From: Planctomycetota bacterium
GTDB lineage: Bacteria; Planctomycetota; UBA1135
NCBI GenBank assembly: GCA_026421205.1
Contig: JAPKBM010000008.1
Coordinates: forward strand, 4,055-68,054
Direction of reading: 5' to 3'
Length of the DNA: 64,000 nucleotides
Part shown: positions 1 through 64,000 of the stretch, one piece after another
How the letters are laid out: the number at the start of each line of letters is the position of its first letter
How positions within the stretch are numbered: the first letter of the stretch is position 1
Notes under the pieces: model-generated
Told to the model about the DNA's origin: nothing
Databases searched by the model: none
The model's input: the letters and a program-made list of their open reading frames with translations, nothing else
Program-made: the position numbers and the translations under genes

Positions 1-1406
1 CTAGGTAACACTTCCGACGGCTTCGGTACGCGATCGACCGCTTGCCAACCTGGAACAACAAGGCGGCTAGATTTTGTGTAAAAAGTGGCGTTTGCCGATG
101 GGATGACCGTTTCGCGGGTAACATTCTCCCAAGTACTCGAACCCATGAATGCCGCACAAAAACGGCGTAAAACTAGATCAAACACCTTTGCATCATCACC
201 GCCCAAGGCCACTTGGGGCAAATTCCCTGTTGGAATAATGGCAAAGTGATCTCCAATGCGTTCATCATCCAAGTTACGAGAATTATTTTTTCGCCCTTCT
301 TGAATCACCGACTTCGCGGCCAAAGAAATTTCCTTGTACTTTCCAGCGTCACTAAAACAAGCCGTTACAGCCTCCGAAGACAATAACGAAAAAAGTTCGT
401 CCACCTTTCCGTCATAATCATTAGGCAAGGCGTCGGAGTCTGTTCTTGGGTAAGTCAATGCCTTGTGACTTTCATACAAACGCTGTGCTGCACCCAAAGT
501 ACGCTTCGCCGACATGCCGAATCTAGAGTTGGCCTCTTTCTGAAGTGCCGTCAACGTATAAAGCCGAGGGACTTTGCGCGTGCTTTGCGTGGCCTTCTCC
601 GTCACTTGAGCTGACGCACCTTGGCAAGATTTTAGTAATGCTTTCGCATCCGCTTCTTCCCAGATTTTCTCATTATCCTTCCCCGAACGTGTTTTCCGAT
701 ACTGTCCAGCATATTCGTGCCTATTGGTCTCAAAGGTTCCCTTCAAACGCCAAAAAGGAACGGGCACATGCGCCAAGACCTTGAGTTCTCGGTGGACCAA
801 TAGCGCCAAAGTCGGTGTTTGCACTCTGCCCGCTGACCAAACCCCCTTTTCGCGCCGACCCTTGAGCCGCTTGGTGATCCCCCTCGTGGCATTAATTCCA
901 ATTAACCAGTCCGCCTCGGAACGTGCATAAGCTGCGGCCGCCAAGCCATTGAACTCTTCCGACGGCCTCATCGTGGCAAACGCCCCCTTAATGGCCTTCG
1001 GGGTCATGGACTGCAACCACAACCGCATGGCAGGCTTCTCCGCATTGGCATACGCCTCAATTTCCCGAAAAATGAGTTCTCCTTCCCGAGCCGCATCACA
1101 GGCATTAACTAAAGTAGTCACGTCATCTCGGTGGGCCAACTTTTTGATTAACCGCAGTTGCTTCGTCATTCCCTGGCGTGGCTTCCGACGAAATTCCTCA
1201 GGGATAACCGGGAGATCGGAGATTAGCCAGCCTGAAAGTGCGGGGTTGTAATCCTCCGGTGCTCCCAACTCCAACATATGGCCAATGGCCCAAGTAATGA
1301 GGTGCTCCTGGCTTTCCCAATGCCCTTCGTGCTGGGTAAAGGTTCCAGGAAGTGCGCGTGCCAAATCCTTGGCCACGCTTGGTTTTTCAGCGATAATGAG
1401 TTGCAT
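1..1406 (-). CDS. topB: DNA topoisomerase III (type IA), N-terminal ~468 codons; the C-terminus lies beyond the left window edge
   Basis: Absent from the ORF track because no stop is reached. ATG at 1406..1404 gives MQLIIAEKPSVAKDLARAL (TOPRIM start). Hand translation continues through ACDAAREGELIF, GRVQTPTLALL and the catalytic-Tyr motif LTYPRTDS. The frame stays open to base 3. Confidence 0.85.
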   Translation of the reverse strand, partial: MQLIIAEKPSVAKDLARALPGTFTQHEGHWESQEHLITWAIGHMLELGAPEDYNPALSGWLISDLPVIPEEFRRKPRQGMTKQLRLIKKLAHRDDVTTLVNACDAAREGELIFREIEAYANAEKPAMRLWLQSMTPKAIKGAFATMRPSEEFNGLAAAAYARSEADWLIGINATRGITKRLKGRREKGVWSAGRVQTPTLALLVHRELKVLAHVPVPFWRLKGTFETNRHEYAGQYRKTRSGKDNEKIWEEADAKALLKSCQGASAQVTEKATQSTRKVPRLYTLTALQKEANSRFGMSAKRTLGAAQRLYESHKALTYPRTDSDALPNDYDGKVDELFSLLSSEAVTACFSDAGKYKEISLAAKSVIQEGRKNNSRNLDDERIGDHFAIIPTGNLPQVALGGDDAKVFDLVLRRFCAAFMGSSTWENVTRETVIPSANATFYTKSSRLVVPGWQAVDRVPKPSEVLP

Positions 1407-1568
1407 GGATTGTTTCTTCCCGGCGTTTCCGGGGACTAGGTTGTGCGAAGAGCATACCGCAAATATCAGTCATTCGGAACCCCTTTCCTGGAAAGAACTT
1501 AGGTCGTCTAGAAAAACACTTAAGGGAAATACCAGAAAAAGCCGAAGAATAAGTCGGAGTAAGAAACC

Positions 1569-1976
1569 ATGAATCAAAAACGCAACCCATTGTTCGATAG
1601 CCTCGCCGCGGTCCTAGCCGTAGCTACTATTTCCCTTCTGACTGCCCTTCCCGCAGCCCCTACCACCAACAACCAAAGCGATGCCCTGCACGCTGGCCTC
1701 ACGGAGCTTCGCGCCGCCTCTTTCCGCGCCTACTTGGCAAACGATGGCCAAGCGGTCGCCGACGCCGTGGCCTTGGAAGAGCAACTCTCCAATTTCTTAA
1801 CTGAAGTTCCTGCCAACGCAGTCAACCAACTCTCCACCATCCGCAGCATGCCTGCCAGCTATGACAAGCCCGTCCTTGATGGAACAGCCGGATGGGTTTA
1901 CGTACCAGCAACCGGTCGGATTTTTCCTGACCTTCCTGGCACCGACGAGAAAGGGACTCCTTACTCCGTCTGGTAA
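1569..1976 (+). CDS. hypothetical secreted protein (135 aa)
   Basis: ATG-start ORF with a signal-like hydrophobic segment LAAVLAVATISLLTALPAAP. A hairpin plus T-run follows it. No family recognised. Confidence 0.5.
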   Translation: MNQKRNPLFDSLAAVLAVATISLLTALPAAPTTNNQSDALHAGLTELRAASFRAYLANDGQAVADAVALEEQLSNFLTEVPANAVNQLSTIRSMPASYDKPVLDGTAGWVYVPATGRIFPDLPGTDEKGTPYSVW

Positions 1977-2015
1977 CGCCATTCCCTTGGCAAGATTCTG
2001 AACTTCCTCCGACGG

Positions 2016-2046
2016 CCTGCCTCTCACGAGGTAGGTTGTTTTTTTG
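2016..2046 (+). terminator. rho-independent terminator candidate
   Basis: The 8-bp stem cctgcctc / gaggtagg (one G-U pair) has loop tcac and is followed by ttgtttttttg. It lies 40 nt after the stop of 1569..1976. Confidence 0.55.
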
Positions 2047-2047
2047 T

Positions 2048-3082
2048 TCAGTCGGCCTTTCGATTCACCTGATTCAGCCGGCGCTGTGCTTCCCCTGACT
2101 CCAAAGCCTCTCTAGCCCGGGTGACGGCACTTCCCAAATCTTTTTCCAACCCGGCCAAGCGGATTAAAACGGCGGCACCCAAAACTACCGTTTGCATTTC
2201 TGGCCCATCTGCACCAGCCAATGCTTTGTGCATGGCAAACTTGGCGGCTTCCAAGCGACTTTCATGAAACTGGCCAGGCTCTTGCTCCGAAAAAATCCCC
2301 ACATCCATGGGCTCCAAGCGCAGAGGACTCTTATAGCCATCCTCCAATAAAAGGCCCCGCGTGGATTCACACAAAAAAGGATCCATGGAACCCTCATGAC
2401 CTTGGATGACCACGGCATTTCCATGCCCTAAACCCGCCAACGCATCCCCGGCTTTTCCTAAAACGGGGCCGGGCATGGCCGGAACGAGAAGGCGTGTGCC
2501 GTCAGGGGCGTTTAACTTAAAAACAGTGTCTGGGATACTTCGGAGGCCGACTTCTTCCTCAAGACGCATCAAATGCTTCCATCCTTCATCATGAAGAGCC
2601 GGTTGCCAACATGCGAACTGATACGTGTCCAAATCCTTTTGGGTTTGCTCCAAATCTGCGTCTAACGGGCCTAAGAGCTCTTCGCATAAATCCCCCACCG
2701 TGGTTCCCGCGCCTTCTGCCGACGGCGCCGCTTGTAGCAATACGCAAGCACCCGCGGCCGAGGCCGTAGCTGCCGCGCCCAAACCAAGAGGCGGACTGTG
2801 AAATTTCCCCATCCGGCTTGTCGTGATCACGACGCCGTGCTCCGGGAGTGTGGGGAAAACTAAACGAGAACGGCTGGCTTTGGCAAAACCAGAAAGTTCA
2901 TCTGCCGACGCCCCTTTCGCACGCATTGCCATACAAAAAGCCGCGATTTGCGCGTCCGTACCCTCCATGGCAAGGACCATTGAAAAAGCTTCTTGGGCTT
3001 CTTCCACAGACAAATTACGGGCAGTTCGGCCGGTAATGGACCCACCAACAATTCGAATCCAGCGACGAAGTGCGCCTGACAT
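2048..3082 (-). CDS. YbiB/TrpD2-like protein (glycosyl transferase family 3 fold; not a catalytic TrpD)
   Basis: The N-terminal helical domain (VEEAQEAFSMVLAMEGTDAQIAAFCMAMRAKGASADELSGFAKA) and the later VVIQGHEGSMDP resemble TrpD-family proteins. The TrpD GTGGDG and KHGNRS motifs are absent, whereas the genuine trpD at 34584 has them. Its ATG overlaps the upstream stop by 1 nt (TAATG). Confidence 0.6.
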   Translation of the reverse strand: MSGALRRWIRIVGGSITGRTARNLSVEEAQEAFSMVLAMEGTDAQIAAFCMAMRAKGASADELSGFAKASRSRLVFPTLPEHGVVITTSRMGKFHSPPLGLGAAATASAAGACVLLQAAPSAEGAGTTVGDLCEELLGPLDADLEQTQKDLDTYQFACWQPALHDEGWKHLMRLEEEVGLRSIPDTVFKLNAPDGTRLLVPAMPGPVLGKAGDALAGLGHGNAVVIQGHEGSMDPFLCESTRGLLLEDGYKSPLRLEPMDVGIFSEQEPGQFHESRLEAAKFAMHKALAGADGPEMQTVVLGAAVLIRLAGLEKDLGSAVTRAREALESGEAQRRLNQVNRKAD

Positions 3083-3591
3083 TAGCGCAATTTTTCTTCT
3101 TGAAGAGAGGCTAGAACTTTTTCCACATGAGACCTAGAGCGGACGTTGTCCCAAACACGCGCCACTTTCCCTGAAGGGTCAATCAAGAATGTGGAACGAA
3201 CCAAGCCTAAATAGCGACTCCCATTGCCTTTCTTCTCTCTCCATGCGCCATACTTCGTGGCAACACGGAAATCTTTATCAACCAGCAAAGGGAAATTCAA
3301 AGCGCTCTTTTGCACAAATACTTGGTGGCTCTCTAAGGAGTCTGCACAAAGGCCGACGACAACAGCACCTTCTTTGTCAAAATCTTTAGCAGAATTCCGA
3401 AAGGCTTCGGCGTGGGCAACGCAACCGTTTCGCATATCTTTGGCATAGAAAAAAGCTACAACCCAAAGACCACGCATTTCCGTCAAACGGAAGGGCTCTC
3501 CTTCCGTGGAAGGGAGCGTAAAGGCCGGCGCACGTTTGCCGGTGTGTAAAAGGGGATTGGCCAAAGGGGGGGAGCCTCGCGGTCTTTCCAT
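3082..3591 (-). CDS. Bcp-like peroxiredoxin (AhpC/TSA thioredoxin fold) with a non-canonical active-site motif
   Basis: GKRAPAFTLPSTEGEPFRL...WVVAFFYAKDMRNGCVA...FPLLVDKD...RSTFLIDPSGKV is collinear with Bcp. The universal PxxxTxxC motif reads AKDMRNGC here. Confidence 0.7.
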   Translation of the reverse strand: MERPRGSPPLANPLLHTGKRAPAFTLPSTEGEPFRLTEMRGLWVVAFFYAKDMRNGCVAHAEAFRNSAKDFDKEGAVVVGLCADSLESHQVFVQKSALNFPLLVDKDFRVATKYGAWREKKGNGSRYLGLVRSTFLIDPSGKVARVWDNVRSRSHVEKVLASLQEEKLR

Positions 3592-3647
3592 TCTGCCCCT
3601 TCTTGAAAAACCGCGCCACCTATCTGTAAAGATTTCTCCAAAAAACT

Positions 3648-5066
3648 TTATTCTTCTTCCGGTGCATCCACATCGGAAACGGCGGACTCCTCCACAGCAA
3701 CTTCTGTCGATTCACCTTCCAAAGCCTCCACCACAGCAGCCAGGACTTTTTCCGATGCAGGTCGTGGTCGGATGTGCGCGAAGTAGGGCATTTCTTGCTT
3801 GTCATAGACTACATTTCCTTCAACCACCGACCACTGGACAAAAGTGCGGTAGTCAAAGAGATCCCCATCACAAATAATGAAGTCTGCGTCTTTGCCTGGT
3901 TCAAGGGAGCCCAGCCGATCTTCCAGGCCAAGAATTTTGGCGGCGTCCAAAGTCACCGAACGTAAAGCGGCCTTCTGAGAAAGCCCACCCCGAATAGCAA
4001 AAGCAGCTTCCATCGGCAAAGTCAACAAGTCACGCCCGGCAATGCCTCCTGTGGAGATGCTCTTTTGTGAAGGAAGAATGGCAAATTCCACACCGGCTGC
4101 CCAAAGTTTCTGCGCATTTTCAATGCTCCAACCACTGGGCCGATTCAAACGGTCGTCGGCATATTGCTTTGCGCGCGGTGTCAAAACCATTCGTGCATTC
4201 ACACGTCCCAGTCTTCCCGCGCATGCCCACGCTTCACGGCCACCGAAAATAACTGACTGCATCGGGAACTCCTCCAGTAAGTCACAAATCCCTAATAGGT
4301 CTTTCAAGCTGTTCGCTGCAAAACGAGCAGTGGCCTCGCCACGCAATAAACGAAGATGATCCGAATTCACCCCCTTGGCCTCTGGTTCCTCTCCTACATC
4401 ACTTTTTATCTGTTTGTCCCTCTCCCATGCGCGCACGGCACGAATCAAATCGCGGGCCTTTGAAAAACTGTTGCGCAAACTCCGGCGTGACGCGGGAGAA
4501 GTGGAAGTCCAATTCAACTTCACCCAAGGAGATGTGGTCAGCAGCATACCGTCCAAAGAGCCGCGCGTTAACTTGGCCACGGCGTTAGAGCCATGCACGG
4601 TTGTCAAGCCCCCGGCTAAGCCCAAATCCAGCGTTAAGGAAAAAGGGTCAAAGCCGTCTCGTGCGCTGGCCCCCGACCCGCGTAGAAATCCGCTGGAATC
4701 TACGGCAATCAAACCTGGATAGACTCGCATACCGGTGGCGTCAATGATGCGGGCACCCTTCGGAATCCGCACGCGTTTTCCGACCTTCATGATTCGCCCG
4801 TTTTTCGCCAAGAGGGCTCCGCGCGCAATCATGCCATCAGTCACGGTGTAAATGTCTCCACCGACCACGGCCAAATACGGGCTCTCTTTCGGCGGAGCGA
4901 CTTCAGTGCTTTCCTCCGTCTCTACGATTTCCTCCACGGCCGCATCGGTGTCATCCGCCGAAGGCTCCGGGCTATCTTGAGCCGTAAGCCAAGGAGTTAA
5001 AAACAACAGGAAAAGAGCCGTCCACAAAAAGGAGGGCGTCGGGAGTAATTTTTTAAAATGGTTCAT
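3648..5066 (-). CDS. secreted amidohydrolase-fold paralog 9 of 9 (HxH motif lost)
   Basis: Signal-like N-terminus FLWTALFLLFLTPWLTAQ. It has NGRIMKVG...YPGLIAVDSSG where HxH is expected, and the C-terminal GSLEPGKDADFIICDGDLFD strand. ATGA overlap with the upstream gene. Confidence 0.75.
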   Translation of the reverse strand: MNHFKKLLPTPSFLWTALFLLFLTPWLTAQDSPEPSADDTDAAVEEIVETEESTEVAPPKESPYLAVVGGDIYTVTDGMIARGALLAKNGRIMKVGKRVRIPKGARIIDATGMRVYPGLIAVDSSGFLRGSGASARDGFDPFSLTLDLGLAGGLTTVHGSNAVAKLTRGSLDGMLLTTSPWVKLNWTSTSPASRRSLRNSFSKARDLIRAVRAWERDKQIKSDVGEEPEAKGVNSDHLRLLRGEATARFAANSLKDLLGICDLLEEFPMQSVIFGGREAWACAGRLGRVNARMVLTPRAKQYADDRLNRPSGWSIENAQKLWAAGVEFAILPSQKSISTGGIAGRDLLTLPMEAAFAIRGGLSQKAALRSVTLDAAKILGLEDRLGSLEPGKDADFIICDGDLFDYRTFVQWSVVEGNVVYDKQEMPYFAHIRPRPASEKVLAAVVEALEGESTEVAVEESAVSDVDAPEEE

Positions 5067-6421
5067 CGTCCTTCCTCCTGTTCTTCGAGTTCTCGGTCGT
5101 ACACCGTTTTGCCATCCTCCACGACAAGAACGACTTCGGCAAGCGGGTCCAAGGGATCTCCGCTGACGAAAATAAAGTTGGCTGCCATACCCACAACCAA
5201 GGGGCCGACCACTTCTTCTTGACCCATGGATGCGGCTGGTTCAATAGTCATGGACTTTAAGGCGATGGTCTTGTCGAGCCCCTCTCGTACCAAGTCCGCC
5301 ACGCCAACACGCCAGGAACTTAAACCGGACACGCCAGAGGAAGACGGTCGTAGGACCAACTTCTCAAGACCTGCATCCACGAGTTCTGCAGCCAGGTTGA
5401 TGTGGATTCGTGTATAGCGCGTCTGCATTGCCAACCGTGCGGGCAAGTCAATCCGTACACCCGCGGAAGCCAACTCTTCCACCACTTCGTGAAAATTGTG
5501 GCTGCTTGTGTGAGAGAGCACCAACTCCCAAGGCAGTTCACGATCTTTCAAGATGTCATTCCAGTGCACCCATTCCGCGGCATCACTGAGCCAAATTTGT
5601 GCCACCCGTTCTTTTCGAACCCAATCGACAACCGGGCTGAGCTGGGAATCAATCTTGGGCGCGGTGAATTCCTTGGGAGGCTCTTTCTCTTCTTCTTTCT
5701 GCTCTTTGTCGTTTTCCTTGGCAGCCGACGCAGAACCCTCTTTTTTTGGAGCTTCCTTTTTGGAAGCCTCTTTTTTCTCAGCCTCTGCTTTCGTTTTTTG
5801 TTTCTCAGCCCAATCTTTCCGGGCTTGTTCCCAATCCACTTTGGCCTTCTCCTCTTTTTTGATGGCCGCGTCTGCATCTTTCAAGCCATTTCGGAGAAGG
5901 TCTTTGGCACTGCGATTAGAATCTAGCGTAAGTTTCAGATGTAAATCCTGCACCACTGCTTCGGGAACCGGGGCATGTGCCGTCATACGAATTACCGACG
6001 TTCGCCCAGGGATTCCAGTACCCGGAGGGTCAATCCCTGCAAGCAACACACCATGGGACAAATAATCCTTCAGCAACTCGTTGTCAGCTAACCAAACGGT
6101 GTCTATGCCGACGTACTTTCCATTCCGACCTCGACCTCGCGTGGCACCCTGGAATGCCGATGCATGAGAAACTGTAAATGGCGGCATCACCGTCCAGCCT
6201 TGTCCACGGAAGTCTTTCACCACAGCACCATCTGGAATGATCACGGTCTTCCCGATGCGTTCAATCACACCGTCTCTTACTAAGATGACCGCTTTTTTCA
6301 AAGCGTCTCCATCTAAAGTCTCCACATGGTCCACACGGTAAGCCGTCAAACGGCCCAGGGGCTCTCGCTCTGTTTCTTGTGCAAAAACAGGGAGGACAAA
6401 AAGGAAAAGAGGTGCAATCAT
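5063..6421 (-). CDS. secreted amidohydrolase-fold paralog 8 of 9 (HxH lost; K/E-rich insert)
   Basis: Signal MIAPLFLFVLPVFAQE, then DGVIERIG, C-terminal VGMAANFIFVSGDPLDP, and a ~70-aa Lys/Glu-rich insert (KKEEKAKVDWEQARKDWAEKQK...). It starts 1 nt after the upstream stop. Confidence 0.7.
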   Translation of the reverse strand: MIAPLFLFVLPVFAQETEREPLGRLTAYRVDHVETLDGDALKKAVILVRDGVIERIGKTVIIPDGAVVKDFRGQGWTVMPPFTVSHASAFQGATRGRGRNGKYVGIDTVWLADNELLKDYLSHGVLLAGIDPPGTGIPGRTSVIRMTAHAPVPEAVVQDLHLKLTLDSNRSAKDLLRNGLKDADAAIKKEEKAKVDWEQARKDWAEKQKTKAEAEKKEASKKEAPKKEGSASAAKENDKEQKEEEKEPPKEFTAPKIDSQLSPVVDWVRKERVAQIWLSDAAEWVHWNDILKDRELPWELVLSHTSSHNFHEVVEELASAGVRIDLPARLAMQTRYTRIHINLAAELVDAGLEKLVLRPSSSGVSGLSSWRVGVADLVREGLDKTIALKSMTIEPAASMGQEEVVGPLVVGMAANFIFVSGDPLDPLAEVVLVVEDGKTVYDRELEEQEEGR

Positions 6422-6422
6422 T

Positions 6423-7598
6423 TCAGTAAAGCTGTTTTTGATTTTTATCGTAAGCTACTTGACCATCTACGAAAACTATTTGAACAGGTGTCCGCGGGTC
6501 TAAAGGCTGTCCGGCTTTCACAACAATGTCTGCGTCAAGGCCAGGAAGAAGTCGGCCGATGCGATGGTCGGCCAAAATTTGTTGTGCGGGCCGGACATTG
6601 ATGGACTCTAAGGCCATCCAAGTAGAACACCCCAAGCGCTCAGCAAGAGTTGCTTGATAGATAAATTCTTCTTGCGGAATCACGGGGGCATCGGTTTGAA
6701 TAGAAATGTCTGTATTCCCTCGAGACTCGAAAGCCTCCACCAAGCCCTGAATGCGTGCCATTTGATTAAAGGAGAACTCAAAATTTCGGGGCCCTATATT
6801 CAAGGCGGCACCCGTTTCCGCAATCGCCTCACCTGCCATATAACCGTGGAAGGATGCGTGACTCACCACAACCGGAACTTGCGCCTCTAACTGAAACATG
6901 CGTACCGTGCCGTAGGTGTCCCTAGCTCCTGCAGTATGCACCAAGTAAGGATATTTCCCCAAAGCGATGCCTGCGATACTGGAGACATCTGGGCGAGTGG
7001 CCAAAGAGCCTGATTGGGCTACGCCGTCGGCCTGATCCAACCACCAGCGCAACATCCACCACATCCCCATGCGCGTGCCCCCCAAATCATTCGCGCGTTC
7101 TGGGTTGTAACCCTGCGCAACTTTCACGGAACCCGGGTCACGAAGAATGGACTCACGGACAGAATCCGTCGGCTTTATTTTCACTAAACTTCCGGCACCT
7201 GAAATATTGCTGCCTGAGCCGGGAATCGCGTTCACCGTCGTCACCCCCGATGCCGATGCCGTCTGATACAAGCGATTATTGGGGCGCACCGTATCTAATA
7301 CGCGCAACTCTGGATTATTAGGGTGGACCGAATCGTTGAGGTCTTCCCACCCACCAGTTTGCGTATGTGAATGTAAATCCACTCCGCCAGGAAAAGCGAA
7401 AGAGTTTGGAAACTCCCAATGCGCACACTCTTCGGGCAATGAAATATCTGCTTGCCTACCAATCTCAGAAATGCGTCCGTCCTTCATCACAATCCGTGCA
7501 TTATGAATGACTTGGCGATTTTCCATGGTAAGGGCTACCCCCACATCCAGCACATGAACTTGCTGCATCAACCAGGAGGTGACGAGAATTGAAAACAT
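6423..7598 (-). CDS. amidohydrolase (metal-dependent hydrolase), paralog 7 of 9, HxH retained
   Basis: Contains DGRISEIG...FPGGVDLHSHT (HxH), later VVVSHASFHGY and QTDAPVIPQEE, and the C-terminal GRLLPGLDADIVVKAGQPLDP strand. TAATG overlap upstream. Confidence 0.8.
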   Translation of the reverse strand: MFSILVTSWLMQQVHVLDVGVALTMENRQVIHNARIVMKDGRISEIGRQADISLPEECAHWEFPNSFAFPGGVDLHSHTQTGGWEDLNDSVHPNNPELRVLDTVRPNNRLYQTASASGVTTVNAIPGSGSNISGAGSLVKIKPTDSVRESILRDPGSVKVAQGYNPERANDLGGTRMGMWWMLRWWLDQADGVAQSGSLATRPDVSSIAGIALGKYPYLVHTAGARDTYGTVRMFQLEAQVPVVVSHASFHGYMAGEAIAETGAALNIGPRNFEFSFNQMARIQGLVEAFESRGNTDISIQTDAPVIPQEEFIYQATLAERLGCSTWMALESINVRPAQQILADHRIGRLLPGLDADIVVKAGQPLDPRTPVQIVFVDGQVAYDKNQKQLY

Positions 7599-8788
7599 TA
7601 AAACCGACGCCCATCCTCCGCGTCATAAACTTCTTCCCCGCGCACCCAAACACGCAGTACATGAGAACGCGGGTCCACCGGATCTCCGGTCCACGCAACG
7701 AGATCCGCGTCAAGTCCTACTTTCAACAAGCCCGCGATGTCATCCATATTCAATGCATCGGCAGCATGAGCGGTCAGCCCCTTCAAGGCTGCTTCTGCAT
7801 CGCCAGCCCCTAAGCGCACACCCATGGCGGCTTGAAAAGGAAGTTCTTCTTGGGGAATCACAGGGGCATCGGTGTTGTACCCCAAAATAAGTCCTTCGTG
7901 CTCAAGCCAGCCGTCGGCACAACCTTGAATTCTGGAACGAGAACGGTCAAACCAAAATTGGCGCGGACCGTTCATCACAGGAACATCGTATTGAACGGCC
8001 AAAGCACCATTTTTGTAGCCATCGAACGTACCGTGGTCAATGAACGCGTCCAATCCTAAATCTCGCTTCAACATCGTAATGGTTGTCATGACCACTTGAA
8101 ATATTTGCGTGTGCACACTGACGGGTACTGTTTGATCTGATAATTTGGCGAAGTCAGCCCACTTCGGATTCCACTCTGCTACCCCAGCCTTGTAATCCTT
8201 GGCCCAGCCTAAACCTTGTTCAAAAGTATGGCGCGTATTCCAGTTCATCAAGGCACGACCCACGCCATAGCCCCAACGTTCCGGATTTCCGGCCTGCGCC
8301 ACCTTTAAAGAACCGGGGGATCGCACCGTCATCTCTTCCACCGTTTCGCCACTGGTTTTCACGAGCATGCCGAAGCCACCCATGTTGGAGCCGGACCCAG
8401 GGATAAATAAGGCCGACGTAATTCCACCCGCCACGGCATCCAAAAGCATGGGGTTTCGCGGTTCCAAGACTTCGGCTGTGTGCAGTTCAGGGTTTGCCAA
8501 ATACACCGTGTCATTTAAGTCCCGAAGACTTCCAGCAACATGATTGTGCGGTTCCACCATTCCAGGAACTAGCCAAACAGCACCTAAATCCGTGATGGGG
8601 ATCTGGTTGGTCAAGGGTGCCTCGCGGGCCGATCCCACCCAAATGATTTTTCCATTTTGCACGAGGACTAAACCATTGTTAATCATTCCGTCTTCGGTTG
8701 CGGTGTACACTTTGGCCGCTTTCACAGCCCACGTGTCTCCCTCCTGTGGCATCAGTGCACCAAACAGTAGAAAAGCGGTCAACATCAT
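7598..8788 (-). CDS. amidohydrolase (metal-dependent hydrolase), paralog 6 of 9, HxH retained
   Basis: Contains NGKIIWVG...VPGMVEPHNHV (HxH), IDHGTFDGY, NTDAPVIPQEE and the C-terminal GLLKVGLDADLVAWTGDPVDP strand, with a short hydrophobic N-terminus. ATGA overlap upstream. Confidence 0.8.
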   Translation of the reverse strand: MMLTAFLLFGALMPQEGDTWAVKAAKVYTATEDGMINNGLVLVQNGKIIWVGSAREAPLTNQIPITDLGAVWLVPGMVEPHNHVAGSLRDLNDTVYLANPELHTAEVLEPRNPMLLDAVAGGITSALFIPGSGSNMGGFGMLVKTSGETVEEMTVRSPGSLKVAQAGNPERWGYGVGRALMNWNTRHTFEQGLGWAKDYKAGVAEWNPKWADFAKLSDQTVPVSVHTQIFQVVMTTITMLKRDLGLDAFIDHGTFDGYKNGALAVQYDVPVMNGPRQFWFDRSRSRIQGCADGWLEHEGLILGYNTDAPVIPQEELPFQAAMGVRLGAGDAEAALKGLTAHAADALNMDDIAGLLKVGLDADLVAWTGDPVDPRSHVLRVWVRGEEVYDAEDGRRF

Positions 8789-11589
8789 GGAGCCACCACC
8801 TCTTCGCCCTGCGCGAAGACATGCAAAATACGTGTGGACAATGCAAAGGGGGTTCCACTATGCACCACGACATCGGCATCCATTCCCGAAGTCAAACTCC
8901 CGACTTGATGCGAAAGCCCCAACATGGTGGCCGCACCGTAAGTCACGGATTGCAAGGCAACCTCAACACCCAATCCGTGGCGCACTGCCATAGCTAAGAC
9001 TTCCGGTAAGGAACCAGCCTGCGTCTCCCACGATTGACTTTGAATTGCTGTGGGAATCCCGTGTTGATGAAAAACTGCCGCAGGAACATAGTCCACGTTT
9101 TCCTTTCTCTGGATCAAGTCTGAGTCCACAACAACGCCCGCTTGGAATTCCTTCAGAAGAGCAATGGCTTCTATTGTGGGCGAAAGACCTTCTAGATGCA
9201 CCGGGATTTTCTCACGCGCGAAATTTTGCAAGACCGTCCGCGCCTCATCCACACGAGAAACACGAACGACAGCGACCCCTCGGCCTTCTAATAAAGCGCG
9301 CATCCCTTCAAGTCGTGGGTCTTTCTCCGGCTCAGCAGGGCCGTCCTCTTTCTTCTTCCGCTTTTTCCGAACCGGCGCGGCACTAGCCTCTTCGATCTCC
9401 GTGCGATTCATTTCAAAATCTACCGCACCAATTCCCTCGAGTTCCACGTGAACCGCCATGTGATCAGGGCCATCAATTTCCCCGCGGATTACTACATCCC
9501 CCATTTCCGTTGGAATGGAAAAAGTAATCGTCTTGGAGGCTGCATCCCATTCCCCCTCTAGCTCAGCTTCCTCTTCGTCCGGGGCCATCGGAGAACTAAA
9601 TACACCAATCACTGTATTGCCGTCATGGTAAAGCCTCGCGGTTAAAGGCACCGGCTCCGGGATCATTTCATGCTCAATGACACCCTCCCAAACTCCATTC
9701 AAGGGGTCCGTGTCCTTCTCCTCTTTCTCCTCCACGTCCTCTTCCACCACATCTTCCTTTTCGTCTACATTTTTTTCCGGGGCTGCGCCCTGAGCAAGTC
9801 GTTTTCGTAAATCATTCTCTTCCTGCCGACGGGTGTCCAAAGTTTTTTGAGCGTTTTCCTTTTCCCACTTGGCGCGCTCATCACGCCACTTGGTCCACTT
9901 TTCTGCATACTTTTTACCGCGCTTCAAAGAAGATTGCACTTTCTCCGCCAGGTCCGCCCGATTGGTCCGACCATAATCAAAGCGAACCACGTGATGGTCC
10001 TTCACCCAGGCATCCTTTGGCAAAACTGCGCCCGTCTTGACGGCAAAGTACTGAGCACCCGTGTCTAAACCACGAGAAGGGCCAACCACGGCCGTCGTCA
10101 CTCCGCCAGCTGCCATAGTACGCCATGCAGTATGAAAACGTGCGTTGACTCCAAGTAAGCCCAATAGCGCAGAAGGGTCTGCACTACTTCCAACCTTGTA
10201 ATGATTGCCTGCATCTACAAAGCCCGGAGTCATATGGGCGTCAGAACCAGCATCTCTTACTTCGGCACCGGCAGGATGAGGCACGACCTTTCCTGCAGCC
10301 ACAATCTTCCCATTTTGAATCAGGACTTCCGCACCACCCGTGATGGGCGCCCCCAAGCCGGTCCATAAAGTACCCGCACGAAGAACCGTGCCTCCTTTCA
10401 TGCGTTCCGGCCGTTGCCAAACAGATTGTCCATCAATGAAAACACGATGCACGCTATTTGCTGAATCGAGCAGGGCACCATCCATCACAACAAAGTCGGC
10501 ATCCTGACCAGGAAGCAAAGTCCCTACCGAATTTTGTACGCCAAGGACGCGTGCTGCACGAGAAGTGATTCGATTCAAAACAGTCGCCTCAGACTTTTCA
10601 TTCCTTGGTGACCTCAAACTTGCCAAGGAAGCTTCCCACAACCAAGTCCACCGTGCGGCGGAACCAGGAACCACAACATCCCCGAGATAAGGCAGGGAGT
10701 CATCCCCTCGAGAAGAAGGAGGACCAAAACTCATCCTAAGCGGGGTTTGCACAATGAGAGAGGTGACTTCGGCGGGCAAAGGAAGAGTAGAATCCAAGTC
10801 CTTTGATGTTTCTAAAATCAACGGCATGCCCCACTCCTTAGCAAGGTCCGTAGCAACCCGGATTCCGGCAACGCTATCCACAACGATGCGCAAGGAAGCC
10901 TTCGTTCGAATGGCTTCTGCAAAGGCCATGGAATGAGGGTCCGTGGCCCCCGAAAGAGCCAATTGCGCACTTTCCCTTAGGGCCATCGCCGCGCCCGCCA
11001 AAGAGTCGGCGGCTTGAGGCGTAGCAGGACGGATCGGGTTTTCCGATGTCGGCGGTACCGGTGGGCGGAAGAAAGAGGGGGGCGAGAAAGCGGAACTTTC
11101 TAAGGAAACCCGCAAATCGCTCGTTTTTCGGAGTACGCGTCGAGAGCCCGCCGTTTTCACAACGGCACCCCGCCCGCCCACCAAGCGATTTCTATCAGGA
11201 GAAAGGTAAACCGTGGTGATGCCTCTCTCCAATGCCTTGTTGAGGTCTTCAAAGGGAGAATAGTCATCCCATGCCCGCCGGTGCGCGCCCAAAGCGTGAT
11301 CCCCTTGATTCCCCGCACCGGTCAACGGCGCATCTGCGGCAATCAAACCAGGAATGACAATCTTTTCCCCAAAGTCCACGACTTCAACAAAAGGAGGGAG
11401 TGCTTCTTCGTCTTCGACCCCGCCAACTACCTTGCCATCTTGGACAAGAAGCCAACCGTTTTCTAAAACGCCCCCCCCATAAAGGTGGATCTCTTTGGCA
11501 TGGAAAGCCACCAAGTCTTCTTGCGCCTGTGCCGACGTCATCGGCACGGTAGAAAGAAGTGCAGCCAGAAAAGGAAAGCTCATTTTCAT
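8785..11589 (-). CDS. secreted double amidohydrolase-fold protein, paralog 5 of 9 (two modules, HxH lost in both; charged and beta-rich inserts)
   Basis: Signal MKMSFPFLAALLSTVPMTSAQA. Module 1 has PGLIAADAP...GTLLPGQDADFVVMDGALLD. Module 2 has NGKIVAAG...TPGFVDAGNHY...GSLTSGMDADVVVHSGTPF. A K/E/W-rich insert and an extra domain lie between them. Confidence 0.75.
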   Translation of the reverse strand: MKMSFPFLAALLSTVPMTSAQAQEDLVAFHAKEIHLYGGGVLENGWLLVQDGKVVGGVEDEEALPPFVEVVDFGEKIVIPGLIAADAPLTGAGNQGDHALGAHRRAWDDYSPFEDLNKALERGITTVYLSPDRNRLVGGRGAVVKTAGSRRVLRKTSDLRVSLESSAFSPPSFFRPPVPPTSENPIRPATPQAADSLAGAAMALRESAQLALSGATDPHSMAFAEAIRTKASLRIVVDSVAGIRVATDLAKEWGMPLILETSKDLDSTLPLPAEVTSLIVQTPLRMSFGPPSSRGDDSLPYLGDVVVPGSAARWTWLWEASLASLRSPRNEKSEATVLNRITSRAARVLGVQNSVGTLLPGQDADFVVMDGALLDSANSVHRVFIDGQSVWQRPERMKGGTVLRAGTLWTGLGAPITGGAEVLIQNGKIVAAGKVVPHPAGAEVRDAGSDAHMTPGFVDAGNHYKVGSSADPSALLGLLGVNARFHTAWRTMAAGGVTTAVVGPSRGLDTGAQYFAVKTGAVLPKDAWVKDHHVVRFDYGRTNRADLAEKVQSSLKRGKKYAEKWTKWRDERAKWEKENAQKTLDTRRQEENDLRKRLAQGAAPEKNVDEKEDVVEEDVEEKEEKDTDPLNGVWEGVIEHEMIPEPVPLTARLYHDGNTVIGVFSSPMAPDEEEAELEGEWDAASKTITFSIPTEMGDVVIRGEIDGPDHMAVHVELEGIGAVDFEMNRTEIEEASAAPVRKKRKKKEDGPAEPEKDPRLEGMRALLEGRGVAVVRVSRVDEARTVLQNFAREKIPVHLEGLSPTIEAIALLKEFQAGVVVDSDLIQRKENVDYVPAAVFHQHGIPTAIQSQSWETQAGSLPEVLAMAVRHGLGVEVALQSVTYGAATMLGLSHQVGSLTSGMDADVVVHSGTPFALSTRILHVFAQGEEVVAP

Positions 11590-12962
11590 CGGCTCTGCCC
11601 CTTAAGAAGACGTTGCAAACGCTCGTCGGTATTTCGATCGTAGGCCTTGGAACCTCGAATCCAAACTTGCAGTACTTTACTTTGAATATCAAGGGGATCT
11701 CCGTCCATCAAAACAAAAGTTCCGTCCGCATTGACCTTTAAGGCGCCCACTTGATCTTCCATACCCCACATGGCGGCGGGGTTGGTGGTGACGGCTGCCA
11801 GAGCAGCTGCGCGCGGCAGGCCCTCTCGGATGCATGTCGCTGCTTGATAACCTAAGCGGTGTGGCCCCATCCTGCTCTTTTCACTTCCTAATGAGAAGGC
11901 GAGACCTGCTTCATGGAAAACTGTGGGAACGAACGTCCGTACTTCTTCCCAAGTCACGGGGTCTCGTTCCACATGCCACATACTCCCCGTCAGGGTGACA
12001 GGACGACCAGATTCCATGAGGAGGTCGGCGGCCTTCCATGCGGATGCAGTCACGACAAAAATAATGTGGTCTAATAAACCCAAGTCCTCAGCCCATGTTT
12101 TACCGTGAAAAACATCCGTCGCCGTAGGACACCAAAGCCAAAGGCGTTCATCCCCATTGAGTATGTCAACGAGCCCACGTTGGGTTTCATCCACGTCCTC
12201 TTCCGACAACAAGTCTTTTCCTGGAAAGTCCTCGCCGAAGCGGACATAGCCGCCCGAAGAATCCCACATGTCCCCATCTTCTTCGGAATCCTCCCCCGCT
12301 TCATCTGCTTTGAGGGCGTCAGCCTTGACGGCACCATGATGCAAGATATCTTGAGCCTTCGTACGGAGGTCACGATTCAATTTGCTCACGGCTTCTCTCA
12401 ACTCCGCCATCTGCGCACTTCGGCTCCAACCGGATTTCGGACCAATGGCGATTTTCATTCCCATGGAATCATCCAAAGTCATCGCTTCCATGGTCATTCC
12501 AGCCGGAGCTACAACACGACCACGGCCGCCAATCACACAGTTTGCACCTGGAATAATTCCAAGAGCCGTTGTTCCCAAACGAAGCTCATCTTCGAAAAAG
12601 TAAGAAACCGGGTCAATCGAATCTTTCACATCAAGAAACGGCGCTACGGGAACATTTTCGTTGGCTCTGTCCAAACCGCCTGAGGTATGCGTTTCTGCGA
12701 ACCCTGGAAAAAGGGTGGCATCGGGATACTCCTTTAATAAAACATCAAAAGGAATTTCCAGGTCTGCACCGCCAATTGCGGTGATTCGGCCCTGCTCCAC
12801 GACAACGGTCCCAGGAGAATGCGTAGAGCCGTCCATGGTGATGAGGGTGCCGACGCGGAAAGCAACCGACCCCTCTTGCGCGGAACTAAATCCGGTCAGA
12901 GAAAGGAGAAGAACAGGAAAAAGAAGGAAGGAAGAGCGCATTTTTTGATGTTGAGCTGACAT
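11586..12962 (-). CDS. secreted amidohydrolase-fold paralog 4 of 9 (HxH degenerate: ETHTS)
   Basis: Signal SSFLLFPVLLLSLTGFSSAQ, then QGRITAIG...FPGFAETHTSGG, an acidic insert (DEAGEDSEEDGD), and C-terminal GALKVNADGTFVLMDGDPLD. TAATG overlap upstream. Confidence 0.75.
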   Translation of the reverse strand: MSAQHQKMRSSFLLFPVLLLSLTGFSSAQEGSVAFRVGTLITMDGSTHSPGTVVVEQGRITAIGGADLEIPFDVLLKEYPDATLFPGFAETHTSGGLDRANENVPVAPFLDVKDSIDPVSYFFEDELRLGTTALGIIPGANCVIGGRGRVVAPAGMTMEAMTLDDSMGMKIAIGPKSGWSRSAQMAELREAVSKLNRDLRTKAQDILHHGAVKADALKADEAGEDSEEDGDMWDSSGGYVRFGEDFPGKDLLSEEDVDETQRGLVDILNGDERLWLWCPTATDVFHGKTWAEDLGLLDHIIFVVTASAWKAADLLMESGRPVTLTGSMWHVERDPVTWEEVRTFVPTVFHEAGLAFSLGSEKSRMGPHRLGYQAATCIREGLPRAAALAAVTTNPAAMWGMEDQVGALKVNADGTFVLMDGDPLDIQSKVLQVWIRGSKAYDRNTDERLQRLLKGQSR

Positions 12963-14407
12963 TAACGAAGGTCAGCCGCAAGACGGCCGTCCACGAAGAC
13001 AAGGAGAGGACGAGAAGTTCCGACAAGAGGGTTGCCTGACCAAAGAACAAGGTCGGCATCAAAACCGGCAGCCACTTGGCCGACGTGTTTCGCTTGGCCA
13101 CACAGCATTGCCGCCTTGGAGGTCACCATGACGAGGGCTTGTTCTGGACTGAGTCCCCACTGCACTGCTGTGCGTGCCTGGTGAATTAGACTCGCTTCCG
13201 AAAGTGCGGAATCGTGGGCTTCGGCAGAGCCAATGGCACAAGAAACACCCGCTTTCCAAAGGAGTGCCGGTGTAGCCGGCGTAGCTTTTTCACCTTCCGC
13301 TTGGCGACCAAATGTAGAGCCGGCAGCAGCGTCATAACGCGGGGTTGTCGTTGCCAAAAGTAGATCCTGTGCAAAACCCGTGATTTTCACGACATGCGCA
13401 TCGGGCGCGTGATCTTCATGCCCCGGCTCCTCGAGGCCCTCACAACAAACCGCAGGGGGATTCGCTAGCAAACGAAGCTCAGCTAACGTAGGACCAGTGG
13501 CCACTGCGCGGGAAACTTCATCATAGGCGGGACCCACAACGACCGGAACACCCGCAGCAGCAAGAAGTTCTTTTGCGCGCCAAGATTCACTCCCTTCTTC
13601 AATAATCATGTGAGGAATTTGAAACTCATCCTTAAGCCGAAGCGCTGTTTGCACATCGTTATTACGACGAGCCTGAATGCGTAAAGGCAAGCGGCCGTCC
13701 AAGACCTGAAGCATGATGTCTAAATCTGCGTTGGCGTCGGCCAAACCGTTCCCCCGCTCCTCTTTATAAGAAAGTGCGCGGTAGAACTGCCGACGAATTT
13801 CCCAAACCGTCCCCATACGCGTTGTTGGACGCCTAGAACGAAAATCAGATGGCTTCCCCCAAGGGGAGTGATTGCCTTTTGAAGCATCCAATCCCAAAGA
13901 GATCTTTAAAGCTGCGGCAGCATTCACAACTTTGGCAGCTGACAATGCTGGGCGATAGAGATTGAACGGGTCCCCTCCTGATGTTTTCACAAAAGCCGCA
14001 AGCCCTCCGAAAACGTTGGTGGAGTCCGGAGACAGAAATGCAGACGTCACTCCATTTTCAACCGCGTGAAGAAACCCCGATGCGTCGAGGTCGGCGGTCA
14101 AGGACAGCGCATGCGCCGCGCCACTCTCTTTCGTTTCATCCACGGTGTAACCCGCAGTGTGCACTCCTAAAAAAGAGTAAGCGTCCACAAGTCCGGGAGT
14201 CAGATGTGCTTCGGGAAGGTAGTACGTGCCTTCCGGTTGTTGAGCATCTTTGGAAAACCCATGCGACACGCCCTCCGTCACGGATTGAATCTTCCCGTTC
14301 TCAAGCGAGACCACCGCATGGCTAAGAACTTGTCCATTACCAAGGTGTAAAGTATCTGCAAGGATGGTGATGTCTTGAACGAAAAGCGGAAGAAGCAGAG
14401 CAAACAT
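12962..14407 (-). CDS. secreted amidohydrolase-fold paralog 3 of 9 (HxH lost)
   Basis: The start is taken at ATG 14407 (MFALLLPLFVQ), which overlaps the upstream TAA by 1 nt. The track ORF runs to 14713 through the upstream gene. Motifs are NGKIQSV...TPGLVDAYSF and C-terminal GQVAAGFDADLVLWSGNPL. Confidence 0.7.
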   Translation of the reverse strand: MFALLLPLFVQDITILADTLHLGNGQVLSHAVVSLENGKIQSVTEGVSHGFSKDAQQPEGTYYLPEAHLTPGLVDAYSFLGVHTAGYTVDETKESGAAHALSLTADLDASGFLHAVENGVTSAFLSPDSTNVFGGLAAFVKTSGGDPFNLYRPALSAAKVVNAAAALKISLGLDASKGNHSPWGKPSDFRSRRPTTRMGTVWEIRRQFYRALSYKEERGNGLADANADLDIMLQVLDGRLPLRIQARRNNDVQTALRLKDEFQIPHMIIEEGSESWRAKELLAAAGVPVVVGPAYDEVSRAVATGPTLAELRLLANPPAVCCEGLEEPGHEDHAPDAHVVKITGFAQDLLLATTTPRYDAAAGSTFGRQAEGEKATPATPALLWKAGVSCAIGSAEAHDSALSEASLIHQARTAVQWGLSPEQALVMVTSKAAMLCGQAKHVGQVAAGFDADLVLWSGNPLVGTSRPLLVFVDGRLAADLR

Positions 14408-15459
14408 TATTTTTCCTCCAAGGGGTTCGCACGATAAACCGTCATTCCTGAGACCATGGTGGCCTTCAGTCTTGATGTGGCATCGAGGGGATGACCGGAC
14501 CAAAGAACCAAATCCGCATAAGCACCTGGAGCAATGACCCCAATGCCCGAAGCCCCTACAAGGGCCGCGGCATGTGTGGTGATGGATTGCATCGCAAAGG
14601 CCGGATTTTTTGTGGCGCGGGACAATTTCATGGCAGCAAGTCGCAACGTAAGTGGAGAACCTTGTGCAGTGCCAAATGCAAATTGAATGTTTGCCTTCTT
14701 GAGCCGACGCCATGTTTCTGCGGTGCGAGCGTCAAGAAAACTAAAGGCTGTGGGTAGTCCGACGAGTTGGTTCGCCAAGGCACCTCCAAAATCAAAAATA
14801 CCATCCATGGCTACAAAATGATGCGCATGGTCATCTTGCAAGGAACGCCAGCCTTGCAGTGCTTCCCCCGTGTCAATGAAATTTAAAAAATGAGTGCTCT
14901 TTGGTATTACGGGCAATTCCTTTTGGAGAATCTCCAGAGCTCCCGGCAAACTATCCGGACCCAATCGACGATCTGCGACACGATCTGGTAACAAAGACAA
15001 GGAAGCGCGAGACTGCTTGACTCGGGCCTCTGACTGACCACTTCCCCAAAGAGAGCCCCAGCCGGACAAAACATTCGTCGGCCTAGGCATCAGGTGGAAA
15101 CTGGTGACCCCCGCACTAAGACGGTCTTCATCAAGGTCCCTTGCCTCCAGAGAGCGGGCGTCGGCGGTGCGCAACGAAGAAGTCACGGGGCGATAATCTT
15201 CACGAGGGCCAAGGAAAGCGAATGCATCTACGAAACCGGGCGACAAAACGCCGGAAAGTTCTGCAATGCGGATGCCGTCGGGCAATTCAAGGTCAGCACC
15301 CACTTGGATAATGCGGTCACCTTGGATGAGCACCTCTTGTCCTTCGAGCAAGGTGCCATCAGGTTGAATGATTGCGGTTGGCCGCAACAACCATGGGCTG
15401 GGACGAGGCGTATCTTGTAAGAAAATCGCCGCGGGAAAAAGAAGAAGAGAAAGGAGCAT
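14407..15459 (-). CDS. secreted amidohydrolase-fold paralog 2 of 9 (HxH lost)
   Basis: The start is taken at ATG 15459 (MLLSLLLFPAAIFLQ), 4 nt after the upstream stop. The track ORF extends to 15645. Motifs are GDRIIQVG...SPGFVDAFAF and C-terminal GVIAPGAYADLVLWSGHPLD. Confidence 0.7.
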   Translation of the reverse strand: MLLSLLLFPAAIFLQDTPRPSPWLLRPTAIIQPDGTLLEGQEVLIQGDRIIQVGADLELPDGIRIAELSGVLSPGFVDAFAFLGPREDYRPVTSSLRTADARSLEARDLDEDRLSAGVTSFHLMPRPTNVLSGWGSLWGSGQSEARVKQSRASLSLLPDRVADRRLGPDSLPGALEILQKELPVIPKSTHFLNFIDTGEALQGWRSLQDDHAHHFVAMDGIFDFGGALANQLVGLPTAFSFLDARTAETWRRLKKANIQFAFGTAQGSPLTLRLAAMKLSRATKNPAFAMQSITTHAAALVGASGIGVIAPGAYADLVLWSGHPLDATSRLKATMVSGMTVYRANPLEEK

Positions 15460-15463
15460 TGGA

Positions 15464-16846
15464 TTAACGGGGTTTGTGCGCACGCACGGCGGCCGAGGCA
15501 TCGAAAGGCGAGGCCCCTTCAAAGAGAAGGAGAGACCCGCTTTGGCCAACACGCACGCGGCCGAAATCTTCTGAAAGGCGCAGAATGCCAGCAGGAATGG
15601 TGGTGAGCGCACTCCACACTTCTTCAGAATCCGCGCCCTGCGCAATTAACTGACCTGCCATGAAAAGCAAATCTTTGTGGAGGCCACCGCTACTGAGGGC
15701 CACGGTGACCCCGTGATCTTCCAGAGTCATCCAGCGAGACAGCATGTCCTGCTCTGGGAAGCTTCGGCTCTCATCTGTGGACAGAGATAGAACAACGGGG
15801 ATTTGCGCGTCGGCGAGTTCGGACGCCAATTGATGAGCATCGTCACCCCCCACCAGGAACAGGCTCAGGCCAAACTCTTTCTTCAAAGCGATGGCCTCTT
15901 GAATGGCCAAGAAACTTTGAGCCTCCAGCCGCACGAGAGACTTGCCGTCCATCGCAGCAAGCACATCATCTCGGGCCGACTTGTTTTGCGGCTTTTTAGG
16001 CGGTTTTGGGCGAGTGGGAAGCTTCTCCTCTTTTTTACCCTTTGACTCCTGGCCAGCTGTTGACTCCTTTTTTCCTTCCTCCTTTTTATCCAAATACTCT
16101 TGGAGTTCCTTTTCGTACTTTTCTAATTTCTCATTGTACTTTTCCAACTTCCCATCGTATTCATCCCACGAGTCTCGCCAAGCTTGCGCATCAGAGAAAA
16201 TCTCGCGAAAACCTTCCGCCGTAGCGTGCACGCTTACGGCATCGCCAGGCAAAGATAACTCCAAAACCTCGGCGCCCTCCGCATGAAGAAGATTCTGCAC
16301 ATTGAAAGATGCGCTGACACCCAACCCGCGTTGCATTCCACCCGAAGAAAAGGAAAGGTAGGTCAAAGCGACACCGGCATCACGAACCCCAAGGATTTGC
16401 GAAACTAATTGCTGATCTCGTGCGTCGGCCGTGCCCAGCAAAAGATTGTCTTTCATCCGACGGGAACTGACTGCATGCCGATCTCCCCCTTGAAGGTCCT
16501 TGCCCAAGCCGGACCACAAGTCCACCATGCCCGCAGCTAGAGTTCCGGACACTTTAAGGATTCTTGGCGTAGATCCACCCATCCCAAACATTCCTTTTTT
16601 CTCCTCAGGGGCACGCTGAGAAACACGGGTAATGACCCCCTTGGTCAGCGTGACGTAGGCCGGAGAAATCTGTTGGCCGGGCGCAATCCATGCGGCGTCG
16701 GCATGAATGGTGTAACTCCTTTGGTAGCCTGCGTCCTGGAAATCCTGGGCGGAAAGCGGGGACGCAAACAGAAGGAGGGAGAGAAGAGCGGTAAGACGGG
16801 GGGGAGGGTTGAAGCGCAAGTGGTGCTTGGGGGGATTGGGGGTCAT
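15464..16846 (-). CDS. secreted amidohydrolase-fold paralog 1 of 9 (HxH lost; K/E-rich insert)
   Basis: ATG at 16846 (MTPNPPKHH...LTALLSLLLFASPLSAQ); an alternative GTG lies at 16864. It has KGVITRV...AAGMVDLWSG, the K/E-rich insert AQAWRDSWDEYDGKLEKYNEKLEKYEKEL, and a C-terminal GRVRVGQSGSLLLFEG strand. Confidence 0.65.
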   Translation of the reverse strand: MTPNPPKHHLRFNPPPRLTALLSLLLFASPLSAQDFQDAGYQRSYTIHADAAWIAPGQQISPAYVTLTKGVITRVSQRAPEEKKGMFGMGGSTPRILKVSGTLAAGMVDLWSGLGKDLQGGDRHAVSSRRMKDNLLLGTADARDQQLVSQILGVRDAGVALTYLSFSSGGMQRGLGVSASFNVQNLLHAEGAEVLELSLPGDAVSVHATAEGFREIFSDAQAWRDSWDEYDGKLEKYNEKLEKYEKELQEYLDKKEEGKKESTAGQESKGKKEEKLPTRPKPPKKPQNKSARDDVLAAMDGKSLVRLEAQSFLAIQEAIALKKEFGLSLFLVGGDDAHQLASELADAQIPVVLSLSTDESRSFPEQDMLSRWMTLEDHGVTVALSSGGLHKDLLFMAGQLIAQGADSEEVWSALTTIPAGILRLSEDFGRVRVGQSGSLLLFEGASPFDASAAVRAHKPR

Positions 16847-16898
16847 GCAATTTACGAAGGACACCCCTCTGTGTTCGACTCTTTTCTAGACTAACCCC

Positions 16899-17690
16899 AT
16901 GAGTTTGGCAGAAACTGCTGTCCACCCCACCGCCGTGATTTACCCAGGGGCCGAGTTGGGCCAAGGGGTTGAAGTGGGTCCCTATTGCATTGTGGAGTCC
17001 GGCGCAGAGATCGCCGATGGGTGCCGCCTTTTGCCACATGCTCAGGTTCTTGGCCGGGTTATTATGGGGGAGAATTGTGTGGTTGGTAGTAGTTCGGTTA
17101 TTGGAGGTGAACCGCAGGACACAAGTTACGGCGGGGAACGGACAAAAGTGATCCTAGGAAAAGATTGTCGCCTTTATGATCATGTGACCGTCCATCGAGC
17201 CACCGGTGAGGGGGAAACACGCTTAGGTGAAGGTGTTTTGATGATGGCAGGAAGCCATATCGGCCATAATGCTTCCGTGGAACAAGGTGTTGTCCTTGTA
17301 AACAGTGCTGCTGTCGGGGGTCATGCCACCGTCGGTGAAAAAGCTTTGCTTTCACAGGGCTCCGCCATTCACCAATTTGGAGTCGTCGGCCGTCTGAGTC
17401 TCTTAGGAGGGGCCTGCATGGCCACGAAAGACGTCCCTCCCTTTTCCGTGGTCACCGGTTCCTACCCTGTTCGTTGGCGGGGCGTGAATACCATCGGTCT
17501 GAAACGGGCTGGGATTTCATCAGAAGACCGCACCGCCATTCGTCGCGTGCTCCATGCCATTTTTCACAAAGGCGAAAGTACGCCGAAAGTAGCCCGCGAC
17601 TACCTCGACGACCCCTGCACGCTGGTGGCGGAACTCGCCACCTTCATCCTCAACACCCCCCGCGGGATTTGCGCAGGACCAAGATCATGA
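16899..17690 (+). CDS. lpxA: UDP-N-acetylglucosamine O-acyltransferase
   Basis: Left-handed beta-helix hexapeptide repeats plus a C-terminal helical domain: VHPTAVIYPGAELGQGVEVGPYCIV...GSHIGHNASV...VNTIGLKRAG. Confidence 0.85.
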   Translation: MSLAETAVHPTAVIYPGAELGQGVEVGPYCIVESGAEIADGCRLLPHAQVLGRVIMGENCVVGSSSVIGGEPQDTSYGGERTKVILGKDCRLYDHVTVHRATGEGETRLGEGVLMMAGSHIGHNASVEQGVVLVNSAAVGGHATVGEKALLSQGSAIHQFGVVGRLSLLGGACMATKDVPPFSVVTGSYPVRWRGVNTIGLKRAGISSEDRTAIRRVLHAIFHKGESTPKVARDYLDDPCTLVAELATFILNTPRGICAGPRS

Positions 17691-19645
17691 CCCATTCCGA
17701 CCGCATCGAAACCCTTCTTGAAGAGAACCGTACCTTCCCCCCTAGCGCCGAATTTGTAGGCCAGGCCAATCTCACGGACCCGCAAACGTACGCCGATGCC
17801 AATGCGGACCCGGAAGGGTGGTGGGCCTCTTGGGCGGAACAATTAACCTGGGATGAAAAGTGGCATACGGTTTCTGAGTGGAAGCCCCCTTATGCAAAGT
17901 GGTTTCTTGGCGGAAAACTGAATGCCAGCGTGCAATGCTTAGACCGGCATGTCGATGCTGGAAAAGGAGACCAAGTGGCTTTCCACTGGGAAGGCGAACC
18001 CGGGGATCGACGGACGCTGACGTATGCCGACATGTTGGAAGGCGTTGGGCGTGTTGCCAATGGTTTAAAAACTTTGGGGATTGAAAAAGGAGACCGCGTC
18101 ACTCTTTATATGCCGATGGTCCCTGAACTTGCCATGGCTGTTTTGGCTTGCTCTAGAATTGGCGCAATCTTCTCGGTGGTCTTTGCGGGATTTTCCGCAA
18201 CTTCTTTAAAAGATCGAATTCAAGATCAAGAAGCAAAGTTAGTCATCTGTGCCGACGGTTGTTGGCGACGCGGAAAAGTTTTGGATCTAAAGACCGTCGT
18301 GGACGAAGCCGTTGCCGATTGCCCCAGTATCAAAAATGTTTTACTTTGGCGAAGAGGGGGAGAATTGAAAACTGCATCGAATGGGATTTCTCGAGACTGC
18401 GAATGGAGTGATATGGTAGAAACGCAGGACGCACTTTGCCCTCCCGTTTTGATGGATGCCGAAGACCCGCTCTTCATTCTGTACACCAGCGGAACCACGG
18501 GAAAACCGAAAGGTATTGTCCACACCACCGGAGGTTATCTCACCGGCGCTTTGGCGACAACCAGTTTGGTTTTTGATTTAAAGCCTAATGAGGACGTTTA
18601 TTGGTGCACCGCCGACATCGGTTGGATTACGGGACACTCTTACATTGTCTTTGGCCCGATGGCTGCCGGAGTCACCCAAGTCATGTATGAAGGTGCACCA
18701 AACCACCCGAAATCGGATCGGTTTTGGGAATTGGTGGAACGCTACAAGGTGAGTATTTTCTATACCGCACCTACCGCAATTCGCGCGTTCATCAAGTGGG
18801 GAGACGAGCACCCCGCAGCTCATGACCTTTCAAGTTTGCGTTTACTCGGAACCGTCGGCGAACCCATTAATCCAGAGGCTTGGGTTTGGTATCACGAACA
18901 CATCGGCACAGAACATTGCCCCATTGTGGACACTTGGTGGCAAACGGAAACGGGGGGCATCATGATCACCCCCCTTCCTGGAATCACTGAAACTATTCCG
19001 GGATCTGCCATGAAGCCCTTCCCCGGAATTGAAGCAAAACTTTTGGATGAACAAGGTGCCGAAGTCGTCGGCGCCGGCGGAGGCTATCTTGTGCTCTCCC
19101 GACCTTGGCCACACATGTTGCGCGGGCTTTGGAACGATCCGGAACGTTATGAAGAAACGTATTGGTCTCGCTTTCCAGGATTTTACTTTCCTGGGGACGG
19201 CGCCAAACGAGATGCCGACGGCAACCTCTGGATTTTAGGCCGTGTCGATGACGTGATGAACGTAAGCGGCCACCGTCTCTCCACCATGGAGATTGAATCC
19301 GCCTTGGTGGACCATCCCGCCGTTGCAGAGGCTGCCGTGATCGGCATATCTCATGAACTGAAAGGGCAAGTGCCTGTCGGATTTGTCATCTTGCGCAGCA
19401 GCCACGAATCATCCCCGGCACTGGCCGAAGAGCTCCGCAAGCACGTCGGCACCCTGATTGGTGGGCTAGCACGCCCGGAGGCGATCCATTTCACACCCGA
19501 ACTCCCGAAAACGCGGTCTGGCAAGATTATGAGACGACTTCTGCGTGATGTTGCGGAAGGCAAGCACATCGGCGACACCACAACTTTGGCCGATCCGGGT
19601 GTCTTAGACGGCCTCAGAGCGGAATATGAAGGTAATAAGGGCTAA
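17687..19645 (+). CDS. acs: acetyl-CoA synthetase
   Basis: Start at ATG 17687 (MTHSDRIETLLEENRTF) with an ATGA overlap on lpxA. Motifs are YTSGTTGKPKG, WWQTETGG and ELPKTRSGKIMRRLLR. The track ORF from 17474 is an over-extension. Confidence 0.9.
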   Translation: MTHSDRIETLLEENRTFPPSAEFVGQANLTDPQTYADANADPEGWWASWAEQLTWDEKWHTVSEWKPPYAKWFLGGKLNASVQCLDRHVDAGKGDQVAFHWEGEPGDRRTLTYADMLEGVGRVANGLKTLGIEKGDRVTLYMPMVPELAMAVLACSRIGAIFSVVFAGFSATSLKDRIQDQEAKLVICADGCWRRGKVLDLKTVVDEAVADCPSIKNVLLWRRGGELKTASNGISRDCEWSDMVETQDALCPPVLMDAEDPLFILYTSGTTGKPKGIVHTTGGYLTGALATTSLVFDLKPNEDVYWCTADIGWITGHSYIVFGPMAAGVTQVMYEGAPNHPKSDRFWELVERYKVSIFYTAPTAIRAFIKWGDEHPAAHDLSSLRLLGTVGEPINPEAWVWYHEHIGTEHCPIVDTWWQTETGGIMITPLPGITETIPGSAMKPFPGIEAKLLDEQGAEVVGAGGGYLVLSRPWPHMLRGLWNDPERYEETYWSRFPGFYFPGDGAKRDADGNLWILGRVDDVMNVSGHRLSTMEIESALVDHPAVAEAAVIGISHELKGQVPVGFVILRSSHESSPALAEELRKHVGTLIGGLARPEAIHFTPELPKTRSGKIMRRLLRDVAEGKHIGDTTTLADPGVLDGLRAEYEGNKG

Positions 19646-19731
19646 TTTCTCCCTTTTTAAATCCTTAAGGTAAAATTCAGTCTCTGACCTCGGAATTGCC
19701 GATAAGTGCTTGCAGCCATCGGCCTCGCCGC

Positions 19732-22344
19732 ATGTCCATCCTCCGCCCACCTCTCCAACGCCTCCACGTTGCGCCTTTCGTCCTAGCACTTGCTGTGGTC
19801 GGCGCACCCTCTTTGATGGGGCAGGATTTCCAAAACATAACGCCGACGGCGGTCCCCTTTATGGAAAACCCAGGCTTTGCAGGAGCCGAGGTTGACTGGG
19901 TGGCGCAAGGTTCCAACCGCACCGTGACTTTTGGAAAAAACGGCGTGCAAATTCTGCAAGCACTTCCATCGGAAGATGAGGAAAACACCACTCCATGGCA
20001 TGTCATCTCATGGACTTTTCCGGGCCAGACGGGGCAGGTGAACTTCCGGGCGGAGGATCCCCTTCCTGGTCAGGTCCATTCTTACTTGGGCTCCGGCCCG
20101 CACTGGAAAATTGCGCGCCAAACATACCGCCGTCTTGTCGCTGAACAAATTTGGCCCGGCATTGACTTACAGTTTGACAGTGCAAGTAGTTCTCTGAAGT
20201 ATCTTTTTCACGTGGACGTGAGTGCAAACCCCCAAGATATCAGCATGCATTTTGATGGATTGGATGCACTTTATGTTGCCGAAGATGGAAGTTTAAAAAT
20301 GACGTCGGCGGCAGGCGTTTTGTCCGACCCGGCTCCTTTGGCCTGGCAAGAAACAACCGATGGCCAACGAATGATTTCCGTTCATTGGAGTGTCAAGCCA
20401 GACAAACAAACGGCGCAATTGATTGTGGGTGATTATGACCCCACACTTCCGCTTTGGGTAGATCCTGAGATGTTGATTTACTGTGGTTTCATCGGCGGAA
20501 CCATGGATGAAGAATCTCGCGGCATTGGCGTGGATGACGCGGGGAACATTTATGTGACGGGTTTAACAGAATCTACCAACCTTCCCGTGCTCAATGCGGA
20601 GCAAAACACTTCGGGCGGTGGAGAATCCGATGTTTGGGTGGCCAAAGTGGACCCTCTCGGCAATCTTCTTTACCTCACCTATCTAGGTGGCACTGGAAAA
20701 GAGTTGCCGTATTCCTTGACCGCCGACGGCTCCGGCAATGCTTACGTTGCGGGAGGTTCCACGTCATCCGATTGGCCCAGTGTTGGAGGCGGTCCGGAGA
20801 TTACTGGTGCTTCCCATGGAAGTTTGGATGGCTTTGTTGCAAAACTAGATCCTTCCGGTCTATTGATTTACTCCGGCATGTTTGGTGGTCTTGAATTTGA
20901 CAGCATCCGGGGCAATACCGTTTCGGCCGACGGCTCTCACTATGTCATTGGCCGGTCCTATACGGAAGATGGCTCTTTTCCTGTTCATAACGGCCCAAGC
21001 TTGAGCCATTCCGGTGGACAAAGTGATATTTTCGTGGCAAAGATTTCACCAGACGGAAGTACTTTAGAGTACAGCGGGTTTTTGGGTGGCGATAAAATTG
21101 ATTATGGACGAGACATTGCTGTGGATGACCGCGGTTTTGCTTACGTGACCGGCTGGACCAACTCCGACGAAAACACTTTCCCGGTCACCGTCGGCCCAGA
21201 CCTCACTTACAACGGCGGTCATAAAGATTTTGGACTTGGGTGGGAGCAATACGGGGACGCTTTCATTGCCAAAATCCTTCCTGACGGAACGGGTTACGTT
21301 TATTGTGGCTACATCGGCGGCGCACGGACGGATGGGGGCTTCGGCGTGCATGTAGATTCATCCGGCGCCGTTTATTTGGCCGGACACACGACGTCGGATA
21401 ATTCCTCCGACCCTGTGGATGGATTATTCCCAGCAAAAATCGGGCCCAGCTTGGTTTATCGTGGAGATGGCGTGAATGAAGACCTGCAGCCTTACGGAGA
21501 CGCATTTGTCGCCAAAGTATCCCGCGATGGCACGGAATTGGAGTTTTGCGGCTATGTCGGCGGTCAGCGCAGTGATCGTGCATGGCGACTTGGCCGGGAT
21601 TCCTTCGGTAATCTTTATCTAGTGGGCAACACACGCTCTCGGCAAAGTGAAGGCTTTCCTCACCAGTCCATTGGCCCGCAAATTTCTTGGGGTGGCAGTG
21701 GTGATGGATTTTTGTCCATGGTCTCCCCCGACGGCCGGAGAATTTTATACAGCACCTACTTCGGCGGAAGTGAGGATGACCTTATTCGTGACGTGGCCAT
21801 CGCCGATGACGGCACCGTGTATGTCACAGGCTGGACAGAATCTAATTTAGATTTCCCTTTGGTGAACGGCCCCTCCACAACCCACCAAGGACTGAAGGAT
21901 GCCTTTGTTGCCCGTATACCCCCCTACCACGTGTTGTTACGTGGTGGAACGGCTGTGGATCCCGCAACCGAAGAACATGCGGATGTCCTCCTTTTAGATG
22001 GAGATCCAGGAGCAGATTGGCAACGCGAAGTAACGGTCGTGGCCAATACCACCCTCACGCTTTCCATTGACGCCACTTCTTGGTTAGCTGGCCAGGCGCT
22101 CACACTCTATCAATGGCCCGCCGATGCCGGCCGACGCTGGGCCAGCCAAACGGAAACAGGTTTTGCGGCTGACTTAGGTCACGCGGCATTCCCACTGGGT
22201 GCTTCCACCCTGGTCACCTCCGGTACAGGTTCTGTCACGGTCAGTTTGTCGGCTGGGGATTGGACTTTACAAGCGGTCATCACGGACCCAGCAAACCCCC
22301 TTGGAAAGAGCTTGTCCAACGCCATCGTGGTTCACGCGCAGTAA
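19732..22344 (+). CDS. secreted SBBP-type beta-propeller repeat protein
   Basis: ATG 19732 gives a signal VAPFVLALAVVGAPSLMGQ. It carries many repeats of the form GG..D.G..IAVD..GN.YVTG.T.S..FP. Confidence 0.7.
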   Translation: MSILRPPLQRLHVAPFVLALAVVGAPSLMGQDFQNITPTAVPFMENPGFAGAEVDWVAQGSNRTVTFGKNGVQILQALPSEDEENTTPWHVISWTFPGQTGQVNFRAEDPLPGQVHSYLGSGPHWKIARQTYRRLVAEQIWPGIDLQFDSASSSLKYLFHVDVSANPQDISMHFDGLDALYVAEDGSLKMTSAAGVLSDPAPLAWQETTDGQRMISVHWSVKPDKQTAQLIVGDYDPTLPLWVDPEMLIYCGFIGGTMDEESRGIGVDDAGNIYVTGLTESTNLPVLNAEQNTSGGGESDVWVAKVDPLGNLLYLTYLGGTGKELPYSLTADGSGNAYVAGGSTSSDWPSVGGGPEITGASHGSLDGFVAKLDPSGLLIYSGMFGGLEFDSIRGNTVSADGSHYVIGRSYTEDGSFPVHNGPSLSHSGGQSDIFVAKISPDGSTLEYSGFLGGDKIDYGRDIAVDDRGFAYVTGWTNSDENTFPVTVGPDLTYNGGHKDFGLGWEQYGDAFIAKILPDGTGYVYCGYIGGARTDGGFGVHVDSSGAVYLAGHTTSDNSSDPVDGLFPAKIGPSLVYRGDGVNEDLQPYGDAFVAKVSRDGTELEFCGYVGGQRSDRAWRLGRDSFGNLYLVGNTRSRQSEGFPHQSIGPQISWGGSGDGFLSMVSPDGRRILYSTYFGGSEDDLIRDVAIADDGTVYVTGWTESNLDFPLVNGPSTTHQGLKDAFVARIPPYHVLLRGGTAVDPATEEHADVLLLDGDPGADWQREVTVVANTTLTLSIDATSWLAGQALTLYQWPADAGRRWASQTETGFAADLGHAAFPLGASTLVTSGTGSVTVSLSAGDWTLQAVITDPANPLGKSLSNAIVVHAQ

Positions 22345-22415
22345 CCTCACGCACAAAAAACCCTTGTCGAGGTCTAGGAACTGGCTAAAGTGGCAAGGTT
22401 CCTTAACACAAACCT

Positions 22416-22500
22416 ACCAAGAATCTGGTGCTCGGAAAGCGGGGTGAAATTCCCCCACGGATCCGCCACCGTACAGTCGGAAAACGGCCCAGTTTCTGGT
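22416..22500 (+). promoter_or_regulatory. putative cobalamin (B12) riboswitch with a compact core and no large peripheral extension
   Basis: The sequence ctcGGAAAGCGGGGTGAAATTCCCCCACGGATCCGCCACCGTAcag matches the conserved cobalamin-riboswitch core (GGGAA-type junction, P4 hairpin with loop UGAAAUU, and a CCGCCACCGU element like CCCGCCACUGU). It folds into nested helices: 22416-22423/22494-22500, 22425-22428/22489-22492, 22441-22444/22452-22455, 22457-22460/22469-22472 and 22476-22479/22485-22488. Confidence 0.6.
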
Positions 22501-22510
22501 TTCACCTCTC

Positions 22511-23929
22511 ATGTCCGGGCGAGATTCCCGGCTGAAACGCATGAAACATTTTTTGTCGGCCATCGTGGCCTCTTGTGCTCTCGTTGTCCCGACTTTTGGG
22601 CAACAATTTGCTCACGACATTTCCCTGTCCGGCCTTGGGAATGGTGATGCAAAACCCTTTGGCTTGGCGTATGAACCAACCTCCAACCAACTTTACGTTG
22701 CGCTGTCGGGTTCGTTTGGTACACCGAACGATGTGGTTGCTGTGATTGACGTGGCCACGGATACAGTGAAGCAAGTGATTCCCGTCGGCCTTTACCCAGA
22801 AGACATTGCTTTTGTGTATGACGCCAGTGGAAATTTCCGATACGGCGCGGTGACCAATTCCACCAGTGGTTCCGTCACACTTTGGGATGACCAAGATCAA
22901 GTTGTGGCCACGGTGGCGCTTCCGGATCCTTGGATGATGGGCTCTTGTTATCCCTTTGGGATTACGGCCTCCGAAGATGGACAGTTTTTTTACATCACAA
23001 CTCAGGATGGAACGGGTGAAATTTACGCTGTAAATGTTAACACGTTGTCCGTAGATACGACTGCTGGATTGGCCGCACCATTTCGCTCTGGTGGACGCCC
23101 AGTTCACGCAAACGGGACCTTGTTTGCCCCTATGACAACTTATACGGCAACTTGGACGGGTTCGGAGGCAGGCCTTGGCGCTTGCTCCTCTGTCGCAACG
23201 AACTACACCATGCTTCACGTTGAAGATGGAACATCGACCTACCCTAGTGGTCAAGATCTGGTGCAACTCCCCGACGGCCGCATGGTTTGGGGTGGCTTGT
23301 TCGCCGATAATCGGCTGTACATTTTTTCCGCCGACGGCGCACTGGAGCAAACTGTGTCGTGCAGCGCGGGCGCGCATGGTCTTGGTGTGAATGCAACCGG
23401 CGACATCTTGGTGGCCTGCGGCTTGTACGGCAACCTTCTTTCTTTTATTGACCTCAACACGATGAAAGAAATTTCTACCGTAAGCGTAAGCAATGTTGGC
23501 TTAGGTTATTCCATGCCCAACGATGCCGTTTTTGCCGGAGGAAAACTTTACGTCACCTCGCAGGGCACTGAAGAAGTCATGGTTTTTGACAACCTTCCCA
23601 CCGCCGGTCAGTCCAACCATACTGGATCTCTTGTCATCTCCAACCCTTCGCCATCGGCTGGGGAATTCTTGGATGTCTCGGTAAATGGGCAAGGCATCAC
23701 CGCCCTAGTTTCCGCCGATGCCGCTTGGCCCACGATGACAAGCTACGGCTTTCTCATGGACATCGGCCCCAATCTCCGGATTCACGGGCATGGCATAAAC
23801 GCCTTCCAGAAGACCTTCCGCGTCCCTTTGTCGGGATCTGTTGCAGGAACGCATCATTGGATGCAAGGTGCGCAGCTTAATGCGGGCGCTTGGACAACGA
23901 CCGAGCCTCGCGTACTGGTACTTCAGTAA
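22511..23929 (+). CDS. secreted YVTN-type beta-propeller repeat protein
   Basis: ATG 22511 with an alternative ATG at 22541 (MKHFLSAIVASCALVVPTFGQQ signal). Repeats include PFGLAYEPTSNQLYVA...VVAVIDVAT, YPFGITASEDGQFFYITT and GGKLYVTSQGTEEVMVFD. Confidence 0.7.
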   Translation: MSGRDSRLKRMKHFLSAIVASCALVVPTFGQQFAHDISLSGLGNGDAKPFGLAYEPTSNQLYVALSGSFGTPNDVVAVIDVATDTVKQVIPVGLYPEDIAFVYDASGNFRYGAVTNSTSGSVTLWDDQDQVVATVALPDPWMMGSCYPFGITASEDGQFFYITTQDGTGEIYAVNVNTLSVDTTAGLAAPFRSGGRPVHANGTLFAPMTTYTATWTGSEAGLGACSSVATNYTMLHVEDGTSTYPSGQDLVQLPDGRMVWGGLFADNRLYIFSADGALEQTVSCSAGAHGLGVNATGDILVACGLYGNLLSFIDLNTMKEISTVSVSNVGLGYSMPNDAVFAGGKLYVTSQGTEEVMVFDNLPTAGQSNHTGSLVISNPSPSAGEFLDVSVNGQGITALVSADAAWPTMTSYGFLMDIGPNLRIHGHGINAFQKTFRVPLSGSVAGTHHWMQGAQLNAGAWTTTEPRVLVLQ

Positions 23930-23936
23930 CGGCAGA

Positions 23937-24037
23937 TTTTGAGGTCGTTCCTAGTTTAAATATCACTATTTCTTAGCAAAGAGGGGCAGCCCCTTTGCTG
24001 AGAAATAGTGATATTTAAACTAGGAACGACCTCAAAA
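23937..24037. repeat. 101-bp near-perfect palindrome (37-bp perfect arms plus an extended inner stem) between convergent genes
   Basis: The left arm ttttgaggtcgttcctagtttaaatatcactatttct (23937-23973) is the exact reverse complement of 24001-24037. An inner agcaaag/ctttgct plus ggg/ccc pairing closes on a 4-nt loop. The right arm overlaps the stop codon of the minus-strand gene at 24032. Confidence 0.9.
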
Positions 24038-25102
24038 CCCCAATCTATCCAGAACCATATCGCCCCACTCCGTCGTGGAATGCACCCCGGCTTTGAGTCC
24101 TTCTATTTGGTCGGAACATAATAATTCGCGAACCGCCGTTTCCACGGCAATCGAGGCTTCGCGTTCTCCAAGATGCTCCAGCATCATGGCCACCGCATTG
24201 ATGGTCGCCACTGGATTGGCCGTATTCTTCCCGGTTGCCTTCGGCATTGAGCCATGAATGGGCTCAAACAAAGAAAAATGACCTGGGTTGATATTTCCAG
24301 AAGCCGCGACGCCCATGCCGCCTTGCACCATCGCGCCGAGGTCGGTGATAATGTCACCGAATAAATTTGTGGTCACCGCCACATCAAACCACTCTGGATT
24401 TTTCACCATCCACATGCACGCTGCATCAATGTAAGCATGGTCCGTTTTAACGTCAGGGTAATCCTTCGAAACTTCTTCAAAAACGCGTGTGTAAATATCC
24501 TGCGCGCGCACAGCATTTGCCTTGTCAATCAAAGTCAACTGCCGACGAGGTCGAGTCATGGCCAATTCAAATGCGTAACGAATCACGCGCTCCGTACCCG
24601 CGCGCGTGTACTTCATGGGTTGCGATGCCACTTCATTTGGGCCACCCTTATCTTCAAACACTGGGGGGAAAACATAAGCATCTTCTGTGTTTTCCCGAAC
24701 AATCACCATGTCCACATCAGCCGGTTTTTTGTCCTTCAACGGACACCAGCGTTCGTCGTAAAGCTGAATCGGCCGCAAGTTAATGTACAACCCACCTTCC
24801 CAGCGTAACTTGCCAATCACACCACGCTCAATCAAACCAATGGGCGCACGAGGATCACCTATGGCCCCCAACAACAACGCATCATGCTCTTGCGTACGAA
24901 CAAACGCTTCGTCGGGAAAAATCTCCCCACCATCTTCTCCTCCGGTTGCCAACCAATGATCCGTTCCATACGGAAGATCCGTCAACGCACAAGAAAATCC
25001 ATACTTCTCTGATGCGGCGTGCAACACACGCAAACCTTCGCGGACGACTTCAGGGCCGATACCATCACCGGCCAACACTGCAATTTTGTGGGTTTTACTC
25101 AT
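24032..25102 (-). CDS. isocitrate/isopropylmalate dehydrogenase family protein (tartrate/D-malate dehydrogenase-like)
   Basis: Start at ATG 25102 ([20 protein letters not shown]). Motifs are [21 protein letters not shown] and [10 protein letters not shown]. The track ORF to 25258 is an over-extension. Confidence 0.8.
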
Positions 25103-25226
25103 GGGGATTCTCACAAGAGAATCTCGCATTGTACTAGAACGATGCGTTCGCGAAAGAAGCCAACCCCAAAAGATAAAATCAAACCCAAAATCACCGCGCC
25201 CACACCCAGTGCACGAATGCAAGAAG

Positions 25227-25598
25227 TCATGGAGTGAGCAGAACTTCCACCGCGCCATCCAAACGCGCCCACACGGGAATCACCGAAAGCCCCGGATGTT
25301 CCGACGCAATCAAGGCCGCCGCCTGCACACACTGCACTTTTTGCTCTTCATCCGAAATCGGGTTTCCCGCACAACCTGGATGCGCCGCCACGACCACGCC
25401 CTTGGAATCATGCGCTTGCACAGAAATAGCCACGTGCCGACGAACCCCTTCGCTGATGCTGGCCACCACCCCGGCCTCCGTCACCATATCCACATAATCC
25501 ACTCCAAATTCCCGGCGCGTAAACGCGGTCACAGATTCTTGAACGCGGCCGTCCATGCAGTTGACAGCAGTAGCAAAAGTAGAGTTAGGGTCAGCCAT
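25227..25598 (-). CDS. small conserved-looking protein with beta-carbonic-anhydrase-type CxDxR and HxxC motifs (123 aa)
   Basis: ATG-start ORF containing NCMDGRV near the N-terminus and AAHPGCAG about 70 residues later. No other family recognised. Confidence 0.5.
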   Translation of the reverse strand: MADPNSTFATAVNCMDGRVQESVTAFTRREFGVDYVDMVTEAGVVASISEGVRRHVAISVQAHDSKGVVVAAHPGCAGNPISDEEQKVQCVQAAALIASEHPGLSVIPVWARLDGAVEVLLTP

Positions 25599-25617
25599 TG
25601 TCGTGTATATTAAGGAT

Positions 25618-26400
25618 ATGCTCCGCCTTTTTCTCGCCTCCCTTGCACTGATTTCACTCAGCCCTGCGCAATCTCCCGCCCCTTACCAGCACATCAACGT
25701 ATTCGGCGTGCATTGCGTGGCTACTAACAGTGTACCCAAGGCCAAGTTCCATCACATGGCATCGGTCTTGGCGCAATACTTGGACAACGATGAGGATGGA
25801 ATCGTGGATGACCCCAATGTCCTTGCCGCAATGACAGACCCCAATGAACCTCCCTGCCTCATGGCTCTGTTTCAGTCAGAGAATGAAATGGACAGCGTGC
25901 TGAATCAATACGGTCATATTTTAGATCGATACCGATGGCAAAATCTTTTCGCCGACGAATGCCATCCGCAAGGAAGTAGTACGCAAAATGGTTTTGATGC
26001 CACCCTAGAAGAAGTGCTGCACTTAGTCAGTCAACACGGTTGGGCCAACGCCTACCCAGCAGCCTTTGGGGAATACTCCGGTACAGAAATTGCCGACGCC
26101 ATGGATCTTGCGCGCGGTGGCCATTTCAACCGCCCACCCAACAACTACCCTCCCGGTGCATGGTACCACTACGATGACCGAACTTGCCGTTATGGTTGCC
26201 AAGTCACTGAATACTTTTACTGGTTTTTGACCTCTATTCTGGGCGCACAAGATTATCTCGGCCGTGGCAATGAAATTAATAACGAATGGGAACCCAACAC
26301 GGCAGCAAAAGTACAAAGTGTCGATGCCGGCGCATGGGCTTTGTTCCAAGACCCTCGATTTACATTCCCGCAAGTTATTCCTGATGGGAGTTATCGCTAA
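25618..26400 (+). CDS. hypothetical secreted protein (260 aa)
   Basis: ATG 25618 is preceded by aagga. Signal MLRLFLASLALISLSPAQS. No family recognised. Confidence 0.5.
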   Translation: MLRLFLASLALISLSPAQSPAPYQHINVFGVHCVATNSVPKAKFHHMASVLAQYLDNDEDGIVDDPNVLAAMTDPNEPPCLMALFQSENEMDSVLNQYGHILDRYRWQNLFADECHPQGSSTQNGFDATLEEVLHLVSQHGWANAYPAAFGEYSGTEIADAMDLARGGHFNRPPNNYPPGAWYHYDDRTCRYGCQVTEYFYWFLTSILGAQDYLGRGNEINNEWEPNTAAKVQSVDAGAWALFQDPRFTFPQVIPDGSYR

Positions 26401-26440
26401 ATCAAGCTCCAGTCCGTCTCTAGATTAACTCGATCACCTC

Positions 26441-26677
26441 CTAGGTGACTTCGGCAGAGTCATAGGTTCCATGATGATTCGCCACAAGGTGGTCATGCGC
26501 CGCTTCGCTTTCCCAACCTGCGTAAATCCGAGTGACATCGGGTTATTCTTGACTCTAGTCACCCACTTGAAAGAGAAACCCGGGGCAGCCTTTTAAAGAC
26601 TCCCAGTCCAAACGAGCCTTTTCAAAATCAGCGCGCTTTTCCGGTGACATGGTGCATCTTGTTTCCTTGAGAATCAT
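26441..26677 (-). pseudogene. decayed small ORF (ABM/DUF4937-like alpha+beta barrel remnant) with two in-frame stops
   Basis: One reading frame gives MILKETRCTMSPEKRADFEKARLDWESLKGCPGFLFQVGD*SQE*PDVTRIYAGWESEAAHDHLVANHHGTYDSAEVT*. The internal stops are TAG at 26555-26557 and TAA at 26543-26545. The W..L...PGF and WES.EAH pattern is typical of small monooxygenase-like barrels. Confidence 0.45.
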
Positions 26678-26702
26678 GGAAGCACTTTGTCTCTGCTAGA
26701 GT

Positions 26703-28211
26703 TTGCGTGTGCGAAATTTCCTCCTCCTAGCCGGCCTCAGCTCCTTCCTTGGAAGTTGTACGATTTTCTCCTCTTGGATGGATTCAAAACCAACGCCACC
26801 CAACATCGTCATCATTTACACCGACGACCAAGGCTGGGGGGACATCGGCGTACAAGGGGCACAGGGCTTTGAAACGCCAAACTTGGACCGCTTGGCCGCC
26901 GAAGGCACACGTTTTACGAGTTTCTATGTTGCCCAACCCGTGTGTTCCGCATCCCGCGCGGCACTGCTAACCGGTTGCTACCCCAACCGCATCGGCATTC
27001 ATGGAGCCCTGGGCCCAAGGAATACGCACGGGATTCATGCGGATGAAACCACCCTAGCGGAATTATGTCAATCCAAAGGCTATACCACCGGCATGTTTGG
27101 AAAATGGCACTTGGGGTATCAAGCGCAGTTTCTTCCCGCCCATCACGGCTTTGACGAATCCTATGGCATTCCTTACTCCAACGACATGTGGCCCTGGCAT
27201 CCGAATTACGCGCAGTTTTCCGACCCCGTAGAGAAGAGAAAGCGCGGTTATCCTGATTTGTTTTTATTTGAAGGCCTTGACATCGTGGACCCCGAAGTCA
27301 CTGCGGAAGATCAAATGCATTTCACACAGGAGTTCGGCGACCGTGCGGTTTCCTTTATTCAAAAGAATGCGGACAAGCCTTTCTTTCTTTATCTCGCCCA
27401 CCCCATGCCCCATGTTCCCCTGTTCACAAAAGAAGAAAGCGTCGGCCGAAGTGAACAAGGGCGTTACGGTGATGTTCTGGAAGAGATTGATGATTCCGTC
27501 GGAAAAGTCATGCAAGCTTTAGAAGAAGCGGGTGTGGCCGACAACACGCTGGTGATCTATGCTTCCGACAACGGCCCTTGGCTTTCTTATGGGAATCATG
27601 CCGGCTCCACGGGTCCTCTACGAGAGGGCAAAGGCACCACCTTTGAGGGAGGCGTGCGTGTTCCGTGTTTGATGCGGCTTCCAGGTCAAATTCCAGCCGA
27701 CCGTGTGAACGACACACCTTGGATGACCATTGATATTTTCCCTACGGTGGCGAATCTTATTCAGGCAAATCTTCCATCACTGCCAATCGACGGAAAAAAT
27801 GCATGGCCACTTTGGTCGGGAAAAAATGATTCAGAGTCCCCACAAAAAACGTACTTCTTCTATTACCGGAACAACGAACTGCAGGCGTTAAGGCAAGGGC
27901 CCTGGAAACTGCACTTTCCCCACGGTTATCGCTCCATGGAGGGAAAAGATATCGGTGCCGATGGCACCCCGGGTTCTTATGACTATTCCGTAAAAACTGA
28001 TTTGGCACTTTATAATTTGTCGCGGGACATCTCGGAAAGTCTCAGTGTGAAAACCAGCTACCCCGAACTCATGGAGCAACTGCTTCGAACCGCCGAAACC
28101 ATGCGCGCCAAGCTTGGTGATAGCCTCAACGACTTACCTCAAGGCTCAGAAACGCGGGAAGCTGGGCGCGTTGCTAATCCAACGATCGAAGCTGTTCCGT
28201 CAAAGGAATAA
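26703..28211 (+). CDS. arylsulfatase-family sulfatase with a lipoprotein-like signal
   Basis: Motifs are PPNIVIIYTDDQGWGD, the sulfatase signature CSASRAALLTG (C-x-A-x-R form), GKWHLG and SDNGP. The N-terminus is LLLAGLSSFLGSC. The start is non-ATG (TTG 26703 or GTG 26709). Confidence 0.85.
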   Translation: MRVRNFLLLAGLSSFLGSCTIFSSWMDSKPTPPNIVIIYTDDQGWGDIGVQGAQGFETPNLDRLAAEGTRFTSFYVAQPVCSASRAALLTGCYPNRIGIHGALGPRNTHGIHADETTLAELCQSKGYTTGMFGKWHLGYQAQFLPAHHGFDESYGIPYSNDMWPWHPNYAQFSDPVEKRKRGYPDLFLFEGLDIVDPEVTAEDQMHFTQEFGDRAVSFIQKNADKPFFLYLAHPMPHVPLFTKEESVGRSEQGRYGDVLEEIDDSVGKVMQALEEAGVADNTLVIYASDNGPWLSYGNHAGSTGPLREGKGTTFEGGVRVPCLMRLPGQIPADRVNDTPWMTIDIFPTVANLIQANLPSLPIDGKNAWPLWSGKNDSESPQKTYFFYYRNNELQALRQGPWKLHFPHGYRSMEGKDIGADGTPGSYDYSVKTDLALYNLSRDISESLSVKTSYPELMEQLLRTAETMRAKLGDSLNDLPQGSETREAGRVANPTIEAVPSKE

Positions 28212-28303
28212 GCGCCACTTTCCGCCTCCATGCCCTTCTAAAGATTTCAGATGGGAAGAAATGCTACATCAATGTAGTTTTTCTGTTCCTATGCAATCAA
28301 AGA

Positions 28304-30286
28304 CTAAGAAGCGACTACGAAATCAAGTTCCGGAGAATACGCACAGATCTTTCCTGCAAAAGCACTTGCGGCCACCGTCAAGGGACTAGCCAGATAAAGA
28401 CTGCCTGGGCCGGAACGACCGGAAAAGTTGCGATTAATTGCCGAAACAGTCACCTGATCCTTGGCATCACTCACACCAGGGCCACACCCAATGCACGCCC
28501 CACACCCCGGGTTCACCAATTGCACCCCCACTTCCCGAAAGAGTTGGGTCCATCCCTGGGCGTCGGCGTAATCTTGCACCGCCTTCGACCCGAACTGAAT
28601 AAAGAACTCGGTGCCTTCGGCTACTTGAACGCCGGCATCCTTTGCCGCCTGGCAGACTTCGGCGTACATTCTCATGTCATCCACTTTGCCCGCCGTGCAG
28701 GAACCGCCATAAGCGATATCAATGGAAATAGGATCTAAGTCCGAGACGTTTTTCCCGTAGGTCGGGTCGCCGGGCTCCGCCACCATGGGCACGATTGCGG
28801 ACAGGTCCACCCCATGCACACCGCCGTCATAGTGCGCGCCTGTATCTGCGGACACAAAGGTTGCCTCAATTTCTTCGCCAGTTTTCCCAGGCCGACGTTC
28901 TGCAAGCCACTGCGCAAGGGCTTCATCGCCTTCGCAAATTCCGGTACGCCCCGTGCACTCTGTGGCCATGTTGCATAGTGTGGCGCGCTCGTCCACCGAA
29001 AGGCTTTCCAATCCGCTGCCGCCAAATTCCATGGAACGGTTCAGCGTGTCTTCGCGTTTTGCAAAGGTATCCAAAATGAACAGCATGACGTCTTTCGCCG
29101 AACAACCCGGCGCCAATGACCCCGTTAATTCAAAGCGAATGCTCTGCGGAACGCGCACAAAGGTAAAACCACTTTGTGCTAAAGCCGCATATTCCGTGGC
29201 ACCCACACCATAAGCCAACGCATTGGAAGCGCCGCCCATGCACGTATGAGAATCCGTGGCTTGCACAAAATCACCCGGGTCAATCAAGGTCTCGCGCGCG
29301 ATTTGATGGCAGATTCCAGGACTTACGCCATCTTTTGCCTGAAAATCCAACACACCCGTGTGTTTCTGGAACTCTCTCTGTAAATCCCGCATGGTTTGGA
29401 TTTTAGAAACAAAGGGCGCAAAGCGAGCAACGCCGTCGGCGTACAAAAGATGGTCTTCAAATACGGCTAACTTGTCCGCATTTTTCACCGTGTACTTTTC
29501 ACCGTACTCTGCTTTCAAAAAAGTATGTACTTGCGCTGATGTGAATTCATGACTAAACCCGGCGTCTACTTTAGCCAGCACCGCATCGCCCGACGCCACA
29601 AAGGCACCTTCTTTCCCAGGGTTGAGCATCTTCGTTGCAATCATCTTCTCCGCCATGTTCATGGGTCGATTCCCCGTGGCATTGGGAGGCAAAGTAATCT
29701 CCCCCGATTGCACTTTCTTCGAAAATGCAAAGAGTCCCCCTTCTTCAATAATCACTTGTGTGACTGGATCATAACCCTGGCTAAACTCCGACAAGTCCAC
29801 CGTTTCGCTGGCCTGCATGCGCTGCAGCACATCATGGCCCGCCATAAGCTGACCCAAATTTATGTTATTGCGCTCATGAATCGGCGCAAAACTTGCAGCA
29901 AATACATAACGAATACCCGACCACCGTTCACATTGCGCAGCCGTCTCCCGACTAGAACCAGTCCCTTTTCGCAAACCTGAAACGATGGCTTCAAAATTTC
30001 CGTCCATCAATTCGCGTTCACCTACCACACGGTTGCCGTCGGCGTCTACTAAACCGGCATAGGCATTCTTAGCAATCTCTTCGGGCAAGTGATCGAAGCA
30101 AACCCACGCCGGAGTCATGACGTCGGTGTTGATGTCATCCAACAAATCATCCACCGAGAGGTTCTCCATGCGCAAATTCAACCCGTCATGCAACTGGCGG
30201 CGAATGAGTTCAATATCCTTGGTCAGAAAAAGCACGCGCTTTTTCTGATCCAGGCTGATTTTCAGGTTAGGTTTGGAGGAGTTCAT
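28304..30286 (-). CDS. aconitase/isopropylmalate-dehydratase family protein with the swivel (LeuD-like) domain at the N-terminus
   Basis: The N-terminus has DDINTDVMTPA, GTGSSRETA and ERNNINLGQL (small-subunit motifs). These are followed by GICHQ, DSHTCMGG, GGSCTAGK, NPGCGACIG and NRNFSGRSG (catalytic domains 1-3). Confidence 0.8.
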   Translation of the reverse strand: MNSSKPNLKISLDQKKRVLFLTKDIELIRRQLHDGLNLRMENLSVDDLLDDINTDVMTPAWVCFDHLPEEIAKNAYAGLVDADGNRVVGERELMDGNFEAIVSGLRKGTGSSRETAAQCERWSGIRYVFAASFAPIHERNNINLGQLMAGHDVLQRMQASETVDLSEFSQGYDPVTQVIIEEGGLFAFSKKVQSGEITLPPNATGNRPMNMAEKMIATKMLNPGKEGAFVASGDAVLAKVDAGFSHEFTSAQVHTFLKAEYGEKYTVKNADKLAVFEDHLLYADGVARFAPFVSKIQTMRDLQREFQKHTGVLDFQAKDGVSPGICHQIARETLIDPGDFVQATDSHTCMGGASNALAYGVGATEYAALAQSGFTFVRVPQSIRFELTGSLAPGCSAKDVMLFILDTFAKREDTLNRSMEFGGSGLESLSVDERATLCNMATECTGRTGICEGDEALAQWLAERRPGKTGEEIEATFVSADTGAHYDGGVHGVDLSAIVPMVAEPGDPTYGKNVSDLDPISIDIAYGGSCTAGKVDDMRMYAEVCQAAKDAGVQVAEGTEFFIQFGSKAVQDYADAQGWTQLFREVGVQLVNPGCGACIGCGPGVSDAKDQVTVSAINRNFSGRSGPGSLYLASPLTVAASAFAGKICAYSPELDFVVAS

Positions 30287-30307
30287 GAGTGCAGACCAAC
30301 CCGAATG

Positions 30308-31273
30308 CTACCGCGTCTGCCGCACCAGACGATTCAGGCGACCCCGGAAATTCCAGTCCACCACCCATAAATCGCCCTGTTTCCCCCACGCTGCGCAATG
30401 CGGAGACAGAAACATGCCGTCATGCCATTTGTCTCGATCCACGGCATTTGTAGCGCGAAGAGCGGGGTTTTCCTGCTCACCAAGATGCGCCAAAACCGCT
30501 CCATCTCGGTCCAAAATACTCACGCGCCCTTCCAACTCCGCTACCAGCCATCCCTCCGGCCCGGCATCCACATGACAAGGACGGTTCAAGGGCGTAGCCA
30601 CCACACGGTCCAGCGTTCCATCCGGATAAAACACCTGCAACCGACGGTTCTCTCGGTCCGCCACGACCAAGCGCTGAATCTCCTCATCCCACGTGATGCC
30701 ATGGGGCGTTTGAAATTTTCCCGCCTCACTCCCCGGCCCGCCAAAACAAAACTCCCAAACTCCTTCGGCCGAATAAGCATGCACCCAACCCTTGCCGTAA
30801 CCGTCCGCCACAAAAAATCGGCCGTCGGGTAAAACGGCAACCGACGTTGGTTTATATTCCTTCGCCGACGTGTATTTTTTTGAAATCTCAGGCCAACTCC
30901 ACTGACGCAATGTCTCACCTGCCATGTCTAATTGGCGCACTTGATGCAAACCCGTGTGCGTGACCCAAATAGTTTCCGCGCCATCCGCCTGCACAATGTC
31001 CATGCCATGCAATCCGCCCGCCAAGTCCTCTCCCATGGCATGTAAAAACTGTCCGTCGGGCGCAAACACCATCACTGATTGACGGGAATCTGTGTTGAGA
31101 TAGACTCGGCCTTGCACATCCAAAGCCACACAGCCATGGGTATTCCCCAAATTCACGCCGTCCGGCAACTTCATCCACCCCGCATCCCACGTGTAGTGCA
31201 GAGGCGTTGAGTTAGATTGAAAACAACCCAAGGCAAAGGCGAGCACGGCAAGAAAGATGAGAGGTTGGCGCAT
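30308..31273 (-). CDS. NHL-repeat six-bladed beta-propeller lipoprotein
   Basis: Signal/lipobox LAVLAFALGC. NHL-like repeats include FQTPHGITWDEE..LVVADRENRRLQVFYPDG and LSPHCAAWGKQGDLWVVD. Confidence 0.7.
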   Translation of the reverse strand: MRQPLIFLAVLAFALGCFQSNSTPLHYTWDAGWMKLPDGVNLGNTHGCVALDVQGRVYLNTDSRQSVMVFAPDGQFLHAMGEDLAGGLHGMDIVQADGAETIWVTHTGLHQVRQLDMAGETLRQWSWPEISKKYTSAKEYKPTSVAVLPDGRFFVADGYGKGWVHAYSAEGVWEFCFGGPGSEAGKFQTPHGITWDEEIQRLVVADRENRRLQVFYPDGTLDRVVATPLNRPCHVDAGPEGWLVAELEGRVSILDRDGAVLAHLGEQENPALRATNAVDRDKWHDGMFLSPHCAAWGKQGDLWVVDWNFRGRLNRLVRQTR

Positions 31274-31308
31274 TGGAGAAGCCTAACCGCGCCGGTAGCC
31301 TTTGCCGA

Positions 31309-32430
31309 ATGTCCAAACCTACCTCAGCCGACGCACTTCAAATGGCGGAAAATTTCTCGGCCGACGGCACCCCGCAAAATGCTGAAATTTGGTCCGGAGG
31401 CCACATCAACACCTCTTTTCGAATCACTTTTTCGGAAAATACTCCACCTCGTCGGTATTTACTCCAACGCATCAACGCGCATGTTTTCCCCCAAGGAAAT
31501 CTTATCATGGAAAATATCCGACGCGTCACCTTGCATGTGTTCGGCATGCTGCAATCCACCGGGGTGCAAAATATGGAGCGGCACTTTCTTTCCTTAGTCC
31601 CCACAAAGCAAGGAGGTTTTTGCGTCCAAGATGCCGACGGCCACTTTTGGCGGATGTATCCGTGGGTGGAAGGAACGCAGACCAAACTCCAAGTGGAAAC
31701 CACCGGCCAAGCAAATTCAGCCGCCTTTGCCTTTGGTGATTTTTTGCGTTTAACCGCTGACCTCACTCATCCTCCGCTTCACACAATCCTCCCTGATTTT
31801 CATCACACACCCAAACGACTTCAGGCTCTCCAAGAAGCCGTCCAAAGCAACCCAAAAAATCGCCTCGATTCTGCCGCCGACGCTTTAGCACTTGTGGAAG
31901 AGCTCACCCCCGACGCCTGCATTTTGCAGACCTTGTTAGATCAAAAACAGTTGCCCTGGCGTCCGGTACACAATGACACCAAAATCTCCAACGTTCTCTT
32001 TGACGCAACCAATCAGGAAGCCCTTTGCGTGGTTGACTTAGACACCGTCATGCCGGGGTCGGCGCTTCATGATTTCGGCGATATGGCACGCTCCATGGCA
32101 ACCCGCACTCCAGAAGATGGCCGCAATGAAAACGGGGACTGGGTGGAAGCCAAAGTAGACACCGAATTATTTGCCGCCGTTTGCCATGGTTTCCTGCAAG
32201 GTGCAGGAGATTCTCTGGCTGCTTTGGAAAAACAGCATCTCCTCCTCAGCGCTCAAGCACTCGCGACCGAGTTAGGCGCCCGTTTCTTGATGGACTATCT
32301 CCTCGGCGACACTTATTTTGGCATCACGCGCCCGCAACAAAACCTAGAAAGAGCCCAAACGCAACTGGGCATCGCCAAAGAATTTCTTCAAAGGAAAGAA
32401 GAACTGGAAAAGGTTGCCTTCATGGGGTAG
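31309..32430 (+). CDS. aminoglycoside-phosphotransferase-fold kinase, N-acetylhexosamine-1-kinase-like
   Basis: ATG at 31309. Motifs are GGHINTSFRI, RYLLQRINAHVFP, HNDTKISNVLFD and VDLDTVMPG. The TTG start at 31273 in the track is unlikely. Confidence 0.7.
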   Translation: MSKPTSADALQMAENFSADGTPQNAEIWSGGHINTSFRITFSENTPPRRYLLQRINAHVFPQGNLIMENIRRVTLHVFGMLQSTGVQNMERHFLSLVPTKQGGFCVQDADGHFWRMYPWVEGTQTKLQVETTGQANSAAFAFGDFLRLTADLTHPPLHTILPDFHHTPKRLQALQEAVQSNPKNRLDSAADALALVEELTPDACILQTLLDQKQLPWRPVHNDTKISNVLFDATNQEALCVVDLDTVMPGSALHDFGDMARSMATRTPEDGRNENGDWVEAKVDTELFAAVCHGFLQGAGDSLAALEKQHLLLSAQALATELGARFLMDYLLGDTYFGITRPQQNLERAQTQLGIAKEFLQRKEELEKVAFMG

Positions 32431-32440
32431 AGTTGGGTTC

Positions 32441-32506
32441 ATGAAACAGATGTTGCAACAGAGTTGGCGCTGGCCTTGCGGGCCCAGGATTCTCCTGAAG
32501 CCGTAG
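32441..32506 (+). CDS. trpL: trp operon leader peptide candidate (21 aa, two Trp codons)
   Basis: It encodes MKQMLQQSWRWPCGPRILLKP*. The TGG codons lie at 32465 and 32471. It sits 85 nt upstream of trpE and just before an intrinsic terminator. Confidence 0.55.
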   Translation: MKQMLQQSWRWPCGPRILLKP

Positions 32507-32546
32507 CGGTCTATTCCTCCCGCACGACTCTCTTGAAACACCTGAA

Positions 32547-32579
32547 GGGCCCTCGAATACTCGGGGGCTCTTTCTTTTT
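32547..32579 (+). terminator. trp attenuator (intrinsic terminator immediately upstream of trpE)
   Basis: The 10-bp stem gggccctcga / tcgggggctc (two G-U pairs) has loop atac and is followed by tttcttttt. The trpE ATG is 12 nt later. Confidence 0.6.
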
Positions 32580-32590
32580 ACCCACACACC

Positions 32591-34000
32591 ATGCCCTTCC
32601 TGCACCAATCCTCTGCTAAGGATGCCGCTCAACACGGCCTCGCTTGGCTTGAAGTCCCGGCGGATCGCTTCACGCCCGTCGGACTTTTCCTCTCCATGCG
32701 CGCAAGCGGGCGTCGGCCTTGCCTATTGGAATCCGCCGAAGGCCCTCTGCGTTTGGCCCGCTGGTCTTTGCTGGGCGTCAATCCGGCAGAACACGTAGAA
32801 GTTTTTGCAGGAGATCCCACGCCGACGTTTTCCCAAGAGATTTCCACGTCACCCCCCGCCCACTTGCCACCTTTTTGCGGCGGGTGGATTGGCTCCTTCT
32901 TTTATGAATGGGCAGCCCAACAAGAACCGACGGTTTCGGTCGTTACGGCTGGACCTTGGAAGGGGAAGGTGGCGGATTTTCAACGCTACCCGCAAGTTTT
33001 GGCACTGGATCACGCCAACCAAAAAGTTTTCTGCATCGCTCCTTGCAAAGAAGCGGATTTTGAAACGACCCTGCTGGCCTTAGAAGCCTTAGCCAACGAC
33101 TTGCATCACCCCTATCTAGAGGCCGACGCCTTCACCTGCGCCGACCTTACGCCTAAACACTCCATGGCAAAGGAGGATTTTTTGACAGGGGTGGAATCCT
33201 TGCGTCAGGCAATCTCTGAAGGAGAGATTTTCCAAGCGGTGCTCTCCCAACGTTTTGACTTGGACTTTGAAGGGGACCCTTTTCAACTTTATCGAGCTCT
33301 GCGGCTTTGCAATCCTTCGCCGCATATGTTCTTTTACGAGAGCCCTGATTTCATTTTGGTCGGCTCTTCACCAGAACGCTTGGTTTCGGTCCTCGACGGC
33401 CGTGTAGAAAACCGACCCATCGCGGGAACGCGAGCGCGCAGTGACCAACCGGAAGAAGATGACCGCTTGGGTGCAGAACTACAAAATGATCCCAAAGAGC
33501 GTGCGGAACATGACATGCTCGTGGACTTAGCGCGCAATGACCTCGGAAGAATTGCCCGAACCGGCACCGTCTGCGTTCGAGAACATGCCGCCTTAGAAAA
33601 ATTCGCGCGTGTGCAACATTTGGTCAGTCGTGTGGACTGTGAACTTGCAACCTCCTTCACCCCCATGGATGCCCTCGCCGCTTCCTTCCCTGCAGGAACC
33701 GTCAGCGGTGCGCCCAAAATAAGGGCTATGCAGTTGCTTTCCGCGTTAGAACCCGAAGCCCGCGGGCCCTATGCCGGTGCATTTGGCTACATTGACGCCT
33801 CGGGAAATTTGGACATGGCCATCACCATTCGCACCTTCGCCATTCGAAACAACAAGCTTTCCGTTCAGGCGGGTGCCGGCATTGTGCACGCATCCAAACC
33901 AGAACGGGAATACACCGAAACGATGGAAAAAGCCGACGCCCTTTTCCGCGCCGTTCACATTGCCGCATCCGGCATCTTCTCTAGCCCCGAAACCAGATGA
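32591..34000 (+). CDS. trpE: anthranilate synthase component I
   Basis: Motifs are LESAEG, QAVLSQRF, IAGTRAR, GAPKIRAMQLL and GPYAGAFGY. Confidence 0.9.
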   Translation: MPFLHQSSAKDAAQHGLAWLEVPADRFTPVGLFLSMRASGRRPCLLESAEGPLRLARWSLLGVNPAEHVEVFAGDPTPTFSQEISTSPPAHLPPFCGGWIGSFFYEWAAQQEPTVSVVTAGPWKGKVADFQRYPQVLALDHANQKVFCIAPCKEADFETTLLALEALANDLHHPYLEADAFTCADLTPKHSMAKEDFLTGVESLRQAISEGEIFQAVLSQRFDLDFEGDPFQLYRALRLCNPSPHMFFYESPDFILVGSSPERLVSVLDGRVENRPIAGTRARSDQPEEDDRLGAELQNDPKERAEHDMLVDLARNDLGRIARTGTVCVREHAALEKFARVQHLVSRVDCELATSFTPMDALAASFPAGTVSGAPKIRAMQLLSALEPEARGPYAGAFGYIDASGNLDMAITIRTFAIRNNKLSVQAGAGIVHASKPEREYTETMEKADALFRAVHIAASGIFSSPETR

Positions 34001-34587
34001 TCCTCCTCATCGACAACTACGATTCCTTCACGTACAACTTGTACCAGTCCTTAGCCTCGCAAGGTGCTGAAGTTCAAGTGCATCGCAATGATGCATTGAC
34101 CAAAGAGGAAGCCCTTGCCCTCAATCCATCGGCGATTATTTTCTCTCCTGGACCCGGTCGGCCGAAAAATTCTGGCATTTGCCCGGAGTTACTTAAAGAA
34201 ATTCCTGATTCGCTTCCATTTCTAGGCATTTGCTTAGGGCATCAAGCCTTGGTGGAATCCTTAGGAGGGCACCTTGAGTTAGACCCTGTTCCCACGCACG
34301 GAAAAAGTTCTTTGATGCATCATGATGGGGAATGTTCGCTATTTCAAGATCTTCCCAACCCGTTTCCAGCCGGACGCTATCACTCTTTGCGCGCCGTGCG
34401 CAGTGACTTGCCGGATTGCCTGCATTTGAGGTCTTGGACGGAAGATGGCTTGGTCATGGCTGTGGAACACAAAACACGGCCATGGTTTGGCCTGCAGTTT
34501 CACCCGGAATCTATCTTGACTCCGCAGGGAGACAAAATGATGGCCCACTTCCTTCAAAAAACAGGCATCGGCGTCAGCACACGATGA
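33997..34587 (+). CDS. trpG: anthranilate synthase component II (glutamine amidotransferase)
   Basis: Motifs are ILLIDNYDSFTYNLYQ, PFLGICLGHQ and LQFHPES. ATGA overlap with trpE. Confidence 0.9.
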   Translation: MILLIDNYDSFTYNLYQSLASQGAEVQVHRNDALTKEEALALNPSAIIFSPGPGRPKNSGICPELLKEIPDSLPFLGICLGHQALVESLGGHLELDPVPTHGKSSLMHHDGECSLFQDLPNPFPAGRYHSLRAVRSDLPDCLHLRSWTEDGLVMAVEHKTRPWFGLQFHPESILTPQGDKMMAHFLQKTGIGVSTR

Positions 34588-35603
34588 ATCTTCAAGAGGC
34601 CGGCCAGCATGCTATGAATGGCGGCTTCTTCAGCCGGCAGGAGACCTTTAACTTGCTGAGTTCTTCCTTGAGAGAAGGAGCGAACGGGACGGCTTTGGAA
34701 CTTTTTCTCACGGGCCTTGCGAATCGCGGGGAAACGGCCGAAGAAATCCAAGGAGGCGCCGAAGCCTTGCGAGCCGCTTGCGTTCCTTTTGTGCATGATG
34801 CCGCCGACGCCCTGGACACGTGCGGGACCGGCGGAGATGGGCTGGGGTCCTTCAATCTTTCCACGGCGTCGGCCTTGGTGGCCGCGGGTGCCGGTGCCAA
34901 AGTCATCAAACACGGCAATCGCTCCGTTTCCTCTCAATGTGGGTCGGCTGATTTGCTGGAAGCGGCCGGAGTGCATTTAGAATTGAATCCAGAACAAGCG
35001 CGCCGCGTTTTCGAAACCGTTGGCATGGTATTTTTGTACGCCCCTACGTTTCATCCGGCCATGCGTTTTGTTGCTCCGGTTCGCAAGAAGATGGGTCGGC
35101 GAACGCTGTTTAATTATTTGGGGCCTCTTTGTTCTCCGGGAAATGTGCAACGCCAATTGTTGGGCGTCGGCGTAGCCAAGATGTTGCCCGCCTATGCCGA
35201 AGTCTTGCGGGGCTTGGGCGTTCAACGCGCTTATGTGGTACACGGCGCCGGCGGTGCGGATGAACTGACTCCGGCGGGGCACAATCAAGTTTTTGTCGTA
35301 GGAGATGCGCCCAAAGTTTCTCTGGATGCCAAGGCATTAGGCTTACCGACGGCTTCCGTGATGGAACTAGAGGGCGGAGACCCTTCGGTAAATTTAAAAC
35401 TCTTGCATGATTTATTGCATGGAGAAAAGAATGCAATTCGAACCGCCGTTTTACAAAACACGGCGGCGGCACTTTTGTTAAATGGTGCGGCAAAGCACGC
35501 CAAAGAGGGTGTGGCGATGGCCGAAGAGTCTTTGGATTCTGGCGCAGCACGGATCATCTTGCAGCGCTTGATTCAGAAAAGCCAAGAGGAGTCCCAGCGA
35601 TGA
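34584..35603 (+). CDS. trpD: anthranilate phosphoribosyltransferase
   Basis: ATG 34584 (MNLQEAGQHAM) with an ATGA overlap on trpG. Motifs are DTCGTGGDG and KHGNRSVSSQCGSADLLEA. The track ORF from 34416 is an over-extension. Confidence 0.9.
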   Translation: MNLQEAGQHAMNGGFFSRQETFNLLSSSLREGANGTALELFLTGLANRGETAEEIQGGAEALRAACVPFVHDAADALDTCGTGGDGLGSFNLSTASALVAAGAGAKVIKHGNRSVSSQCGSADLLEAAGVHLELNPEQARRVFETVGMVFLYAPTFHPAMRFVAPVRKKMGRRTLFNYLGPLCSPGNVQRQLLGVGVAKMLPAYAEVLRGLGVQRAYVVHGAGGADELTPAGHNQVFVVGDAPKVSLDAKALGLPTASVMELEGGDPSVNLKLLHDLLHGEKNAIRTAVLQNTAAALLLNGAAKHAKEGVAMAEESLDSGAARIILQRLIQKSQEESQR

Positions 35604-36394
35604 AATTGGCGGACACGCGTTTAGGCCCCATCCTGGAAGCCGTCACCGCCCGAGCAAAAGTCCGAGAGGCAACGGGACGTGGTTTCAAAGAAGAAGCTGT
35701 CCATCGCACTTCCCAAGGGAAAAGATCGGTCGAGTCCTTAAAGGAAAAGTCACTCGCCATCATTGCCGAATGCAAACGTCGGTCGCCCTCGGCAGGAAAC
35801 TTGGCTGATGAGCCCGATTTACTCAAGCGAGCTTTACGCTATGCCAAGGAAGGTGCTTCTGTAATTTCCATCTTGACGGAACAAGATGGCTTCGGCGGAA
35901 GCTTGGAAGATTTCGTTCACCTCCAAGCCGTTTCTTCGCCGCGTTTGCGAAAAGATTTCATCTTGAACTCTTTCATGGTGGATGAATCTGCGCGCGTGGG
36001 GGCGGATTTTATTTTGCTCATGGCTGTTTGCCTGGAAGGAAGTCAACTCTCGGAATTGTGCGCTCAAGCGCAAGAGCTGGAAATGGCTGTTTTGCTGGAA
36101 GTTCATGATGAAGAAGAACTGTCGCGGGCTATCAACGCAAAGCCAGATTGCATTGGGGTGAATGCGCGAGATTTACGAACCTTTGATGTGGACCTGCAAA
36201 CGGCAGAGACCTTACTTCCCATTATTCCATCGGGCTTTGTCAAAATTGCGGAAAGCGGACTCCAAACGTATGACGATTTACTTCGCATGAAAAGTGCTGG
36301 AGCCGATGCTGCTTTGATTGGAACCGCTTTCATGAAAGACCCTGGAAAACTGGGCCGGTGGACGAAAAACTTGCGGGAGGACTTCCATGCATAA
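35600..36394 (+). CDS. trpC: indole-3-glycerol phosphate synthase
   Basis: Motifs are IIAECKRRSPSAG, RKDFI, GVNARDL and ESGL. ATGA overlap with trpD. Confidence 0.88.
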   Translation: MKLADTRLGPILEAVTARAKVREATGRGFKEEAVHRTSQGKRSVESLKEKSLAIIAECKRRSPSAGNLADEPDLLKRALRYAKEGASVISILTEQDGFGGSLEDFVHLQAVSSPRLRKDFILNSFMVDESARVGADFILLMAVCLEGSQLSELCAQAQELEMAVLLEVHDEEELSRAINAKPDCIGVNARDLRTFDVDLQTAETLLPIIPSGFVKIAESGLQTYDDLLRMKSAGADAALIGTAFMKDPGKLGRWTKNLREDFHA

Positions 36395-37034
36395 CCCCCC
36401 TCGCTCTTTCCCGAAGATTAAAGTTTGCGGCCTCACTTCCGCCGAAGATGCGCGACACGCCATTCAATCCGGTGCCGACGCCGTCGGAGTGGTTGGGGTG
36501 CTCTCTTCCCCGCGTGGCATCTCCGCAGAAAAAGCCCGTGAAGTTTTCCAAGGACTCTCCAACAACCTTTGGAAAATTGCCGTTTTCGTTAACCCGTCTC
36601 CTGCCGAAGCTCTTTCGTTTCTAAAAAGAGCCGACGCCAACGCGGTGCAACTTTGTGGCGAGGAAAACACGGAGGACTGGAATGACTTCCCTTTTCCTGT
36701 TTTTAAAAAATGGGGCGTGGCAGAGTCCGAAGAAGGCATGCATCAACGTTGGAAACAAATTTGCTGTGGATTTATTTTGGATTCGCCAAACTCCCCGGGT
36801 GGAACAGGAGAAACAGTAGACCCCGTTCTTGCGCAAAGATTCGCCGCACAAGCACCTTGTCTTTTAGCCGGGGGGCTCCATGCAGAAAACGTCGGCGAAA
36901 AAGTTGCGCAAATTCGACCGGCTGGGGTGGACGCATCCTCGGCTCTTGAAGACTCTCCTGGAATCAAAAACAAAGAGCACGTCCAAGTCTTTATTCAGTC
37001 GGCGCAACGCGCATTTCAGAGGATAGAACAATGA
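36387..37034 (+). CDS. trpF: phosphoribosylanthranilate isomerase
   Basis: Motifs are [33 protein letters not shown] and LAGGL. It overlaps trpC by 8 nt. Confidence 0.85.
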
Positions 37035-38200
37035 AAGGGCCCTACTTCGGCGATTTCGGCGGTCAATTTGCCCCAGAAACACTGATGCCTTCTTTGCAGG
37101 AATTAGAATCCGCCTGGCAATCTATCGGGCAAAGTCCCTCCTTCCGAAAAGAGTTCAACGATCTACTCAAGAACTATGCCGGACGGCCGACGCCACTTAC
37201 GCCATGTCGACGACTTGGAGAGGCTTGGGGATTGGAGCTTTGGCTCAAGAGGGAGGACCTTTTGCATACGGGTGCGCACAAGTTGAACAATGCGCTCGGT
37301 CAGGCTTTGCTGGCCAAGCACATGGGGAAAACGCGCATTCTTGCGGAAACGGGCGCGGGGCAACACGGTGTGGCCACGGCAACTGTTTGTGCTCTGCTTG
37401 ATTTGGAATGCGTGGTGTACATGGGGTCGGTTGACGCCGTTCGGCAAAAAACCAATGTGCTGCGCATGGAGCTTTTGGGTGCGCGTGTGGAAATTGTGGA
37501 ACACGGTCAGAAAACTTTAAAGGATGCTGTCAATGAAGCCCTCCGCGCATGGACCGGAGACCCCGACGCGCATTATCTGTTAGGTTCCGCACTCGGGCCC
37601 CACCCTTTTCCCGCATTGGTGGCCGACTTTCAGCAAGTCATTGGCAAGGAAGCAGTACAACAAATTGCAGACCAAGCCGATGCCTCACCCGACCTCGTGG
37701 TGGCCTGCGTGGGCGGCGGGTCTAACGCCATTGGGATTTTCAGAGCTTTTGAAGAAGATGCATCCGTCCGTTTAGTTGGCGTCGAAGCCGGCGGAGATGG
37801 AGTAGAAACAGGGCGGCACGCGGCACGTTTTTCCGGAGGAACGCCGGGCGTTTTGCATGGGTGCCGTACCTGGCTTCTTCAAAACGAAGACGGCCAAATT
37901 TTGCCGACGCATAGCGTCAGTGCCGGCTTGGATTATCCGGCCGTCGGCCCCGAACATGCAGCGCTCCATGCGTTGGGTCGCGCAGAATACGCGTCGGCCA
38001 CCGATGAAGATGCTTTAACCGCCCTTCAAGCCCTTTGTAAGAGAGAAGGGATTTTGCCGGCCTTAGAATCCAGTCATGCTTTGGGTTGGGTGCAGCAAAA
38101 TCAAGACGACCTGCGCGGAAAGCGTGTACTCGTCAACTTAAGCGGGCGCGGCGACAAAGACCTGGCCATAATTTTCGAAACACTGGGGCTTGGCACATGA
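37031..38200 (+). CDS. trpB: tryptophan synthase beta chain
   Basis: Motifs are [19 protein letters not shown] (PLP Lys), [10 protein letters not shown] and GLDYP. Confidence 0.92.
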
Positions 38201-39000
38201 ATCACTTCAACCGACTTGAGCATGCCACGCAAACACTTCGGGAAACCAACCAGCGGGGAGTTGCGCCCTATCTGACCGCCGGCGATGGTGGCCTCACCAC
38301 AACTTTGGCTGTCCTCCATGCGCTTGAAAAGGCAGGTGCTACCTGCGTGGAATTGGGTTTTCCGTTCTCCGACCCCATCGCCGACGGCCCTATTCTGCAA
38401 GCCGCTGCACAACGATCCTTGGAAGCGGGAACCACCTTTGCCGATACTTTGGAAATGGTGGCGACATACCGCAAGGAAGGCGGAGAACTTCCTCTGGCGT
38501 TCATGTCTTACATCAACCCTCTTCTTCAACATGGTGGCCTTAGCTCCACCTGTCAGCGGATTGCGTATGCCGGCGCCGACGCCCTTGTGGTTCCTGACTT
38601 GCCCCTCGAGGAATCCGAAGAGCTTGAAAAAGTTTGCTGGGAAAATCGTCTTGCACCCATCTTGTTCGCCGCCCCTACTTCGGGAGACGCGCGCATTCAA
38701 AAAGCCGGAAGCCGAAGCCATGGATTTCTTTACGTCGTTGGCCGCGTAGGAATCACTGGAGGGAGCACGGCTTTTGATAACACCACGCAAGAGTTCCTTC
38801 AGACTGCCCGTCGGCTTTCCAATGCCCCCATTGCCGTTGGCTTCGGAATCCGAACCGCCGACGACATTCGCTCAGCAACAAAATACGCGGACCTTGCCAT
38901 TGTGGGCACAGCACTCGTAGAAAAATTACACTACTCCAAAGATCCGGCAAAAACCGCCTTTGACTTTCTCAAAGAACTTCAATCAGGACTCAACGCATGA
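38197..39000 (+). CDS. trpA: tryptophan synthase alpha chain
   Basis: ATG 38197 (MNHFNRLE) with an ATGA overlap on trpB. Motifs are [25 protein letters not shown] and GFGI. Confidence 0.9.
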
Positions 39001-39215
39001 CCACTGCCGCGCGCAATCAACTTGCTAGAATCGACCTAGCTCTTGTTCAACTTCTTCAAGAGCGTGCTCGCATCCTTGAAGAAACCCCTGAGGCCACCGA
39101 AGAGGTAGGGCCTCGGGTCGACGACCTCTTGAGGCGGACAGAAGGCCCCTTTTGCGGAGTAACGCTCGCCGAAATCTTGCGACTTGCCCTCAAGGGGTCC
39201 GGAGGTGAAAAGTGA
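38997..39215 (+). CDS. short chorismate-mutase-like (AroQ helix) ORF, 72 aa
   Basis: It is coupled by ATGA to trpA and by GTGA to the DAHP synthase gene. NQLARIDLALVQLLQERARIL resembles the first AroQ helix (L.R..ID..L..LL..R). It is shorter than functional AroQ domains. Confidence 0.35.
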   Translation: MTTAARNQLARIDLALVQLLQERARILEETPEATEEVGPRVDDLLRRTEGPFCGVTLAEILRLALKGSGGEK

Positions 39216-40222
39216 TTTTTCGACTTGCTCCGGGAACCCCCGCTGATGTTGTCCAAGAACTCCGTGACCGCCTCGAAAAGGTCGGCGTGCGTACTCGGTT
39301 GTCGCCGGAAACAGCGCAACCCATCTTCGCTGCGGTAGACAAAGTGCCCACAAAACTTGGCGAAGAAATTGCCGCGCATGAGCGTGTTTTGGAAACAGTC
39401 ACTCCTCGTGGCGCGTGGCGATTGGCGGACCGAGCCTTTCGAAACACACCGACCGTTGCCGATGTCGGTGGGGTTCGCGTTGGTGGCCGACAAGTTGTAG
39501 TCATTGCTGGCCCCTGTTCTGTAGACGCTTTCATGGATGAGGCTGCGGATCAAGTCAAACGCGCGGGCGGACACATTTTGCGTGGAGGCGCATACAAACC
39601 ACGTACCTCCCCTTGGTCCTTTCAAGGCTTCGGTGAAGAAGGCTTGCGCCTCTTGAAGTCTTCTGGGAATCGAATCGGCTTACCCGTGATTTCTGAAATC
39701 ATGGATGCGTCGCATCTCCCTGCATTCATTGAACATGGCATCGATTGCCTACAGGTCGGCGCGCGAAATATGCAGAACTTTACCTTACTTAAGGCCATTT
39801 CCAGTTGCGGAATTCCTGTACTTTTGAAGCGTGGTCTTGCCGCCACGGTTGAGGAATGGCTTTACAGTGCGGAATATGTACTTGCCGGTGGATGCCAAAA
39901 TGTCATTTTGTGTGAGCGCGGTATTCGAACTTTTGAGAAAGCGACGAGAAACACTCTAGACCTCACCATTCTACCCCTACTCAGAGAATGGACGCATCTT
40001 CCGGTTGTGGTGGATCCTTCGCATGCTGCGGGAATTGCCAGCTTAATCCCCACACTTTCCCGCGCTTCTGTTGCCGCAGGCGCCGACGGTCTTGCCATTG
40101 AAATCCATCCGGACCCATCGCAAGCACGCTCCGACGCAGATCAAGCATTACTAGAAGGAGAACTTGCTCAGATTACCGCCGACGCCCGCACCTTAGGCGC
40201 CGTCATTGGCCGACGCGAATAA
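39212..40222 (+). CDS. 3-deoxy-7-phosphoheptulonate (DAHP) synthase, type I-beta, with an N-terminal ferredoxin-like regulatory domain
   Basis: GTG start. The ~70-aa N-terminal domain (MIFRLAPGTPADVVQELRDRLEKVG) is followed by VIAGPCSVD, LRGGAYKPRTSPWSFQG, LLKRG and VVDPSHA. Confidence 0.85.
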   Translation: MIFRLAPGTPADVVQELRDRLEKVGVRTRLSPETAQPIFAAVDKVPTKLGEEIAAHERVLETVTPRGAWRLADRAFRNTPTVADVGGVRVGGRQVVVIAGPCSVDAFMDEAADQVKRAGGHILRGGAYKPRTSPWSFQGFGEEGLRLLKSSGNRIGLPVISEIMDASHLPAFIEHGIDCLQVGARNMQNFTLLKAISSCGIPVLLKRGLAATVEEWLYSAEYVLAGGCQNVILCERGIRTFEKATRNTLDLTILPLLREWTHLPVVVDPSHAAGIASLIPTLSRASVAAGADGLAIEIHPDPSQARSDADQALLEGELAQITADARTLGAVIGRRE

Positions 40223-40258
40223 GACGACATAATTTCTGCCGTACTCCTTCGCATATTT

Positions 40259-40543
40259 TCAGAAAGTGGCGTAGTAAGCATTAATTCTTTCCGACGGATT
40301 TCCTTTTGCTTCGCAACCATTTCGAATCCCTGCATACCATTTCCCAGAATCTTTATAAGGATCTTCAAAATCCTTACTACAAAAAGTTTCGGAAATACGG
40401 TGGCTTAGTGAATCAGAAACCTCCCTGGTCACCTCCAAGTAAACCTTCGAACGCCATGCAGAGGTTTCATCCGCCAACACGAGGGAATCCGGTTCTCGCT
40501 TTGCATGGGCGGCCTTCATGGACTCCGCTGCCTTCTTCATCAT
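40259..40543 (-). CDS. hypothetical protein (~94 aa)
   Basis: The ORF has ATG starts at 40543 and 40540, and the track start at 40579 is GTG. No family recognised. Coding status is uncertain. Confidence 0.3.
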   Translation of the reverse strand: MMKKAAESMKAAHAKREPDSLVLADETSAWRSKVYLEVTREVSDSLSHRISETFCSKDFEDPYKDSGKWYAGIRNGCEAKGNPSERINAYYATF

Positions 40544-40651
40544 TCCACCGAAACTAGGGAAATATGAAATAAGCACCACAAGCGCTGATGCACAAACAAC
40601 TTGTTTTCCCAGACATGCTCCGCGTCTTTCCTAGGTACGTCGGCAGTTACG

Positions 40652-41506
40652 TTATGTGAAAACGACGGTGCGGTTGTCGTGAACGATGACTTGGCGGTTG
40701 AGATGCAAGAAAATCGCCCTGGAGAGCACCACTTTTTCCAAATCCTTGCCACGGCGAATCATGTCCTGCACGGTGTCTCGATGGCTGACCCGGGCAATAT
40801 CCTGCTCCACAATAGGGCCTTCGTCCAAATCTGGCGTGACGTAATGCGCCGTGGCACCAATCAACTTCACACCCCGGTCATAGGCTTTCCGATACGGTCG
40901 GGCCCCCGCAAAAGCAGGCAAGAAGGAATGGTGAATATTAAGAATGGGTTTTGCAAATGCCGCAATGAACGAATCACTCAACACCTGCATGTACCGAGCC
41001 AGAACAACTAAGTCCACTTCGTATTGCTCAAGTAACGCAAGTTCCTTGGCCTCTTGCTCGCCCTTTGTTTCTTTGGTGATCGGCAAACAATGGAAAGGAA
41101 TTGAAAATTGCTTCGCAACCTTTTCAAACTCAGGATGGTTCCCGATGATGCATGAAATATCCACGTTCCACTCTCCAGAGGTCCATCGGGACAGGATATC
41201 CCATAAACAGTGACTCTCCTTAGAAACAAAAAGTGCAATGCGCGGCGTTTCTTTAGTAAACCCAACAGAAAAATCAAGGCCAACTTCTTCCGCAATCTCA
41301 GCAGAAAACCGGTCGGCAATCTTTTCATCTTCGATTTCAAAACCTGACAAGTCCCATTCCACACGAATGAAAAACCGCCCCGCCTCTTCTTCCACGTGCT
41401 GATCCAAATGCACAATGTTCCCGCGATAGCGAGAAACCCAAAGAGTCATTTTTGCAACCAGACCCTCGCGGTCGGCGCAATGCCCAGTGAGTATGGCGTG
41501 ATTCAT
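40652..41506 (-). CDS. purU: formyltetrahydrofolate deformylase
   Basis: N-terminal ACT domain (ILTGHCADREGLVAKMTLWV...FFIRVEW) followed by the formyltransferase core NIHHSFLPAFAGARPYRKAYDRGVKLIGATAHYVTPDLDEGPIVEQ. Confidence 0.9.
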   Translation of the reverse strand: MNHAILTGHCADREGLVAKMTLWVSRYRGNIVHLDQHVEEEAGRFFIRVEWDLSGFEIEDEKIADRFSAEIAEEVGLDFSVGFTKETPRIALFVSKESHCLWDILSRWTSGEWNVDISCIIGNHPEFEKVAKQFSIPFHCLPITKETKGEQEAKELALLEQYEVDLVVLARYMQVLSDSFIAAFAKPILNIHHSFLPAFAGARPYRKAYDRGVKLIGATAHYVTPDLDEGPIVEQDIARVSHRDTVQDMIRRGKDLEKVVLSRAIFLHLNRQVIVHDNRTVVFT

Positions 41507-41517
41507 CTGAACAAGGT

Positions 41518-42714
41518 CTATCGTTCCAACAGTAAGGCAATCCCTTGCCCCCCACCAATGCAGGCGGAAGCCATGCCGTATTTTGCGTTAGCCCGCTCCA
41601 ATTGGTGAAACATGGTCAAGACCAAACGCGTTCCAGTTGCAGCAAGTGGATGGCCGATGGCAACTGCACCGCCATTGACATTGCACTTGTCACGGTCTAA
41701 CTCCAACACTTTTTCACAAGCAAGAAACTGCGCGGCGAATGCCTCATTGATTTCAATGAAATCCATGTCATGCACTGTCATCCCTACTTTTTCTGCGGCC
41801 AACTTCATGGCGGGAACTGGGCCAATACCCATGATTTCCGGCTCAACACCAGAAATTCCCCAAGACCGGATATGCGCCCGCACTGTCCAGCCTTCGGCCG
41901 CCGCGCGTTCCGCCGTCGTCACGATCACTGCGGCACCGCCGTCCACAATGCCCGACGCATTGCCGGCGGTCACTGTGCCCTCCTTGCCAAAGGCCGGACG
42001 CAATCTTGACAACTGCTCAATAGAAGTTTCCGGCTTAATGTGGTCATCGGTATCCACTACAAATTCTTTCCGTCCTTTCTTTACCGTCACAGGAACAATC
42101 TCATCAGCGAACAAGCCGTTCTTCACTGCAGCCGCACCCAACTGATGGGAACGCATCGCAAATTCATCCTGAGACTCTCTGGTAATTCCATACTTCGTCG
42201 CCAAATTCTCCGCCGTTTGCGCCATGAAAAAGCCACAGTATGGATCCATCAAAGACTCAAAGAGATAATCCTCAACCTTGGGTGAGCCTCCTAAACGAAA
42301 GCCCTCACGTGCGCCCCGAATGATATGCGGTGCCTGACTCATGTTTTCCATGCCACCCGCAACCACGACATCGGCATCGCCACACAAAATCATCTGCGCT
42401 GCCGACACGATCGACTGAATTCCCGAACCGCAAATTCGATTCACCGTCAAAGCGGGTACTTCATTGGCCAAGCCCGCTTTCAAGCTAGCGTGCCGCGCGC
42501 CGTAAATGGCGTCGGGACCGGTTTGCAACGCATTGCCCATCACCACATGGTCCACTTGTTCCGGCTTCACGCCAGAACGATCAAGCGCACCCGTAATGGC
42601 ATGTGCACCCAAATCATTGGTGCCCACAGTGTTAAAAAGGCCGAAGCCAGGAGTGCCGACGTATTCGGCCATTGCGGTGCGCGCACCGCCTACAAGAACG
42701 ATATCTTTTTTCAT
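41518..42714 (-). CDS. acetyl-CoA acetyltransferase (thiolase)
   Basis: Motifs are VNRICGSGIQS (active Cys), GNASGIVDG, NGGAVAIGHPLAATG and CIGGGQG. Confidence 0.9.
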   Translation of the reverse strand: MKKDIVLVGGARTAMAEYVGTPGFGLFNTVGTNDLGAHAITGALDRSGVKPEQVDHVVMGNALQTGPDAIYGARHASLKAGLANEVPALTVNRICGSGIQSIVSAAQMILCGDADVVVAGGMENMSQAPHIIRGAREGFRLGGSPKVEDYLFESLMDPYCGFFMAQTAENLATKYGITRESQDEFAMRSHQLGAAAVKNGLFADEIVPVTVKKGRKEFVVDTDDHIKPETSIEQLSRLRPAFGKEGTVTAGNASGIVDGGAAVIVTTAERAAAEGWTVRAHIRSWGISGVEPEIMGIGPVPAMKLAAEKVGMTVHDMDFIEINEAFAAQFLACEKVLELDRDKCNVNGGAVAIGHPLAATGTRLVLTMFHQLERANAKYGMASACIGGGQGIALLLER

Positions 42715-42720
42715 GATGGC

Positions 42721-43509
42721 TTAGAGACCTTGAAAGTCTGCTTTACGTTTATCGAGGAAAGCCTTCGTGCCCTCCCTCATGTCTTCTGTGGCGAAAATAA
42801 GTCCGAAGGCATCCGCTTCCATGGACTCGCCGGCGGACTGCCCCACCTCAAGCCCCATGCGGATCACTTCAAGAGCAGAGCGCACCGCGACAGGCCCGCG
42901 CGATGCAATAGTTTTGGCAAGCGCAACTGCCGACGGAAGTAACTCTTCCGCACTCACCACACGATTCACCACGCCCACGCGATGGGCTTCAGCGGCATCG
43001 AACAATTCACCCGACAAAATCCACTCACGGGCAACACCCGGCCCCGCAATGCGAGACAAACGCTGTGTCCCTCCAAAGCCAGGAATCAAACCCAGCGTGA
43101 CTTCTGGAAGGCCCATTTTGGAGCCTTCAGCAGCCACCCGAAGATGACAAGCCAAAGCCAGCTCTAAGCCACCCCCCAATGCAAAACCTTGGATGGCAGC
43201 AATCACGGGTTTGGGACAAGCTTCCATCACGCCGAAGCAATCTTGCCCGTCGTGACTCATTTCCCGGGCTTCACTGGGCGTCATATTCGACAACGCCGCA
43301 ATGTCGGCACCAGCAATAAAAGCCTTATCACCCGCCCCGGCAATCACCAAAGCCCGGACATCTTCCTCCAACGCCAATTCAATCACAGCCTCTCGCAACT
43401 CGGCAAGAACGTCGGCGTTCAAAGCATTTAAAGCCTTGGGACGATTCACCGTGACCACGGCAATGCCGTCGGCATCCACGTCCACGAGAATCAATTCAGA
43501 ATTAGACAC
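42721..43509 (-). CDS. enoyl-CoA hydratase (crotonase family)
   Basis: Motifs are VNRPKALNAL, AFIAGADI, QGFALGGGLELALACH and PEVTLGLIPGFGGTQRL. GTG start overlaps the upstream gene end by 8 nt. Confidence 0.88.
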   Translation of the reverse strand: MSNSELILVDVDADGIAVVTVNRPKALNALNADVLAELREAVIELALEEDVRALVIAGAGDKAFIAGADIAALSNMTPSEAREMSHDGQDCFGVMEACPKPVIAAIQGFALGGGLELALACHLRVAAEGSKMGLPEVTLGLIPGFGGTQRLSRIAGPGVAREWILSGELFDAAEAHRVGVVNRVVSAEELLPSAVALAKTIASRGPVAVRSALEVIRMGLEVGQSAGESMEADAFGLIFATEDMREGTKAFLDKRKADFQGL

Positions 43510-44050
43510 GGCCGCGCACCTTCATGCTTTTGATGACGCACTTTTCCGCAGGCGAAGACCCTTCGCCACCCCCACCCGTGGCGACGGAAGCGACGGCATC
43601 TAATGCGGCGTCTCCTTCCACAAGTTTGCCGAAGGCAGCGTACTGGCCATTCAAGAAATCGGCTGCACCGTGGCAGATGAAAAACTGACAAGAAGCGGAA
43701 TTCGGGTCTGCGGAACGCGCCATGGAAATCACGCCACGCTCATGAGCATAGTCTGAGTCCTCGGAAAACTCGCCGGGGATCATTCCGTGAGGTCCAGAAC
43801 CTGTTCCGGTTCCTTGAGGGCATCCACCCTGAATCATAAAGCCAGGGATCACGCGGTGAAAACCTTTGCCGTCATAAAAACCTTCGGCGGCATAGCGCAC
43901 AAAGTTTTTCACAGTTGCAGGAGCTGCGTCGGGCCAAAGTTCCAAAGTAATGGTGCCGACGTCATTGCCGCCAACTTCCACTTCAAGGTCAATCAAAGCG
44001 TTTTTCAAATCCTCATCGCTGAGGTTGTCAATCTGTGTGTAGTCTGTCAT
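43502..44050 (-). CDS. peptidyl-prolyl cis-trans isomerase, cyclophilin type
   Basis: Motifs are TVKNFVRYAAEGFYDGKGFHRVIPGFMIQGG, GVISMARS.DPNSASCQFFI and FGKLVEG. Confidence 0.9.
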   Translation of the reverse strand: MTDYTQIDNLSDEDLKNALIDLEVEVGGNDVGTITLELWPDAAPATVKNFVRYAAEGFYDGKGFHRVIPGFMIQGGCPQGTGTGSGPHGMIPGEFSEDSDYAHERGVISMARSADPNSASCQFFICHGAADFLNGQYAAFGKLVEGDAALDAVASVATGGGGEGSSPAEKCVIKSMKVRGRV

Positions 44051-44072
44051 GTTTTTATCCTAAGTTAATGCG

Positions 44073-45392
44073 TTAGTTCAAGCGTTTGATGATGTGCCAG
44101 CCAAAGGGCGATGACTTTTCTTGATGAGGTGCCAAGCCGACCTCCCCGACTTGAAGGGAAAAACCGACGTCTCCGAAGGCTGGGACCAAACGGTCTCGCT
44201 GGGTGGCCATGGTTTCCGGAATCTTCCCAGCCAGCTCATCTCTTTTCACGGAGAATGCCGCACGGGCCGCTTCCATCGTCATCTTCTGCGCCTGCATTTC
44301 TGCTTGCAATTCTTTCTGGTAATCTTGTATTTGCTTATTCAAGTCAAACATCAAGCGGTCGGAAGCAATGTCGCGTCGGCCATGGTTCAAGATGAGATAA
44401 GTTCCCGGACGCGTGTCTCCAGGGCGCATGTTGTCATCCGTGTATTCGCGCAACAATGCGTCAAAGTTCTCGCCCGCTTGCACGCGCGCAAACACGGTGT
44501 CGGCCAATTGTTTTGCCTCTTCCTTGCTTCGGGTTGGCCCGGGAATCGCGTCCTTAAAGGAAATCAAAATATGCTGCACGGTCACTTGCTCCACTTCACC
44601 TGCAGGCAGTTCAGGCATCACACGCGCCATGGTTTCTCCCTTTTGAGGAGCAACCCCTTCCTTGACAACCACCGAAGTCATCGTGACCCTCTTCAACGGA
44701 TCTGCCTTTTCACGACCATTGGAACGGGTTGGCGTATTGGCCAAGATTTCCAGAATGGCCGCTCCCGACGTCATCCGCCCAAAAGAAGCGTATTGATTGT
44801 CTAAATTCCAAACGGAGGGCTGATCATCACAAATCAAAAAGAATTGACTGGATGCTGAATTTGGGCTCTGGCCTCTTGCCATGGACAACACGCCGTACTG
44901 ATGAGCACGCTCTGGGGCGTCGGAAAACTCAGCCTGAATTTGCCCATGCGGTCCATCCCCTTGCCCCGTGCCCTTTGGGTCACCTCCCTGCAACATGAAG
45001 TCCCGCAAAATCCGATGGAATGTTAAGCCGTCGTAAAAGCCTTCATCACAGTAGCGCAAGAAATTCCGCGCCGTTCTCGGCGCATCATCGCCCCAAAGTT
45101 CGAAACTCATCGTGCCGACCTCTTTTCCATCGATAGCACAAGTCATCTCCACAAAGTAGTTTTTCAAGTTAGCATCTGAAACCGGTCCACCCGCCTCAAA
45201 ATGAAACTGCGAGGCACGACTGGGTGCGTAAGGCTTGGGCGCCGTAGTGGGAGATGGCGTTAAAGGCACATCTTGCTGCGCTTGCGCCCCCACCTCTAAA
45301 GCCGGTGGTGTCGCCACAGCGGTTTGTGTCATGGAAGGATCATCCTCACCACATGCAGGAAGGATCAAAAGAAGAGGGAGAAAGTATTTCAT
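44073..45392 (-). CDS. lipoprotein PPIase fusing an N-terminal cyclophilin domain to a C-terminal parvulin (PpiC/SurA-like) domain
   Basis: Lipobox LLLILPAC. Cyclophilin motifs are RNFLRYCDEGFYDGLTFHRILRDFMLQGGDP, GVLSMARG and SQFFLI. The C-terminus has VQHILISF...FGDVGFSLQVGEVG...SPFGWHIIKRL. Confidence 0.8.
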   Translation of the reverse strand: MKYFLPLLLILPACGEDDPSMTQTAVATPPALEVGAQAQQDVPLTPSPTTAPKPYAPSRASQFHFEAGGPVSDANLKNYFVEMTCAIDGKEVGTMSFELWGDDAPRTARNFLRYCDEGFYDGLTFHRILRDFMLQGGDPKGTGQGDGPHGQIQAEFSDAPERAHQYGVLSMARGQSPNSASSQFFLICDDQPSVWNLDNQYASFGRMTSGAAILEILANTPTRSNGREKADPLKRVTMTSVVVKEGVAPQKGETMARVMPELPAGEVEQVTVQHILISFKDAIPGPTRSKEEAKQLADTVFARVQAGENFDALLREYTDDNMRPGDTRPGTYLILNHGRRDIASDRLMFDLNKQIQDYQKELQAEMQAQKMTMEAARAAFSVKRDELAGKIPETMATQRDRLVPAFGDVGFSLQVGEVGLAPHQEKSSPFGWHIIKRLN

Positions 45393-45405
45393 TTGTTTAT
45401 CTCAA

Positions 45406-46596
45406 TCAGTCAGCAAGCTCCCAGGCGGAAGTCATGCCAAGCCCACCACTCACACAGAGGGTGGCCAAACCGCGCTTTACACCGCGGCGTTTCATTTCAT
45501 GGAGAAGGGTGACGACAATGCGCGCACCCGTGCATCCGATGGGATGTCCCAACGCAATGGACCCACCATTCACGTTGACTAACTCTTCGGGGAATGGCAT
45601 TTGCAACTGACAAGCCAAAACCTGTGCGGCAAAAGCCTCATTGACTTCAAAAAGTCCGAAGTCCTCTACGCTCCAGTCATTCCGCGCAAAGAGTTGTTGC
45701 GTGGCAGGAACCGGCCCGAGCCCCATGCGTTTTGGATCTGTGCCGGAGACTTGGGAATCCAAAAAGTAAGCTAAGGGTTGTAATCCACGGCGCTTTACTT
45801 CCGTCTCCGTCATCAACAACAAAGCGGCGGCTCCGTCGGTAATCCCCGATGCATTTCCTGGGGTCACCGTGCCATTTTCTTTGGCAAAGACCGCGGGCAA
45901 TTTTGCAAGCTTTTCCAAAGTGGTGTCAGGCCGAAGGTGTTCGTCTTTTTCAATCACGATATCCCCTTTTCTAGATGAAACCGTCACCGGAACCAATTCG
46001 TCGGCAAACCGGCCGGCCTCCCAAGCGTCGGCCGCCTTTTGTTGCGACCGCAAAGCAAATCCATCTTGATCCTCTCGGCTGATGCCCATCTCCTGTGCCA
46101 GCAATTCCGCTGTTTCTCCCATGATCATGCCGGAAAGTGGGCACTGAAATCCGTCGTGGTACATCCCGTCAATGACCTTGGCATGACCCAAGCGATACCC
46201 CTCTCTCATGCGGTCCAGCATAAAAGGCACGCGCGTCATGGACTCCATTCCGCCGGCTATCGCCACCGAAGCCCGCCCCAAACGGAGGTCATCGGCTGCC
46301 ATCTGTAGAGATTTCATCCCCGAAGCGCAGGCAATGTTCACCGTGGTCGCCGTGCACTCCTGCGGAAGCCCTGCCCCCCAAGTAACCTGCCGTGCCGGGT
46401 TTGGCTTTGACCCCGCTTGGCGACCTTGGCCAAAATAAGCCACGCCGATGTCGGCCGGATCCACATGCGCCGCTTTCAAAGCACCCTTCGCTGCCCAAAC
46501 ACCTAATTCCGGGGCCGCCAAGGTAGAAAATCCCCCCATATAACGGCCAATAGGCGTGCGAACTGCGGAAACTACGGCAATGCGTTCAGCGGTCAT
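45406..46596 (-). CDS. acetyl-CoA acetyltransferase (thiolase), second copy
   Basis: ATG 46596 (MTAERIAVVSAVRTPIG). Motifs are VNIACASGMKS, GNASGITDG, NGGSIALGHPIGCTG and CVSGGLG. Confidence 0.88.
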   Translation of the reverse strand: MTAERIAVVSAVRTPIGRYMGGFSTLAAPELGVWAAKGALKAAHVDPADIGVAYFGQGRQAGSKPNPARQVTWGAGLPQECTATTVNIACASGMKSLQMAADDLRLGRASVAIAGGMESMTRVPFMLDRMREGYRLGHAKVIDGMYHDGFQCPLSGMIMGETAELLAQEMGISREDQDGFALRSQQKAADAWEAGRFADELVPVTVSSRKGDIVIEKDEHLRPDTTLEKLAKLPAVFAKENGTVTPGNASGITDGAAALLLMTETEVKRRGLQPLAYFLDSQVSGTDPKRMGLGPVPATQQLFARNDWSVEDFGLFEVNEAFAAQVLACQLQMPFPEELVNVNGGSIALGHPIGCTGARIVVTLLHEMKRRGVKRGLATLCVSGGLGMTSAWELAD

Positions 46597-46650
46597 GAGC
46601 CACACATTCTAAGGGTGCGGCGAAGTCCTGGGCTTAGATACAATTCCGAT

Positions 46651-48336
46651 ATGAAGCGTCTCCTTGAATGTGTTCCGAATTTCTCCGAAGGCCGTGATTT
46701 GGCGGTCATTGAGAAAATCACTGCGGTGATTGAAGCCGTGGATGGCGTGGAATTGCTCGATGTAGACCCTGGCGCTGCCACGAATCGGACCGTGGTGACC
46801 TTTGTCGGAGAGCCCGACGCCGTGCTGGATGCTGCCGTCGCTGCCGGAAAGAAGTCTGCAGAACTTATTGATATGTCTAAGCACTCCGGGGAGCACCCAC
46901 GTTTTGGTGCCATGGATGTTTGCCCGCTCGTTCCCATTGCTGGCTTGAGCATGGAAGAAACGGCGGAATACGCGCGGGAATTGGGCCAACGCCTCGGCGA
47001 AGAAGCGGGGCTGACGATTTACCTCTATGAAAACGCGGCCCGTCGGCCTGAGCGGCAAAACTTGGCCAACGTGCGGCGCGGAGAATATGAAGGCCTCAAA
47101 GAGCGTCTGAAAGATGCAGAATGGGCGCCCGACTTTGGGCCAGCTGACTTCCAGACCAAGACGGGGGCAACCGCAGTCAGTGCGCGGAATTTCCTTGTGG
47201 CCTACAACATCAACCTCAACACAACTTCGGCACGACGCGCCAATGCCGTTGCTTTTGATGTCCGCGAAAAAGGTCGGATTAAAAAAGCACCTTGCCCACT
47301 CACGGGAGAAGTCGTGAAGGATGCCGATGGGAATACGGTTTGGGAGCCGGGGCAGTTAAAAGCAGTTAAGGGGATTGGTTGGTTCATTGAAGAGTTCGGC
47401 ATTGCCCAAGTCTCGATGAACCTCACCGACATCACCGTGACGTCCGTTCATGAGGCCTTTGATGCGGTATGCGCCTCGGCCGATCGTCGGGGCATGCGCG
47501 TGTCGGGGTCGGAGTTAGTGGGTTTGATTCCGCTCGAAGCGATGTTGGACGCCGGCCGGCATTATTTGCGAAAGCAATCTCGTTCCACGGGCGTCAGTGA
47601 CGCCGAACTTGTGAAAATTGCCGCAAAAACATTGGGATTGGATGACTTGAAAAAGTTTGAGCCACAAAAAAGCATCATCGAATATGTCTTGGCCACAAAA
47701 CAAGGTGGCGGTCGGTTGGCGGCAATGAGCGTCCAAGGTTTTGTAGAAGAAACGGCCAGTGAATCCCCCGCTCCGGGAGGCGGGTCCATTGCCGCCAATT
47801 TAGGTGCGCTGGGCGCGGCACTCGGCACCATGGTTGCTAACCTTTCCAGCCATAAACGTGGTTGGGATGAACGATGGGAGGAATTCAGTGATTGGGCGGA
47901 ACGGGGCAAAGTATGCCATCAAGAACTCGTTCAACTCATTGATAGAGACACCGAAGCCTTTGAACGCATCATGCTTTCGTGGCGACTGCCGACGGGAACT
48001 GATGCCGAAAAGTCCGCACAAAAGGAAGCGGTGCAAGCGGCGACATTGTTTGCCATTAAAGCCCCATTCCGCGTAATGGAAGTTTCCCTGGAGTCAATGA
48101 AAGTCGCCAAAGCCATGGCCGACGTCGGCATGGATGCCTCTGCTTCGGATGCCGGTGTTGCGGCTCTATGCGCTCGGTCGGCAGTGATGGGCGCGTTTTT
48201 GAACGTGCGGATTAACGCGGGAGACTTAGAAGACAAAGCCGTCGTAGCGGATTTTGAAAAAAGAGGGACCGAAATCGTTGCGCAAGCACAGTCCATGGAA
48301 ACAGAAATTCTTCGGCTTGTGGAAAAGAAGCTCTAA
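46651..48336 (+). CDS. bifunctional glutamate formimidoyltransferase / formimidoyl-THF cyclodeaminase
   Basis: ATG 46651 gives MKRLLECVPNFSEGRD (formiminotransferase signature) with HPRFGAMDVCP. The ~190-aa helical C-terminal domain is of cyclodeaminase type (SESPAPGGGSIAA). Confidence 0.85.
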   Translation: MKRLLECVPNFSEGRDLAVIEKITAVIEAVDGVELLDVDPGAATNRTVVTFVGEPDAVLDAAVAAGKKSAELIDMSKHSGEHPRFGAMDVCPLVPIAGLSMEETAEYARELGQRLGEEAGLTIYLYENAARRPERQNLANVRRGEYEGLKERLKDAEWAPDFGPADFQTKTGATAVSARNFLVAYNINLNTTSARRANAVAFDVREKGRIKKAPCPLTGEVVKDADGNTVWEPGQLKAVKGIGWFIEEFGIAQVSMNLTDITVTSVHEAFDAVCASADRRGMRVSGSELVGLIPLEAMLDAGRHYLRKQSRSTGVSDAELVKIAAKTLGLDDLKKFEPQKSIIEYVLATKQGGGRLAAMSVQGFVEETASESPAPGGGSIAANLGALGAALGTMVANLSSHKRGWDERWEEFSDWAERGKVCHQELVQLIDRDTEAFERIMLSWRLPTGTDAEKSAQKEAVQAATLFAIKAPFRVMEVSLESMKVAKAMADVGMDASASDAGVAALCARSAVMGAFLNVRINAGDLEDKAVVADFEKRGTEIVAQAQSMETEILRLVEKKL

Positions 48337-48650
48337 ATTACAGAAGCGTTTCCTTGTCCGCTGAAACAGGAGGTGTACCACTCCGTTTCGTGAAGATCAA
48401 GTGCATGAATCGATGGTCCCGCTGACTCCTGACACGAAAATCATTTCTCGTCAAGAGTTCGGCGCCGTCCCCCCCCATGGATGTCGGAACATTCCCGTAG
48501 GGTTCCCATGACTTTATCTTCGGGACAAAAAACAAAAGATTGAACATTGGGGAGTACCAATAATCCCTGAACGCGGGCTTGCGCATACCCTTCCCCCTCC
48601 ATGCCACACGGAACCCCCGTTAAACAAGTACTCACTAAGACAGGAGTTTT

Positions 48651-49814
48651 TCAGCCAAATCGGTACCCAAAATAGTGCAAATCTGGGATATCCAACGCCA
48701 CCCACTTCGCGTCAAAACCAGGCGCCAAACGCCCTAATCGACCACCTAGCCCCAAACTGTCCGCCGCCCCCGCCGTCACGCCCCACAGTGCTTCGGCCGC
48801 CGTTAAATTCATGCGCACCCGCGCAAAATGCGCAGCCTCTGGCAAACTTGCCGTGTAACACGAACCAGGGTTAAAGTCGGTTGCAATAAAATAAGGCACT
48901 TCAGCATCCAACAGTTTCCGAGCCGGTGCATTCATGGACTGCCGAAGAAAATGAGGAACGGCCGGAAGCAAACCTGCGTGCGTTTTCCGACTCATCGCCA
49001 ACGCCTCCAAGCCCGCATCACTCAAAGCTTCTAAATGGTCCACACTCTGTGCACCCAATTCCACGGCCAATTGAACGCCGCCCAACTCATTGAATTGATC
49101 GGCGTGAATGCGCAATGCCAAACCTAGATCTTTCGCGCATTCCAAATAACGGCGTCCTTGAGCTAAAGAAAAAGCACCCTCTTCAATAAAAACATCCGCA
49201 GCAACCGCCAAGCCTTCCTCTACAACGGCCGGTAACATTTCTTCACACAATAAATCCACATAGGCCTCGGGACGATCCCGAAATTCTTCCGCAATCATGT
49301 GTGCACCCAGAAATGTAGGCGCCACTTCCATTCCCGTCTTCGCCGAAGCCTGTGCAATGACGCGCAAGGATTTCAACTCCGCGTCCAAAGATAACCCATA
49401 TCCCGACTTCGCCTCACAAGCCACCGTCCCCTTTTCCTGCATCCATTCAAAATGGAGGATCACCTTTTCCAATAAGGCACTTTCCTCACACTCACGCACG
49501 GCCCGAACGCTGGAATAAATTCCTCCGCCCTTTTTCGCAATTTCCAAATAGTCCATTCCTTGCGCGCGCCAATCAAACTCCTCCGCTCGCCCCTGGGCAA
49601 AAACCGGGTGCGTGTGCGCATCTACAAAGCCGGGGACAAGGAGTTTTCCGGAAAGGTCCTGTTCTTTCTTAACCGACCATTGGGCGCGCAAATCCCTTTC
49701 TTGGCCTACCGCCGCGATCTTTCCATCCACCACAACCAACGAGTCCCCCGCAACGCCGTCGACCTGCGTCACGACAGAAGATGCCCCAAAGACAAGGAGG
49801 TCACCGTGCTTCAT
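48651..49814 (-). CDS. hutI: imidazolonepropionase
   Basis: ATG at 49814; the track start at 49817 is GTG. Motifs are PGFVDAHTHPVFAQGRAEEF, KKGGGI, RIHADQFNELGG and ATDFNPGS. Confidence 0.88.
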   Translation of the reverse strand: MKHGDLLVFGASSVVTQVDGVAGDSLVVVDGKIAAVGQERDLRAQWSVKKEQDLSGKLLVPGFVDAHTHPVFAQGRAEEFDWRAQGMDYLEIAKKGGGIYSSVRAVRECEESALLEKVILHFEWMQEKGTVACEAKSGYGLSLDAELKSLRVIAQASAKTGMEVAPTFLGAHMIAEEFRDRPEAYVDLLCEEMLPAVVEEGLAVAADVFIEEGAFSLAQGRRYLECAKDLGLALRIHADQFNELGGVQLAVELGAQSVDHLEALSDAGLEALAMSRKTHAGLLPAVPHFLRQSMNAPARKLLDAEVPYFIATDFNPGSCYTASLPEAAHFARVRMNLTAAEALWGVTAGAADSLGLGGRLGRLAPGFDAKWVALDIPDLHYFGYRFG

Positions 49815-49887
49815 CACCGAATCATACCGAATGGAAATAGTGATATTAAACTTGGGTCCGTCGGTATTTCTCTTCTAAAATGAAATC

Positions 49888-51123
49888 TTGGCCATCCTGT
49901 TTCTCCTCCTTGGCGCCCTTTGCGGTGGACTCCGAGCCCTCCTCGCATCCCCACTTCGCCGTTCTCTCACCACAGACCTTCCCGAGGTTTTCCAGAAACG
50001 CGCAAATGCCGCGGCAAACGCCGGCTCCCACATCGCCAGCACGGCAGGTCTCCTCCGGATTTTCTTTCTCACCGCGGCGGTGGCCGATCTCCTGCAAACA
50101 ACTGAAGAGCTTGAAATCCTCCAACAGTGGCCCCTTTGGACGCTGTATGCCCTGACCGCCGGAGTTCTCTTGGAAGGCGTTCCAGCTCTGGTGATCCGTG
50201 GTCGCGCCCGGCGCATCTGCCTTCTCATTCTCCCCCTCGTTCAACTGGCCGCTTGGCCACTCCGTCCACTCACACGCCTTTTGGAAATCAGCCTTGATTT
50301 TCTAGGCGTGGACTTGGAACAAAATGGTCAAGGAAGTCTTGCTGCAGAACTTTTGGACGTCGCCCGTGAGCATGACCGTACCGAGGAGCTCGACGCCGCA
50401 GAAAAGAAAATGATCGCCCGGGTGATTGAACTCCCGGAAACCGACGCCGCCGAAGTCATGACACCGCGTACAGAACTTACGGCTATTCCTGCCCAAGCCA
50501 CGGTGGCCGAAGCCGCCACACTGGCTAACGAAGCGGGTCATTCCCGCCTCCCCGCCTACGAAGAAGACCATGACCACATCGCTGGAATCTTTTACCTCAA
50601 AGATGTGCTCCCAGCCTGGGCACACGGGGAAGATGTCGGCGGTGAAAAAGTGCGTAAATATCTTCGCCCGGCCTACTTCGTCCCAGAAACGATGCGCATC
50701 CCGGCGCTCTTAGAAGAATTACGCCGACGACGCGTGCACCTTGCCATTGTGGTGGATGAATACGGAGGCACGGCGGGCGTAGTCACTATTGAGGACCTCC
50801 TAGAGGAAATCGTCGGGGAAATTCAAGACGAGCATGATCAAGAAGAGGACCCCATTGTCTTTCAATTGCTCAATGACCAAACTGCCATTGCCGACGGCCG
50901 GATGGGTGTGGATGAGCTCAATGAAGCATTTCCCGCTAAACTCCCCGAAGATGAGGCCTATGACACTTTGGCGGGCCTTCTCTTTGAGCGATTCGGGCAT
51001 ATTCCAAAAGTTGGGGAAACGCTTCAACTGAACTACGTCACTTTGGAAATCACGCAAGCCGACGACCGACGTATTCAGCGCGTCAAGCTCACCAGCCTGG
51101 TGAAACCAACCCCTGCCCCGTGA
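49888..51123 (+). CDS. CNNM/CorC-type transporter protein (DUF21 membrane domain, CBS pair, CorC_HlyC)
   Basis: Hydrophobic N-terminal segments are followed by MTPRTEL, HSRLPAY, a CBS pair and the C-terminal IVVDEYGGTAGVVTIEDLLEEIVGEIQDEHD. TTG start, with no in-frame ATG nearby. Confidence 0.8.
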   Translation: MAILFLLLGALCGGLRALLASPLRRSLTTDLPEVFQKRANAAANAGSHIASTAGLLRIFFLTAAVADLLQTTEELEILQQWPLWTLYALTAGVLLEGVPALVIRGRARRICLLILPLVQLAAWPLRPLTRLLEISLDFLGVDLEQNGQGSLAAELLDVAREHDRTEELDAAEKKMIARVIELPETDAAEVMTPRTELTAIPAQATVAEAATLANEAGHSRLPAYEEDHDHIAGIFYLKDVLPAWAHGEDVGGEKVRKYLRPAYFVPETMRIPALLEELRRRRVHLAIVVDEYGGTAGVVTIEDLLEEIVGEIQDEHDQEEDPIVFQLLNDQTAIADGRMGVDELNEAFPAKLPEDEAYDTLAGLLFERFGHIPKVGETLQLNYVTLEITQADDRRIQRVKLTSLVKPTPAP

Positions 51124-51866
51124 ACCGCCAAACTTCCCCTGCCATTGTCCTCCGCCGATGGCCGTATTCGGAAACCTCCCAAGTCGTCCACTTGTTGACA
51201 CCCCATCACGGCGTGCTCCCCATGATGGCCAAGGGCGTCAACAAACTTAAAAGCGGTAAAGCAGGTGTATTAGATACGTGGGCTTTTGTGGAAGTGGACT
51301 TCGGCGGAGCAGATAACCGAGACCTCCTTCAGCTTTACGGTGTCAAACTCGTGGACCGCCACTCGGGAATTTCTGAAAACCCCGACCTCCTCACCGCCGC
51401 CGCACTTCTTGCTGAAACGGCCGAACTTGCCGCCCCTGCTGGCCTCCCCTCGCCCGATGTTTTCTTATTTTTACTCCACAGTCTTCAAGAACTCCACGAG
51501 GGCGTGGAAACTGCCGGATTCCTATGCCAGCGCATCCTTGAAATCCTTGCGCTCCTCGGCCTTAGCCCAACCCTAGAAAACACCGATGCCTCCCCATCTG
51601 CAACGCTCTGGTTTTCGCCGGCAAATGGTGGGCTGCTCCCCTCGGGTTCACCTCGCCCCAGTGATCAAGCACACCGCCTTTCTCCCGCCATGCTTCTCCT
51701 GTTACGAAGCTACCGCGATACACCGGAAATCGCCCGCACGGCACCCCTCCCTGAGCAGGAGGATTGCCTTACAATCTTGGGCGAATTCCTTTGCTACCAC
51801 CTGGATCGTCCACCCAAAGCTTGGGCCATTCTTCTAGAGCGCCGGAAGGCTACCTCGTGTTCGTAA
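51120..51866 (+). CDS. recO: DNA repair protein RecO
   Basis: GTG start overlaps the upstream stop (GTGA). The N-terminal OB-fold pattern is AIVLRRWPYSETSQVVHLLTPHHGVLPMMAKG. Confidence 0.7.
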   Translation: MNRQTSPAIVLRRWPYSETSQVVHLLTPHHGVLPMMAKGVNKLKSGKAGVLDTWAFVEVDFGGADNRDLLQLYGVKLVDRHSGISENPDLLTAAALLAETAELAAPAGLPSPDVFLFLLHSLQELHEGVETAGFLCQRILEILALLGLSPTLENTDASPSATLWFSPANGGLLPSGSPRPSDQAHRLSPAMLLLLRSYRDTPEIARTAPLPEQEDCLTILGEFLCYHLDRPPKAWAILLERRKATSCS

Positions 51867-52762
51867 AAAACATCTCCATTGCCCTGTTCTCAGCAACTCT
51901 CTTGCTGAGTTTTCCCTCGTGCGCTTCACAGGAAATCCCTCTTGACATCCATGAATTGGATGCACCACGTGCTGAAATGGCCGCGGGGGAATGGGGTACT
52001 GCTTGGCGCTCGCTTCAAAGTATCCGCACGGAAGAGCTCGACCGGCCTACCCGCGTGGCTTATGCGCAACTCGCCGGAGAAGTTGCTTGGCAAAGAGAAG
52101 ATTGGAATGGTGCACTTCACCACTACAATGATTTTCTTCATCTTCGCGGTCCTGGCGCGGAAATTGATATTGCTGCGCAGCGTATGTTCCAAATTGCCAC
52201 CGAGCTTTTAGACGGCCAACACAAAACCTTTGGGGTTTTCCCTAACCGCCATCGTGGGCTCATCACGTTAGAAAATCTGGCGCTTTGGGCTCCGCGCCAT
52301 CCACTCGCTCCAGAATCACTCATCCGTGCAGGTGAATATAATTTCAAGAAAGGGGACTATGCAGACGCAGCAAACAATTACCGAGGTGTCCTTGCTGCCT
52401 ACGCCGGCTCTGAATGGACGGACTTGGCCACCTACCGGATTGGCATGTGTAGCTACCACCGCCTTGAAGGGCCGTGGTCGGACGCCAACTTGCTCACTAC
52501 TGCAAAAAGCCAGTTTCAACAGTACTTAATCCTCTTCCCCGAAGGTCGGTATGCGCAACAAGCGGAAGACATGAGCGGAACGATCTATCAACTCCAAGCC
52601 GATCGAGAAAACATGCTAGGAGATTATTATGCCACTCTTGAAAACGACTTGGGTGCACGCATGTATTGGACTCGTGCCGCATCCTTCTCCGGAACTCCTT
52701 CTGCGAAAGCGGCACAAGAAAAACTCCGGGCGTTAGACGCCACGGCAACGACCGCCCCCTAG
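51857..52762 (+). CDS. BamD-like outer-membrane assembly lipoprotein (TPR)
   Basis: A GTG start is proposed at 51857 (FVKNISIALFSATLLLSFPSC). The TPR-like body (GDYADAANNYRGVLAAY...RIGMCSY...AKSQFQQYLILFPEGRYAQQAE) resembles BamD/YfiO. The start is uncertain; the track ORF begins at 51764 inside recO. Confidence 0.55.
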   Translation: MFVKNISIALFSATLLLSFPSCASQEIPLDIHELDAPRAEMAAGEWGTAWRSLQSIRTEELDRPTRVAYAQLAGEVAWQREDWNGALHHYNDFLHLRGPGAEIDIAAQRMFQIATELLDGQHKTFGVFPNRHRGLITLENLALWAPRHPLAPESLIRAGEYNFKKGDYADAANNYRGVLAAYAGSEWTDLATYRIGMCSYHRLEGPWSDANLLTTAKSQFQQYLILFPEGRYAQQAEDMSGTIYQLQADRENMLGDYYATLENDLGARMYWTRAASFSGTPSAKAAQEKLRALDATATTAP

Positions 52763-52767
52763 CCTTG

Positions 52768-53262
52768 ATGGCCACTCGCCTTCTTTTTACGCTGCTTTGT
52801 GTATTGCTACCCAGTTGCGGATACCAAGTTCTTCAACCCTCTCTGGGAGCAGGCCAGAGCATTTGGGTTCCTACGGCAACCAACCATTCACATTGGCATG
52901 GCATGGAGGCCTCGTTCACACAAAGCCTTCGCAAAGAGCTCGTCGGCCTTTGGGATCTCCGCCTCAAAGAAAACAAGGACGCCGACCTCATCTTGACCTC
53001 CCATCTCCGTCATATCCGTCGCGGGGCTGCCGTCAGCGGAAAAGGAGGCACTATTTTGGCCGGTCGTGCGTATCTTCAAGCAGATTGGATCCTCACTCAT
53101 GCCAATGGCGCGCAACTCGCCGAGGGCTCGCTCTCTCGAACCTTAGAATTCCTCCCTCAAAATGGGGAGGACACTTACAGCGCTGCAGATAAAATCATTG
53201 CGGAGCTCACCGAACAAATTGCGATGGAAACGGGTCTTTCACTACGTCCATCCAAGCTTTAA
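52768..53262 (+). CDS. LptE-like lipoprotein
   Basis: ATG at 52768. Lipobox LCVLLPSCGY. Size (~164 aa) and position next to bamD-like fit an LPS-assembly lipoprotein, but the sequence evidence is weak. Confidence 0.4.
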   Translation: MATRLLFTLLCVLLPSCGYQVLQPSLGAGQSIWVPTATNHSHWHGMEASFTQSLRKELVGLWDLRLKENKDADLILTSHLRHIRRGAAVSGKGGTILAGRAYLQADWILTHANGAQLAEGSLSRTLEFLPQNGEDTYSAADKIIAELTEQIAMETGLSLRPSKL

Positions 53263-53270
53263 TCCTTCTT

Positions 53271-55538
53271 ATGACTGAATCCAACCCAGAATCCAACCCA
53301 AAGCAAAAGAACACCGAAGGTGCGCCGCGCAAACCCTTCGGTCCTTTTTTATTCATGCTTATGGGGCTTTTACTGCTTTTAGTTTACTTTGGCAGTGACC
53401 CCCCGGCGTTAAGTTTGTCCGAAGACGCCTTTTGGTTTCAACTCCATACCGGCCAAGTAGAACAAGTCCAAGAGGACGCGCCGAACACCTTTGAAGGTCT
53501 CTTGAAATCAACGACCGGAGGCGCCCCAGAAGCGTTTATCGTAAATGTTCCGGACACGTCGGCGATTCATGCAGAGGTAAGAGATCTTAAAGGAAAGCAA
53601 CTCTTATTAAGAGAGCCGATGTCGGTCGGCACTCTAACAAGCAAGATTCAAAACAAAACGCTCAACCCTACACAAGGTTACGCCATCACGCTGAGGGAAT
53701 GGGTCAACCCAAAAGAACATGCTCAAGGAGAGACTTCCCAGCAGCGCTTCTTTTTGGATTATCAAGATTCCGACGGCGCCCACTATGCGGAAATTCTTTC
53801 CGGTTCTGAAAACGGTCCGAACCTGATTGCTCTTGAGTCTTTATTGAAAACCTCAGGTGCCAGTTCACGCATTCTTTCTTTTGACGGGGTAAATGGCATT
53901 GTTACGAAGAAAACTTCAGGATTGAAAATATTCTTCTACTCCTTTGCACCGTTCCTTCTTTTCCTCGGACTCATTTGGTTCATGATGGGGCGGCAAATGA
54001 AAGGGCAAGGCCAAGGACTGCTTTCCTTTGGTCGCTCTCGGGCCGTAACCTACAATCAAGAAAACAAAACAGGGGTTACCTTTGATGATGTTGCAGGCAT
54101 TGACGAAGCCAAAGATGAAGTCACCGAAATCATTCAATTTCTCAAGAGTCCGGAGAAATTCAAGCGATTAGGGGGGCGGATCCCTCGGGGAGTCCTGTTG
54201 GTCGGTTCTCCTGGAACCGGAAAAACTCTCCTGGCCAAGGCCATTGCAGGAGAAGCTGATGTCCCCTTTGTCAGTATCTCAGGATCAGACTTTGTAGAAA
54301 TGTTTGTGGGCGTTGGCGCAAGTCGTGTGCGAGATTTGTTCGAACAAGCGCGTAAGTCCGCACCGTGCATCATCTTTTTAGATGAGATTGATGCCGTCGG
54401 CCGGAAACGTGGATCCGGCATGGGAGGGGGTAATGAAGAGCGGGAACAAACACTCAACGCCATTTTGGTTGAAATGGATGGCTTCGGCACGGACGCCAAC
54501 ATCATTGTGGTTGCCGCCACGAATCGCCCAGACGTTTTGGATGCTGCACTGCTTCGACCTGGGCGCTTTGACAGAGAAATCGTCATCGACCTTCCGGATG
54601 TCAAAGGAAGAGAGAAAATTCTTAGCGTGCACTCGAAACATGTCAAGTTAGCGCCAGACATCAATCTTGAAGATATCGCAAAGGGCACGCCGGGGTTCAG
54701 TGGCGCAGAACTTGCTGCCTTGGTGAACGAAGCCGCCATTTTGGCCGCCATGAAAGAACATGCTTTTGTTCGTCAAGAAGACCTGGAAGAATCGCGAGAC
54801 AAAGTGCGCTTCGGCCGTGAGAAAAAGTCGCGGGCTATGGACGCCAGCGACAAACGCATCACGGCTTACCACGAAGCAGGACACGCCGTTGTGAACTGTG
54901 AGCTTGAGCACACCGAACCTGTGCATAAGGTCACCATCATCCCTCGTGGCATGGCCTTAGGTGCCACCATGATGTTGCCCGAAAAAGATCGGATGCATCT
55001 CTCCTACAAGGCCATCTTGGACGAGCTTGCCGTCTTGTTCGGTGGCCGGGTTGCCGAAGAAGTCTTTTGTGACGATATCACCACAGGCGCATCCAATGAC
55101 ATCATGCGAGCCACTCAAATGGCGCGCCTCATGATTACTGAGTGGGGTATGAGTCAAGTGCTTGGCCCCATCCATCTCGCCAATTCGGGTGGCAATGAGT
55201 TCCTCGGTTCTGAATTCTCCATGGGGAAAGATCATTCCGAAGAAACAGCCCGGGCCATTGATAATGAAGTTCGAGACATTTTGGCAAAAGCCCATCAGCG
55301 TGCAAGAGACCTCATTAGCCAACACTCTGACGCCCTTATTCGGGTCGCCGAAGGACTTCTCATCCACGAGTCCATCACCGGGGACGAAATGCGGGCACTC
55401 GCTGCGGGGACAGAACCTGCTGACCTCCGCCCTCAAAGCACACTTGCACCACCGCCTCTTCCGGGTGCATCTGCCGGCACAGCAGAGGACCCACCCTTGC
55501 CTACGCCGCAAGCTCCTCACGAAGAAATCGCCGAATAA
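53271..55538 (+). CDS. ftsH: ATP-dependent zinc metalloprotease FtsH
   Basis: It has two TM segments, Walker [23 protein letters not shown], the SRH segment [20 protein letters not shown] and the zinc site HEAGHA. Confidence 0.95.
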
Positions 55539-56689
55539 TGTTGCAACCTTGGGAGCTCCCTCACCATGAGGAGAAGCATCACGCGATTCCTCTAGAAAAT
55601 GGACTGTGGCGAGGACCGCGCCCCGAATCCAAAGCATGTGAGCAAGCCCTCCAAAAAAAAGGGCTGGTCGCCGTCGGCGAGTCTAAAGATTGCGCTACCC
55701 GTTATTACCTTGCTCCCCATTTCATCGAGGCGCCGAAGGAAAATATTACTTTTTCGGGGCCTGTGGAAGTCATCGACCTCACCGACCCAGAAGCGAGGGC
55801 TACTTGGATTACCCAACGCATTGCCGTCGGCTTACAAAGCTGGAAAGAGTTTCCACAGCACCCACCGGCCTTCATGGCCATTTTGAATCTCACTCCAGAT
55901 TCTTTCAGTGATGGAGGAACGCTCACCCACCCCACTACCGGTCATCTTTCTCCTGACCGCCTCCTCGAGCGGGTAGCAGAACATGAACAACACCAGGCTG
56001 CGTGGTTGGATCTTGGTGCAGAGAGCACACGGCCCGGCGCAAAGGCCATTCCCGCGCAACAACAGCTGGAGCAACTCCTTCCTGCCATTTCCCTGCTCCA
56101 TAACAAGAAAACCCCGCTCTCTGTAGATACCCGCTCCGCCGAAGTTGCGGAAGCCTGCCTCCAAGCTGGTGCCACCATGGTGAATGATGTCAGCGCCCTC
56201 GCCGACCCCCTCCTTGCCCGCGTTTGCGCCCAACATTCCTGCCGTATCGTCCTCATGCACCACCGTGGCACACCGGAAACGATGCAAAACCGGACCACAT
56301 ACGCGCACCTCCTTGGTGAAGTTGCCGACGCTCTCGCCGCACGCGCCGCGTATGCTCTCTCTCAGGGCATCCATCCGTCCCAAATCCTCTTAGACCCAGG
56401 CATTGGATTTGCCAAAGACACTCCATCCAATTTGAAACTTCTTGGCCACTGTGGCGCGCTGCGTGCGTTAGGATTTCCACTCTTGCTCGGCCCATCCCGC
56501 AAGTCCTTCATGTCCACGCTTCTCCCGCAATCCGCACCGGCCCAAAGAGATTTAGGCTCCGCCGGCGCTGCCGCAATTTGCGCCGCCCAAGGTGTCTATG
56601 CTCTACGCATGCACACGGGCCGATTCCAAGATGCTTGGCAGATGGCATGGAGCATTGCAAACGCCTCCTCACTTATTCCACGCACATGA
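55538..56689 (+). CDS. folP: dihydropteroate synthase with a ~112-aa N-terminal extension
   Basis: The ATG overlaps the ftsH stop (TAATG). The core begins at MAILNLTPDSFSDGG (aa 113), followed by DLGAESTRPG, VNDVSA and DPGIGFAK. Confidence 0.85.
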   Translation: MLQPWELPHHEEKHHAIPLENGLWRGPRPESKACEQALQKKGLVAVGESKDCATRYYLAPHFIEAPKENITFSGPVEVIDLTDPEARATWITQRIAVGLQSWKEFPQHPPAFMAILNLTPDSFSDGGTLTHPTTGHLSPDRLLERVAEHEQHQAAWLDLGAESTRPGAKAIPAQQQLEQLLPAISLLHNKKTPLSVDTRSAEVAEACLQAGATMVNDVSALADPLLARVCAQHSCRIVLMHHRGTPETMQNRTTYAHLLGEVADALAARAAYALSQGIHPSQILLDPGIGFAKDTPSNLKLLGHCGALRALGFPLLLGPSRKSFMSTLLPQSAPAQRDLGSAGAAAICAAQGVYALRMHTGRFQDAWQMAWSIANASSLIPRT

Positions 56690-57495
56690 TTGACCGCCTC
56701 GTCCTTCAAGCGCTGATTGAGATTTTTATCCTCACAGCAGGGATTTATGGAATCCTCCGCTTTCTCCGAAACACGCGAGGCTTCGGCCTTGTTCGTGGAC
56801 TCGTCACCTTCATTGTGGTTGGCGCATTTTTCTTCGGTGTGCTTTCTCGCTACCCAGAAGTCCCTGTCCTCCAAAAGATCCTTTCTGAAATCTTGCCCTT
56901 CTTGGTCATGATTGTGGTAATTCTTTTCCAACCCGAACTTCGTCAAGGGATTTCAAAAATTGGCCGGTCTGGAATTTTCGGTCTCTTCAGCGCAACCACA
57001 ACGGATGAAGAAACGCTCTCTAAAATTGCCACCGCGGCCATCCGCATGAGCAAAGAGCGCATCGGCGCTCTCATTGCTTTTGAACGCTCTGTGTCTCTTG
57101 CCCCCTTCCGAGAAAACGCTGCAATTCTGGAAGCTCCCGTTTCTACCACTCTTTTAGAAAACATCTTCTTCCCCGGTGGTCCTCTCCATGATGGTGCAGT
57201 GATTATCCGCGGCGACACCATCTTGGCAGCCGCATGTATTTTTCCACTCACCACCGACCCCACCGTCCAACGAAGACTAGGCACACGCCACCGCGCAGCA
57301 CGAGGCCTTTCAGAAGAGACCGATGCCATCACGCTGGTCGTGAGTGAAGAAACGGGCCACATTTCCCTGGCCGCCGGACGTCAACTCACCCAAGCCGTGC
57401 CTCACGACCAAGTAGAGCAAAAGCTTCGTGAACTACTTCAATCCGAAAAACCACGCGCCGAAGAAGCGTTGATAACCCAGGAAACCGACGTATGA
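56686..57495 (+). CDS. cdaA: diadenylate cyclase CdaA
   Basis: ATG 56686 (MIDRLVLQALIEIFIL) with an ATGA overlap on folP. Three TM segments precede the DAC domain motifs GALIAFER, PLHDGAVIIRGD and GTRHRAARGLSEETDAITLVVSEETG. Confidence 0.88.
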   Translation: MIDRLVLQALIEIFILTAGIYGILRFLRNTRGFGLVRGLVTFIVVGAFFFGVLSRYPEVPVLQKILSEILPFLVMIVVILFQPELRQGISKIGRSGIFGLFSATTTDEETLSKIATAAIRMSKERIGALIAFERSVSLAPFRENAAILEAPVSTTLLENIFFPGGPLHDGAVIIRGDTILAAACIFPLTTDPTVQRRLGTRHRAARGLSEETDAITLVVSEETGHISLAAGRQLTQAVPHDQVEQKLRELLQSEKPRAEEALITQETDV

Positions 57496-58631
57496 ATTGG
57501 CTCCGCCGCCTTTTCTTTCATGATATGGGCCGAAAGATTTTGGCTTTAGCGCTCGCCGCCTTCGCTTGGTGGCAAGTCGGGCAATCAGTCGCCGAAGACC
57601 GCACTCATAATTTCACCGTCGTCACAGTAAACCATTCTCAAACCCCCGCTGCTCACAGTTTACAAATCAAAATTCCGGACGGATGGGAACTCGTTTCACC
57701 GGAACCGGGAACTTCCGTAACTATCGCCTTCCATGGCGCTGCAGCCAACCTTGCTGCCTTTTTTGCAAGTCAATGCGCAGCAACTTTTGAACCTATCCTT
57801 GATGCAACTTCTGGAGAAACTACAAAAACGGTAGATCTTCTCTCTTTGGATGAATTGGACTGGCTCAAGCCATCGGAGGCCAGCCGGCTCCTCAAAGATC
57901 TTGGCTCGCAGTCCTTTCGCAACTTTCGCTTTGAACGCCGACGGGAAGCCACCCTTGCGCTGAATCCCACACTTGTCACCGTCCAAGGAAATCCAGCGGA
58001 CGCTTACGAGGTCCACCAAGAAAATATACTTTTTGACCCGACACAGGTTCGCATTTCTGGTCCACACGCTGCCGTCGAAGAGGCGCTTGGCCGCTTGGAA
58101 TCGTTACGCCTAGGCTTTCCTGGAGCGGGGATTTTTACACCGGTAGAAATTCCCGACAACCGACGAGACACTCTCAAAGCTATTGTTCGCCTCACCGACT
58201 CCCTGACACGCCGCGGTGTTCGTATGTTCCCCCCACAAATTGCCGTTCGAGTCCCCATCCGCCACCAAAAAGGTGAGCCAATCACGTGGGTGCTTTCGGC
58301 AGGGCAACTCCACGGCGTCGGGAAAGCATCCGAAGGAGAATGGGCACTTGGCACTTGGTCCGCCACGCCATGGCTTGCGGAACTCACGGACTCCACTCTC
58401 CTTGGCGTACAATTCGATGAAAGCTGGGTGCGGGAACACATTTTATTGCTTGTACCGCTCTCTCAAATCCCTGCCGGTGCGGTGGATGGATTTGAGCTTG
58501 CCATCGGGTGGCATCTCGTCGGTATTGATAACGACAGCCTCCGCCAGCAACTTCTTCAATCTTTGCGCGTTCGCCCACAAAATGAAGAAGATCGCATGGT
58601 CTCCATGAAACTTCTCGGAGAGCAGCCTTGA
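57492..58631 (+). CDS. cdaR: CdaR/YbbR-like regulator of CdaA
   Basis: ATGA coupling to cdaA. An N-terminal membrane anchor (ILALALAAFAWWQV) is followed by repeated beta-rich YbbR-like segments. The position matches the conserved cdaA-cdaR-glmM order. Confidence 0.6.
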   Translation: MNWLRRLFFHDMGRKILALALAAFAWWQVGQSVAEDRTHNFTVVTVNHSQTPAAHSLQIKIPDGWELVSPEPGTSVTIAFHGAAANLAAFFASQCAATFEPILDATSGETTKTVDLLSLDELDWLKPSEASRLLKDLGSQSFRNFRFERRREATLALNPTLVTVQGNPADAYEVHQENILFDPTQVRISGPHAAVEEALGRLESLRLGFPGAGIFTPVEIPDNRRDTLKAIVRLTDSLTRRGVRMFPPQIAVRVPIRHQKGEPITWVLSAGQLHGVGKASEGEWALGTWSATPWLAELTDSTLLGVQFDESWVREHILLLVPLSQIPAGAVDGFELAIGWHLVGIDNDSLRQQLLQSLRVRPQNEEDRMVSMKLLGEQP

Positions 58632-59983
58632 CCCACGCACTTTTCGGCACCGACGGAATGCGAGGCCGCGCAGGAGAAGAACCTCTTACGGCAACCACTT
58701 TAGAGCGCCTCGGACAAGTTCTTGCCGCGCAACTGTGCACCGGCTCCGTCCTCATTGGCCATGATGGCCGTGAAAGCGGAGAAACTTTGGTTGCCGCTTT
58801 GGCGGCCGGCCTTTCTCATGGGGGAATCCATGTTGACATTCTTGGCCTTGCCACAACCCCATGCATTGCTTACCTCACCATGGCTGGCGAATATGCCGCT
58901 GGAATTGTGGTTTCTGCATCGCACAACCCAGCACCCGACAATGGCGTCAAACTTTTAGGAGCCACGGGTGCGAAACTTGATAGCGCCACGGAACAAACTC
59001 TAGAAGGGCATCTCCAAAACGACATGGACTTCCCCCCAGCAGAAACACCTGGGGAACAACGACGTGTTAAGGGCCTCGTTGGAGATTACATTGCGTGGTT
59101 GCGTAACGATGCATTCCCTGAACTAGATTTTGGTGGCGCCAAAGTGGCCTTAGACTGCGCCCATGGAGCCGCAAGTCAAATTGGTTCCCGCATATTAAAA
59201 GCCTTCGGCGCGGAGGCGGTCATCCTTCACGACAAGCCCGACGGCCGCAACATCAATGACCAAGCAGGTGCACTTTACCCAGAAAAGCTAGCAGGCTTTG
59301 CGCAAGAGCACCAATGCGCCCTTGGCATTTCTTTAGACGGTGACGCAGACCGTGGCATCCTTGTGGATGGAGATGGTCGAGTCTTGGACGGCGACGCCAT
59401 CCTTGCGGGTATGGCCTTAGCTTTGGCCGAACAAAAAGGGTTGAAAACGGTCGTGGCAACAGTGATGAGCAATCTTGCTTTAGAGCAAACACTCCAAGCT
59501 GTTGGCATTCATCTTCTGCGCACACCCGTCGGCGACCGCCACGTGGCCGCCGCCATGAAGAAGCAAGATTACTCCTTAGGCGGAGAAAAATCGGGCCATA
59601 TCCTCTTCGGCAAGGAGCATGGCTATCGCGGTGACGGCATTTACACCCTCTTGCGGATTGCCGATACCCTTTGGCGCTCCGGTGCCCGAGGTCCGGCATT
59701 CGCGGCGGCGGCCAAAAAATTCGCGGCGGATTATGAAGACCTTCCTCAGGAACTTCGTAACTTGCCTGCCACCAAGCGCGTCCCCCTTGAAGAATTACTG
59801 TGCCTACAAGAAGCCCTTCAATCCGCCGACGCCCTCCTTGCGGGCCAAGGCCGAACCGTAGTGCGCTTCTCGGGCACTGAGCTCAAACTACGCCTGATGG
59901 TGGAAGCGGTGGATCAAGATCTGGTCACTAAGGCCCTTGATATCTTAGAGATCGGTGCACAACAAGATGGCGTCCTTGCCTGA
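58628..59983 (+). CDS. glmM: phosphoglucosamine mutase
   Basis: TTG start overlaps the cdaR stop. Motifs are LFGTDGMRG, VVSASHNPAPDNGVK, SLDGDADR and GGEKSGH. Confidence 0.9.
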   Translation: MTHALFGTDGMRGRAGEEPLTATTLERLGQVLAAQLCTGSVLIGHDGRESGETLVAALAAGLSHGGIHVDILGLATTPCIAYLTMAGEYAAGIVVSASHNPAPDNGVKLLGATGAKLDSATEQTLEGHLQNDMDFPPAETPGEQRRVKGLVGDYIAWLRNDAFPELDFGGAKVALDCAHGAASQIGSRILKAFGAEAVILHDKPDGRNINDQAGALYPEKLAGFAQEHQCALGISLDGDADRGILVDGDGRVLDGDAILAGMALALAEQKGLKTVVATVMSNLALEQTLQAVGIHLLRTPVGDRHVAAAMKKQDYSLGGEKSGHILFGKEHGYRGDGIYTLLRIADTLWRSGARGPAFAAAAKKFAADYEDLPQELRNLPATKRVPLEELLCLQEALQSADALLAGQGRTVVRFSGTELKLRLMVEAVDQDLVTKALDILEIGAQQDGVLA

Positions 59984-60599
59984 TTCCCCCACACTGTTAG
60001 CCATCGAACTTTCCGGATCGGCCTCCACGGTAGCTTTGCTTCACAATGGAACCGTACACCAGCAAGATTTCACTGCGGCGCGTGGTAAAGCCCTCATGCC
60101 CGCAATCCAAGACCTCCTTCACGACAATGCAACAAAAGAAGATTTGCAGGGCATTCTCGTCGGAACGGGCCCAGGCTCTTACACCGGACTACGCATTGCT
60201 TGTGCAGCAGGAATCACCCTGGGTTACGCCTTAGAAATCCCTGTTCTTGGGTATGGAAGTTTTGAAACCTTTGCTTTTTCTTATTTGAAAGAAAATAAGA
60301 TTTCAAAAGAACTCCATCTTTTCCTCGACGCATTTCGCAAAGAAACTTATCACGCTTCGTTTCGTCTTCAACAAGGAAAGCTACAACGTGTGACCGCCCC
60401 AGAAGTACTTCCTCAAGAAGAATCCATCTGTTCTTTGTCCACAAGCGCCCTCTATCTCGAGGATCCCACCGTATTTCAGCCAGAAGCAAAACATCAATTC
60501 TCCTATCACCTTGCACACTTTTTCGGCCAAGATCTATGGGACACCGCAAAAAAATTCCCGCCATCACCTCTCTATCTTCGGCCTCCCGCGTACGCATAA
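59967..60599 (+). CDS. tsaB: tRNA threonylcarbamoyladenosine biosynthesis protein TsaB
   Basis: ATG at 59967. Motifs are LLAIELSGSASTVAL and ILVGTGPGSYTGLRIACAAGITLGYALEIP. Confidence 0.75.
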   Translation: MASLPDSPTLLAIELSGSASTVALLHNGTVHQQDFTAARGKALMPAIQDLLHDNATKEDLQGILVGTGPGSYTGLRIACAAGITLGYALEIPVLGYGSFETFAFSYLKENKISKELHLFLDAFRKETYHASFRLQQGKLQRVTAPEVLPQEESICSLSTSALYLEDPTVFQPEAKHQFSYHLAHFFGQDLWDTAKKFPPSPLYLRPPAYA

Positions 60600-60629
60600 A
60601 AAAACGGCGCACTCCGAAGAGCGCGCCGT
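60598..60629 (-). terminator. rho-independent terminator of the histone-like gene
   Basis: The 11-bp GC-rich stem (60604-60614 with 60619-60629, one mismatch) has loop cgaa. On the minus strand it is followed by a run of seven T (60598-60604). Confidence 0.65.
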
Positions 60630-60646
60630 GACCGAATCCGAATAGA

Positions 60647-60961
60647 TTACAGATCTTGTGGGCGAAGAGTCTTGCGACCGTTCTGAGTTGCCCGAGCTTC
60701 TGCCTTCATGATGGCATCACGGACATAACCGTCCAATGCGGTGTAGAAATCACCGGAAACGTTACAAGCTTCTACAGCACCTTTGGTGCGAGACTTGGAG
60801 ATGATGAGGCTTGCGACTGCACCTTTCTTACCACGCTTGGTGGTCTTCTTCGCCGTGCGCTTGGTAGCCTTCTTGGCAGTCTTCTTGGTGGTACGCTTGA
60901 TAGCCTTCTTGGCGGTCTTGCGAGTCACCTTTTTTTTCGTTGCTTTTTTCTTAGCAGCCAT
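60647..60961 (-). CDS. Lys-rich N-terminal tail fused to a bacterial histone-fold (DUF1931-like) domain, 104 aa
   Basis: Residues 1-47 are MAAKKKATKKKVTRKTAKKAIKRTTKKTAKKATKRTAKKTTKRGKKG (H1/Hc1-like). Residues 48-104, LIISKSRTKGAVEACNVSGDFYTALDGYVRDAIMKAEARATQNGRKTLRPQDL, match the pattern of bacterial singlet histones and end in GRKT...D(L/I). The gene has its own terminator. Confidence 0.7.
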   Translation of the reverse strand: MAAKKKATKKKVTRKTAKKAIKRTTKKTAKKATKRTAKKTTKRGKKGAVASLIISKSRTKGAVEACNVSGDFYTALDGYVRDAIMKAEARATQNGRKTLRPQDL

Positions 60962-61133
60962 GTTTTTATTTGGGTTGGTCGCCGGGAAAAACCCGACTGA
61001 GAATGAGTGAACATGTAAGAAGGGGACCTAATCACATGATTGGAGCGCAATTCTGCCGTTTCCAGACCAAAGTTACCAATGGAAAGGCAAAAAATTTCTA
61101 AGTATTTCAAAAAGTCCATTTTATGATGCACCC

Positions 61134-62222
61134 ATGTTTGCGCCACTCATCTTGGCATCCTTCCTTTTTTTTCCTCAAAACCCTTCAGCAGAAGAGTGGA
61201 AAAAAGTGCATGGCCGTCTTATTCAATTTTCGAAAGAAGAACAGCAGGGATTTTTAGCCCTTACTTTAGAAAAAGTTCACACCTTAGATCATCCCTTAGC
61301 TAGGGCTGCAAAAGATCTTTCGGAACAAGCGAAAGCCCTTTCAAAAGTCTCCCCACGGGACCCAGCTTGGTTTGACCCAAAAGAATATGCACCAGCGCTC
61401 AAACTTAAAACAAAAATCTATCTGCCCAACTCAGGAGGCTGGAAACGCCTTAAAAAGGCCTTTTACGGCAAAAACGACCTCCCTTCCCAGCTGCAACCTC
61501 TTCACTGGGATTACGGAAGAAACGCGATCGAACGGCCGTCAGCATGGGAAGAGCCCTCAACCGTAGACTCTATGAGACAACTATGGAACGGGCTCATTCC
61601 TCACGCCGATGTCCTGCGCGCCACGTTGGAATCCATCTTGGATGACCAGAAAACCATGGATCTCGTGGCGGACTATTTCAGCCATTGTTACCGTGACCGC
61701 AACGGAAAAGTTTACCCCGGAATCACACTTGGCGATCTCTGGGGATCCGGCGAGGAGCTCGAAGTTTCCGACGCAGAATCCGTGGCTTTCATGCGAAGAA
61801 TTCTCCAAGATGACGCTATTCAGTCCCCCATTCCAAAGCGTTTGCACCCCGGAATCTACTCTATCATCCGAGACACCTATGCCGAATGGCGTGATTATTA
61901 TCAAATCCGCGCCACTTTATCCCTTTGTTTCCTTGACCCACACGCCGAAATCCCCCTCATCTTCGCCAACGTTGCGAACCACTTTCACCGCGCTTGGATT
62001 TCCGTCGATCATCAACCGGATGCCATGCGGATACTCCTGAAAAAACATGGGAATCGCCAGGCCTTTCTTACAGAGATGGAGGCACGCAAGCCGACTACGC
62101 CGGAACAGCAGGAAGAACTTCAGCTAAAAGAGGAGCAACGAAAGTCTTTCCGCATTCTTGTGCAACAGACAACACGGGAAAGCCTGCGGGAGCTTGGCCT
62201 ATTGGGCATGCGTTTGCGGTAA
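61134..62222 (+). CDS. hypothetical secreted protein (362 aa)
   Basis: ATG start with signal-like MFAPLILASFLFFPQNPSA. No family recognised. Confidence 0.5.
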   Translation: MFAPLILASFLFFPQNPSAEEWKKVHGRLIQFSKEEQQGFLALTLEKVHTLDHPLARAAKDLSEQAKALSKVSPRDPAWFDPKEYAPALKLKTKIYLPNSGGWKRLKKAFYGKNDLPSQLQPLHWDYGRNAIERPSAWEEPSTVDSMRQLWNGLIPHADVLRATLESILDDQKTMDLVADYFSHCYRDRNGKVYPGITLGDLWGSGEELEVSDAESVAFMRRILQDDAIQSPIPKRLHPGIYSIIRDTYAEWRDYYQIRATLSLCFLDPHAEIPLIFANVANHFHRAWISVDHQPDAMRILLKKHGNRQAFLTEMEARKPTTPEQQEELQLKEEQRKSFRILVQQTTRESLRELGLLGMRLR

Positions 62223-62231
62223 AGTAAGGTC

Positions 62232-63383
62232 ATGCAACGGCGCCATCGAGCCTGGGCCGAAATCGACCTCGCCGCTTTTCGCCACAACCTCACCCTCGCA
62301 CAAAATATAGCGGGGTCGGCCAAAGTGTGGCCGGTTCTCAAGGCCAATGCCTATGGGCATGGAGCTCTTGCGCTTGCACGAGTTTGCGAGGAAATGGATA
62401 TAGAGTGCGTCGGCGTTGGAGACAGCGCCGAGGCACTGGCACTCCGCACCCATGGCATTAACCTCCCTCTTCTTGTTTTAGGCACAGTCATTGACGCAGA
62501 ACTCCCTCTTCTTCTAGAGCATCACGTCGAAGTCGGCGTTCACTCTGAAGGTCGTGCACAAGAACTCGGAGAGCAGGCGCAAACGCTCGGGGAAATCTTA
62601 GGCGTTCATCTCAAAGTGGATGTCGGGATGGGGCGTCTTGGCGTGAGACCAGAAGCGGCACTCCGCGTTGCACGCGCAATTGAACGCCACCCCTTTCTTC
62701 GACTCCGCGGGGTCATGACACATTTTTCTGCGCCGGAGGGTTGCCATGACCCACAAACCGCTGGGCAACATGCATTATTTTTGGCTACCGTTTCGGAAAT
62801 CCGCGCAGCGGGCGTTGCCATTCCGCACGTGCATTGTGCAAATTCCGCGGCCCTTGCCACCGGCCTCCAACCTTTAGGGGATGCCGTTCGTCCAGGAATT
62901 GCTCTTTTTGGGATTTTACCCGACTCCATGGAAATGGGAAAACGACTAAAACCCATCCTTTCTCTACACGCACAAATTGTTTTTCTGAAAGACATTCCTA
63001 CCGGAGCACCCGTCGGTTACGGAAGCCGATGGACTTCCCACCGGCCCACGCGGTTAGCCACACTCCCCATTGGCTATGCCGACGGTATCCCGTACCGTTT
63101 AGGTGCCCAAGGCCGCGGAACGGTTCTTGTTCGTGGACAACGATGCCCGGTGGTTGGGGCCGTTTCTATGGATTACTGTACCGTTGATGTCGGCCACGTT
63201 CCGGATGTGCAACTCGGAGACACGGTAACGTTCATTGGAAAACAAGGCCAGGAATGTCTCAGGGTTCAGGACCTTGCGGAAGCCGCCGGCACGATTCCCT
63301 ATGAAATCACTTGCTCGCTGAGTGGTCGCGTGCACCGCGTTCTCACCCACGCTCAAGCGCCCTCGGTCTCTTCCATTCGATGA
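62232..63383 (+). CDS. alr: alanine racemase
   Basis: Motifs are RAWAEIDLAAFRHNL, VLKANAYGHGA (PLP Lys), MTHFS, GYADG and VSMDY. Confidence 0.9.
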   Translation: MQRRHRAWAEIDLAAFRHNLTLAQNIAGSAKVWPVLKANAYGHGALALARVCEEMDIECVGVGDSAEALALRTHGINLPLLVLGTVIDAELPLLLEHHVEVGVHSEGRAQELGEQAQTLGEILGVHLKVDVGMGRLGVRPEAALRVARAIERHPFLRLRGVMTHFSAPEGCHDPQTAGQHALFLATVSEIRAAGVAIPHVHCANSAALATGLQPLGDAVRPGIALFGILPDSMEMGKRLKPILSLHAQIVFLKDIPTGAPVGYGSRWTSHRPTRLATLPIGYADGIPYRLGAQGRGTVLVRGQRCPVVGAVSMDYCTVDVGHVPDVQLGDTVTFIGKQGQECLRVQDLAEAAGTIPYEITCSLSGRVHRVLTHAQAPSVSSIR

Positions 63384-64000
63384 ATCGCCTTTCTCCACCA
63401 GGTTGGCTTGGCGTCCTCCTCTTAATCAGCGCTTTTTTACCGATTCCACTTCCGCGTACATTGCTCCCCGAAGGTGCGCAGGCAAATGCACTCCATCTGC
63501 GCTGGGGATTGGGAGAAATCTCAATCCAAAAGCTCAAACTCAAAGAGCCTCATTTTCCAGAACTTTCTAGTGAATCGGCCACGCTCCAGATCCACACACT
63601 CCCAGGCTCCTCTTTTCTTCAACCAAAACATCTCAAGGTCATTCAGCCGGTGTTCCAAACTTCGGAAGCCGCTATCCAAAAACACCTGCAGTCGATTCAC
63701 ACGGAAGAAGGCGGCTCACTGGCCCCCTTTTTCATCTCCATCGAGGGAGGGTCTCTTGCATGGACCTCTTCCACACTCCCCCCACTGCACTTTCAGCTCC
63801 AGAATATGGAACTGCAATGGGAAAAAGACGTCGGCCGACTCCACCTTCTTGGTCAGATGGATGCTCCTTTTTATGGAGAAGTAGAAATCCACGCCGACGC
63901 ATCCAGCAACTTGAATAAATGGGAAATCTTGGCAAAGGGATTCCATCATCAGCTTCCTGAAGACCCGCCCCTCTCTTTCCAAGACTGGGGTGATTTAGAA
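63380..64000 (+). CDS. hypothetical membrane-anchored protein, 5' part only (runs off the right edge)
   Basis: Absent from the ORF track because it has no stop. The ATG at 63380 overlaps the alr stop (ATGA). It encodes MNRLSPPGWLGVLLLISAFLPIPL..., and 207 codons stay open to the window end. Confidence 0.5.
   Translation, partial: MNRLSPPGWLGVLLLISAFLPIPLPRTLLPEGAQANALHLRWGLGEISIQKLKLKEPHFPELSSESATLQIHTLPGSSFLQPKHLKVIQPVFQTSEAAIQKHLQSIHTEEGGSLAPFFISIEGGSLAWTSSTLPPLHFQLQNMELQWEKDVGRLHLLGQMDAPFYGEVEIHADASSNLNKWEILAKGFHHQLPEDPPLSFQDWGDLE

Follow-up and report, generated by a model that had tools for sequence, protein, structure and literature searches.

Gene layout and junctions

Nine back-to-back genes encoding ten full-length amidohydrolase-fold modules occupy positions 3648-16864 on the minus strand of the window (the whole analysed stretch of 64,000 nucleotides from a Planctomycetota bacterium). 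The nine open reading frames were found at the coordinates given by an earlier sequence-only reading, and public gene calls on identical contigs agree with them in length from G7 to G3 (481, 458, 934, 396, and 391 aa). The modules are collated below from G9 to G1.

15464..16864, minus strand: G9, pseudo-module into which a long charged helix is inserted; GTG start at 16864, alternative ATG at 16846
14407..15459, minus strand: G8, compact pseudo-module of 350 aa; ATG at 15459, 4 nt past the G9 stop
12962..14407, minus strand: G7, pseudo-module of 481 aa; public gene call of the same length
11586..12962, minus strand: G6, pseudo-module of 458 aa; only H92 and K170 present of the six metal ligands
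10399..11589, minus strand: G5a, pseudo-module at the N-terminus of the fusion protein G5 (934 aa); AF2 model with pLDDT 85
8785..10398, minus strand: G5b, C-terminal pseudo-module of G5; AF2 model
7598..8788, minus strand: G4, predicted catalytic subunit; H81, H83, K162, H226, H252, D307
6423..7598, minus strand: G3, predicted second catalytic paralog; H76, H78, K159, H221, H247, D303
5063..6421, minus strand: G2, pseudo-module; K/E-rich insert, H286 invariant
3648..5066, minus strand: G1, pseudo-module; both termini extended by acidic low-complexity tails

The junctions read TAATCCAATG at G9/G8, TAATG at G8/G7, G7/G6, and G4/G3, ATGA at G6/G5, G5/G4, and G2/G1, and TGAAATG at G3/G2. Every internal junction is an overlap or a gap of ≤4 nt; the tight packing described in the sequence-only reading was borne out, and the ten motif strings that it had listed after the PGxxD strand were recovered exactly. 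Overlaps of 4 nt and 1 nt are seen again in orthologous arrays (43/65 for the G5-to-G4 junction), and promoter-like and terminator-like matches are no more frequent within the array than expected from shuffled sequence. Judged from its sequence, the array is best explained as one translationally coupled operon. The Bcp gene follows the array after 56 nt; synteny of the Bcp and YbiB genes with the array is limited to the closest lineage, and the two genes, for which co-transcription had been considered possible, do not belong to the conserved system.

K/E-rich helices of 56-62 residues are present in four modules. The helix of G5b comprises 56 residues (nt 9793-9960), and the same module carries an all-beta insert of eight strands (nt 9394-9696), for which no Pfam match was obtained.

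Fold and metal ligands

Every pair of modules, G9 included, reached a probability of 99.5-100% in profile-profile comparison with hhalign, with 300-400 columns aligned. Pfam matches of G1-G8 cover chiefly the C-terminal 100 residues, and that of G9 reaches E=0.003 only; the AF2 models of G5 and G9 (the latter moderately confident, pLDDT 70.8) match amidohydrolase structures. All ten modules belong to the amidohydrolase superfamily (Amidohydro_1/Amidohydro_3 clan), a group defined by a (beta/alpha)8 barrel plus a composite beta-sandwich formed from the N- and C-terminal parts, and the shared fold assumed earlier from strand motifs is thereby confirmed. Among solved structures, G4 is closest in sequence to 3OOQ, a structural-genomics entry for an amidohydrolase from Thermotoga maritima (E 1.3e-38, residues 38-391; next entry 4.7e-9). 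The same entry is the closest fold to the models of G5 and G9 (E about 1e-21, TM 0.69-0.72), with E 9e-22 for G5 (next amidohydrolase 3e-10) and E 1e-21 for G9, where it is the top Foldseek match (next amidohydrolase 4e-10). It clusters with G4 and G3 (bootstrap 92%) and has the six ligands and a K-x-A-x-G-(E/N)-N-P motif in common with the catalytic modules; the array belongs to the 3OOQ-like subfamily.

Two more specific assignments were rejected on the basis of curated equivalog cut-offs: Xaa-Pro dipeptidase (NF051886; best score 65.8 for G5, 60.4 for G4, cut-off 500) and imidazolonepropionase HutI (TIGR01224; best score 49.5 for G5, 47.2 for G4, cut-off 298). The public label "imidazolonepropionase-like" is a fold-level label only.

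The ligand set scored comprised the HxH motif (beta1), the carboxylated Lys (beta4), one His each on beta5 and beta6, and the Asp on beta8. Three approaches were used to verify ligand loss: multiple alignment, hhalign mapping on 31-69 orthologs per module, and a tally, independent of any alignment, of conserved His, Cys, Asp, Glu, and Lys residues. Within the array, all six ligands of the binuclear centre are kept only by G4 and G3 (33% identity to one another), in which they are invariant (69/69 and 33/33 orthologs, respectively); by ligand set, both are predicted to be subtype I binuclear amidohydrolases. Every ortholog of G9, G8, G7, G6, G5a, G5b, G2, and G1 has at most three of the six. 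His residues conserved at ≥85% are absent from G9, G8, G7, G5a, and G5b, which also hold very few conserved charged residues, and number one each in G6, G2, and G1. None of the six ligands is conserved in G9, and 59/66 orthologs of G5a have none. A polar set (K168, Q245, E271, E/D396) is conserved in G7; G6, the best conserved pseudo-module (57-64% identity in the close tier), keeps its H/K pair and several acidic residues. Ligand positions are unconserved between lineages in G2, and the residues found there differ freely among orthologs of G9, G8, G5a, G5b, and G1. A shifted metal site in the degenerate modules is excluded by the limit of three ligands and by the count of conserved His.

Since eight modules are without a metal site in every lineage examined, the nine genes are not independent metallohydrolases, and the sequence-only reading was right both in this and in confining the site to G4 and G3. 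The degenerate modules could still be enzymes, either metal-independent or with alternative ligands, in which case the operon would encode a multi-step catabolic pathway of nine hydrolases. Some members of the superfamily, such as LigI, do work without metal, and the residues conserved in G7 and G6 would suit such a role. This is nevertheless considered improbable in view of the five modules without any conserved His, the free drift at the ligand positions of five modules, and the finding that no transporters, regulators, or other pathway-type genes are consistently linked to the array.

Conservation, fusions, and N-termini

The same ordered set (G9, G8, G7, G6, G5a+G5b, one or more copies of G4, G3 where present, G2, G1) was found at 44/45 non-redundant, species-level Planctomycetota loci, which were taken with about 10 kb of flank on both sides. 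The ordered array is therefore conserved in other genomes, as opposed to a scatter of single orthologs. The carriers are all uncultured MAGs, and the genes flanking the array vary by lineage. Each pseudo-module is present in one copy per array. The catalytic genes number 1-4, having grown to 3-4 paralogs in some lineages, and G3 is missing from 21/44 complete arrays; the earlier claim of two catalytic subunits is correct here (G4 and G3) and does not apply in general. Depending on the lineage, an array totals 9-12 modules.

Each array position is monophyletic, with bootstrap values of 88-100% for eight positions and 50-56% for G9 and G8; the clade of G4 and G3 reaches 100%, and the deep branches among pseudo-modules 2-50%. 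According to the tree, the orthologous group of each module is older than the divergence of Planctomycetota classes. Purifying selection acts strongly on all nine genes (dN/dS 0.03-0.13). Loss of the catalytic residues might in itself be taken to indicate decaying duplicates left over from local amplification; this explanation is refuted by the selection and conservation data, with low dN/dS in every gene, groups that predate the classes, all members kept at 44/45 loci, and no frameshifts or internal stops in the degenerate genes.

G5a and G5b are fused everywhere and were sisters in 0/50 bootstrap replicates; because they never form sister groups, G5 is, on phylogenetic grounds, a fusion of two anciently diverged paralogs and not the internal tandem duplication for which it had been taken. 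Two independent assemblies (L090 and L092) have G9, G8, and G7 merged into a single ORF, with G6 and G5 following. Related two- and three-module proteins (e.g., P0369, P0380, P0395, P0400) always consist of one full-ligand module and one or two degenerate ones. Like the array, they combine a full-ligand 3OOQ-like module with degenerate modules, here in a single polypeptide; unlike the array genes, they are not orthologous to particular positions, and their best yet weak scores were obtained against the G7, G1, or G9 profiles. Fusions of this Rosetta-stone type support a physical association of the modules. The proposed pairing of neighbouring genes rests mainly on them, because the deep branches among pseudo-modules are poorly supported.

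Within their first 40 residues, 78-93% of the G8-G1 orthologs and 59% of those of G9, the start of which is uncertain, have a hydrophobic stretch; signal-like N-termini were scored by a hydrophobicity heuristic only. Basic n-regions of the canonical kind, together with AxA-like sites, are found in distant lineages; the peptides of the present lineage are very short, uncharged, without a basic n-region, and end in (A/P)Q(D/E). All nine products appear to carry signal-like N-termini, and Sec export is predicted. The signal-like peptides noted earlier for most of the genes thus extend to most orthologs of all nine as a heuristic prediction, G9 being the least certain. N-termini of the exported type on all products, the K/E-rich helices, the long acidic tails of G1 (typical of extended or anchoring proteins), and the phylum-wide spread of the array would suit a mainly structural envelope or surface scaffold or lattice, for which the amidohydrolase fold was recruited and in which G4 and G3 serve accessory maturation or turnover. 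That role is judged unlikely: no other feature of the array is as strictly conserved as the catalytic site of G4, and the catalytic paralogs have expanded, which argues that catalysis is central, and no conserved anchoring motif was found.

Proposed assembly and chemistry

No published description of such a system was found in the literature, in agreement with the earlier statement that no characterised system of this architecture was known to the reader. The 3OOQ entry contains 10 chains and figures in a benchmark as a dihedral homomer with 10-30 chains; as deduced from the chain count and this label, it is apparently a D5 homodecamer. It differs from the array in being a homomer of a single active subunit, whereas the array provides ten differentiated modules, eight of them without a metal site, with predicted export signals throughout and in a fixed-order operon. 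The COG1228-type carboxypeptidase-like amidohydrolases (Cc2672, Sgx9260b/c, Sgx9355e, AnOTA/ADH3) have the same fold and composite beta-sandwich, and match the array by weak, partial sequence similarity only. They carry binuclear Zn with a carboxylated-Lys bridge, form large homo-oligomers (AnOTA, ochratoxinase, is a D4 octamer), and cleave C-terminal amide bonds of dipeptides or N-acyl amino acids (PMC11342369). They are homomeric and, unlike the array, have no pseudoenzyme partners.

Other amidohydrolase-fold proteins have lost their metal ligands and act as obligatory non-catalytic oligomer subunits, namely PyrC' of Pseudomonas aspartate transcarbamoylase, which is one pseudoenzyme with a non-homologous partner, and CRMP/DPYSL, which form eukaryotic cytosolic heterotetramers without a catalytic member. 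Neither resembles the array in having an exported set of eight pseudo-modules together with catalytic paralogs. In the beta ring of the eukaryotic 20S proteasome and in CCT/TRiC, a homo-oligomeric ancestor gave rise to paralogs at fixed positions, most of them non-catalytic (4/7 beta subunits of the proteasome have lost catalysis). The likeness is an analogy of logic only, since the fold is unrelated and these complexes are eukaryotic and cytosolic; a comparable fixed-position arrangement is hypothesised for the array.

The preferred reading, with a probability of roughly 0.55, is that the array encodes an exported hetero-oligomer that may be a pseudo-decamer and combines one catalytic pair with non-catalytic paralogs. 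A rather unlikely rival, though the most credible one, holds that the genes are co-regulated and their products unassembled: the degenerate modules would be separate exported binding proteins (e.g., capturing or presenting amide or peptide substrates), G4 and G3 would work on their own as homo-oligomeric hydrolases, and the operon would mirror a shared task and not a complex. Pseudoenzymes often retain ligand binding, and the polar residues conserved in G7 and G6 lie at former active-site positions; moreover, catalytic genes vary in number regardless of the pseudo set, and at two loci (L058 and L064) just G4-G2-G1 stand together, split from the remainder. Against separate proteins stand the strict single copy of each pseudo-module in an order fixed over phylum-level divergence, the conserved stop/start overlaps, the fusions within the array and of catalytic with degenerate modules elsewhere, and the solved relatives, which are obligate large oligomers.

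According to the hetero-oligomer model, the operon would supply ten Sec-exported modules of the 3OOQ type in fixed proportion. By their ligands, G4 and G3 are true binuclear-metal amide hydrolases (HxH, carboxylatable Lys, two His, Asp), and the other eight modules are ancient, strongly constrained pseudoenzymes, each orthologous across the phylum. Most likely, the modules assemble outside the cytoplasm (periplasm or surface) into one hetero-oligomer, which would be derived from a homo-oligomeric ancestor resembling T. maritima 3OOQ. More distant relatives are D4 homo-octamers (PMC11342369). A strict decamer with one module per position needs extra assumptions (a G4 homodimer, alternative isoforms), because the modules per array vary in number. 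Catalysis would be confined to one dimer position, taken by G4/G3, or by G4/G4 in lineages without G3; the eight other positions would be filled by non-catalytic paralogs with scaffold, substrate-binding, or gating roles. The reaction would be hydrolysis of a C-N (amide) bond; analogy with the characterised relatives nearest to the array points to a peptide or an N-acyl-amino-acid-like compound as the probable substrate. For the organisms that carry the array, it would probably provide a large mixed complex built mostly from inactive enzyme copies.

Layout of the array and its surroundings

The span 3648-16864 is filled by nine minus-strand open reading frames (ORFs), numbered G9 to G1 in the order of transcription:

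15464-16864, minus strand, G9, ORF
14407-15459, minus strand, G8, ORF
12962-14407, minus strand, G7, ORF
11586-12962, minus strand, G6, ORF
8785-11589, minus strand, G5, ORF of 934 aa with two modules (G5a, N-terminal; G5b, C-terminal)
7598-8788, minus strand, G4, ORF
6423-7598, minus strand, G3, ORF
5063-6421, minus strand, G2, ORF
3648-5066, minus strand, G1, ORF

Measured from stop to stop, the G8 and G7 ORFs run upstream into the preceding gene, and the true starts are the ATG codons at 15459 and 14407. For G7 to G3 the same products (481, 458, 934, 396 and 391 aa) are called on public contigs of 100% identity. From G9 to G1 the junctions read, in order, TAATCCAATG, TAATG, TAATG, ATGA, ATGA, TAATG, TGAAATG and ATGA; all eight were re-read in the window identically to the sequence-only reading made earlier. 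Stop/start overlaps of 4 nt recur in orthologous arrays at the G5-to-G4 (43/65), G6-to-G5 (27/64) and G2-to-G1 (27/63) junctions. Promoter-like and terminator-like matches within the array were not above shuffled controls. G9 is separated from the divergently transcribed lpxA (16899-17690) by 34 nt (16865-16898), or by 52 nt if its start is the ATG at 16846; because this gap is so short, the array promoter must overlap lpxA or the lpxA promoter.

For all nine products, most orthologs start with a hydrophobic signal-like segment, which in distant lineages is of canonical type, with a basic n-region plus an AxA-like site. The signal-like peptides of the window lineage (G8, G7, G4, G3 and G2; for example from 15459, 14407, 8788, 7598 and 6421 downward) are unusually short (12-17 residues) and uncharged, lack a basic n-region and have (A/P/L/V)-Q-(D/E) recurring at their end. 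They may represent an export or cleavage signal particular to this lineage.

Elsewhere in the window, an AdoCbl-II (cobalamin) riboswitch was detected at 22422-22495 on the plus strand (39.8 bits, above the gathering score), directly upstream of the ORF 22511-23929. This ORF gave only weak, beta-propeller-like matches (DUF5074/DUF6923) and would for that reason be an unusual gene for B12 control. A large DUF7948/SBBP beta-propeller repeat protein (19696-22344, plus strand) and a sulfatase (26703-28211, plus strand) are unrelated to the array; both kinds of protein are typical of Planctomycetota genomes.

Metal ligands and fold of the ten modules

The ligands of subtype I amidohydrolases are an HxH motif, a carboxylated Lys, His, His and Asp (PMC11342369). 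Those of G4 (H81, H83, K162, H226, H252 and D307) were transferred by hhalign onto the ortholog alignment of each module. All six were present in every ortholog of G4 (69/69) and G3 (33/33), and every other module had at most three of the six in any ortholog. Two apparent G1 orthologs with 6/6 ligands (loci L069 and L076) were discarded, being G4-like ORFs from short contigs that had been assigned wrongly. An alignment-independent count of His residues conserved at 85% or more gave zero in G9, G8, G7, G5a and G5b and one each in G6, G2 and G1, versus four in both G4 and G3. The absence of a metal site from eight modules, claimed in the sequence-only reading, thus withstood the test set there: a full site at shifted positions is excluded, because conserved His residues are too few outside G4 and G3.

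These eight pseudo-modules retain traces of the ancestral site to different degrees. G6 keeps H92 and K170. G7 is devoid of any conserved His; in 77-89% of its orthologs the positions once taken by ligands carry K168, Q245, E271 and E/D396, a polar set that could mark a site reshaped for binding and not a dead one. Each of the nine genes gave dN/dS ratios within 0.03-0.13 between unsaturated ortholog pairs, with constraint on the degenerate members at least as strong as on G4 and G3; by this measure of selection the pseudo-modules are functional proteins.

A single fold is common to all ten modules. Pfam Amidohydro_1/Amidohydro_3 matches were obtained for G1-G8, chiefly through the C-terminal 100 residues, and G9 was marginal (E 0.003). 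Module profiles, built from 31-69 orthologs each, aligned by hhalign with probabilities of 99.5-100% across 300-400 columns for every pair, G9 included. The AF2 model of G5 (51-sequence alignment; pLDDT 85, pTM 0.64) comprises two barrel-plus-sandwich modules, and that of G9, built from window paralogs only, is of moderate confidence (pLDDT 70.8) and contains a 62-residue helix. The best structural match of both models was the Thermotoga maritima amidohydrolase 3OOQ (E 9e-22 and 1e-21, TM 0.72 and 0.69 for G5 and G9, respectively), the next amidohydrolase being worse by eleven orders of magnitude; G4 matched 3OOQ by sequence with E 1.3e-38.

Long K/E-rich inserts are located between beta4 and beta5 in G9, G6, G5b and G2, modelled in G5b and G9 as helices of 56-62 residues. 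In G5 the predicted K/E-rich helix of 56 residues (544-599) is followed by a predicted disordered acidic linker, and the two precede an eight-strand all-beta domain inserted into the G5b barrel (G5 residues 632-732; window 9394-9696, minus strand). This beta insert is kept in distant orthologs, with a G-x-W-x-G start, and had no Pfam match even at E<=10.

Ancestry and conservation across Planctomycetota

In a bootstrapped neighbour-joining (NJ) tree calculated from a score-based distance, each array position formed its own clade (G7, G6, G5b, G2 and G1 100%, G4 98%, G3 96%, G5a 88%, G9 56%, G8 50%). Since this holds phylum-wide, the ten lineages are older than the divergence of the Planctomycetota classes sampled. 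G4 and G3 grouped at 100%, and 3OOQ joined them at 92%. G5a and G5b were never sister groups; G5 is therefore a fusion of two old paralogs, and not the tandem duplication for which it had been taken from sequence alone. A three-subfamily scheme drawn from hhalign scores (A: G4/G3/G1; B: G8/G7/G5a; C: G9/G6/G5b/G2) was abandoned, as bootstrapping gave 44% for B, 2% for C and 0% for G4+G3+G1; the long helix insert shared by the members of C is kept as a structural note only.

Relatives of G4 are plentiful in public data, and the named ones are all Planctomycetota metagenome-assembled genomes (MAGs), except for one bin labelled Myxococcota. In a scan of one genome per species, G4 relatives bearing the motifs NTD[AS]PV[VIL]P[QE] and K[VI]AQAGNPE were present in no fewer than 578 genomes. 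Among the best 80 of these the only labels were Planctomycetota (Phycisphaerae, Planctomycetia and UBA1135/UBA1146 included) and "uncultured bacterium", and one of the 80 is a closed chromosome. Cultured carriers were sought among the named matches and none was found, all being MAGs.

For 45 non-redundant loci, sampled with about 10 kb on each side, ORFs were assigned with module-specific HMMs. The order G9 G8 G7 G6 G5a+G5b G4 [more G4] [G3] G2 G1 was found in 44 of them, each pseudo-gene being single-copy. Genes with all ligands numbered one in 21 of these arrays, two in 18, three in 3 and four in 2. At L070 (8427-13739) and L080 (8541-13718), and also at L054 (10141-14090), the catalytic gene has multiplied into three or four full-ligand paralogs in tandem (three G4-like and one G3-like), with single-copy pseudo-modules throughout. 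The exception to the full array is L058 (9581-13988, ACE_NR_PLAN1), together with the shorter L064 (315-4951, ACE_PLA31), both MAGs, where only G4-G2-G1 stand together; the remaining modules were not found within 10 kb upstream and may be elsewhere or absent.

The upstream genes LpxA and Acs and the downstream genes Bcp and YbiB were considered as parts of the system and rejected, synteny being restricted to the closest lineage. Another ORF replaces Bcp in L003 and L004, and the flanks of L005, L006 and L087 are unrelated. Because flanks vary between lineages, the Bcp- and YbiB-like genes are lineage-specific neighbours.

Indirect evidence bearing on a proposed complex, and its significance

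The G5a-G5b fusion is present in every array. In two independent assemblies, L090 (728-4702, TARA scaffold) and L092 (4759-8790, GCA_027295725.1), G9, G8 and G7 form a single ORF in array order (1324 or 1343 aa), free of Ns and internal stops and followed by G6 and G5. The G8-like module of these fusions still has the HxH (PGFIDAHSH) and has lost the other ligands, which suggests a stepwise loss of the metal site. An apparent triple-module fusion of G6 and G5 in L079 was dismissed, as a run of N had created it. With G6 as query, an exhaustive search returned many related two- and three-module proteins, and all those examined had one full-ligand module with degenerate partners. Ten three-module proteins of 1300-1550 aa (P0369, P0371, P0376, P0378, P0384, P0387, P0392, P0405, P0464 and P0469) are a separate family of the order degenerate, full-ligand, degenerate; some bear a G5b-like beta insert, and their genomic view is one 4.5-kb contig.

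The solved relatives are large, obligate homo-oligomers. AnOTA is a D4 octamer (PMC11342369). The entry 3OOQ contains ten chains, and a benchmark of 10-30-chain complexes lists it among the dihedral homomers, which together imply D5 symmetry. Across phylum-level divergence the pseudo-modules stand in a fixed order, each as a single copy, and their number is constant at eight, that is, ten minus one dimer; the window holds exactly ten modules. These numbers fit a pseudo-decamer bearing one catalytic dimer, and are equally consistent with an octameric scaffold of eight pseudo-modules. For arrays of nine, eleven or twelve modules, the pseudo-decamer would need a G4 homodimer or alternative isoforms.

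At a probability of roughly one in four, we propose a hetero-decamer of pseudo-D5 symmetry, built as a pentamer of heterodimers between neighbours in the gene order (G9-G8, G7-G6, G5a-G5b, G4-G3 and G2-G1), of which one is catalytic, each position of an ancestral 3OOQ-like homodecamer being held by a dedicated paralog and the four K/E-rich helices and the G5b beta insert serving as a gate or in substrate handling. On the more general main reading, near-equimolar subunits would be translated from a single mRNA and Sec-exported, would fold, take up metal (G4 and G3 only) and join outside the cytoplasm into a hetero-oligomer descended from a 3OOQ-like homomer. Cleavage of an amide bond would fall to G4 and G3, and architecture and perhaps substrate handling to the eight pseudo-modules. 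The nearest characterised relatives remove C-terminal residues of dipeptides or N-acyl amino acids (PMC11342369); G4 scores far under all curated equivalog cut-offs. The pseudo-D5 hetero-decamer would be a bacterial, extracytoplasmic counterpart of subunit differentiation in the eukaryotic proteasome or CCT.

Neither the fold nor the concept of pseudoenzyme partners is new. In the literature searched, including for "3OOQ", no description of the array was found, nor of any operon that combines, phylum-wide and in fixed order, eight pseudoenzyme modules with one to four catalytic paralogs, with signal-like N-termini throughout. If the products assemble, this would be, to our knowledge, the most extreme case of a bacterial enzyme complex in which inactive paralogs of the catalytic subunit make up most of the assembly, with one to four active modules amid eight conserved pseudoenzyme modules outside the cytoplasm. 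It would then offer a tractable prokaryotic model for the passage from a homo-oligomer to a fixed-position hetero-oligomer, and would show what pseudoenzymes contribute, be it scaffolding, gating or substrate selection. Through the array, the orphan structure 3OOQ gains a likely context, as do many multi-module "amidohydrolase" proteins. The array is a phylum-wide and as yet unannotated trait of Planctomycetota, abundant marine lineages included, with genes labelled only "amidohydrolase family protein"; its substrate may therefore bear on the processing of organic nitrogen by these bacteria.

Follow-up and report, generated by a model that had tools for sequence, protein, structure and literature searches.

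A class II cobalamin riboswitch ahead of a secreted beta-propeller gene in Planctomycetota, encoding a candidate B12 scavenger of a new kind

The window, the whole 64-kb stretch of planctomycete DNA that was analysed, carries on its forward strand a structured leader RNA followed by a gene for a secreted beta-propeller protein, and a long palindrome separates this gene from the convergent leuB gene (Table 1). In the window and at most closely related loci, the propeller gene stands alone among housekeeping genes (acs, lpxA, leuB); the original prediction that no transporter gene lies near it in the window was confirmed. The start of the gene had initially been placed at ATG 22511. This codon is not conserved, and the N-termini of about 30 homologues align at ATG 22541 and fix it as the start codon; judged from this alignment, the 472-aa version beginning at ATG 22511 is probably an over-call.

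Table 1. Features of the leader RNA, the propeller gene and the adjoining palindrome, in window coordinates
Position	Strand	Feature	Basis
22416..22500	+	Entire aptamer with its extended closing helix (ACCAAGAAUCUGG ... CCAGUUUCUGGU)	Sequence, flank pairing
22422..22495	+	AdoCbl-II (RF01689) aptamer match	Rfam cmscan
22435..22456	+	GAAAG junction (22435-39) and P4 hairpin CGGGG-UGAAAUU-CCCCC (22440-22456)	Sequence, covariation
22457..22472	+	P5 stem (ACGG/CCGU) with loop L5 AUCCGCCA (22461-22468)	98-99% of cells paired in relatives
22475..22485	+	B12 box AGUCGGAAAAC	Near-invariant in leader alignment
22501..22514	+	Linker J1/13 from aptamer to regulatory hairpin, holding the non-conserved in-frame ATG 22511	Sequence
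22515..22531	+	Regulatory hairpin P13 (CCGG/CCGG) with loop L13 GCGAGAUUC (22519-22527)	Covariation in relatives
22519..22525	+	L13 side of the kissing loop: six pairs with 22461-22466, A22522 unpaired	RNAalifold, covariation
22541..23929	+	CDS, 462-aa secreted YVTN-type seven-bladed beta-propeller with C-terminal beta-sandwich	TIGR02276, homologues, AlphaFold2
22541..22603	+	Predicted Sec signal peptide MKHFLSAIVASCALVVPTFGQ	Homologue N-termini; cleavage site inferred
23937..24037		101-bp palindrome separating the convergent genes for the propeller and LeuB	48-nt arms, 96% complementary, 5-nt loop

The protein matched the YVTN repeat model TIGR02276 at 46.5 bits (cut-off 27.85), and its AlphaFold2 model (pLDDT 93.2, pTM 0.90) presented a seven-bladed propeller followed by an Ig-like C-terminal beta-sandwich. 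Coupled with the Sec-type N-termini of the family, these results bear out the earlier description of a secreted YVTN beta-propeller; matches to catalytic families were absent, as expected of a protein said to lack a recognisable enzymatic motif, and no conserved His or Cys stood out among the invariant columns as a cobalt ligand. Invariant loops of the family include GAVTNSTSGS, LPDP and DGSG. The family comprises about 98 full-length homologues in a tight, distinct group (~100 clusters, 458-500 aa), and with about 30 of these the N-terminus was seen to consist of a hydrophobic segment of ~20 aa ending in ..AQ, followed by a conserved QFSHDISLSGL. An N-terminal Cys is not conserved and the propeller is therefore not a lipoprotein. 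The best matches in both sequence and structure were YVTN proteins (TIGR02276; the Methanosarcina S-layer protein 1l0q; E. coli YncE), foremost among them 1l0q, a YVTN propeller with a PKD domain (Foldseek E = 4e-15; sequence profile E = 4e-16) that has a similar propeller-plus-Ig-like-domain architecture. No link to B12 is known for any of these YVTN proteins, and literature searches returned neither a YVTN-cobalamin connection nor a planctomycete B12 riboswitch-propeller connection; unlike the known YVTN proteins, the window family is under riboswitch control.

The cobalamin-riboswitch-like element originally predicted before the propeller gene, for which both the quoted sequence and its coordinates proved right, was recovered by an Rfam cmscan of the whole window as a match to RF01689 (AdoCbl-II) that scores 39.8 bits and so exceeds the gathering score of 36.5. 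This match spans all 81 positions of the model (1-81; E = 5e-6 for 64 kb) and is the sole gathering-level Rfam match within the window; the covariance-model test proposed with the prediction was thus passed, with RF01689 outscoring RF00174 (Cobalamin), a family of the same Rfam clan (CL00101). A cross-match to the FMN riboswitch was discarded, being sub-threshold (19.4 bits vs 66.2) and overlapping the RF01689 match. As judged by sequence, the leader RNA genuinely belongs to the cobalamin riboswitch clan, and within it to class II (AdoCbl-II/AdoCbl-variant); it is an ordinary representative of a known Rfam family. The aptamer is closed by the pairing of CUGG (22425-22428) with CCAG (22489-22492) and, beyond it, by an extended helix in which ACCAAGAA (22416-22423) lies opposite UUCUGGU (22494-22500); the pairing of the 5' flank with the stretch after the B12 box was computed at -18.2 kcal/mol, compared to -9.9 in shuffles (p = 0.007). 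Within the aptamer, the GAAAG junction, the UGAAAUU loop of P4 (22445-51), AUCCGCCA and AGUCGGAAAAC are invariant or nearly so across 24 leaders, as is characteristic of the class II core. The 3' strand of P5 is separated from the B12 box by 2 nt only, the shortest such region among 38 leaders, which leaves no room for a P6 hairpin or extension; the classic class I element (RF00174) has the same core and is marked out by a peripheral P6 extension, which is missing from the window copy. The P5 region is drawn slightly differently in Rfam's own structure line.

The element was found to be conserved with the gene. A covariance model built from the leaders, with 17 of 40 loci kept out of its building, gave a single match, just ahead of the propeller gene, both for the window and for every one of the 40 loci first collected (41/41), and no further matches in 494 kb. 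RF00174 itself reached its gathering score in 15 of these first 40 loci; gathering-level matches to it preceded homologues at 13 of 38 loci and also homologues only 30-32% identical, and RF00174 was found upstream in six of nine more distant relatives as well, although a riboswitch was not detectable in two of the latter (L047 and L048). The pairing of riboswitch and propeller thus persists from 97% to about 30% protein identity, and the expectation that orthologues would carry the element held at all 41 core loci and at six of the nine distant ones. With one clade, the orthologous leaders are class I (45-82 bits) and retain the same P13/L13 platform; indeed, the P13 hairpin, which reads CCGGG-CGAGAUU-CCCGG over 22515-22531 of the window, occurs in class-I-type and class-II-type leaders alike.

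Comparison of the leaders likewise upheld the proposed helices. P1/P3, P4 and P13 covary across relatives: 22 of 24 related leaders form the closing helix (P1/P3) with strands of unrelated sequence, three of the five P4 pairs change on both sides (93% of cells paired), and all four stem pairs of P13 do so. Overall, 93% of cells were paired, compared to 36-54% in slid controls, and 10 of 19 pairs changed on both sides. Thermodynamic folding of the lone leader was dropped as a test, since the minimum-free-energy structure differs from the riboswitch fold and is unremarkable (z = -0.63); the case for the riboswitch is therefore built on its covariance-model match and on comparison among relatives. 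An alternative pairing in that structure, between 22421-22436 and the P13 region, appeared by eye to be unconserved relative to one related leader (L001). Scans of the leader for sigma-70 promoters and intrinsic terminators found nothing.

One of the conserved pairings is tertiary. A kiss between L5 and L13, found unprompted by RNAalifold, joins A22461-U22525, U22462-A22524, C22463-G22523, C22464-G22521, G22465-C22520 and C22466-G22519. Its cells were paired in 94% of cases across 24 leaders and in 90% across 40 leaders, where the kiss lay outside the aligning model, and compensatory changes support it, with pair types of UA22/CG8/AU4 at one position and GC20/AU7/GU6 at another. The kiss suspected earlier is therefore real; the GGCG/CGCC then put forward was too short, as the interaction comprises six pairs and a bulged A22522. 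Kissing loops of class II are described as containing an unpaired purine, the rule being one or more nucleotides left unpaired (PMC5028336), and the window kiss complies. The window element shares with env8HyCbl/AdoCbl-II the four-way junction, the GAAAG, the UGAAAUU loop of P4, the B12 box, the absence of a P6 extension, the L5-L13 kiss with unpaired purine and a marine setting. It differs from env8 in having no P6 hairpin at all (2 nt only), in leaving one purine of the kiss unpaired and not two, and in its longer J1/13 linker (14 nt vs 7). The two also differ in placement of the ribosome-binding site, which lies inside L13 in env8, a feature not belonging to the Rfam aptamer family and seen neither in the window nor in its relatives. 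With the relatives, a GGAGG/AGGAG motif is situated just 3' of P13, 0-2 nt past its 3' arm and not inside L13, suggesting that occlusion would occur by proximity; the window copy has no recognisable Shine-Dalgarno or GGAGG-type motif.

Given these features, it is likely that 22416-22531 functions as a class II riboswitch with a kissing-loop platform, through which B12 shuts off translation of the product of 22541-23929, a secreted propeller engaged in corrinoid acquisition. The switch would act on the translation of this single gene. When intracellular B12 is plentiful, it would be bound by the four-way-junction aptamer, and L5 (AUCCGC) would dock onto L13 (GCGaGAU); with the L13 hairpin ending 9 nt upstream of the start codon, the docked complex would cover the ribosome landing site and turn the gene off. 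When B12 is scarce, the hairpin would remain undocked and the propeller would be translated. The ligand favoured by class II RNAs is in general methyl- or hydroxocobalamin, and the same preference may apply here. The propeller, presumably exported via the Sec pathway, would act outside the cytoplasm, most probably as a periplasmic or cell-surface corrinoid binder that feeds a BtuFCD-type importer.

The association with an importer is suggested by the genomic neighbourhoods. In three distant relatives, btuF or btuFCD-like genes for an ABC importer come directly after the propeller gene, and two of these loci have a B12 riboswitch upstream, the leader of the third being cut by the contig end. 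At two of the three (L043 and L044), Peripla_BP_2, FecCD and ABC_tran genes follow on the same strand, their best NCBIfam matches being BtuF, BtuC and a corrinoid ABC ATPase, each below the equivalog cut-off; at the other (L049), a Peripla_BP_2 gene follows. The idea that orthologues might sit beside btuB or btuFCD was hence borne out for btuFCD-like genes in distant relatives and not for btuB: neither the window nor any of 50 loci encodes a TonB-dependent BtuB within about 5-6 kb of the propeller gene. Neither btuB nor btuFCD was found beside the close orthologues (38 loci), whose neighbours are housekeeping or otherwise unrelated, encoding a HEAT-repeat protein, a two-component system, cyanophycin synthetase, an M56 peptidase, a kinase and a methyltransferase. 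In 16 of these 38 close loci, a gene for a small, lipobox-bearing outer-membrane barrel begins ~35 nt after the propeller gene; this barrel family comprises just 36 clusters, all assigned by their sources to Planctomycetota-type MAGs, and several of them lie on contigs equal in length to contigs that carry the propeller. A ThiC-like gene downstream of distant relatives was considered as the B12 lower-ligand enzyme BzaB/BzaF and rejected, all five examples scoring above the NCBIfam cut-off for ThiC and below that for BzaB. Because nearly all relatives carry the riboswitch and some share an operon with a B12 importer, the propeller is a strong candidate, on present sequence evidence, for a B12 scavenger of a type not seen before.

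There is a precedent for such a protein in BtuG of Bacteroides, an exported seven-bladed propeller encoded behind a B12 riboswitch with B12 transport genes (PMC6143338, PMC10404256), the central cavity of which is the B12 site (PMC10404256). BtuG (PDB 3DSM) and the window protein, as modelled by AlphaFold2 and compared with Foldseek, are both seven-bladed beta-propellers. Homology between the two was nevertheless rejected. BtuG chains such as 3DSM were absent from the PDB sequence matches listed for both the family profile (E up to 1) and the single sequence (E up to 10), and from the top 50 Foldseek matches, each of these searches yielding generic propellers only; a DUF5074 match was sub-threshold (20.5 bits vs 27.2), and no tie between this domain and BtuG was found in the literature. 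The earlier view that the propeller belongs to a repeat family other than that of BtuG is consistent with these results, there being no detectable sequence relation beyond the generic fold. Moreover, BtuG is a lipoprotein, whereas the window family has no conserved lipobox Cys (30 homologue N-termini, with the signal ending AQ/QF); the window protein has an extra C-terminal beta-sandwich; and its family, never beside a TonB-dependent BtuB in 50 loci, is partnered by btuFCD-like genes or the small outer-membrane barrel. BtuG is the only known B12-binding propeller and is reportedly confined to Bacteroidetes, whereas the window family occurs in Planctomycetota. A broader proposal, advanced tentatively and with somewhat less than even confidence, is that the family represents unrecognised extracytoplasmic corrinoid binders that arose independently of BtuG and that, in marine Planctomycetota, handle B12 capture or the outer-membrane stage of its uptake with no TonB-dependent BtuB involved, BtuFCD being the partner in some lineages and the small lipidated barrel in others; the leaders would also constitute a natural series in which a single orthologous riboswitch moved between the architectures of class I and class II on the same kissing-loop platform.

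It is also conceivable, if unlikely, that the riboswitch is real and the propeller is an uptake accessory and not itself a corrinoid binder, acting for example as a docking or scaffold protein for an outer-membrane component or BtuF, or as an enzyme that processes or releases corrinoids outside the cell. YVTN propellers serve generically as scaffolds for interactions or for enzymes, as in the 1l0q S-layer protein, hydrazine synthase beta and YncE, and both the dedicated barrel partner at 16 of 38 loci and the failure to find a BtuG-like sequence signature would fit such a role. However, the btuF operons already have a periplasmic binder and hold no other candidate for the capture step, and BtuG provides a precedent, by analogy only, for the propeller cavity as a B12 site (PMC10404256). 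Somewhat less probable again is a propeller unrelated to uptake, either a B12-independent substitute or bypass (like metE or nrdAB behind B12 riboswitches) or a surface protein tuned to B12 status. B12-independent isozymes constitute the second large class of riboswitch-controlled genes, and the solitary position that the gene has in the window, as at most close loci, is in keeping with this; yet the propeller is secreted and without a catalytic-family match, the co-operonic btuFCD-like genes of distant relatives point to transport, and no replaceable extracytoplasmic B12-dependent enzyme is evident.

A riboswitch that activates the gene is very improbable. In such an arrangement, B12 would free the start as GGU (22498-22500) is drawn into the extended P1, breaking a mask formed by GUUUCA (22499-22504) and UGAAAC (22533-22538); these segments can pair, GUUUCA overlaps the P1 extension by 3 nt, and activating corrinoid riboswitches have been reported (PMC10327014). 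This masking helix is the window form of an outer helix between the J1/13 pyrimidine tract and the Shine-Dalgarno or start region; it is not significant in the window (p ~0.1) nor general across the family, being significant in 8 of the 35 leaders scored, and was kept as tentative, with a possible UCAUG/CAUGA pairing likewise weakly supported. In addition, uptake genes are normally repressed by B12, and a conserved, covarying L5-L13 kiss beside the start is the repressing architecture of the class. A score just 3 bits over the gathering threshold, an unremarkable single-sequence fold and a window copy without Shine-Dalgarno motif might be read as signs of coincidence or of a switch decayed beyond function. 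Coincidence is refuted by the comparative sequence data, namely the 41/41 conservation at the same position, the covariation of helices and tertiary kiss, and the strong RF00174 matches in orthologous leaders; in view of these data, decay has a negligible probability.

B12 is growth-limiting across much of the ocean, and its acquisition by abundant uncultured groups such as marine Planctomycetota is poorly understood. As a secreted family that is nearly always under a B12 riboswitch, and that sometimes shares an operon with genes for a BtuFCD-like importer, the propellers offer a concrete, testable candidate for a novel part of the uptake route; if borne out, it would be the second B12-linked propeller after BtuG, apparently invented independently. 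The roughly 50 orthologous leaders, with class I, intermediate and minimal class II aptamers on one conserved kissing-loop platform, should also be useful for studying the evolution of ligand selectivity and of peripheral domains. As to the far end of the locus, the 101-bp palindrome described earlier as bounding the propeller gene was found at 23937-24037; it is unique in the window, no T-tract terminator was predicted, and the transcription unit probably ends at this palindrome, which lies outside the switch.

The leader preceding the propeller gene, approximately 196 nt between the stop codon at 22344 of a gene encoding an 882-residue SBBP-repeat protein and the open reading frame ending at 23929, matches exactly the arrangement described in the original prediction. 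When the entire 64-kb window was scanned against all 4227 Rfam families, the sole match at gathering level was RF01689 (AdoCbl-II), at 22422-22495 on the forward strand, scoring 39.8 bits (cut-off 36.5) over model positions 1 to 81. The covariance model thus bears out the claim of a cobalamin riboswitch; the leader belongs to a known family, the 'AdoCbl-variant' motif first drawn from marine sequences (PMC2864571), and is ordinary as an RNA. An overlapping match to the FMN riboswitch (RF00050, 22426-22497) was rejected at 19.4 bits against a gathering score of 66.2, and is explained by a shared GGGUGAAAUUCC-type hairpin. The minimum-free-energy fold of the single sequence differs from the riboswitch fold (z = -0.63), and the thermodynamics of one leader sequence are uninformative. 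That fold is dominated by pairing of the aptamer 5' strand GAAUCU..GCUCGG (22421-22436) with CCGGGCGAGAUUC of P13/L13, the downstream regulatory hairpin and its loop (22515-22527); this could be an alternative apo-state pairing, and is probably incidental since no conservation was apparent by eye in the one relative compared (L001).

The propeller has approximately 98 full-length homologues (36-97% identity), which in sources naming the organism come almost entirely from metagenome-assembled genomes of Planctomycetota. RF00174 (classic Cobalamin, class I) reached its gathering score immediately 5' of the homologue in 13 of 38 genomic loci fetched for comparison (32-82 bits), and the same core was recognizable by eye in the other leaders. 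A covariance model trained on 24 leaders, and searched against the window and 40 loci (17 outside the training set), gave exactly one match in the window and in each locus and nothing else in 494 kb, always on the strand of the gene and just upstream of it; two of these loci carry the most divergent homologues of the first protein search (30-32% identity), both with RF00174 matches. The covariation sought by the original prediction is present: when the 24 leaders were aligned with MAFFT, standard pairs filled 93.6% of the cells of P4, P5, P13 and the kissing loop, compared to 36-54% with partners shifted by one to three columns, and both sides had changed in 10 of 19 pairs, likewise with 40 leaders. 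The P1/P3 closing helices consist of unrelated sequences in different clades; their pairing was stronger than that of shuffles (p <= 0.05) in 22 of the 24 leaders, the window values being -18.2 vs -9.9 kcal/mol.

RNAalifold recovered, unprompted, a pairing between L5 (the loop of P5) and L13 (that of P13). With 40 leaders, 90% of its cells were paired, though it was absent from the aligning model; one position is U-A in 22 leaders, C-G in eight and A-U in four, and another is G-C in 20, A-U in seven and G-U in six. The pairing of 22461-22466 with 22519-22525 constitutes the L5-L13 kissing loop by which cobalamin riboswitches of class II exert their effect, a kiss that is always interrupted by an unpaired nucleotide (PMC5028336), here A22522. 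The predicted loop-loop contact was therefore correct, while its GGCG/CGCC extent fell short of the six pairs found. Relatives carry a Shine-Dalgarno sequence (GGAGG or AGGAG) immediately 3' of P13, whereas that of the class-II model riboswitch env8 lies inside L13; no recognizable motif was found in the window copy, nor any terminator-like element in the leader. The end of P13 is 9 nt from the start codon, within the region that the 30S subunit must occupy, and docking of the aptamer onto L13 would therefore block initiation by occupancy. A start-masking helix (GUUUCA 22499-22504 with UGAAAC 22533-22538) falls short of significance in the window (p ~0.1), is not general in the family and is unproven. 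The true start would also be masked by a further possible pairing, of UCAUG (22508-22512) with CAUGA (22539-22543).

Features of the leader, its surroundings and the loci of propeller homologues (window coordinates unless a locus, L, is named)
Feature	Position	Strand	Remark
Closing helix, ACCAAGAAUCUGG with CCAGUUUCUGGU	22416-22428 with 22489-22500	+	from sequence
GCUCG, then junction GAAAG	GAAAG 22435-22439	+	from sequence
P4 hairpin, CGGGG-UGAAAUU-CCCCC	22440-22456	+	from sequence
P5 hairpin, ACGG-AUCCGCCA-CCGU	22457-22472	+	from sequence
B12 box, AGUCGGAAAAC	22475-22485	+	two bases past P5
Linker, closing helix to P13		+	14 nt; from sequence
P13 hairpin, CCGG-GCGAGAUUC-CCGG	22515-22531	+	ATG 22541 nine bases later
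L5-L13 kissing pairs	A22461-U22525, U22462-A22524, C22463-G22523, C22464-G22521, G22465-C22520, C22466-G22519	+	
Near-perfect palindrome, 101 bp	23937-24037		48-nt arms, 96% complementary, 5-nt loop
Complete trpE-G-D-C-F-B-A row	32591-39000		
leuB and fused leuCD-like aconitase-family gene	24032-30286	-	
Small barrel gene	L013 1794-2438		equivalent in L014, L020-L025, L027, L028, L030-L034, L036
btuF-, btuC- and btuD-like genes after propeller	L043 6518-9008; L044 1814-4154		one same-strand row
Peripla_BP_2 (btuF-like) gene after propeller	L049 2008-2961		
thiC	L039 7718-9064; L042 7581-8921; L043 9044-10741; L044 4216-5520; L045 6574-8028		

When 30 homologues are aligned, their N-termini coincide with the Met encoded at 22541, and each presents a hydrophobic signal peptide of approximately 20 residues ending in ..AQ, followed by a conserved QFSHDISLSGL. 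The in-frame ATG at 22511, earlier taken as the first candidate start and seemingly used by gene callers, falls within the linker 5' of P13 and lacks conservation among relatives; hence, the 472-residue gene model given for the 97%-identical homologue P0001 is on this alignment probably 10 residues too long, and 22541 replaces 22511 as the start. No conserved cysteine occurs in these N-termini, and the propeller is therefore not a lipoprotein. Only sub-threshold Pfam matches (DUF5074, DUF6923, NHL) were obtained, and among NCBIfam models the YVTN repeat TIGR02276 scored above its cut-off. AlphaFold2 with the family alignment gave, with confidence (pLDDT 93.2, pTM 0.90), a seven-bladed propeller (residues ~22-355) followed by a C-terminal beta-sandwich (~362-462), for which the best PDB matches in sequence and fold were 1l0q (a PKD-domain-containing YVTN propeller from an archaeal S-layer), hydrazine synthase beta, YncE and various WD40 proteins.

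In the window, the propeller gene stands alone among housekeeping genes, with lpxA, acs and the SBBP propeller upstream, leuB convergent downstream, and the trp operon, the leuCD-like aconitase, ftsH, folP and glmM further off; no B12-related gene was recognized in the open reading frames scanned. The order lpxA-acs-propeller-leuB is repeated in many loci, and none of the 38 close loci has btuB or btuFCD within ~6 kb. Proximity to btuFCD-like genes was seen only in more distant relatives. A profile search over 1.84 billion representative proteins returned more distant relatives of the same architecture, nine of which were looked up at locus level: RF00174 was found upstream in six (33-95 bits), no riboswitch was detectable in two (L047, L048), and the leader of one (L044) is cut by a contig end. 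A row of genes on one strand is headed by the propeller in L043 and L044 and continues with Peripla_BP_2, FecCD and ABC_tran genes, for which the best NCBIfam matches were BtuF, BtuC and the ATPase of a corrinoid ABC transporter (all below equivalog cut-offs); in L049 a Peripla_BP_2 gene follows before the contig ends. The riboswitch is present upstream in L043 and L049, and the rows include no outer-membrane transporter. Because a riboswitch-controlled propeller precedes periplasmic and inner-membrane B12 import genes in these relatives, no other available evidence argues as strongly for a role of the family in acquiring corrinoids, either at the periplasmic step or ahead of it. The initial observation is confirmed, and its interpretation supported and extended.

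A second partner was found in 16 of the 38 loci, where a protein of ~214 residues is encoded ~35 nt past the propeller on the same strand; the gene is absent from the window. This small lipoprotein carries a conserved lipobox (..GSC) and has ..HF at its C-terminus. Its family comprises only 36 clusters, reported almost always from Planctomycetota where the source is named, and several of them are encoded on contigs equal in length to one bearing a propeller. AlphaFold2 predicted a small beta-barrel (pLDDT 82.7), for which the nearest structures (Foldseek) were Pla, NspA, OmpW, OprG and the transmembrane domain of OmpA.

The analysis shows the identity, conservation and pairings of the RNA, the fold and signal-peptide pattern of the propeller, and its operon partners; from there we infer the ligand form, localization, corrinoid binding and an off-switch logic, whereby scarcity of B12 would leave the aptamer unliganded, L13 free and the mRNA translated. 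The exported propeller would then capture corrinoids, either within the periplasm or on the cell surface, in one subclade probably at the outer membrane with the small barrel, and pass them to BtuF/BtuCD. With B12 replete, the ligand would bridge the junction and the L5-L13 kiss, occluding the start site and halting synthesis. By analogy, the system resembles in outline that of BtuG, the B12-binding surface lipoprotein of Bacteroides, as an exported seven-bladed propeller with a B12 riboswitch upstream and associated B12 transport genes. Of the testable traits that define BtuG, it shares only the fold, and BtuG chains were absent from the PDB sequence matches and the top 50 structural matches. 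BtuG is reported to be exclusive to Bacteroidetes, as are lipoprotein-capped TonB transporters (PMC6143338, PMC10404256), and full-text literature searches returned no paper tying YVTN or planctomycete propellers to cobalamin. The interest lies in a protein family marked by its riboswitch, and in a natural series of aptamer variants.

The window leader is the most reduced of approximately 50, lacking the P6 hairpin. Class-I-type leaders (P6 region of 67-110 nt) form one clade on a rough neighbor-joining protein tree; the region measures 16-68 nt in other leaders, for which neither Rfam model reaches gathering level, and 2 nt in the window. Across the leaders of L001-L040 and the window, the series begins at full class I (RF00174, up to 82 bits), passes by way of the 16-68-nt P6 forms and ends at the minimal window form. 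As leader types track the protein tree, the aptamer periphery has changed along the history of the gene itself, with the P13/L13 platform unchanged.

Among minor observations, five distant loci carry thiC in the same orientation, directly behind the propeller or the btuFCD genes; all five score above the NCBIfam ThiC cut-off and below that of BzaB, and are true thiC, with no TPP riboswitch upstream at E <= 0.1 (L039) or E <= 0.01 (L042-L045). The 882-residue, secreted-looking protein encoded immediately upstream in the window (19696-22344, +), with DUF7948 and SBBP beta-propeller repeats, recurs in seven other loci; located before the riboswitch, it is presumably not B12-regulated. Occurring nowhere else in the window, the AT-rich palindrome that separates the convergent propeller and leuB genes may be a terminator acting in both directions, or else a small mobile element of palindromic type.

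What the first reader, a model, noticed from the sequence alone, without database searches (positions are those of the whole stretch)
60647..60961. Bacterial histone-fold protein carrying a eukaryote-like or Hc1-like lysine-rich N-terminal tail
The 57-residue C-terminal half (LIISKSRTKGAVEACNVSGDFYTALDGYVRDAIMKAEARATQNGRKTLRPQDL) fits my recollection of the bacterial singlet histone/DUF1931 pattern, the family that includes the Bdellovibrio nucleoid histone. That pattern is a short beta/helix start, an N-(V/T)-S turn, a long central helix and a terminal GRKT(V/L)...D(I/L). It is preceded by a 47-residue tail that is about half Lys/Arg, with a repeating (T/A)KK(A/T)xKR unit like linker histone H1 or chlamydial Hc1. 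The gene is monocistronic, with an AT-rich upstream region and a strong terminator, which is consistent with an abundant nucleoid protein. A histone fold plus a basic tail in a bacterium would bear on how bacterial histones bind and compact DNA.
Basis: partly seen in the sequence, partly recalled or inferred. Interest (0 to 1): 0.7.

Follow-up and report, generated by a model that had tools for sequence, protein, structure and literature searches.

The report
Tailed face-to-face bacterial histone gene
This gene encodes a small bacterial histone of the already catalogued "face-to-face" type, carrying a long, disordered, lysine-rich tail; it is a real and well-conserved chromatin protein, but one of a kind that surveys have already described.

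Summary
Window 60647..60961 (- strand) is a real 104-aa gene. Residues 1-51 form a disordered tail of Lys, Ala, Thr and Arg with net charge +24. Residues 52-104 form a truncated-alpha3 histone fold.

Profile and structure comparisons place the fold with face-to-face (FtF) histones, not the Bdellovibrio HBb subgroup or Pfam DUF1931. The closest are HTkC (9F2C: hmmsearch 3e-10, hhalign 98%, TM 0.73, rmsd 1.8 A) and HLp (9QT0). Every FtF tetramer-interface and RD-clamp residue is present and invariant in the aligned homologues: R90, N94, R96, T98, D103, and the C-terminus at L104.

The gene is monocistronic, with a 41% GC upstream region and a strong terminator. Its neighbourhood (glmM-tsaB on one side, orf362-alr on the other) is conserved across Planctomycetota/Saltatorellota-like genomes. 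At that same locus the tail ranges from absent to about 60 residues.

It most likely forms a tetramer that wraps about 60 bp of DNA, as HLp does, while four basic tails neutralise or condense DNA. This is inferred, not shown.

Schwab et al. 2024 already reported FtF histones in Planctomycetota and said bacterial FtF histones commonly carry positively charged tails. This is therefore a new member of a known kind, of moderate interest because no long-tailed member has been studied experimentally.

The parts
60647..60961 (-). Complete CDS (104 aa plus stop) of a tailed FtF-type alpha3 histone
   Evidence: ORF list. 488 homologous proteins and 553 genome loci. Only one copy in the window by hmmsearch of all six frames.
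60809..60961 (-). N-terminal tail, residues 1-51: disordered, Lys/Ala/Thr/Arg-rich, net charge +24
   Evidence: Composition. AF2 pLDDT is 42-61 over the first 50 residues with no secondary structure. Tails of 120 homologues have median length 43 aa and median K+R 46%; pooled composition is K 39%, A 27%, T 8%, R 6%, P 5%.
60834..60919 (-). Degenerate tandem repeat in the tail-coding DNA (period 12/24/36 nt = 4/8/12 aa, units such as TAKKAxKR)
   Evidence: TRF scores 50-119. Near-identical homologues P0001 and P0002 differ from the window by in-frame changes and indels in this region.
60650..60808 (-). Histone-fold domain, residues 52-104 (alpha1 56-65, L1, alpha2 70-93, L2, one-turn alpha3 101-103)
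   Evidence: AF2 secondary structure. Foldseek of the domain-only model: HTkC 9f2c TM 0.73, rmsd 1.8 A; HLp 9qt1 TM 0.68; HBb 8cmp TM 0.76. Domain-only profile against PDB: HTkC 3.3e-10, HLp 3.1e-5.
60767..60796 (-). alpha1 with the invariant SKSRTK DNA-contact stretch (K56, S57, R58, K60)
   Evidence: Invariant columns in alignments A1 and A2. Through the hmmsearch/hhalign alignments they align with HLp DNA-contact residues A13, S14, K15 and K17.
60650..60694 (-). FtF signature at the C-terminus: R90-x3-N94-x-R96-K97-T98-x4-D103-L104-stop
   Evidence: Same spacing as the FtF HMM positions R48/N52/R54/T56/D61, as HLp R49/N53/R55/D62/F63 and as HTkC R45. All five are invariant in 44 homologues. 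HBb has S and D at the R90 and N94 positions.
60597..60629 (-). Intrinsic terminator (11-bp stem, 8 GC pairs, 4-nt loop, T7), placed between the convergent histone and tsaB genes
   Evidence: Scan. Analogous hairpin plus T-run follows the stop in most of the 18 orthologous loci listed, with different sequences.
60962..61133 (-). Upstream intergenic region (41% GC), presumed promoter and 5' UTR. Contains a small hairpin at 60981..60997 followed by an A/C-rich leader.
   Evidence: GC content. No sigma-70 consensus match. A 5-7 bp hairpin about 15-25 nt before the start codon recurs in many orthologues with different sequences.

Best explanation
The gene encodes a nucleoid-associated histone of the face-to-face (FtF) subgroup of alpha3-truncated prokaryotic histones, extended by a 51-residue intrinsically disordered tail whose composition resembles histone H1.

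**Shown here**
- The fold.
- The subgroup signature.
- The disorder and composition of the tail.
- Vertical conservation at a fixed chromosomal locus.

**Inferred from the solved homologues HLp and HTkC**
- Two handshake dimers close into a toroidal homotetramer. R90 would contact the free C-terminal carboxylate (L104) of the opposite dimer, and N94 would contact R96.
- DNA of about 60 bp wraps around the ring. It would contact the alpha1 N-terminus (K56-S57-R58, K60), loop L1 (V68, G70) and loop L2 (K97, T98).

**Inferred from composition**
- The four tails project from the alpha1 ends beside the DNA path.
- They add about +96 charge per tetramer, about +108 with the core, against -120 for 60 bp.
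- They therefore neutralise wrapped and linker DNA, raise affinity, and may link neighbouring particles, much as the H1 C-terminal domain, Hc1 or the mycobacterial HupB tail do.

**Tail evolution**
- The tail evolves by repeat expansion and contraction.
- Its length, from 0 to about 60 aa at the same locus in related genomes, would tune how strongly the nucleoid is compacted.
For: **Fold**
- AF2 gives alpha1 56-65, alpha2 70-93 and a one-turn alpha3.
- The best Foldseek matches are HTkC, then HLp, then HBb, followed by other histone-fold proteins.

**Subgroup**
- hmmsearch against PDB: HTkC 3.3e-10, HLp 3.1e-5, HMfB 0.59, and no HBb match at E<=10.
- hhalign probabilities: 98% HTkC, 94% HLp, 49% HBb.
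- R90, N94, R96, T98 and D103 are invariant in 44 homologues. They have the FtF spacing and correspond to HLp R49/N53/R55/D62.
- R90 corresponds to HTkC R45, whose salt bridges to the opposing dimer's C-terminal carboxyl group stabilise the crystal tetramer and whose R45A mutant was HBb-like.
- All 120 homologues listed end one residue after the Asp.
- A whole-library profile search recovers tail-less 55-56 aa forms with the same signature.

**DNA contacts**
- HLp contact positions align with conserved K56, S57, R58, K60, G70, K97 and T98.

**Tail**
- Composition and disorder.
- Tandem repeat in the DNA.
- Present in all 120 closest homologues, at 12-60 aa.

**Housekeeping, vertically inherited gene**
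- Flanked by glmM-tsaB and orf362-alr in 46-56 of 80 genome loci, even where GlmM identity is only 38-44%.

**Expression hints**
- Monocistronic layout; the terminator recurs in most and the 5' hairpin in many of the orthologues checked.
- Skewed codon choice: AAG 18 of 24 Lys codons against 42% in other genes of the window; GGT 6 of 6 Gly codons against 24%.
Against: - No multimer prediction or experiment was possible, so the tetramer rests on conserved residues only.
- Loop L1 is 2 residues shorter than in HLp and 4 shorter than in HTkC. This could alter DNA contacts.
- The position aligned with HLp K21 is E64 here.
- Four long polycationic tails could change the binding mode (bridging or coating instead of wrapping) or hinder ring closure.
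- No expression or proteomic data exist for this organism. No sigma-70-like promoter was found.
- No Pfam or NCBIfam model reaches its cut-off.
- Foldseek E-values are weak (0.006-0.2) because the domain is tiny.
Confidence: 0.72

Rival explanations
1. The tail, not the histone fold, is the main DNA-binding and condensing module, as in Hc1/Hc2 or the H1 C-terminal domain. The histone fold mainly supplies oligomerisation. A tetramer would display four polycationic arms that bridge duplexes or drive condensate-like compaction, rather than forming discrete wrapped particles.
For: - The tail carries +24 of the +27 net charge per chain.
- Its pooled composition (K 39%, A 27%, T 8%, P 5%) resembles the H1 C-terminal domain (the H1 composition is from general knowledge).
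- 5 of 44 family members weakly match Pfam HC2 (best E 4.9e-5).
- Hu et al. could not exclude bridging by HLp in vivo.
Against: - The fold's DNA-contact residues (K56, R58, K60, K97, T98) are invariant or nearly so, which implies selection on core-DNA contacts.
- Tail-less orthologues persist at the same locus (L028) and in other phyla, so the core works without a tail.
- HTkC showed no bridging activity in vitro.
Confidence: 0.2
2. It acts like HBb/Bd0055. It is an obligate dimer that bends or coats DNA rather than forming a toroidal tetramer, and the FtF-like residues serve only intramolecular stability.
For: - The AF2 domain model superposes on HBb as well as on FtF histones by TM-score (0.76 against 0.73).
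- An RKT motif with Lys, as in bacterial dimers and nucleosomal histones, is present.
- The tetramer was not tested.
Against: - R90 and N94 are invariant here and are the residues that bacterial dimer histones lack.
- The family profile does not find HBb at E<=10, while it finds HTkC at 3e-10.
- hhalign gives 49% for HBb against 94-98% for the FtF histones.
- The R45A mutant of HTkC, changed at the equivalent Arg, is described as highly reminiscent of HBb, so keeping the Arg argues for a tetramer.
Confidence: 0.07
3. It has a non-chromatin role. The histone fold would serve as a protein-protein or RNA-binding module, for example a transcription-factor subunit of the NF-Y type or a ribosome/RNA chaperone with a basic tail.
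For: - Histone folds occur in transcription factors, and NF-Y and TAF chains appear among the lower Foldseek matches.
- Basic disordered tails are also typical of ribosomal proteins (general knowledge).
Against: - The nearest relatives by sequence and structure are DNA-wrapping histones.
- No partner histone-fold gene exists in the window.
- The RD clamp and the L1/L2 DNA-contact positions are conserved.
Confidence: 0.03

Closest known systems
HLp of Leptospira perolatii (PDB 9QT0/9QT1/9QT2), a bacterial FtF histone (Hu et al. 2025, PMC12701072)
   Same: - Singlet alpha3-truncated histone fold.
- Tetramer residues R49/N53/R55, the RD clamp R55-D62 and a C-terminus one residue after the Asp all have identical counterparts here: R90/N94/R96, D103 and L104.
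- DNA-contact positions are largely conserved.
- hhalign 94%, E 1e-7.
   Different: - HLp is 63 aa, and only its first 6-7 N-terminal residues are unresolved in the crystals. This protein has a 51-residue tail of +24.
- L1 is 2 residues shorter here.
- RKT here against RTT in HLp.
- About 30% identity.
- Different genomic context: HLp sits next to smc and map, whereas this gene sits between glmM-tsaB and alr.
HTkC of Thermococcus kodakarensis (PDB 9F2C), an archaeal FtF histone (Schwab et al. 2024 and the 2025 preprint)
   Same: - Best sequence and structure match: hmmsearch 3.3e-10, hhalign 98%, TM 0.73, rmsd 1.8 A, 37% identity.
- The Arg equivalent to R45 is conserved.
- The NVSxxFYxAL and GRKTL motifs are shared.
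   Different: - HTkC is archaeal and has no tail.
- Its L1 is 4 residues longer.
- It has Glu at the N94 position, and His replaces the clamp Asp.
HBb/Bd0055 of Bdellovibrio bacteriovorus, a bacterial dimer histone (PDB 8FVX, 8CMP)
   Same: - The same alpha3-truncated superfamily.
- RKT motif and RD clamp.
- Similar monomer fold (TM 0.76).
   Different: - HBb lacks the Arg and Asn of the tetramer interface, having S and D instead. It is a strict dimer that bends DNA.
- It has no long tail.
- It is only marginally similar in sequence: hhalign 49%, and no profile hit.
Lysine/alanine-rich DNA-condensing tails: H1 C-terminal domain, chlamydial Hc1/Hc2, the mycobacterial HupB C-terminal tail, and Asgard or eukaryotic core-histone N-tails
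   Same: - A disordered K/A/T/P-rich low-complexity segment with short repeats and no acidic residues.
- Fused to a folded DNA-binding domain, as the HU fold is in HupB (general knowledge).
- Some family members weakly match Pfam HC2.
   Different: - The resemblance is compositional only, with no demonstrable homology. The window protein itself does not match HC2.
- There is no winged-helix globular domain as in H1.
- Unlike eukaryotic core-histone tails, the tail sequence is not conserved. It varies by indels even between near-identical strains.

Membership tests
alpha3-truncated prokaryotic histones (Schwab et al. 2024) | Histone fold alpha1-L1-alpha2-L2-alpha3 | tested here: met
   AF2 helices at 56-65, 70-93 and 101-103. 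All 50 listed Foldseek matches to the domain-only model are histone-fold proteins.
alpha3-truncated prokaryotic histones (Schwab et al. 2024) | alpha3 reduced to 3-4 residues, and a shortened alpha2 | tested here: met
   The chain ends at L104, one residue after D103. alpha3 is one turn. All 120 homologues listed end at the same position.
alpha3-truncated prokaryotic histones (Schwab et al. 2024) | RxTxxxxD motif (RD clamp plus L2 Thr) | tested here: met
   R96, T98 and D103 are invariant in 44 sequences.
Face-to-face (FtF) histones | Conserved Arg six residues before the clamp Arg (HMM R48, HTkC R45, HLp R49), which bonds to the opposing dimer (its C-terminal carboxyl group in HTkC and D4GZE0) | tested here: met
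   R90 is invariant.
Face-to-face (FtF) histones | Conserved Asn two residues before the clamp Arg (HMM N52, HLp N53) | tested here: met
   N94 is invariant. Definition.
Face-to-face (FtF) histones | Closer in sequence to FtF members than to bacterial dimer or nucleosomal histones | tested here: met
   PDB profile search: HTkC 3.3e-10, HLp 3.1e-5, HMfB 0.59, HBb absent. hhalign: 98%, 94% and 49%.
Face-to-face (FtF) histones | Toroidal homotetramer of two facing dimers (the feature that defines the group) | not testable with these tools
   Only monomer prediction was available. This needs AlphaFold-Multimer or AF3, or SEC-MALS or a crystal structure.
Bacterial dimer histones (HBb/Bd0055 group) | Absence of the R48/N52 tetramerisation residues, and sequence clustering with HBb | tested here: not met
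   This protein has R90 and N94; HBb has S and D at those positions. HBb is not found by the family profile.
Pfam DUF1931 (PF09123) pseudodimeric histones (Aq_328, TTHA type) | Match to PF09123 above the gathering score, and a doublet (two-fold) architecture | tested here: not met
   The window protein has no PF09123 match at E<=10. 5 of 44 relatives match at E<=1, best E 0.003. This is a singlet fold of 53 residues. The literature places DUF1931 in a separate cluster.
Linker-histone or Hc1/Hc2-type proteins | Homology to the H1 winged-helix globular domain or to the Hc1/Hc2 families | tested here: not met
   The window protein has no H1 or HC2 Pfam match. Weak HC2 matches occur in 5 of 44 relatives and are attributable to composition.
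Eukaryote-like core-histone tails | Conserved tail sequence that is a target of regulatory modification | tested here: not met
   Only the first residues (MAAKKK / MAARKK) are conserved. The rest varies by indels, repeats and length, from 0 to 60 aa. Modification itself cannot be tested here.

The most novel reading that the evidence does not exclude
In this Planctomycetota/Saltatorellota-like lineage the FtF histone may have become a combined 'core plus linker' histone.

- The repeat-driven tail would set the degree of charge neutralisation and particle-to-particle contact. It is 0 to about 60 residues long at one syntenic locus, giving up to about +108 charge per tetramer against -120 for about 60 bp.
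- Tail length would then be an evolvable dial for nucleoid compaction.
- The tail might also be regulated by lysine acetylation. That would make it a bacterial counterpart of eukaryotic tail-based chromatin regulation that arose independently.
Probability: 0.15. Interest if true: 0.7.

Novelty: new member of a known kind. Interest (0 to 1): 0.4.

Why it matters
Bacterial histones are a young field. In the literature read here, only HBb and HLp are described as structurally and functionally characterised, and neither has a long tail.

This locus gives a clean, sequence-defined example of an FtF histone with a 51-residue tail of H1-like composition. It comes with three things that make the role of tails directly testable:
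- A natural tail-length series, from none to about 60 aa, on a nearly invariant core at one syntenic locus.
- Tail-less close relatives in other phyla.
- A cultured organism, Rohdeia mirabilis Pla163, that carries a tailed orthologue.

The existence of such proteins is not new, however. Published surveys already list FtF histones in Planctomycetota and note that bacterial FtF histones commonly have positively charged tails.

Tried and rejected
- **Pfam and NCBIfam on the single protein.** Nothing reached a cut-off. CBFD_NFYB_HMF gave E 0.094, and the SAA and PNPase matches are noise. Family-wide Pfam gave only scattered weak DUF1931, CBFD and HC2 matches.
- **phmmer against PDB.** The single sequence gave only a marginal HTkC match (E 0.006). 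A family profile was needed.
- **Foldseek on the full-length model.** The full-length AF2 model gave poor superpositions (rmsd about 9.6 A). A domain-only model fixed this (rmsd 1.8 A).
- **Promoter.** The sigma-70 scan found nothing upstream.
- **Source genome.** It is not among the 80 GTDB species-representative loci returned (best domain identity 84%). Identical copies occur only on metagenome contigs.
- **HBb-type membership.** Considered and rejected.
- **Mis-called start.** I considered that the tail might come from a wrong start codon. Rejected, because the MAAKKK / MAARKK N-terminus and in-frame basic tails are conserved in all 120 homologues listed.
- **Antisense ORF.** The ORF at 60656..61000 (+) was dismissed as a mirror image of the Lys-rich frame.
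- **Second copy.** No second histone copy exists in the window.
- **Prior work.** Literature searches found no dedicated study of tailed Planctomycetota histones. The Saltatorellota description does not mention histones or nucleoids.

Full report
**What is there.**
- Residues 1-51 (MAAKKKATKKKVTRKTAKKAIKRTTKKTAKKATKRTAKKTTKRGKKGAVAS) contain 20 Lys, 4 Arg, 10 Ala, 10 Thr and no acidic residue, for a net charge of +24.
- Residues 52-104 have a net charge of +3.
- The tail-coding DNA is a degenerate tandem repeat with periods of 12, 24 and 36 nt over 60834-60919.
- The gene stands alone. tsaB (59955..60599, +) converges on it and a 362-codon ORF (61134..62222, +) diverges from it.
- The 172-bp upstream spacer is 41% GC against 53% for the window.
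- An 11-bp, GC-rich hairpin followed by T7 lies 18 nt after the stop.

All elements of the observation are therefore confirmed. The only corrections are that the quoted C-terminal string is 53 residues rather than 57, and that the strand is minus.

**It is a real, widespread gene.**
- The protein has 488 relatives at E<=1e-3 in the 5.8-billion-protein collection. The best matches are 99% and 93% identical and differ mainly by in-frame changes in the tail. Most named ones come from Planctomycetota MAGs, and JGI labels some 'histone H3/H4'.
- A scan of GTDB species genomes found 553 loci.
- Identical copies occur on metagenome contigs with the same neighbours.
- The core is extremely conserved: IISKSRTK..A...NVSGDFY.AL..VR..I..AE.RA..NGRKTLRPQDL, with 23 invariant columns in 44 sequences.

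**It is a histone fold.**
- No curated Pfam or NCBIfam model reaches threshold.
- A family profile finds the solved histones HTkC (9F2C, 3.3e-10) and HLp (9QT0, 3.1e-5). It then finds HmvA and HMfB weakly.
- hhalign gives 98% for HTkC, 94% for HLp and 49% for HBb.
- AlphaFold2 predicts alpha1 56-65, a long alpha2 70-93 (pLDDT about 90) and a single-turn alpha3, with the tail disordered.
- Foldseek of the domain model returns histone-fold proteins in all 50 listed matches. HTkC comes first (TM 0.73, rmsd 1.8 A), then HLp, then HBb.

**Which histone family.** Schwab et al. 2024 divide alpha3-truncated histones into several groups. Two matter here: face-to-face (FtF) histones, which form toroidal tetramers, and bacterial dimer histones (HBb).
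- The FtF profile is marked by R48, N52, R54, T56 and D61. Bacterial dimers lack R48 and N52.
- In HLp the equivalent residues R49, N53 and R55 build the dimer-dimer hydrogen-bond network. R55-D62 is the RD clamp, and the chain ends at F63.
- The window protein has R90-x3-N94-x-R96-K-T98-x4-D103-L104-stop. This is the same spacing, all residues are invariant in the aligned family, and the C-terminus always lies one residue after the Asp.
- HBb, whose sequence I verified against 8FVX and 8CMP, has Ser and Asp at the two interface positions.
- HLp's DNA-contact positions are A13, S14, K15, K17, T27, G29, T56 and T57. They align with K56, S57, R58, K60, V68, G70, K97 and T98. HLp K21 aligns with the variable E64.

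I therefore file it as an FtF-type alpha3 histone. It is not an HBb-type histone and not a Pfam DUF1931 pseudodimer. The defining tetramer itself could not be tested here.

**The tail across the family.**
- In the 120 closest homologues the tail is always present, at 12-60 aa with a median of 43. Median K+R is 46%, and pooled composition is K 39%, A 27%, T 8%, R 6%, P 5%. This resembles the H1 C-terminal domain and Hc1/Hc2 in composition only.
- A profile search of 1.84 billion cluster representatives found 863 clusters at E<=1e-3 and 130 at E<=1e-10. These include tail-less 55-56 aa forms, among them very acidic ones that look haloarchaeal, and tandem doublets of 114-130 aa.
- Among GTDB genomes, orthologues from Krumholzibacteriota and several from Eisenbacteria and 'Fibrobacteraceae'-labelled MAGs are tail-less (MADLIISK...). 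Methylomirabilota have about 8 extra residues.
- Within the clade that shares the window's synteny, tail length runs continuously from 3 residues (MAG UBA1135, L028: 'MSD') to about 60, with net charge from -1 to +28.

The tail is thus a lineage-specific, fast-evolving, repeat-driven appendage on a nearly frozen core.

**Genomic context and origin.**
- The arrangement orf379-glmM-tsaB (convergent), histone, orf362-alr (divergent) recurs in 46-56 of the 80 retrieved genome loci. It holds even where GlmM is only 38-44% identical, for example in Rohdeia mirabilis Pla163.
- The wider window holds housekeeping genes such as ftsH, folP and a thiolase.
- This points to a vertically inherited chromosomal gene, not a mobile one.
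- Related loci include MAG UBA1135 and Rohdeia. The Saltatorellota description places both within the OM190 / UBA1135 / UBA8108 radiation next to Planctomycetes.
- The window's own species is not among the 80 GTDB species-representative loci returned.

**Mechanism (inferred).** By homology with HLp, which wraps about 60 bp around a rigid tetramer and reorganises the E. coli nucleoid, and with HTkC, the protein most likely forms a toroidal tetramer that wraps DNA.
- The tails emerge just before alpha1, next to the 'paired ends of helices' DNA contact.
- With about +27 per chain, a tetramer carries about +108 against -120 for 60 bp. The tails could therefore almost fully neutralise the wrapped DNA, reach linker DNA, or bridge particles.
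- Hints of high expression are indirect. The gene is monocistronic, and most orthologues checked have a terminator hairpin followed by a T-run after the stop. A small 5'-UTR hairpin followed by an A/C-rich leader recurs in many orthologues with different sequences. Codon use is skewed.

**Comparison with the literature and novelty.**
- Hocher et al. 2023 noted the persistence of histone genes in Planctomycetota and said most bacterial singlets lack long tails.
- Schwab et al. 2024 state that bacterial FtF histones occur predominantly in Spirochaetota, Planctomycetota, Bdellovibrionota and Myxococcota. They also state that tails are common on them, with no conserved sequence but mostly positive charge. 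Their source data list bacterial FtF lengths up to 108 aa in the portion read.
- Hu et al. 2025 characterised HLp, in whose crystals only the first 6-7 N-terminal residues were unresolved. They reported only Leptospira among cultured carriers of bacterial FtF histones. The Rohdeia mirabilis orthologue found here (84 aa, 32-residue tail) adds a cultured organism with a tailed version.
- I found no study devoted to these long-tailed Planctomycetota histones.

The finding is therefore a new member of a known, recently described kind. It is correct and well supported, but not surprising to a specialist. Its value lies in the experimental handle it offers on what tails do for a bacterial histone.

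**Verdict.** Observation confirmed. Interpretation supported, with the subfamily corrected to FtF. Novelty: new member of a known kind. Interest 0.4.

Noticed in passing
window 60981..60997 (-), and upstream of the orthologues in L001-L019: A 5-7 bp hairpin about 15-25 nt upstream of the start codon, followed by an A/C-rich unstructured leader. It recurs in many orthologous loci with different stem sequences (for example GUCGGG/CCCGGC, AAACCGG/CCGGUUU, GUCGGU/ACCGAC). It may be a 5'-UTR stabiliser or translation element. No Shine-Dalgarno-like sequence is evident.
   Followed up: partly
L028 (Planctomycetes bacterium UBA1135) 5001-5168, and L001-L080 generally: At the same syntenic locus the histone tail varies from none (56-aa protein starting MSDLIISK) to about 60 residues, with net tail charge from -1 to +28. 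This forms a natural tail-length series on an almost invariant core.
   Followed up: yes
Proteins P0143, P0152, P0156, P0162, P0164, P0167, P0178, P0193 (114-130 aa) from the representative search: Tandem doublets of this FtF-like domain, each half carrying the R...N.RKT....D signature. These are possible covalent pseudodimers, distinct from Pfam DUF1931. P0158 and P0203 carry C-terminal extensions that would remove the free carboxylate used at the tetramer interface.
   Followed up: no
L076 (Rohdeia mirabilis Pla163, NZ_CP036290.1) about 4971-5225: A cultured strain encodes an 84-aa tailed orthologue (MAKKKAKKKVTRRAAKKVTRRPAARKKTSAADFIISKSRTK...). Hu et al. 2025 listed only Leptospira species as cultured carriers of bacterial FtF histones.
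   Followed up: partly
window 61134..62222 (+) and 57492..58631 (+): Two conserved hypothetical genes (362 and 379 aa) with no Pfam match. They are syntenic with the histone gene in about 30 related genomes at 25-40% identity. The 362-aa gene is the divergent neighbour and shares the AT-rich spacer.
   Followed up: partly
Proteins P0003, P0009, P0012, P0025, P0027, P0028 and others: Many database entries for homologues carry spurious non-basic N-terminal extensions of 25-50 residues from upstream start codons. The conserved start is MAAKKK or MAARKK. Lengths in public tables therefore overstate tail length for some entries.
   Followed up: partly
window 60656..61000 (+): A 114-codon antisense ORF rich in Leu, Phe and Gly overlaps the histone gene. 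It is the mirror reading of the Lys/Ala/Thr codons and has no independent support.
   Followed up: partly
window 60597..60629: The terminator hairpin sits between the convergent histone and tsaB genes. It has a T-run only on the histone (-) strand and an A-run on the other side, so it would terminate the histone transcript efficiently but tsaB only weakly, if at all.
   Followed up: no
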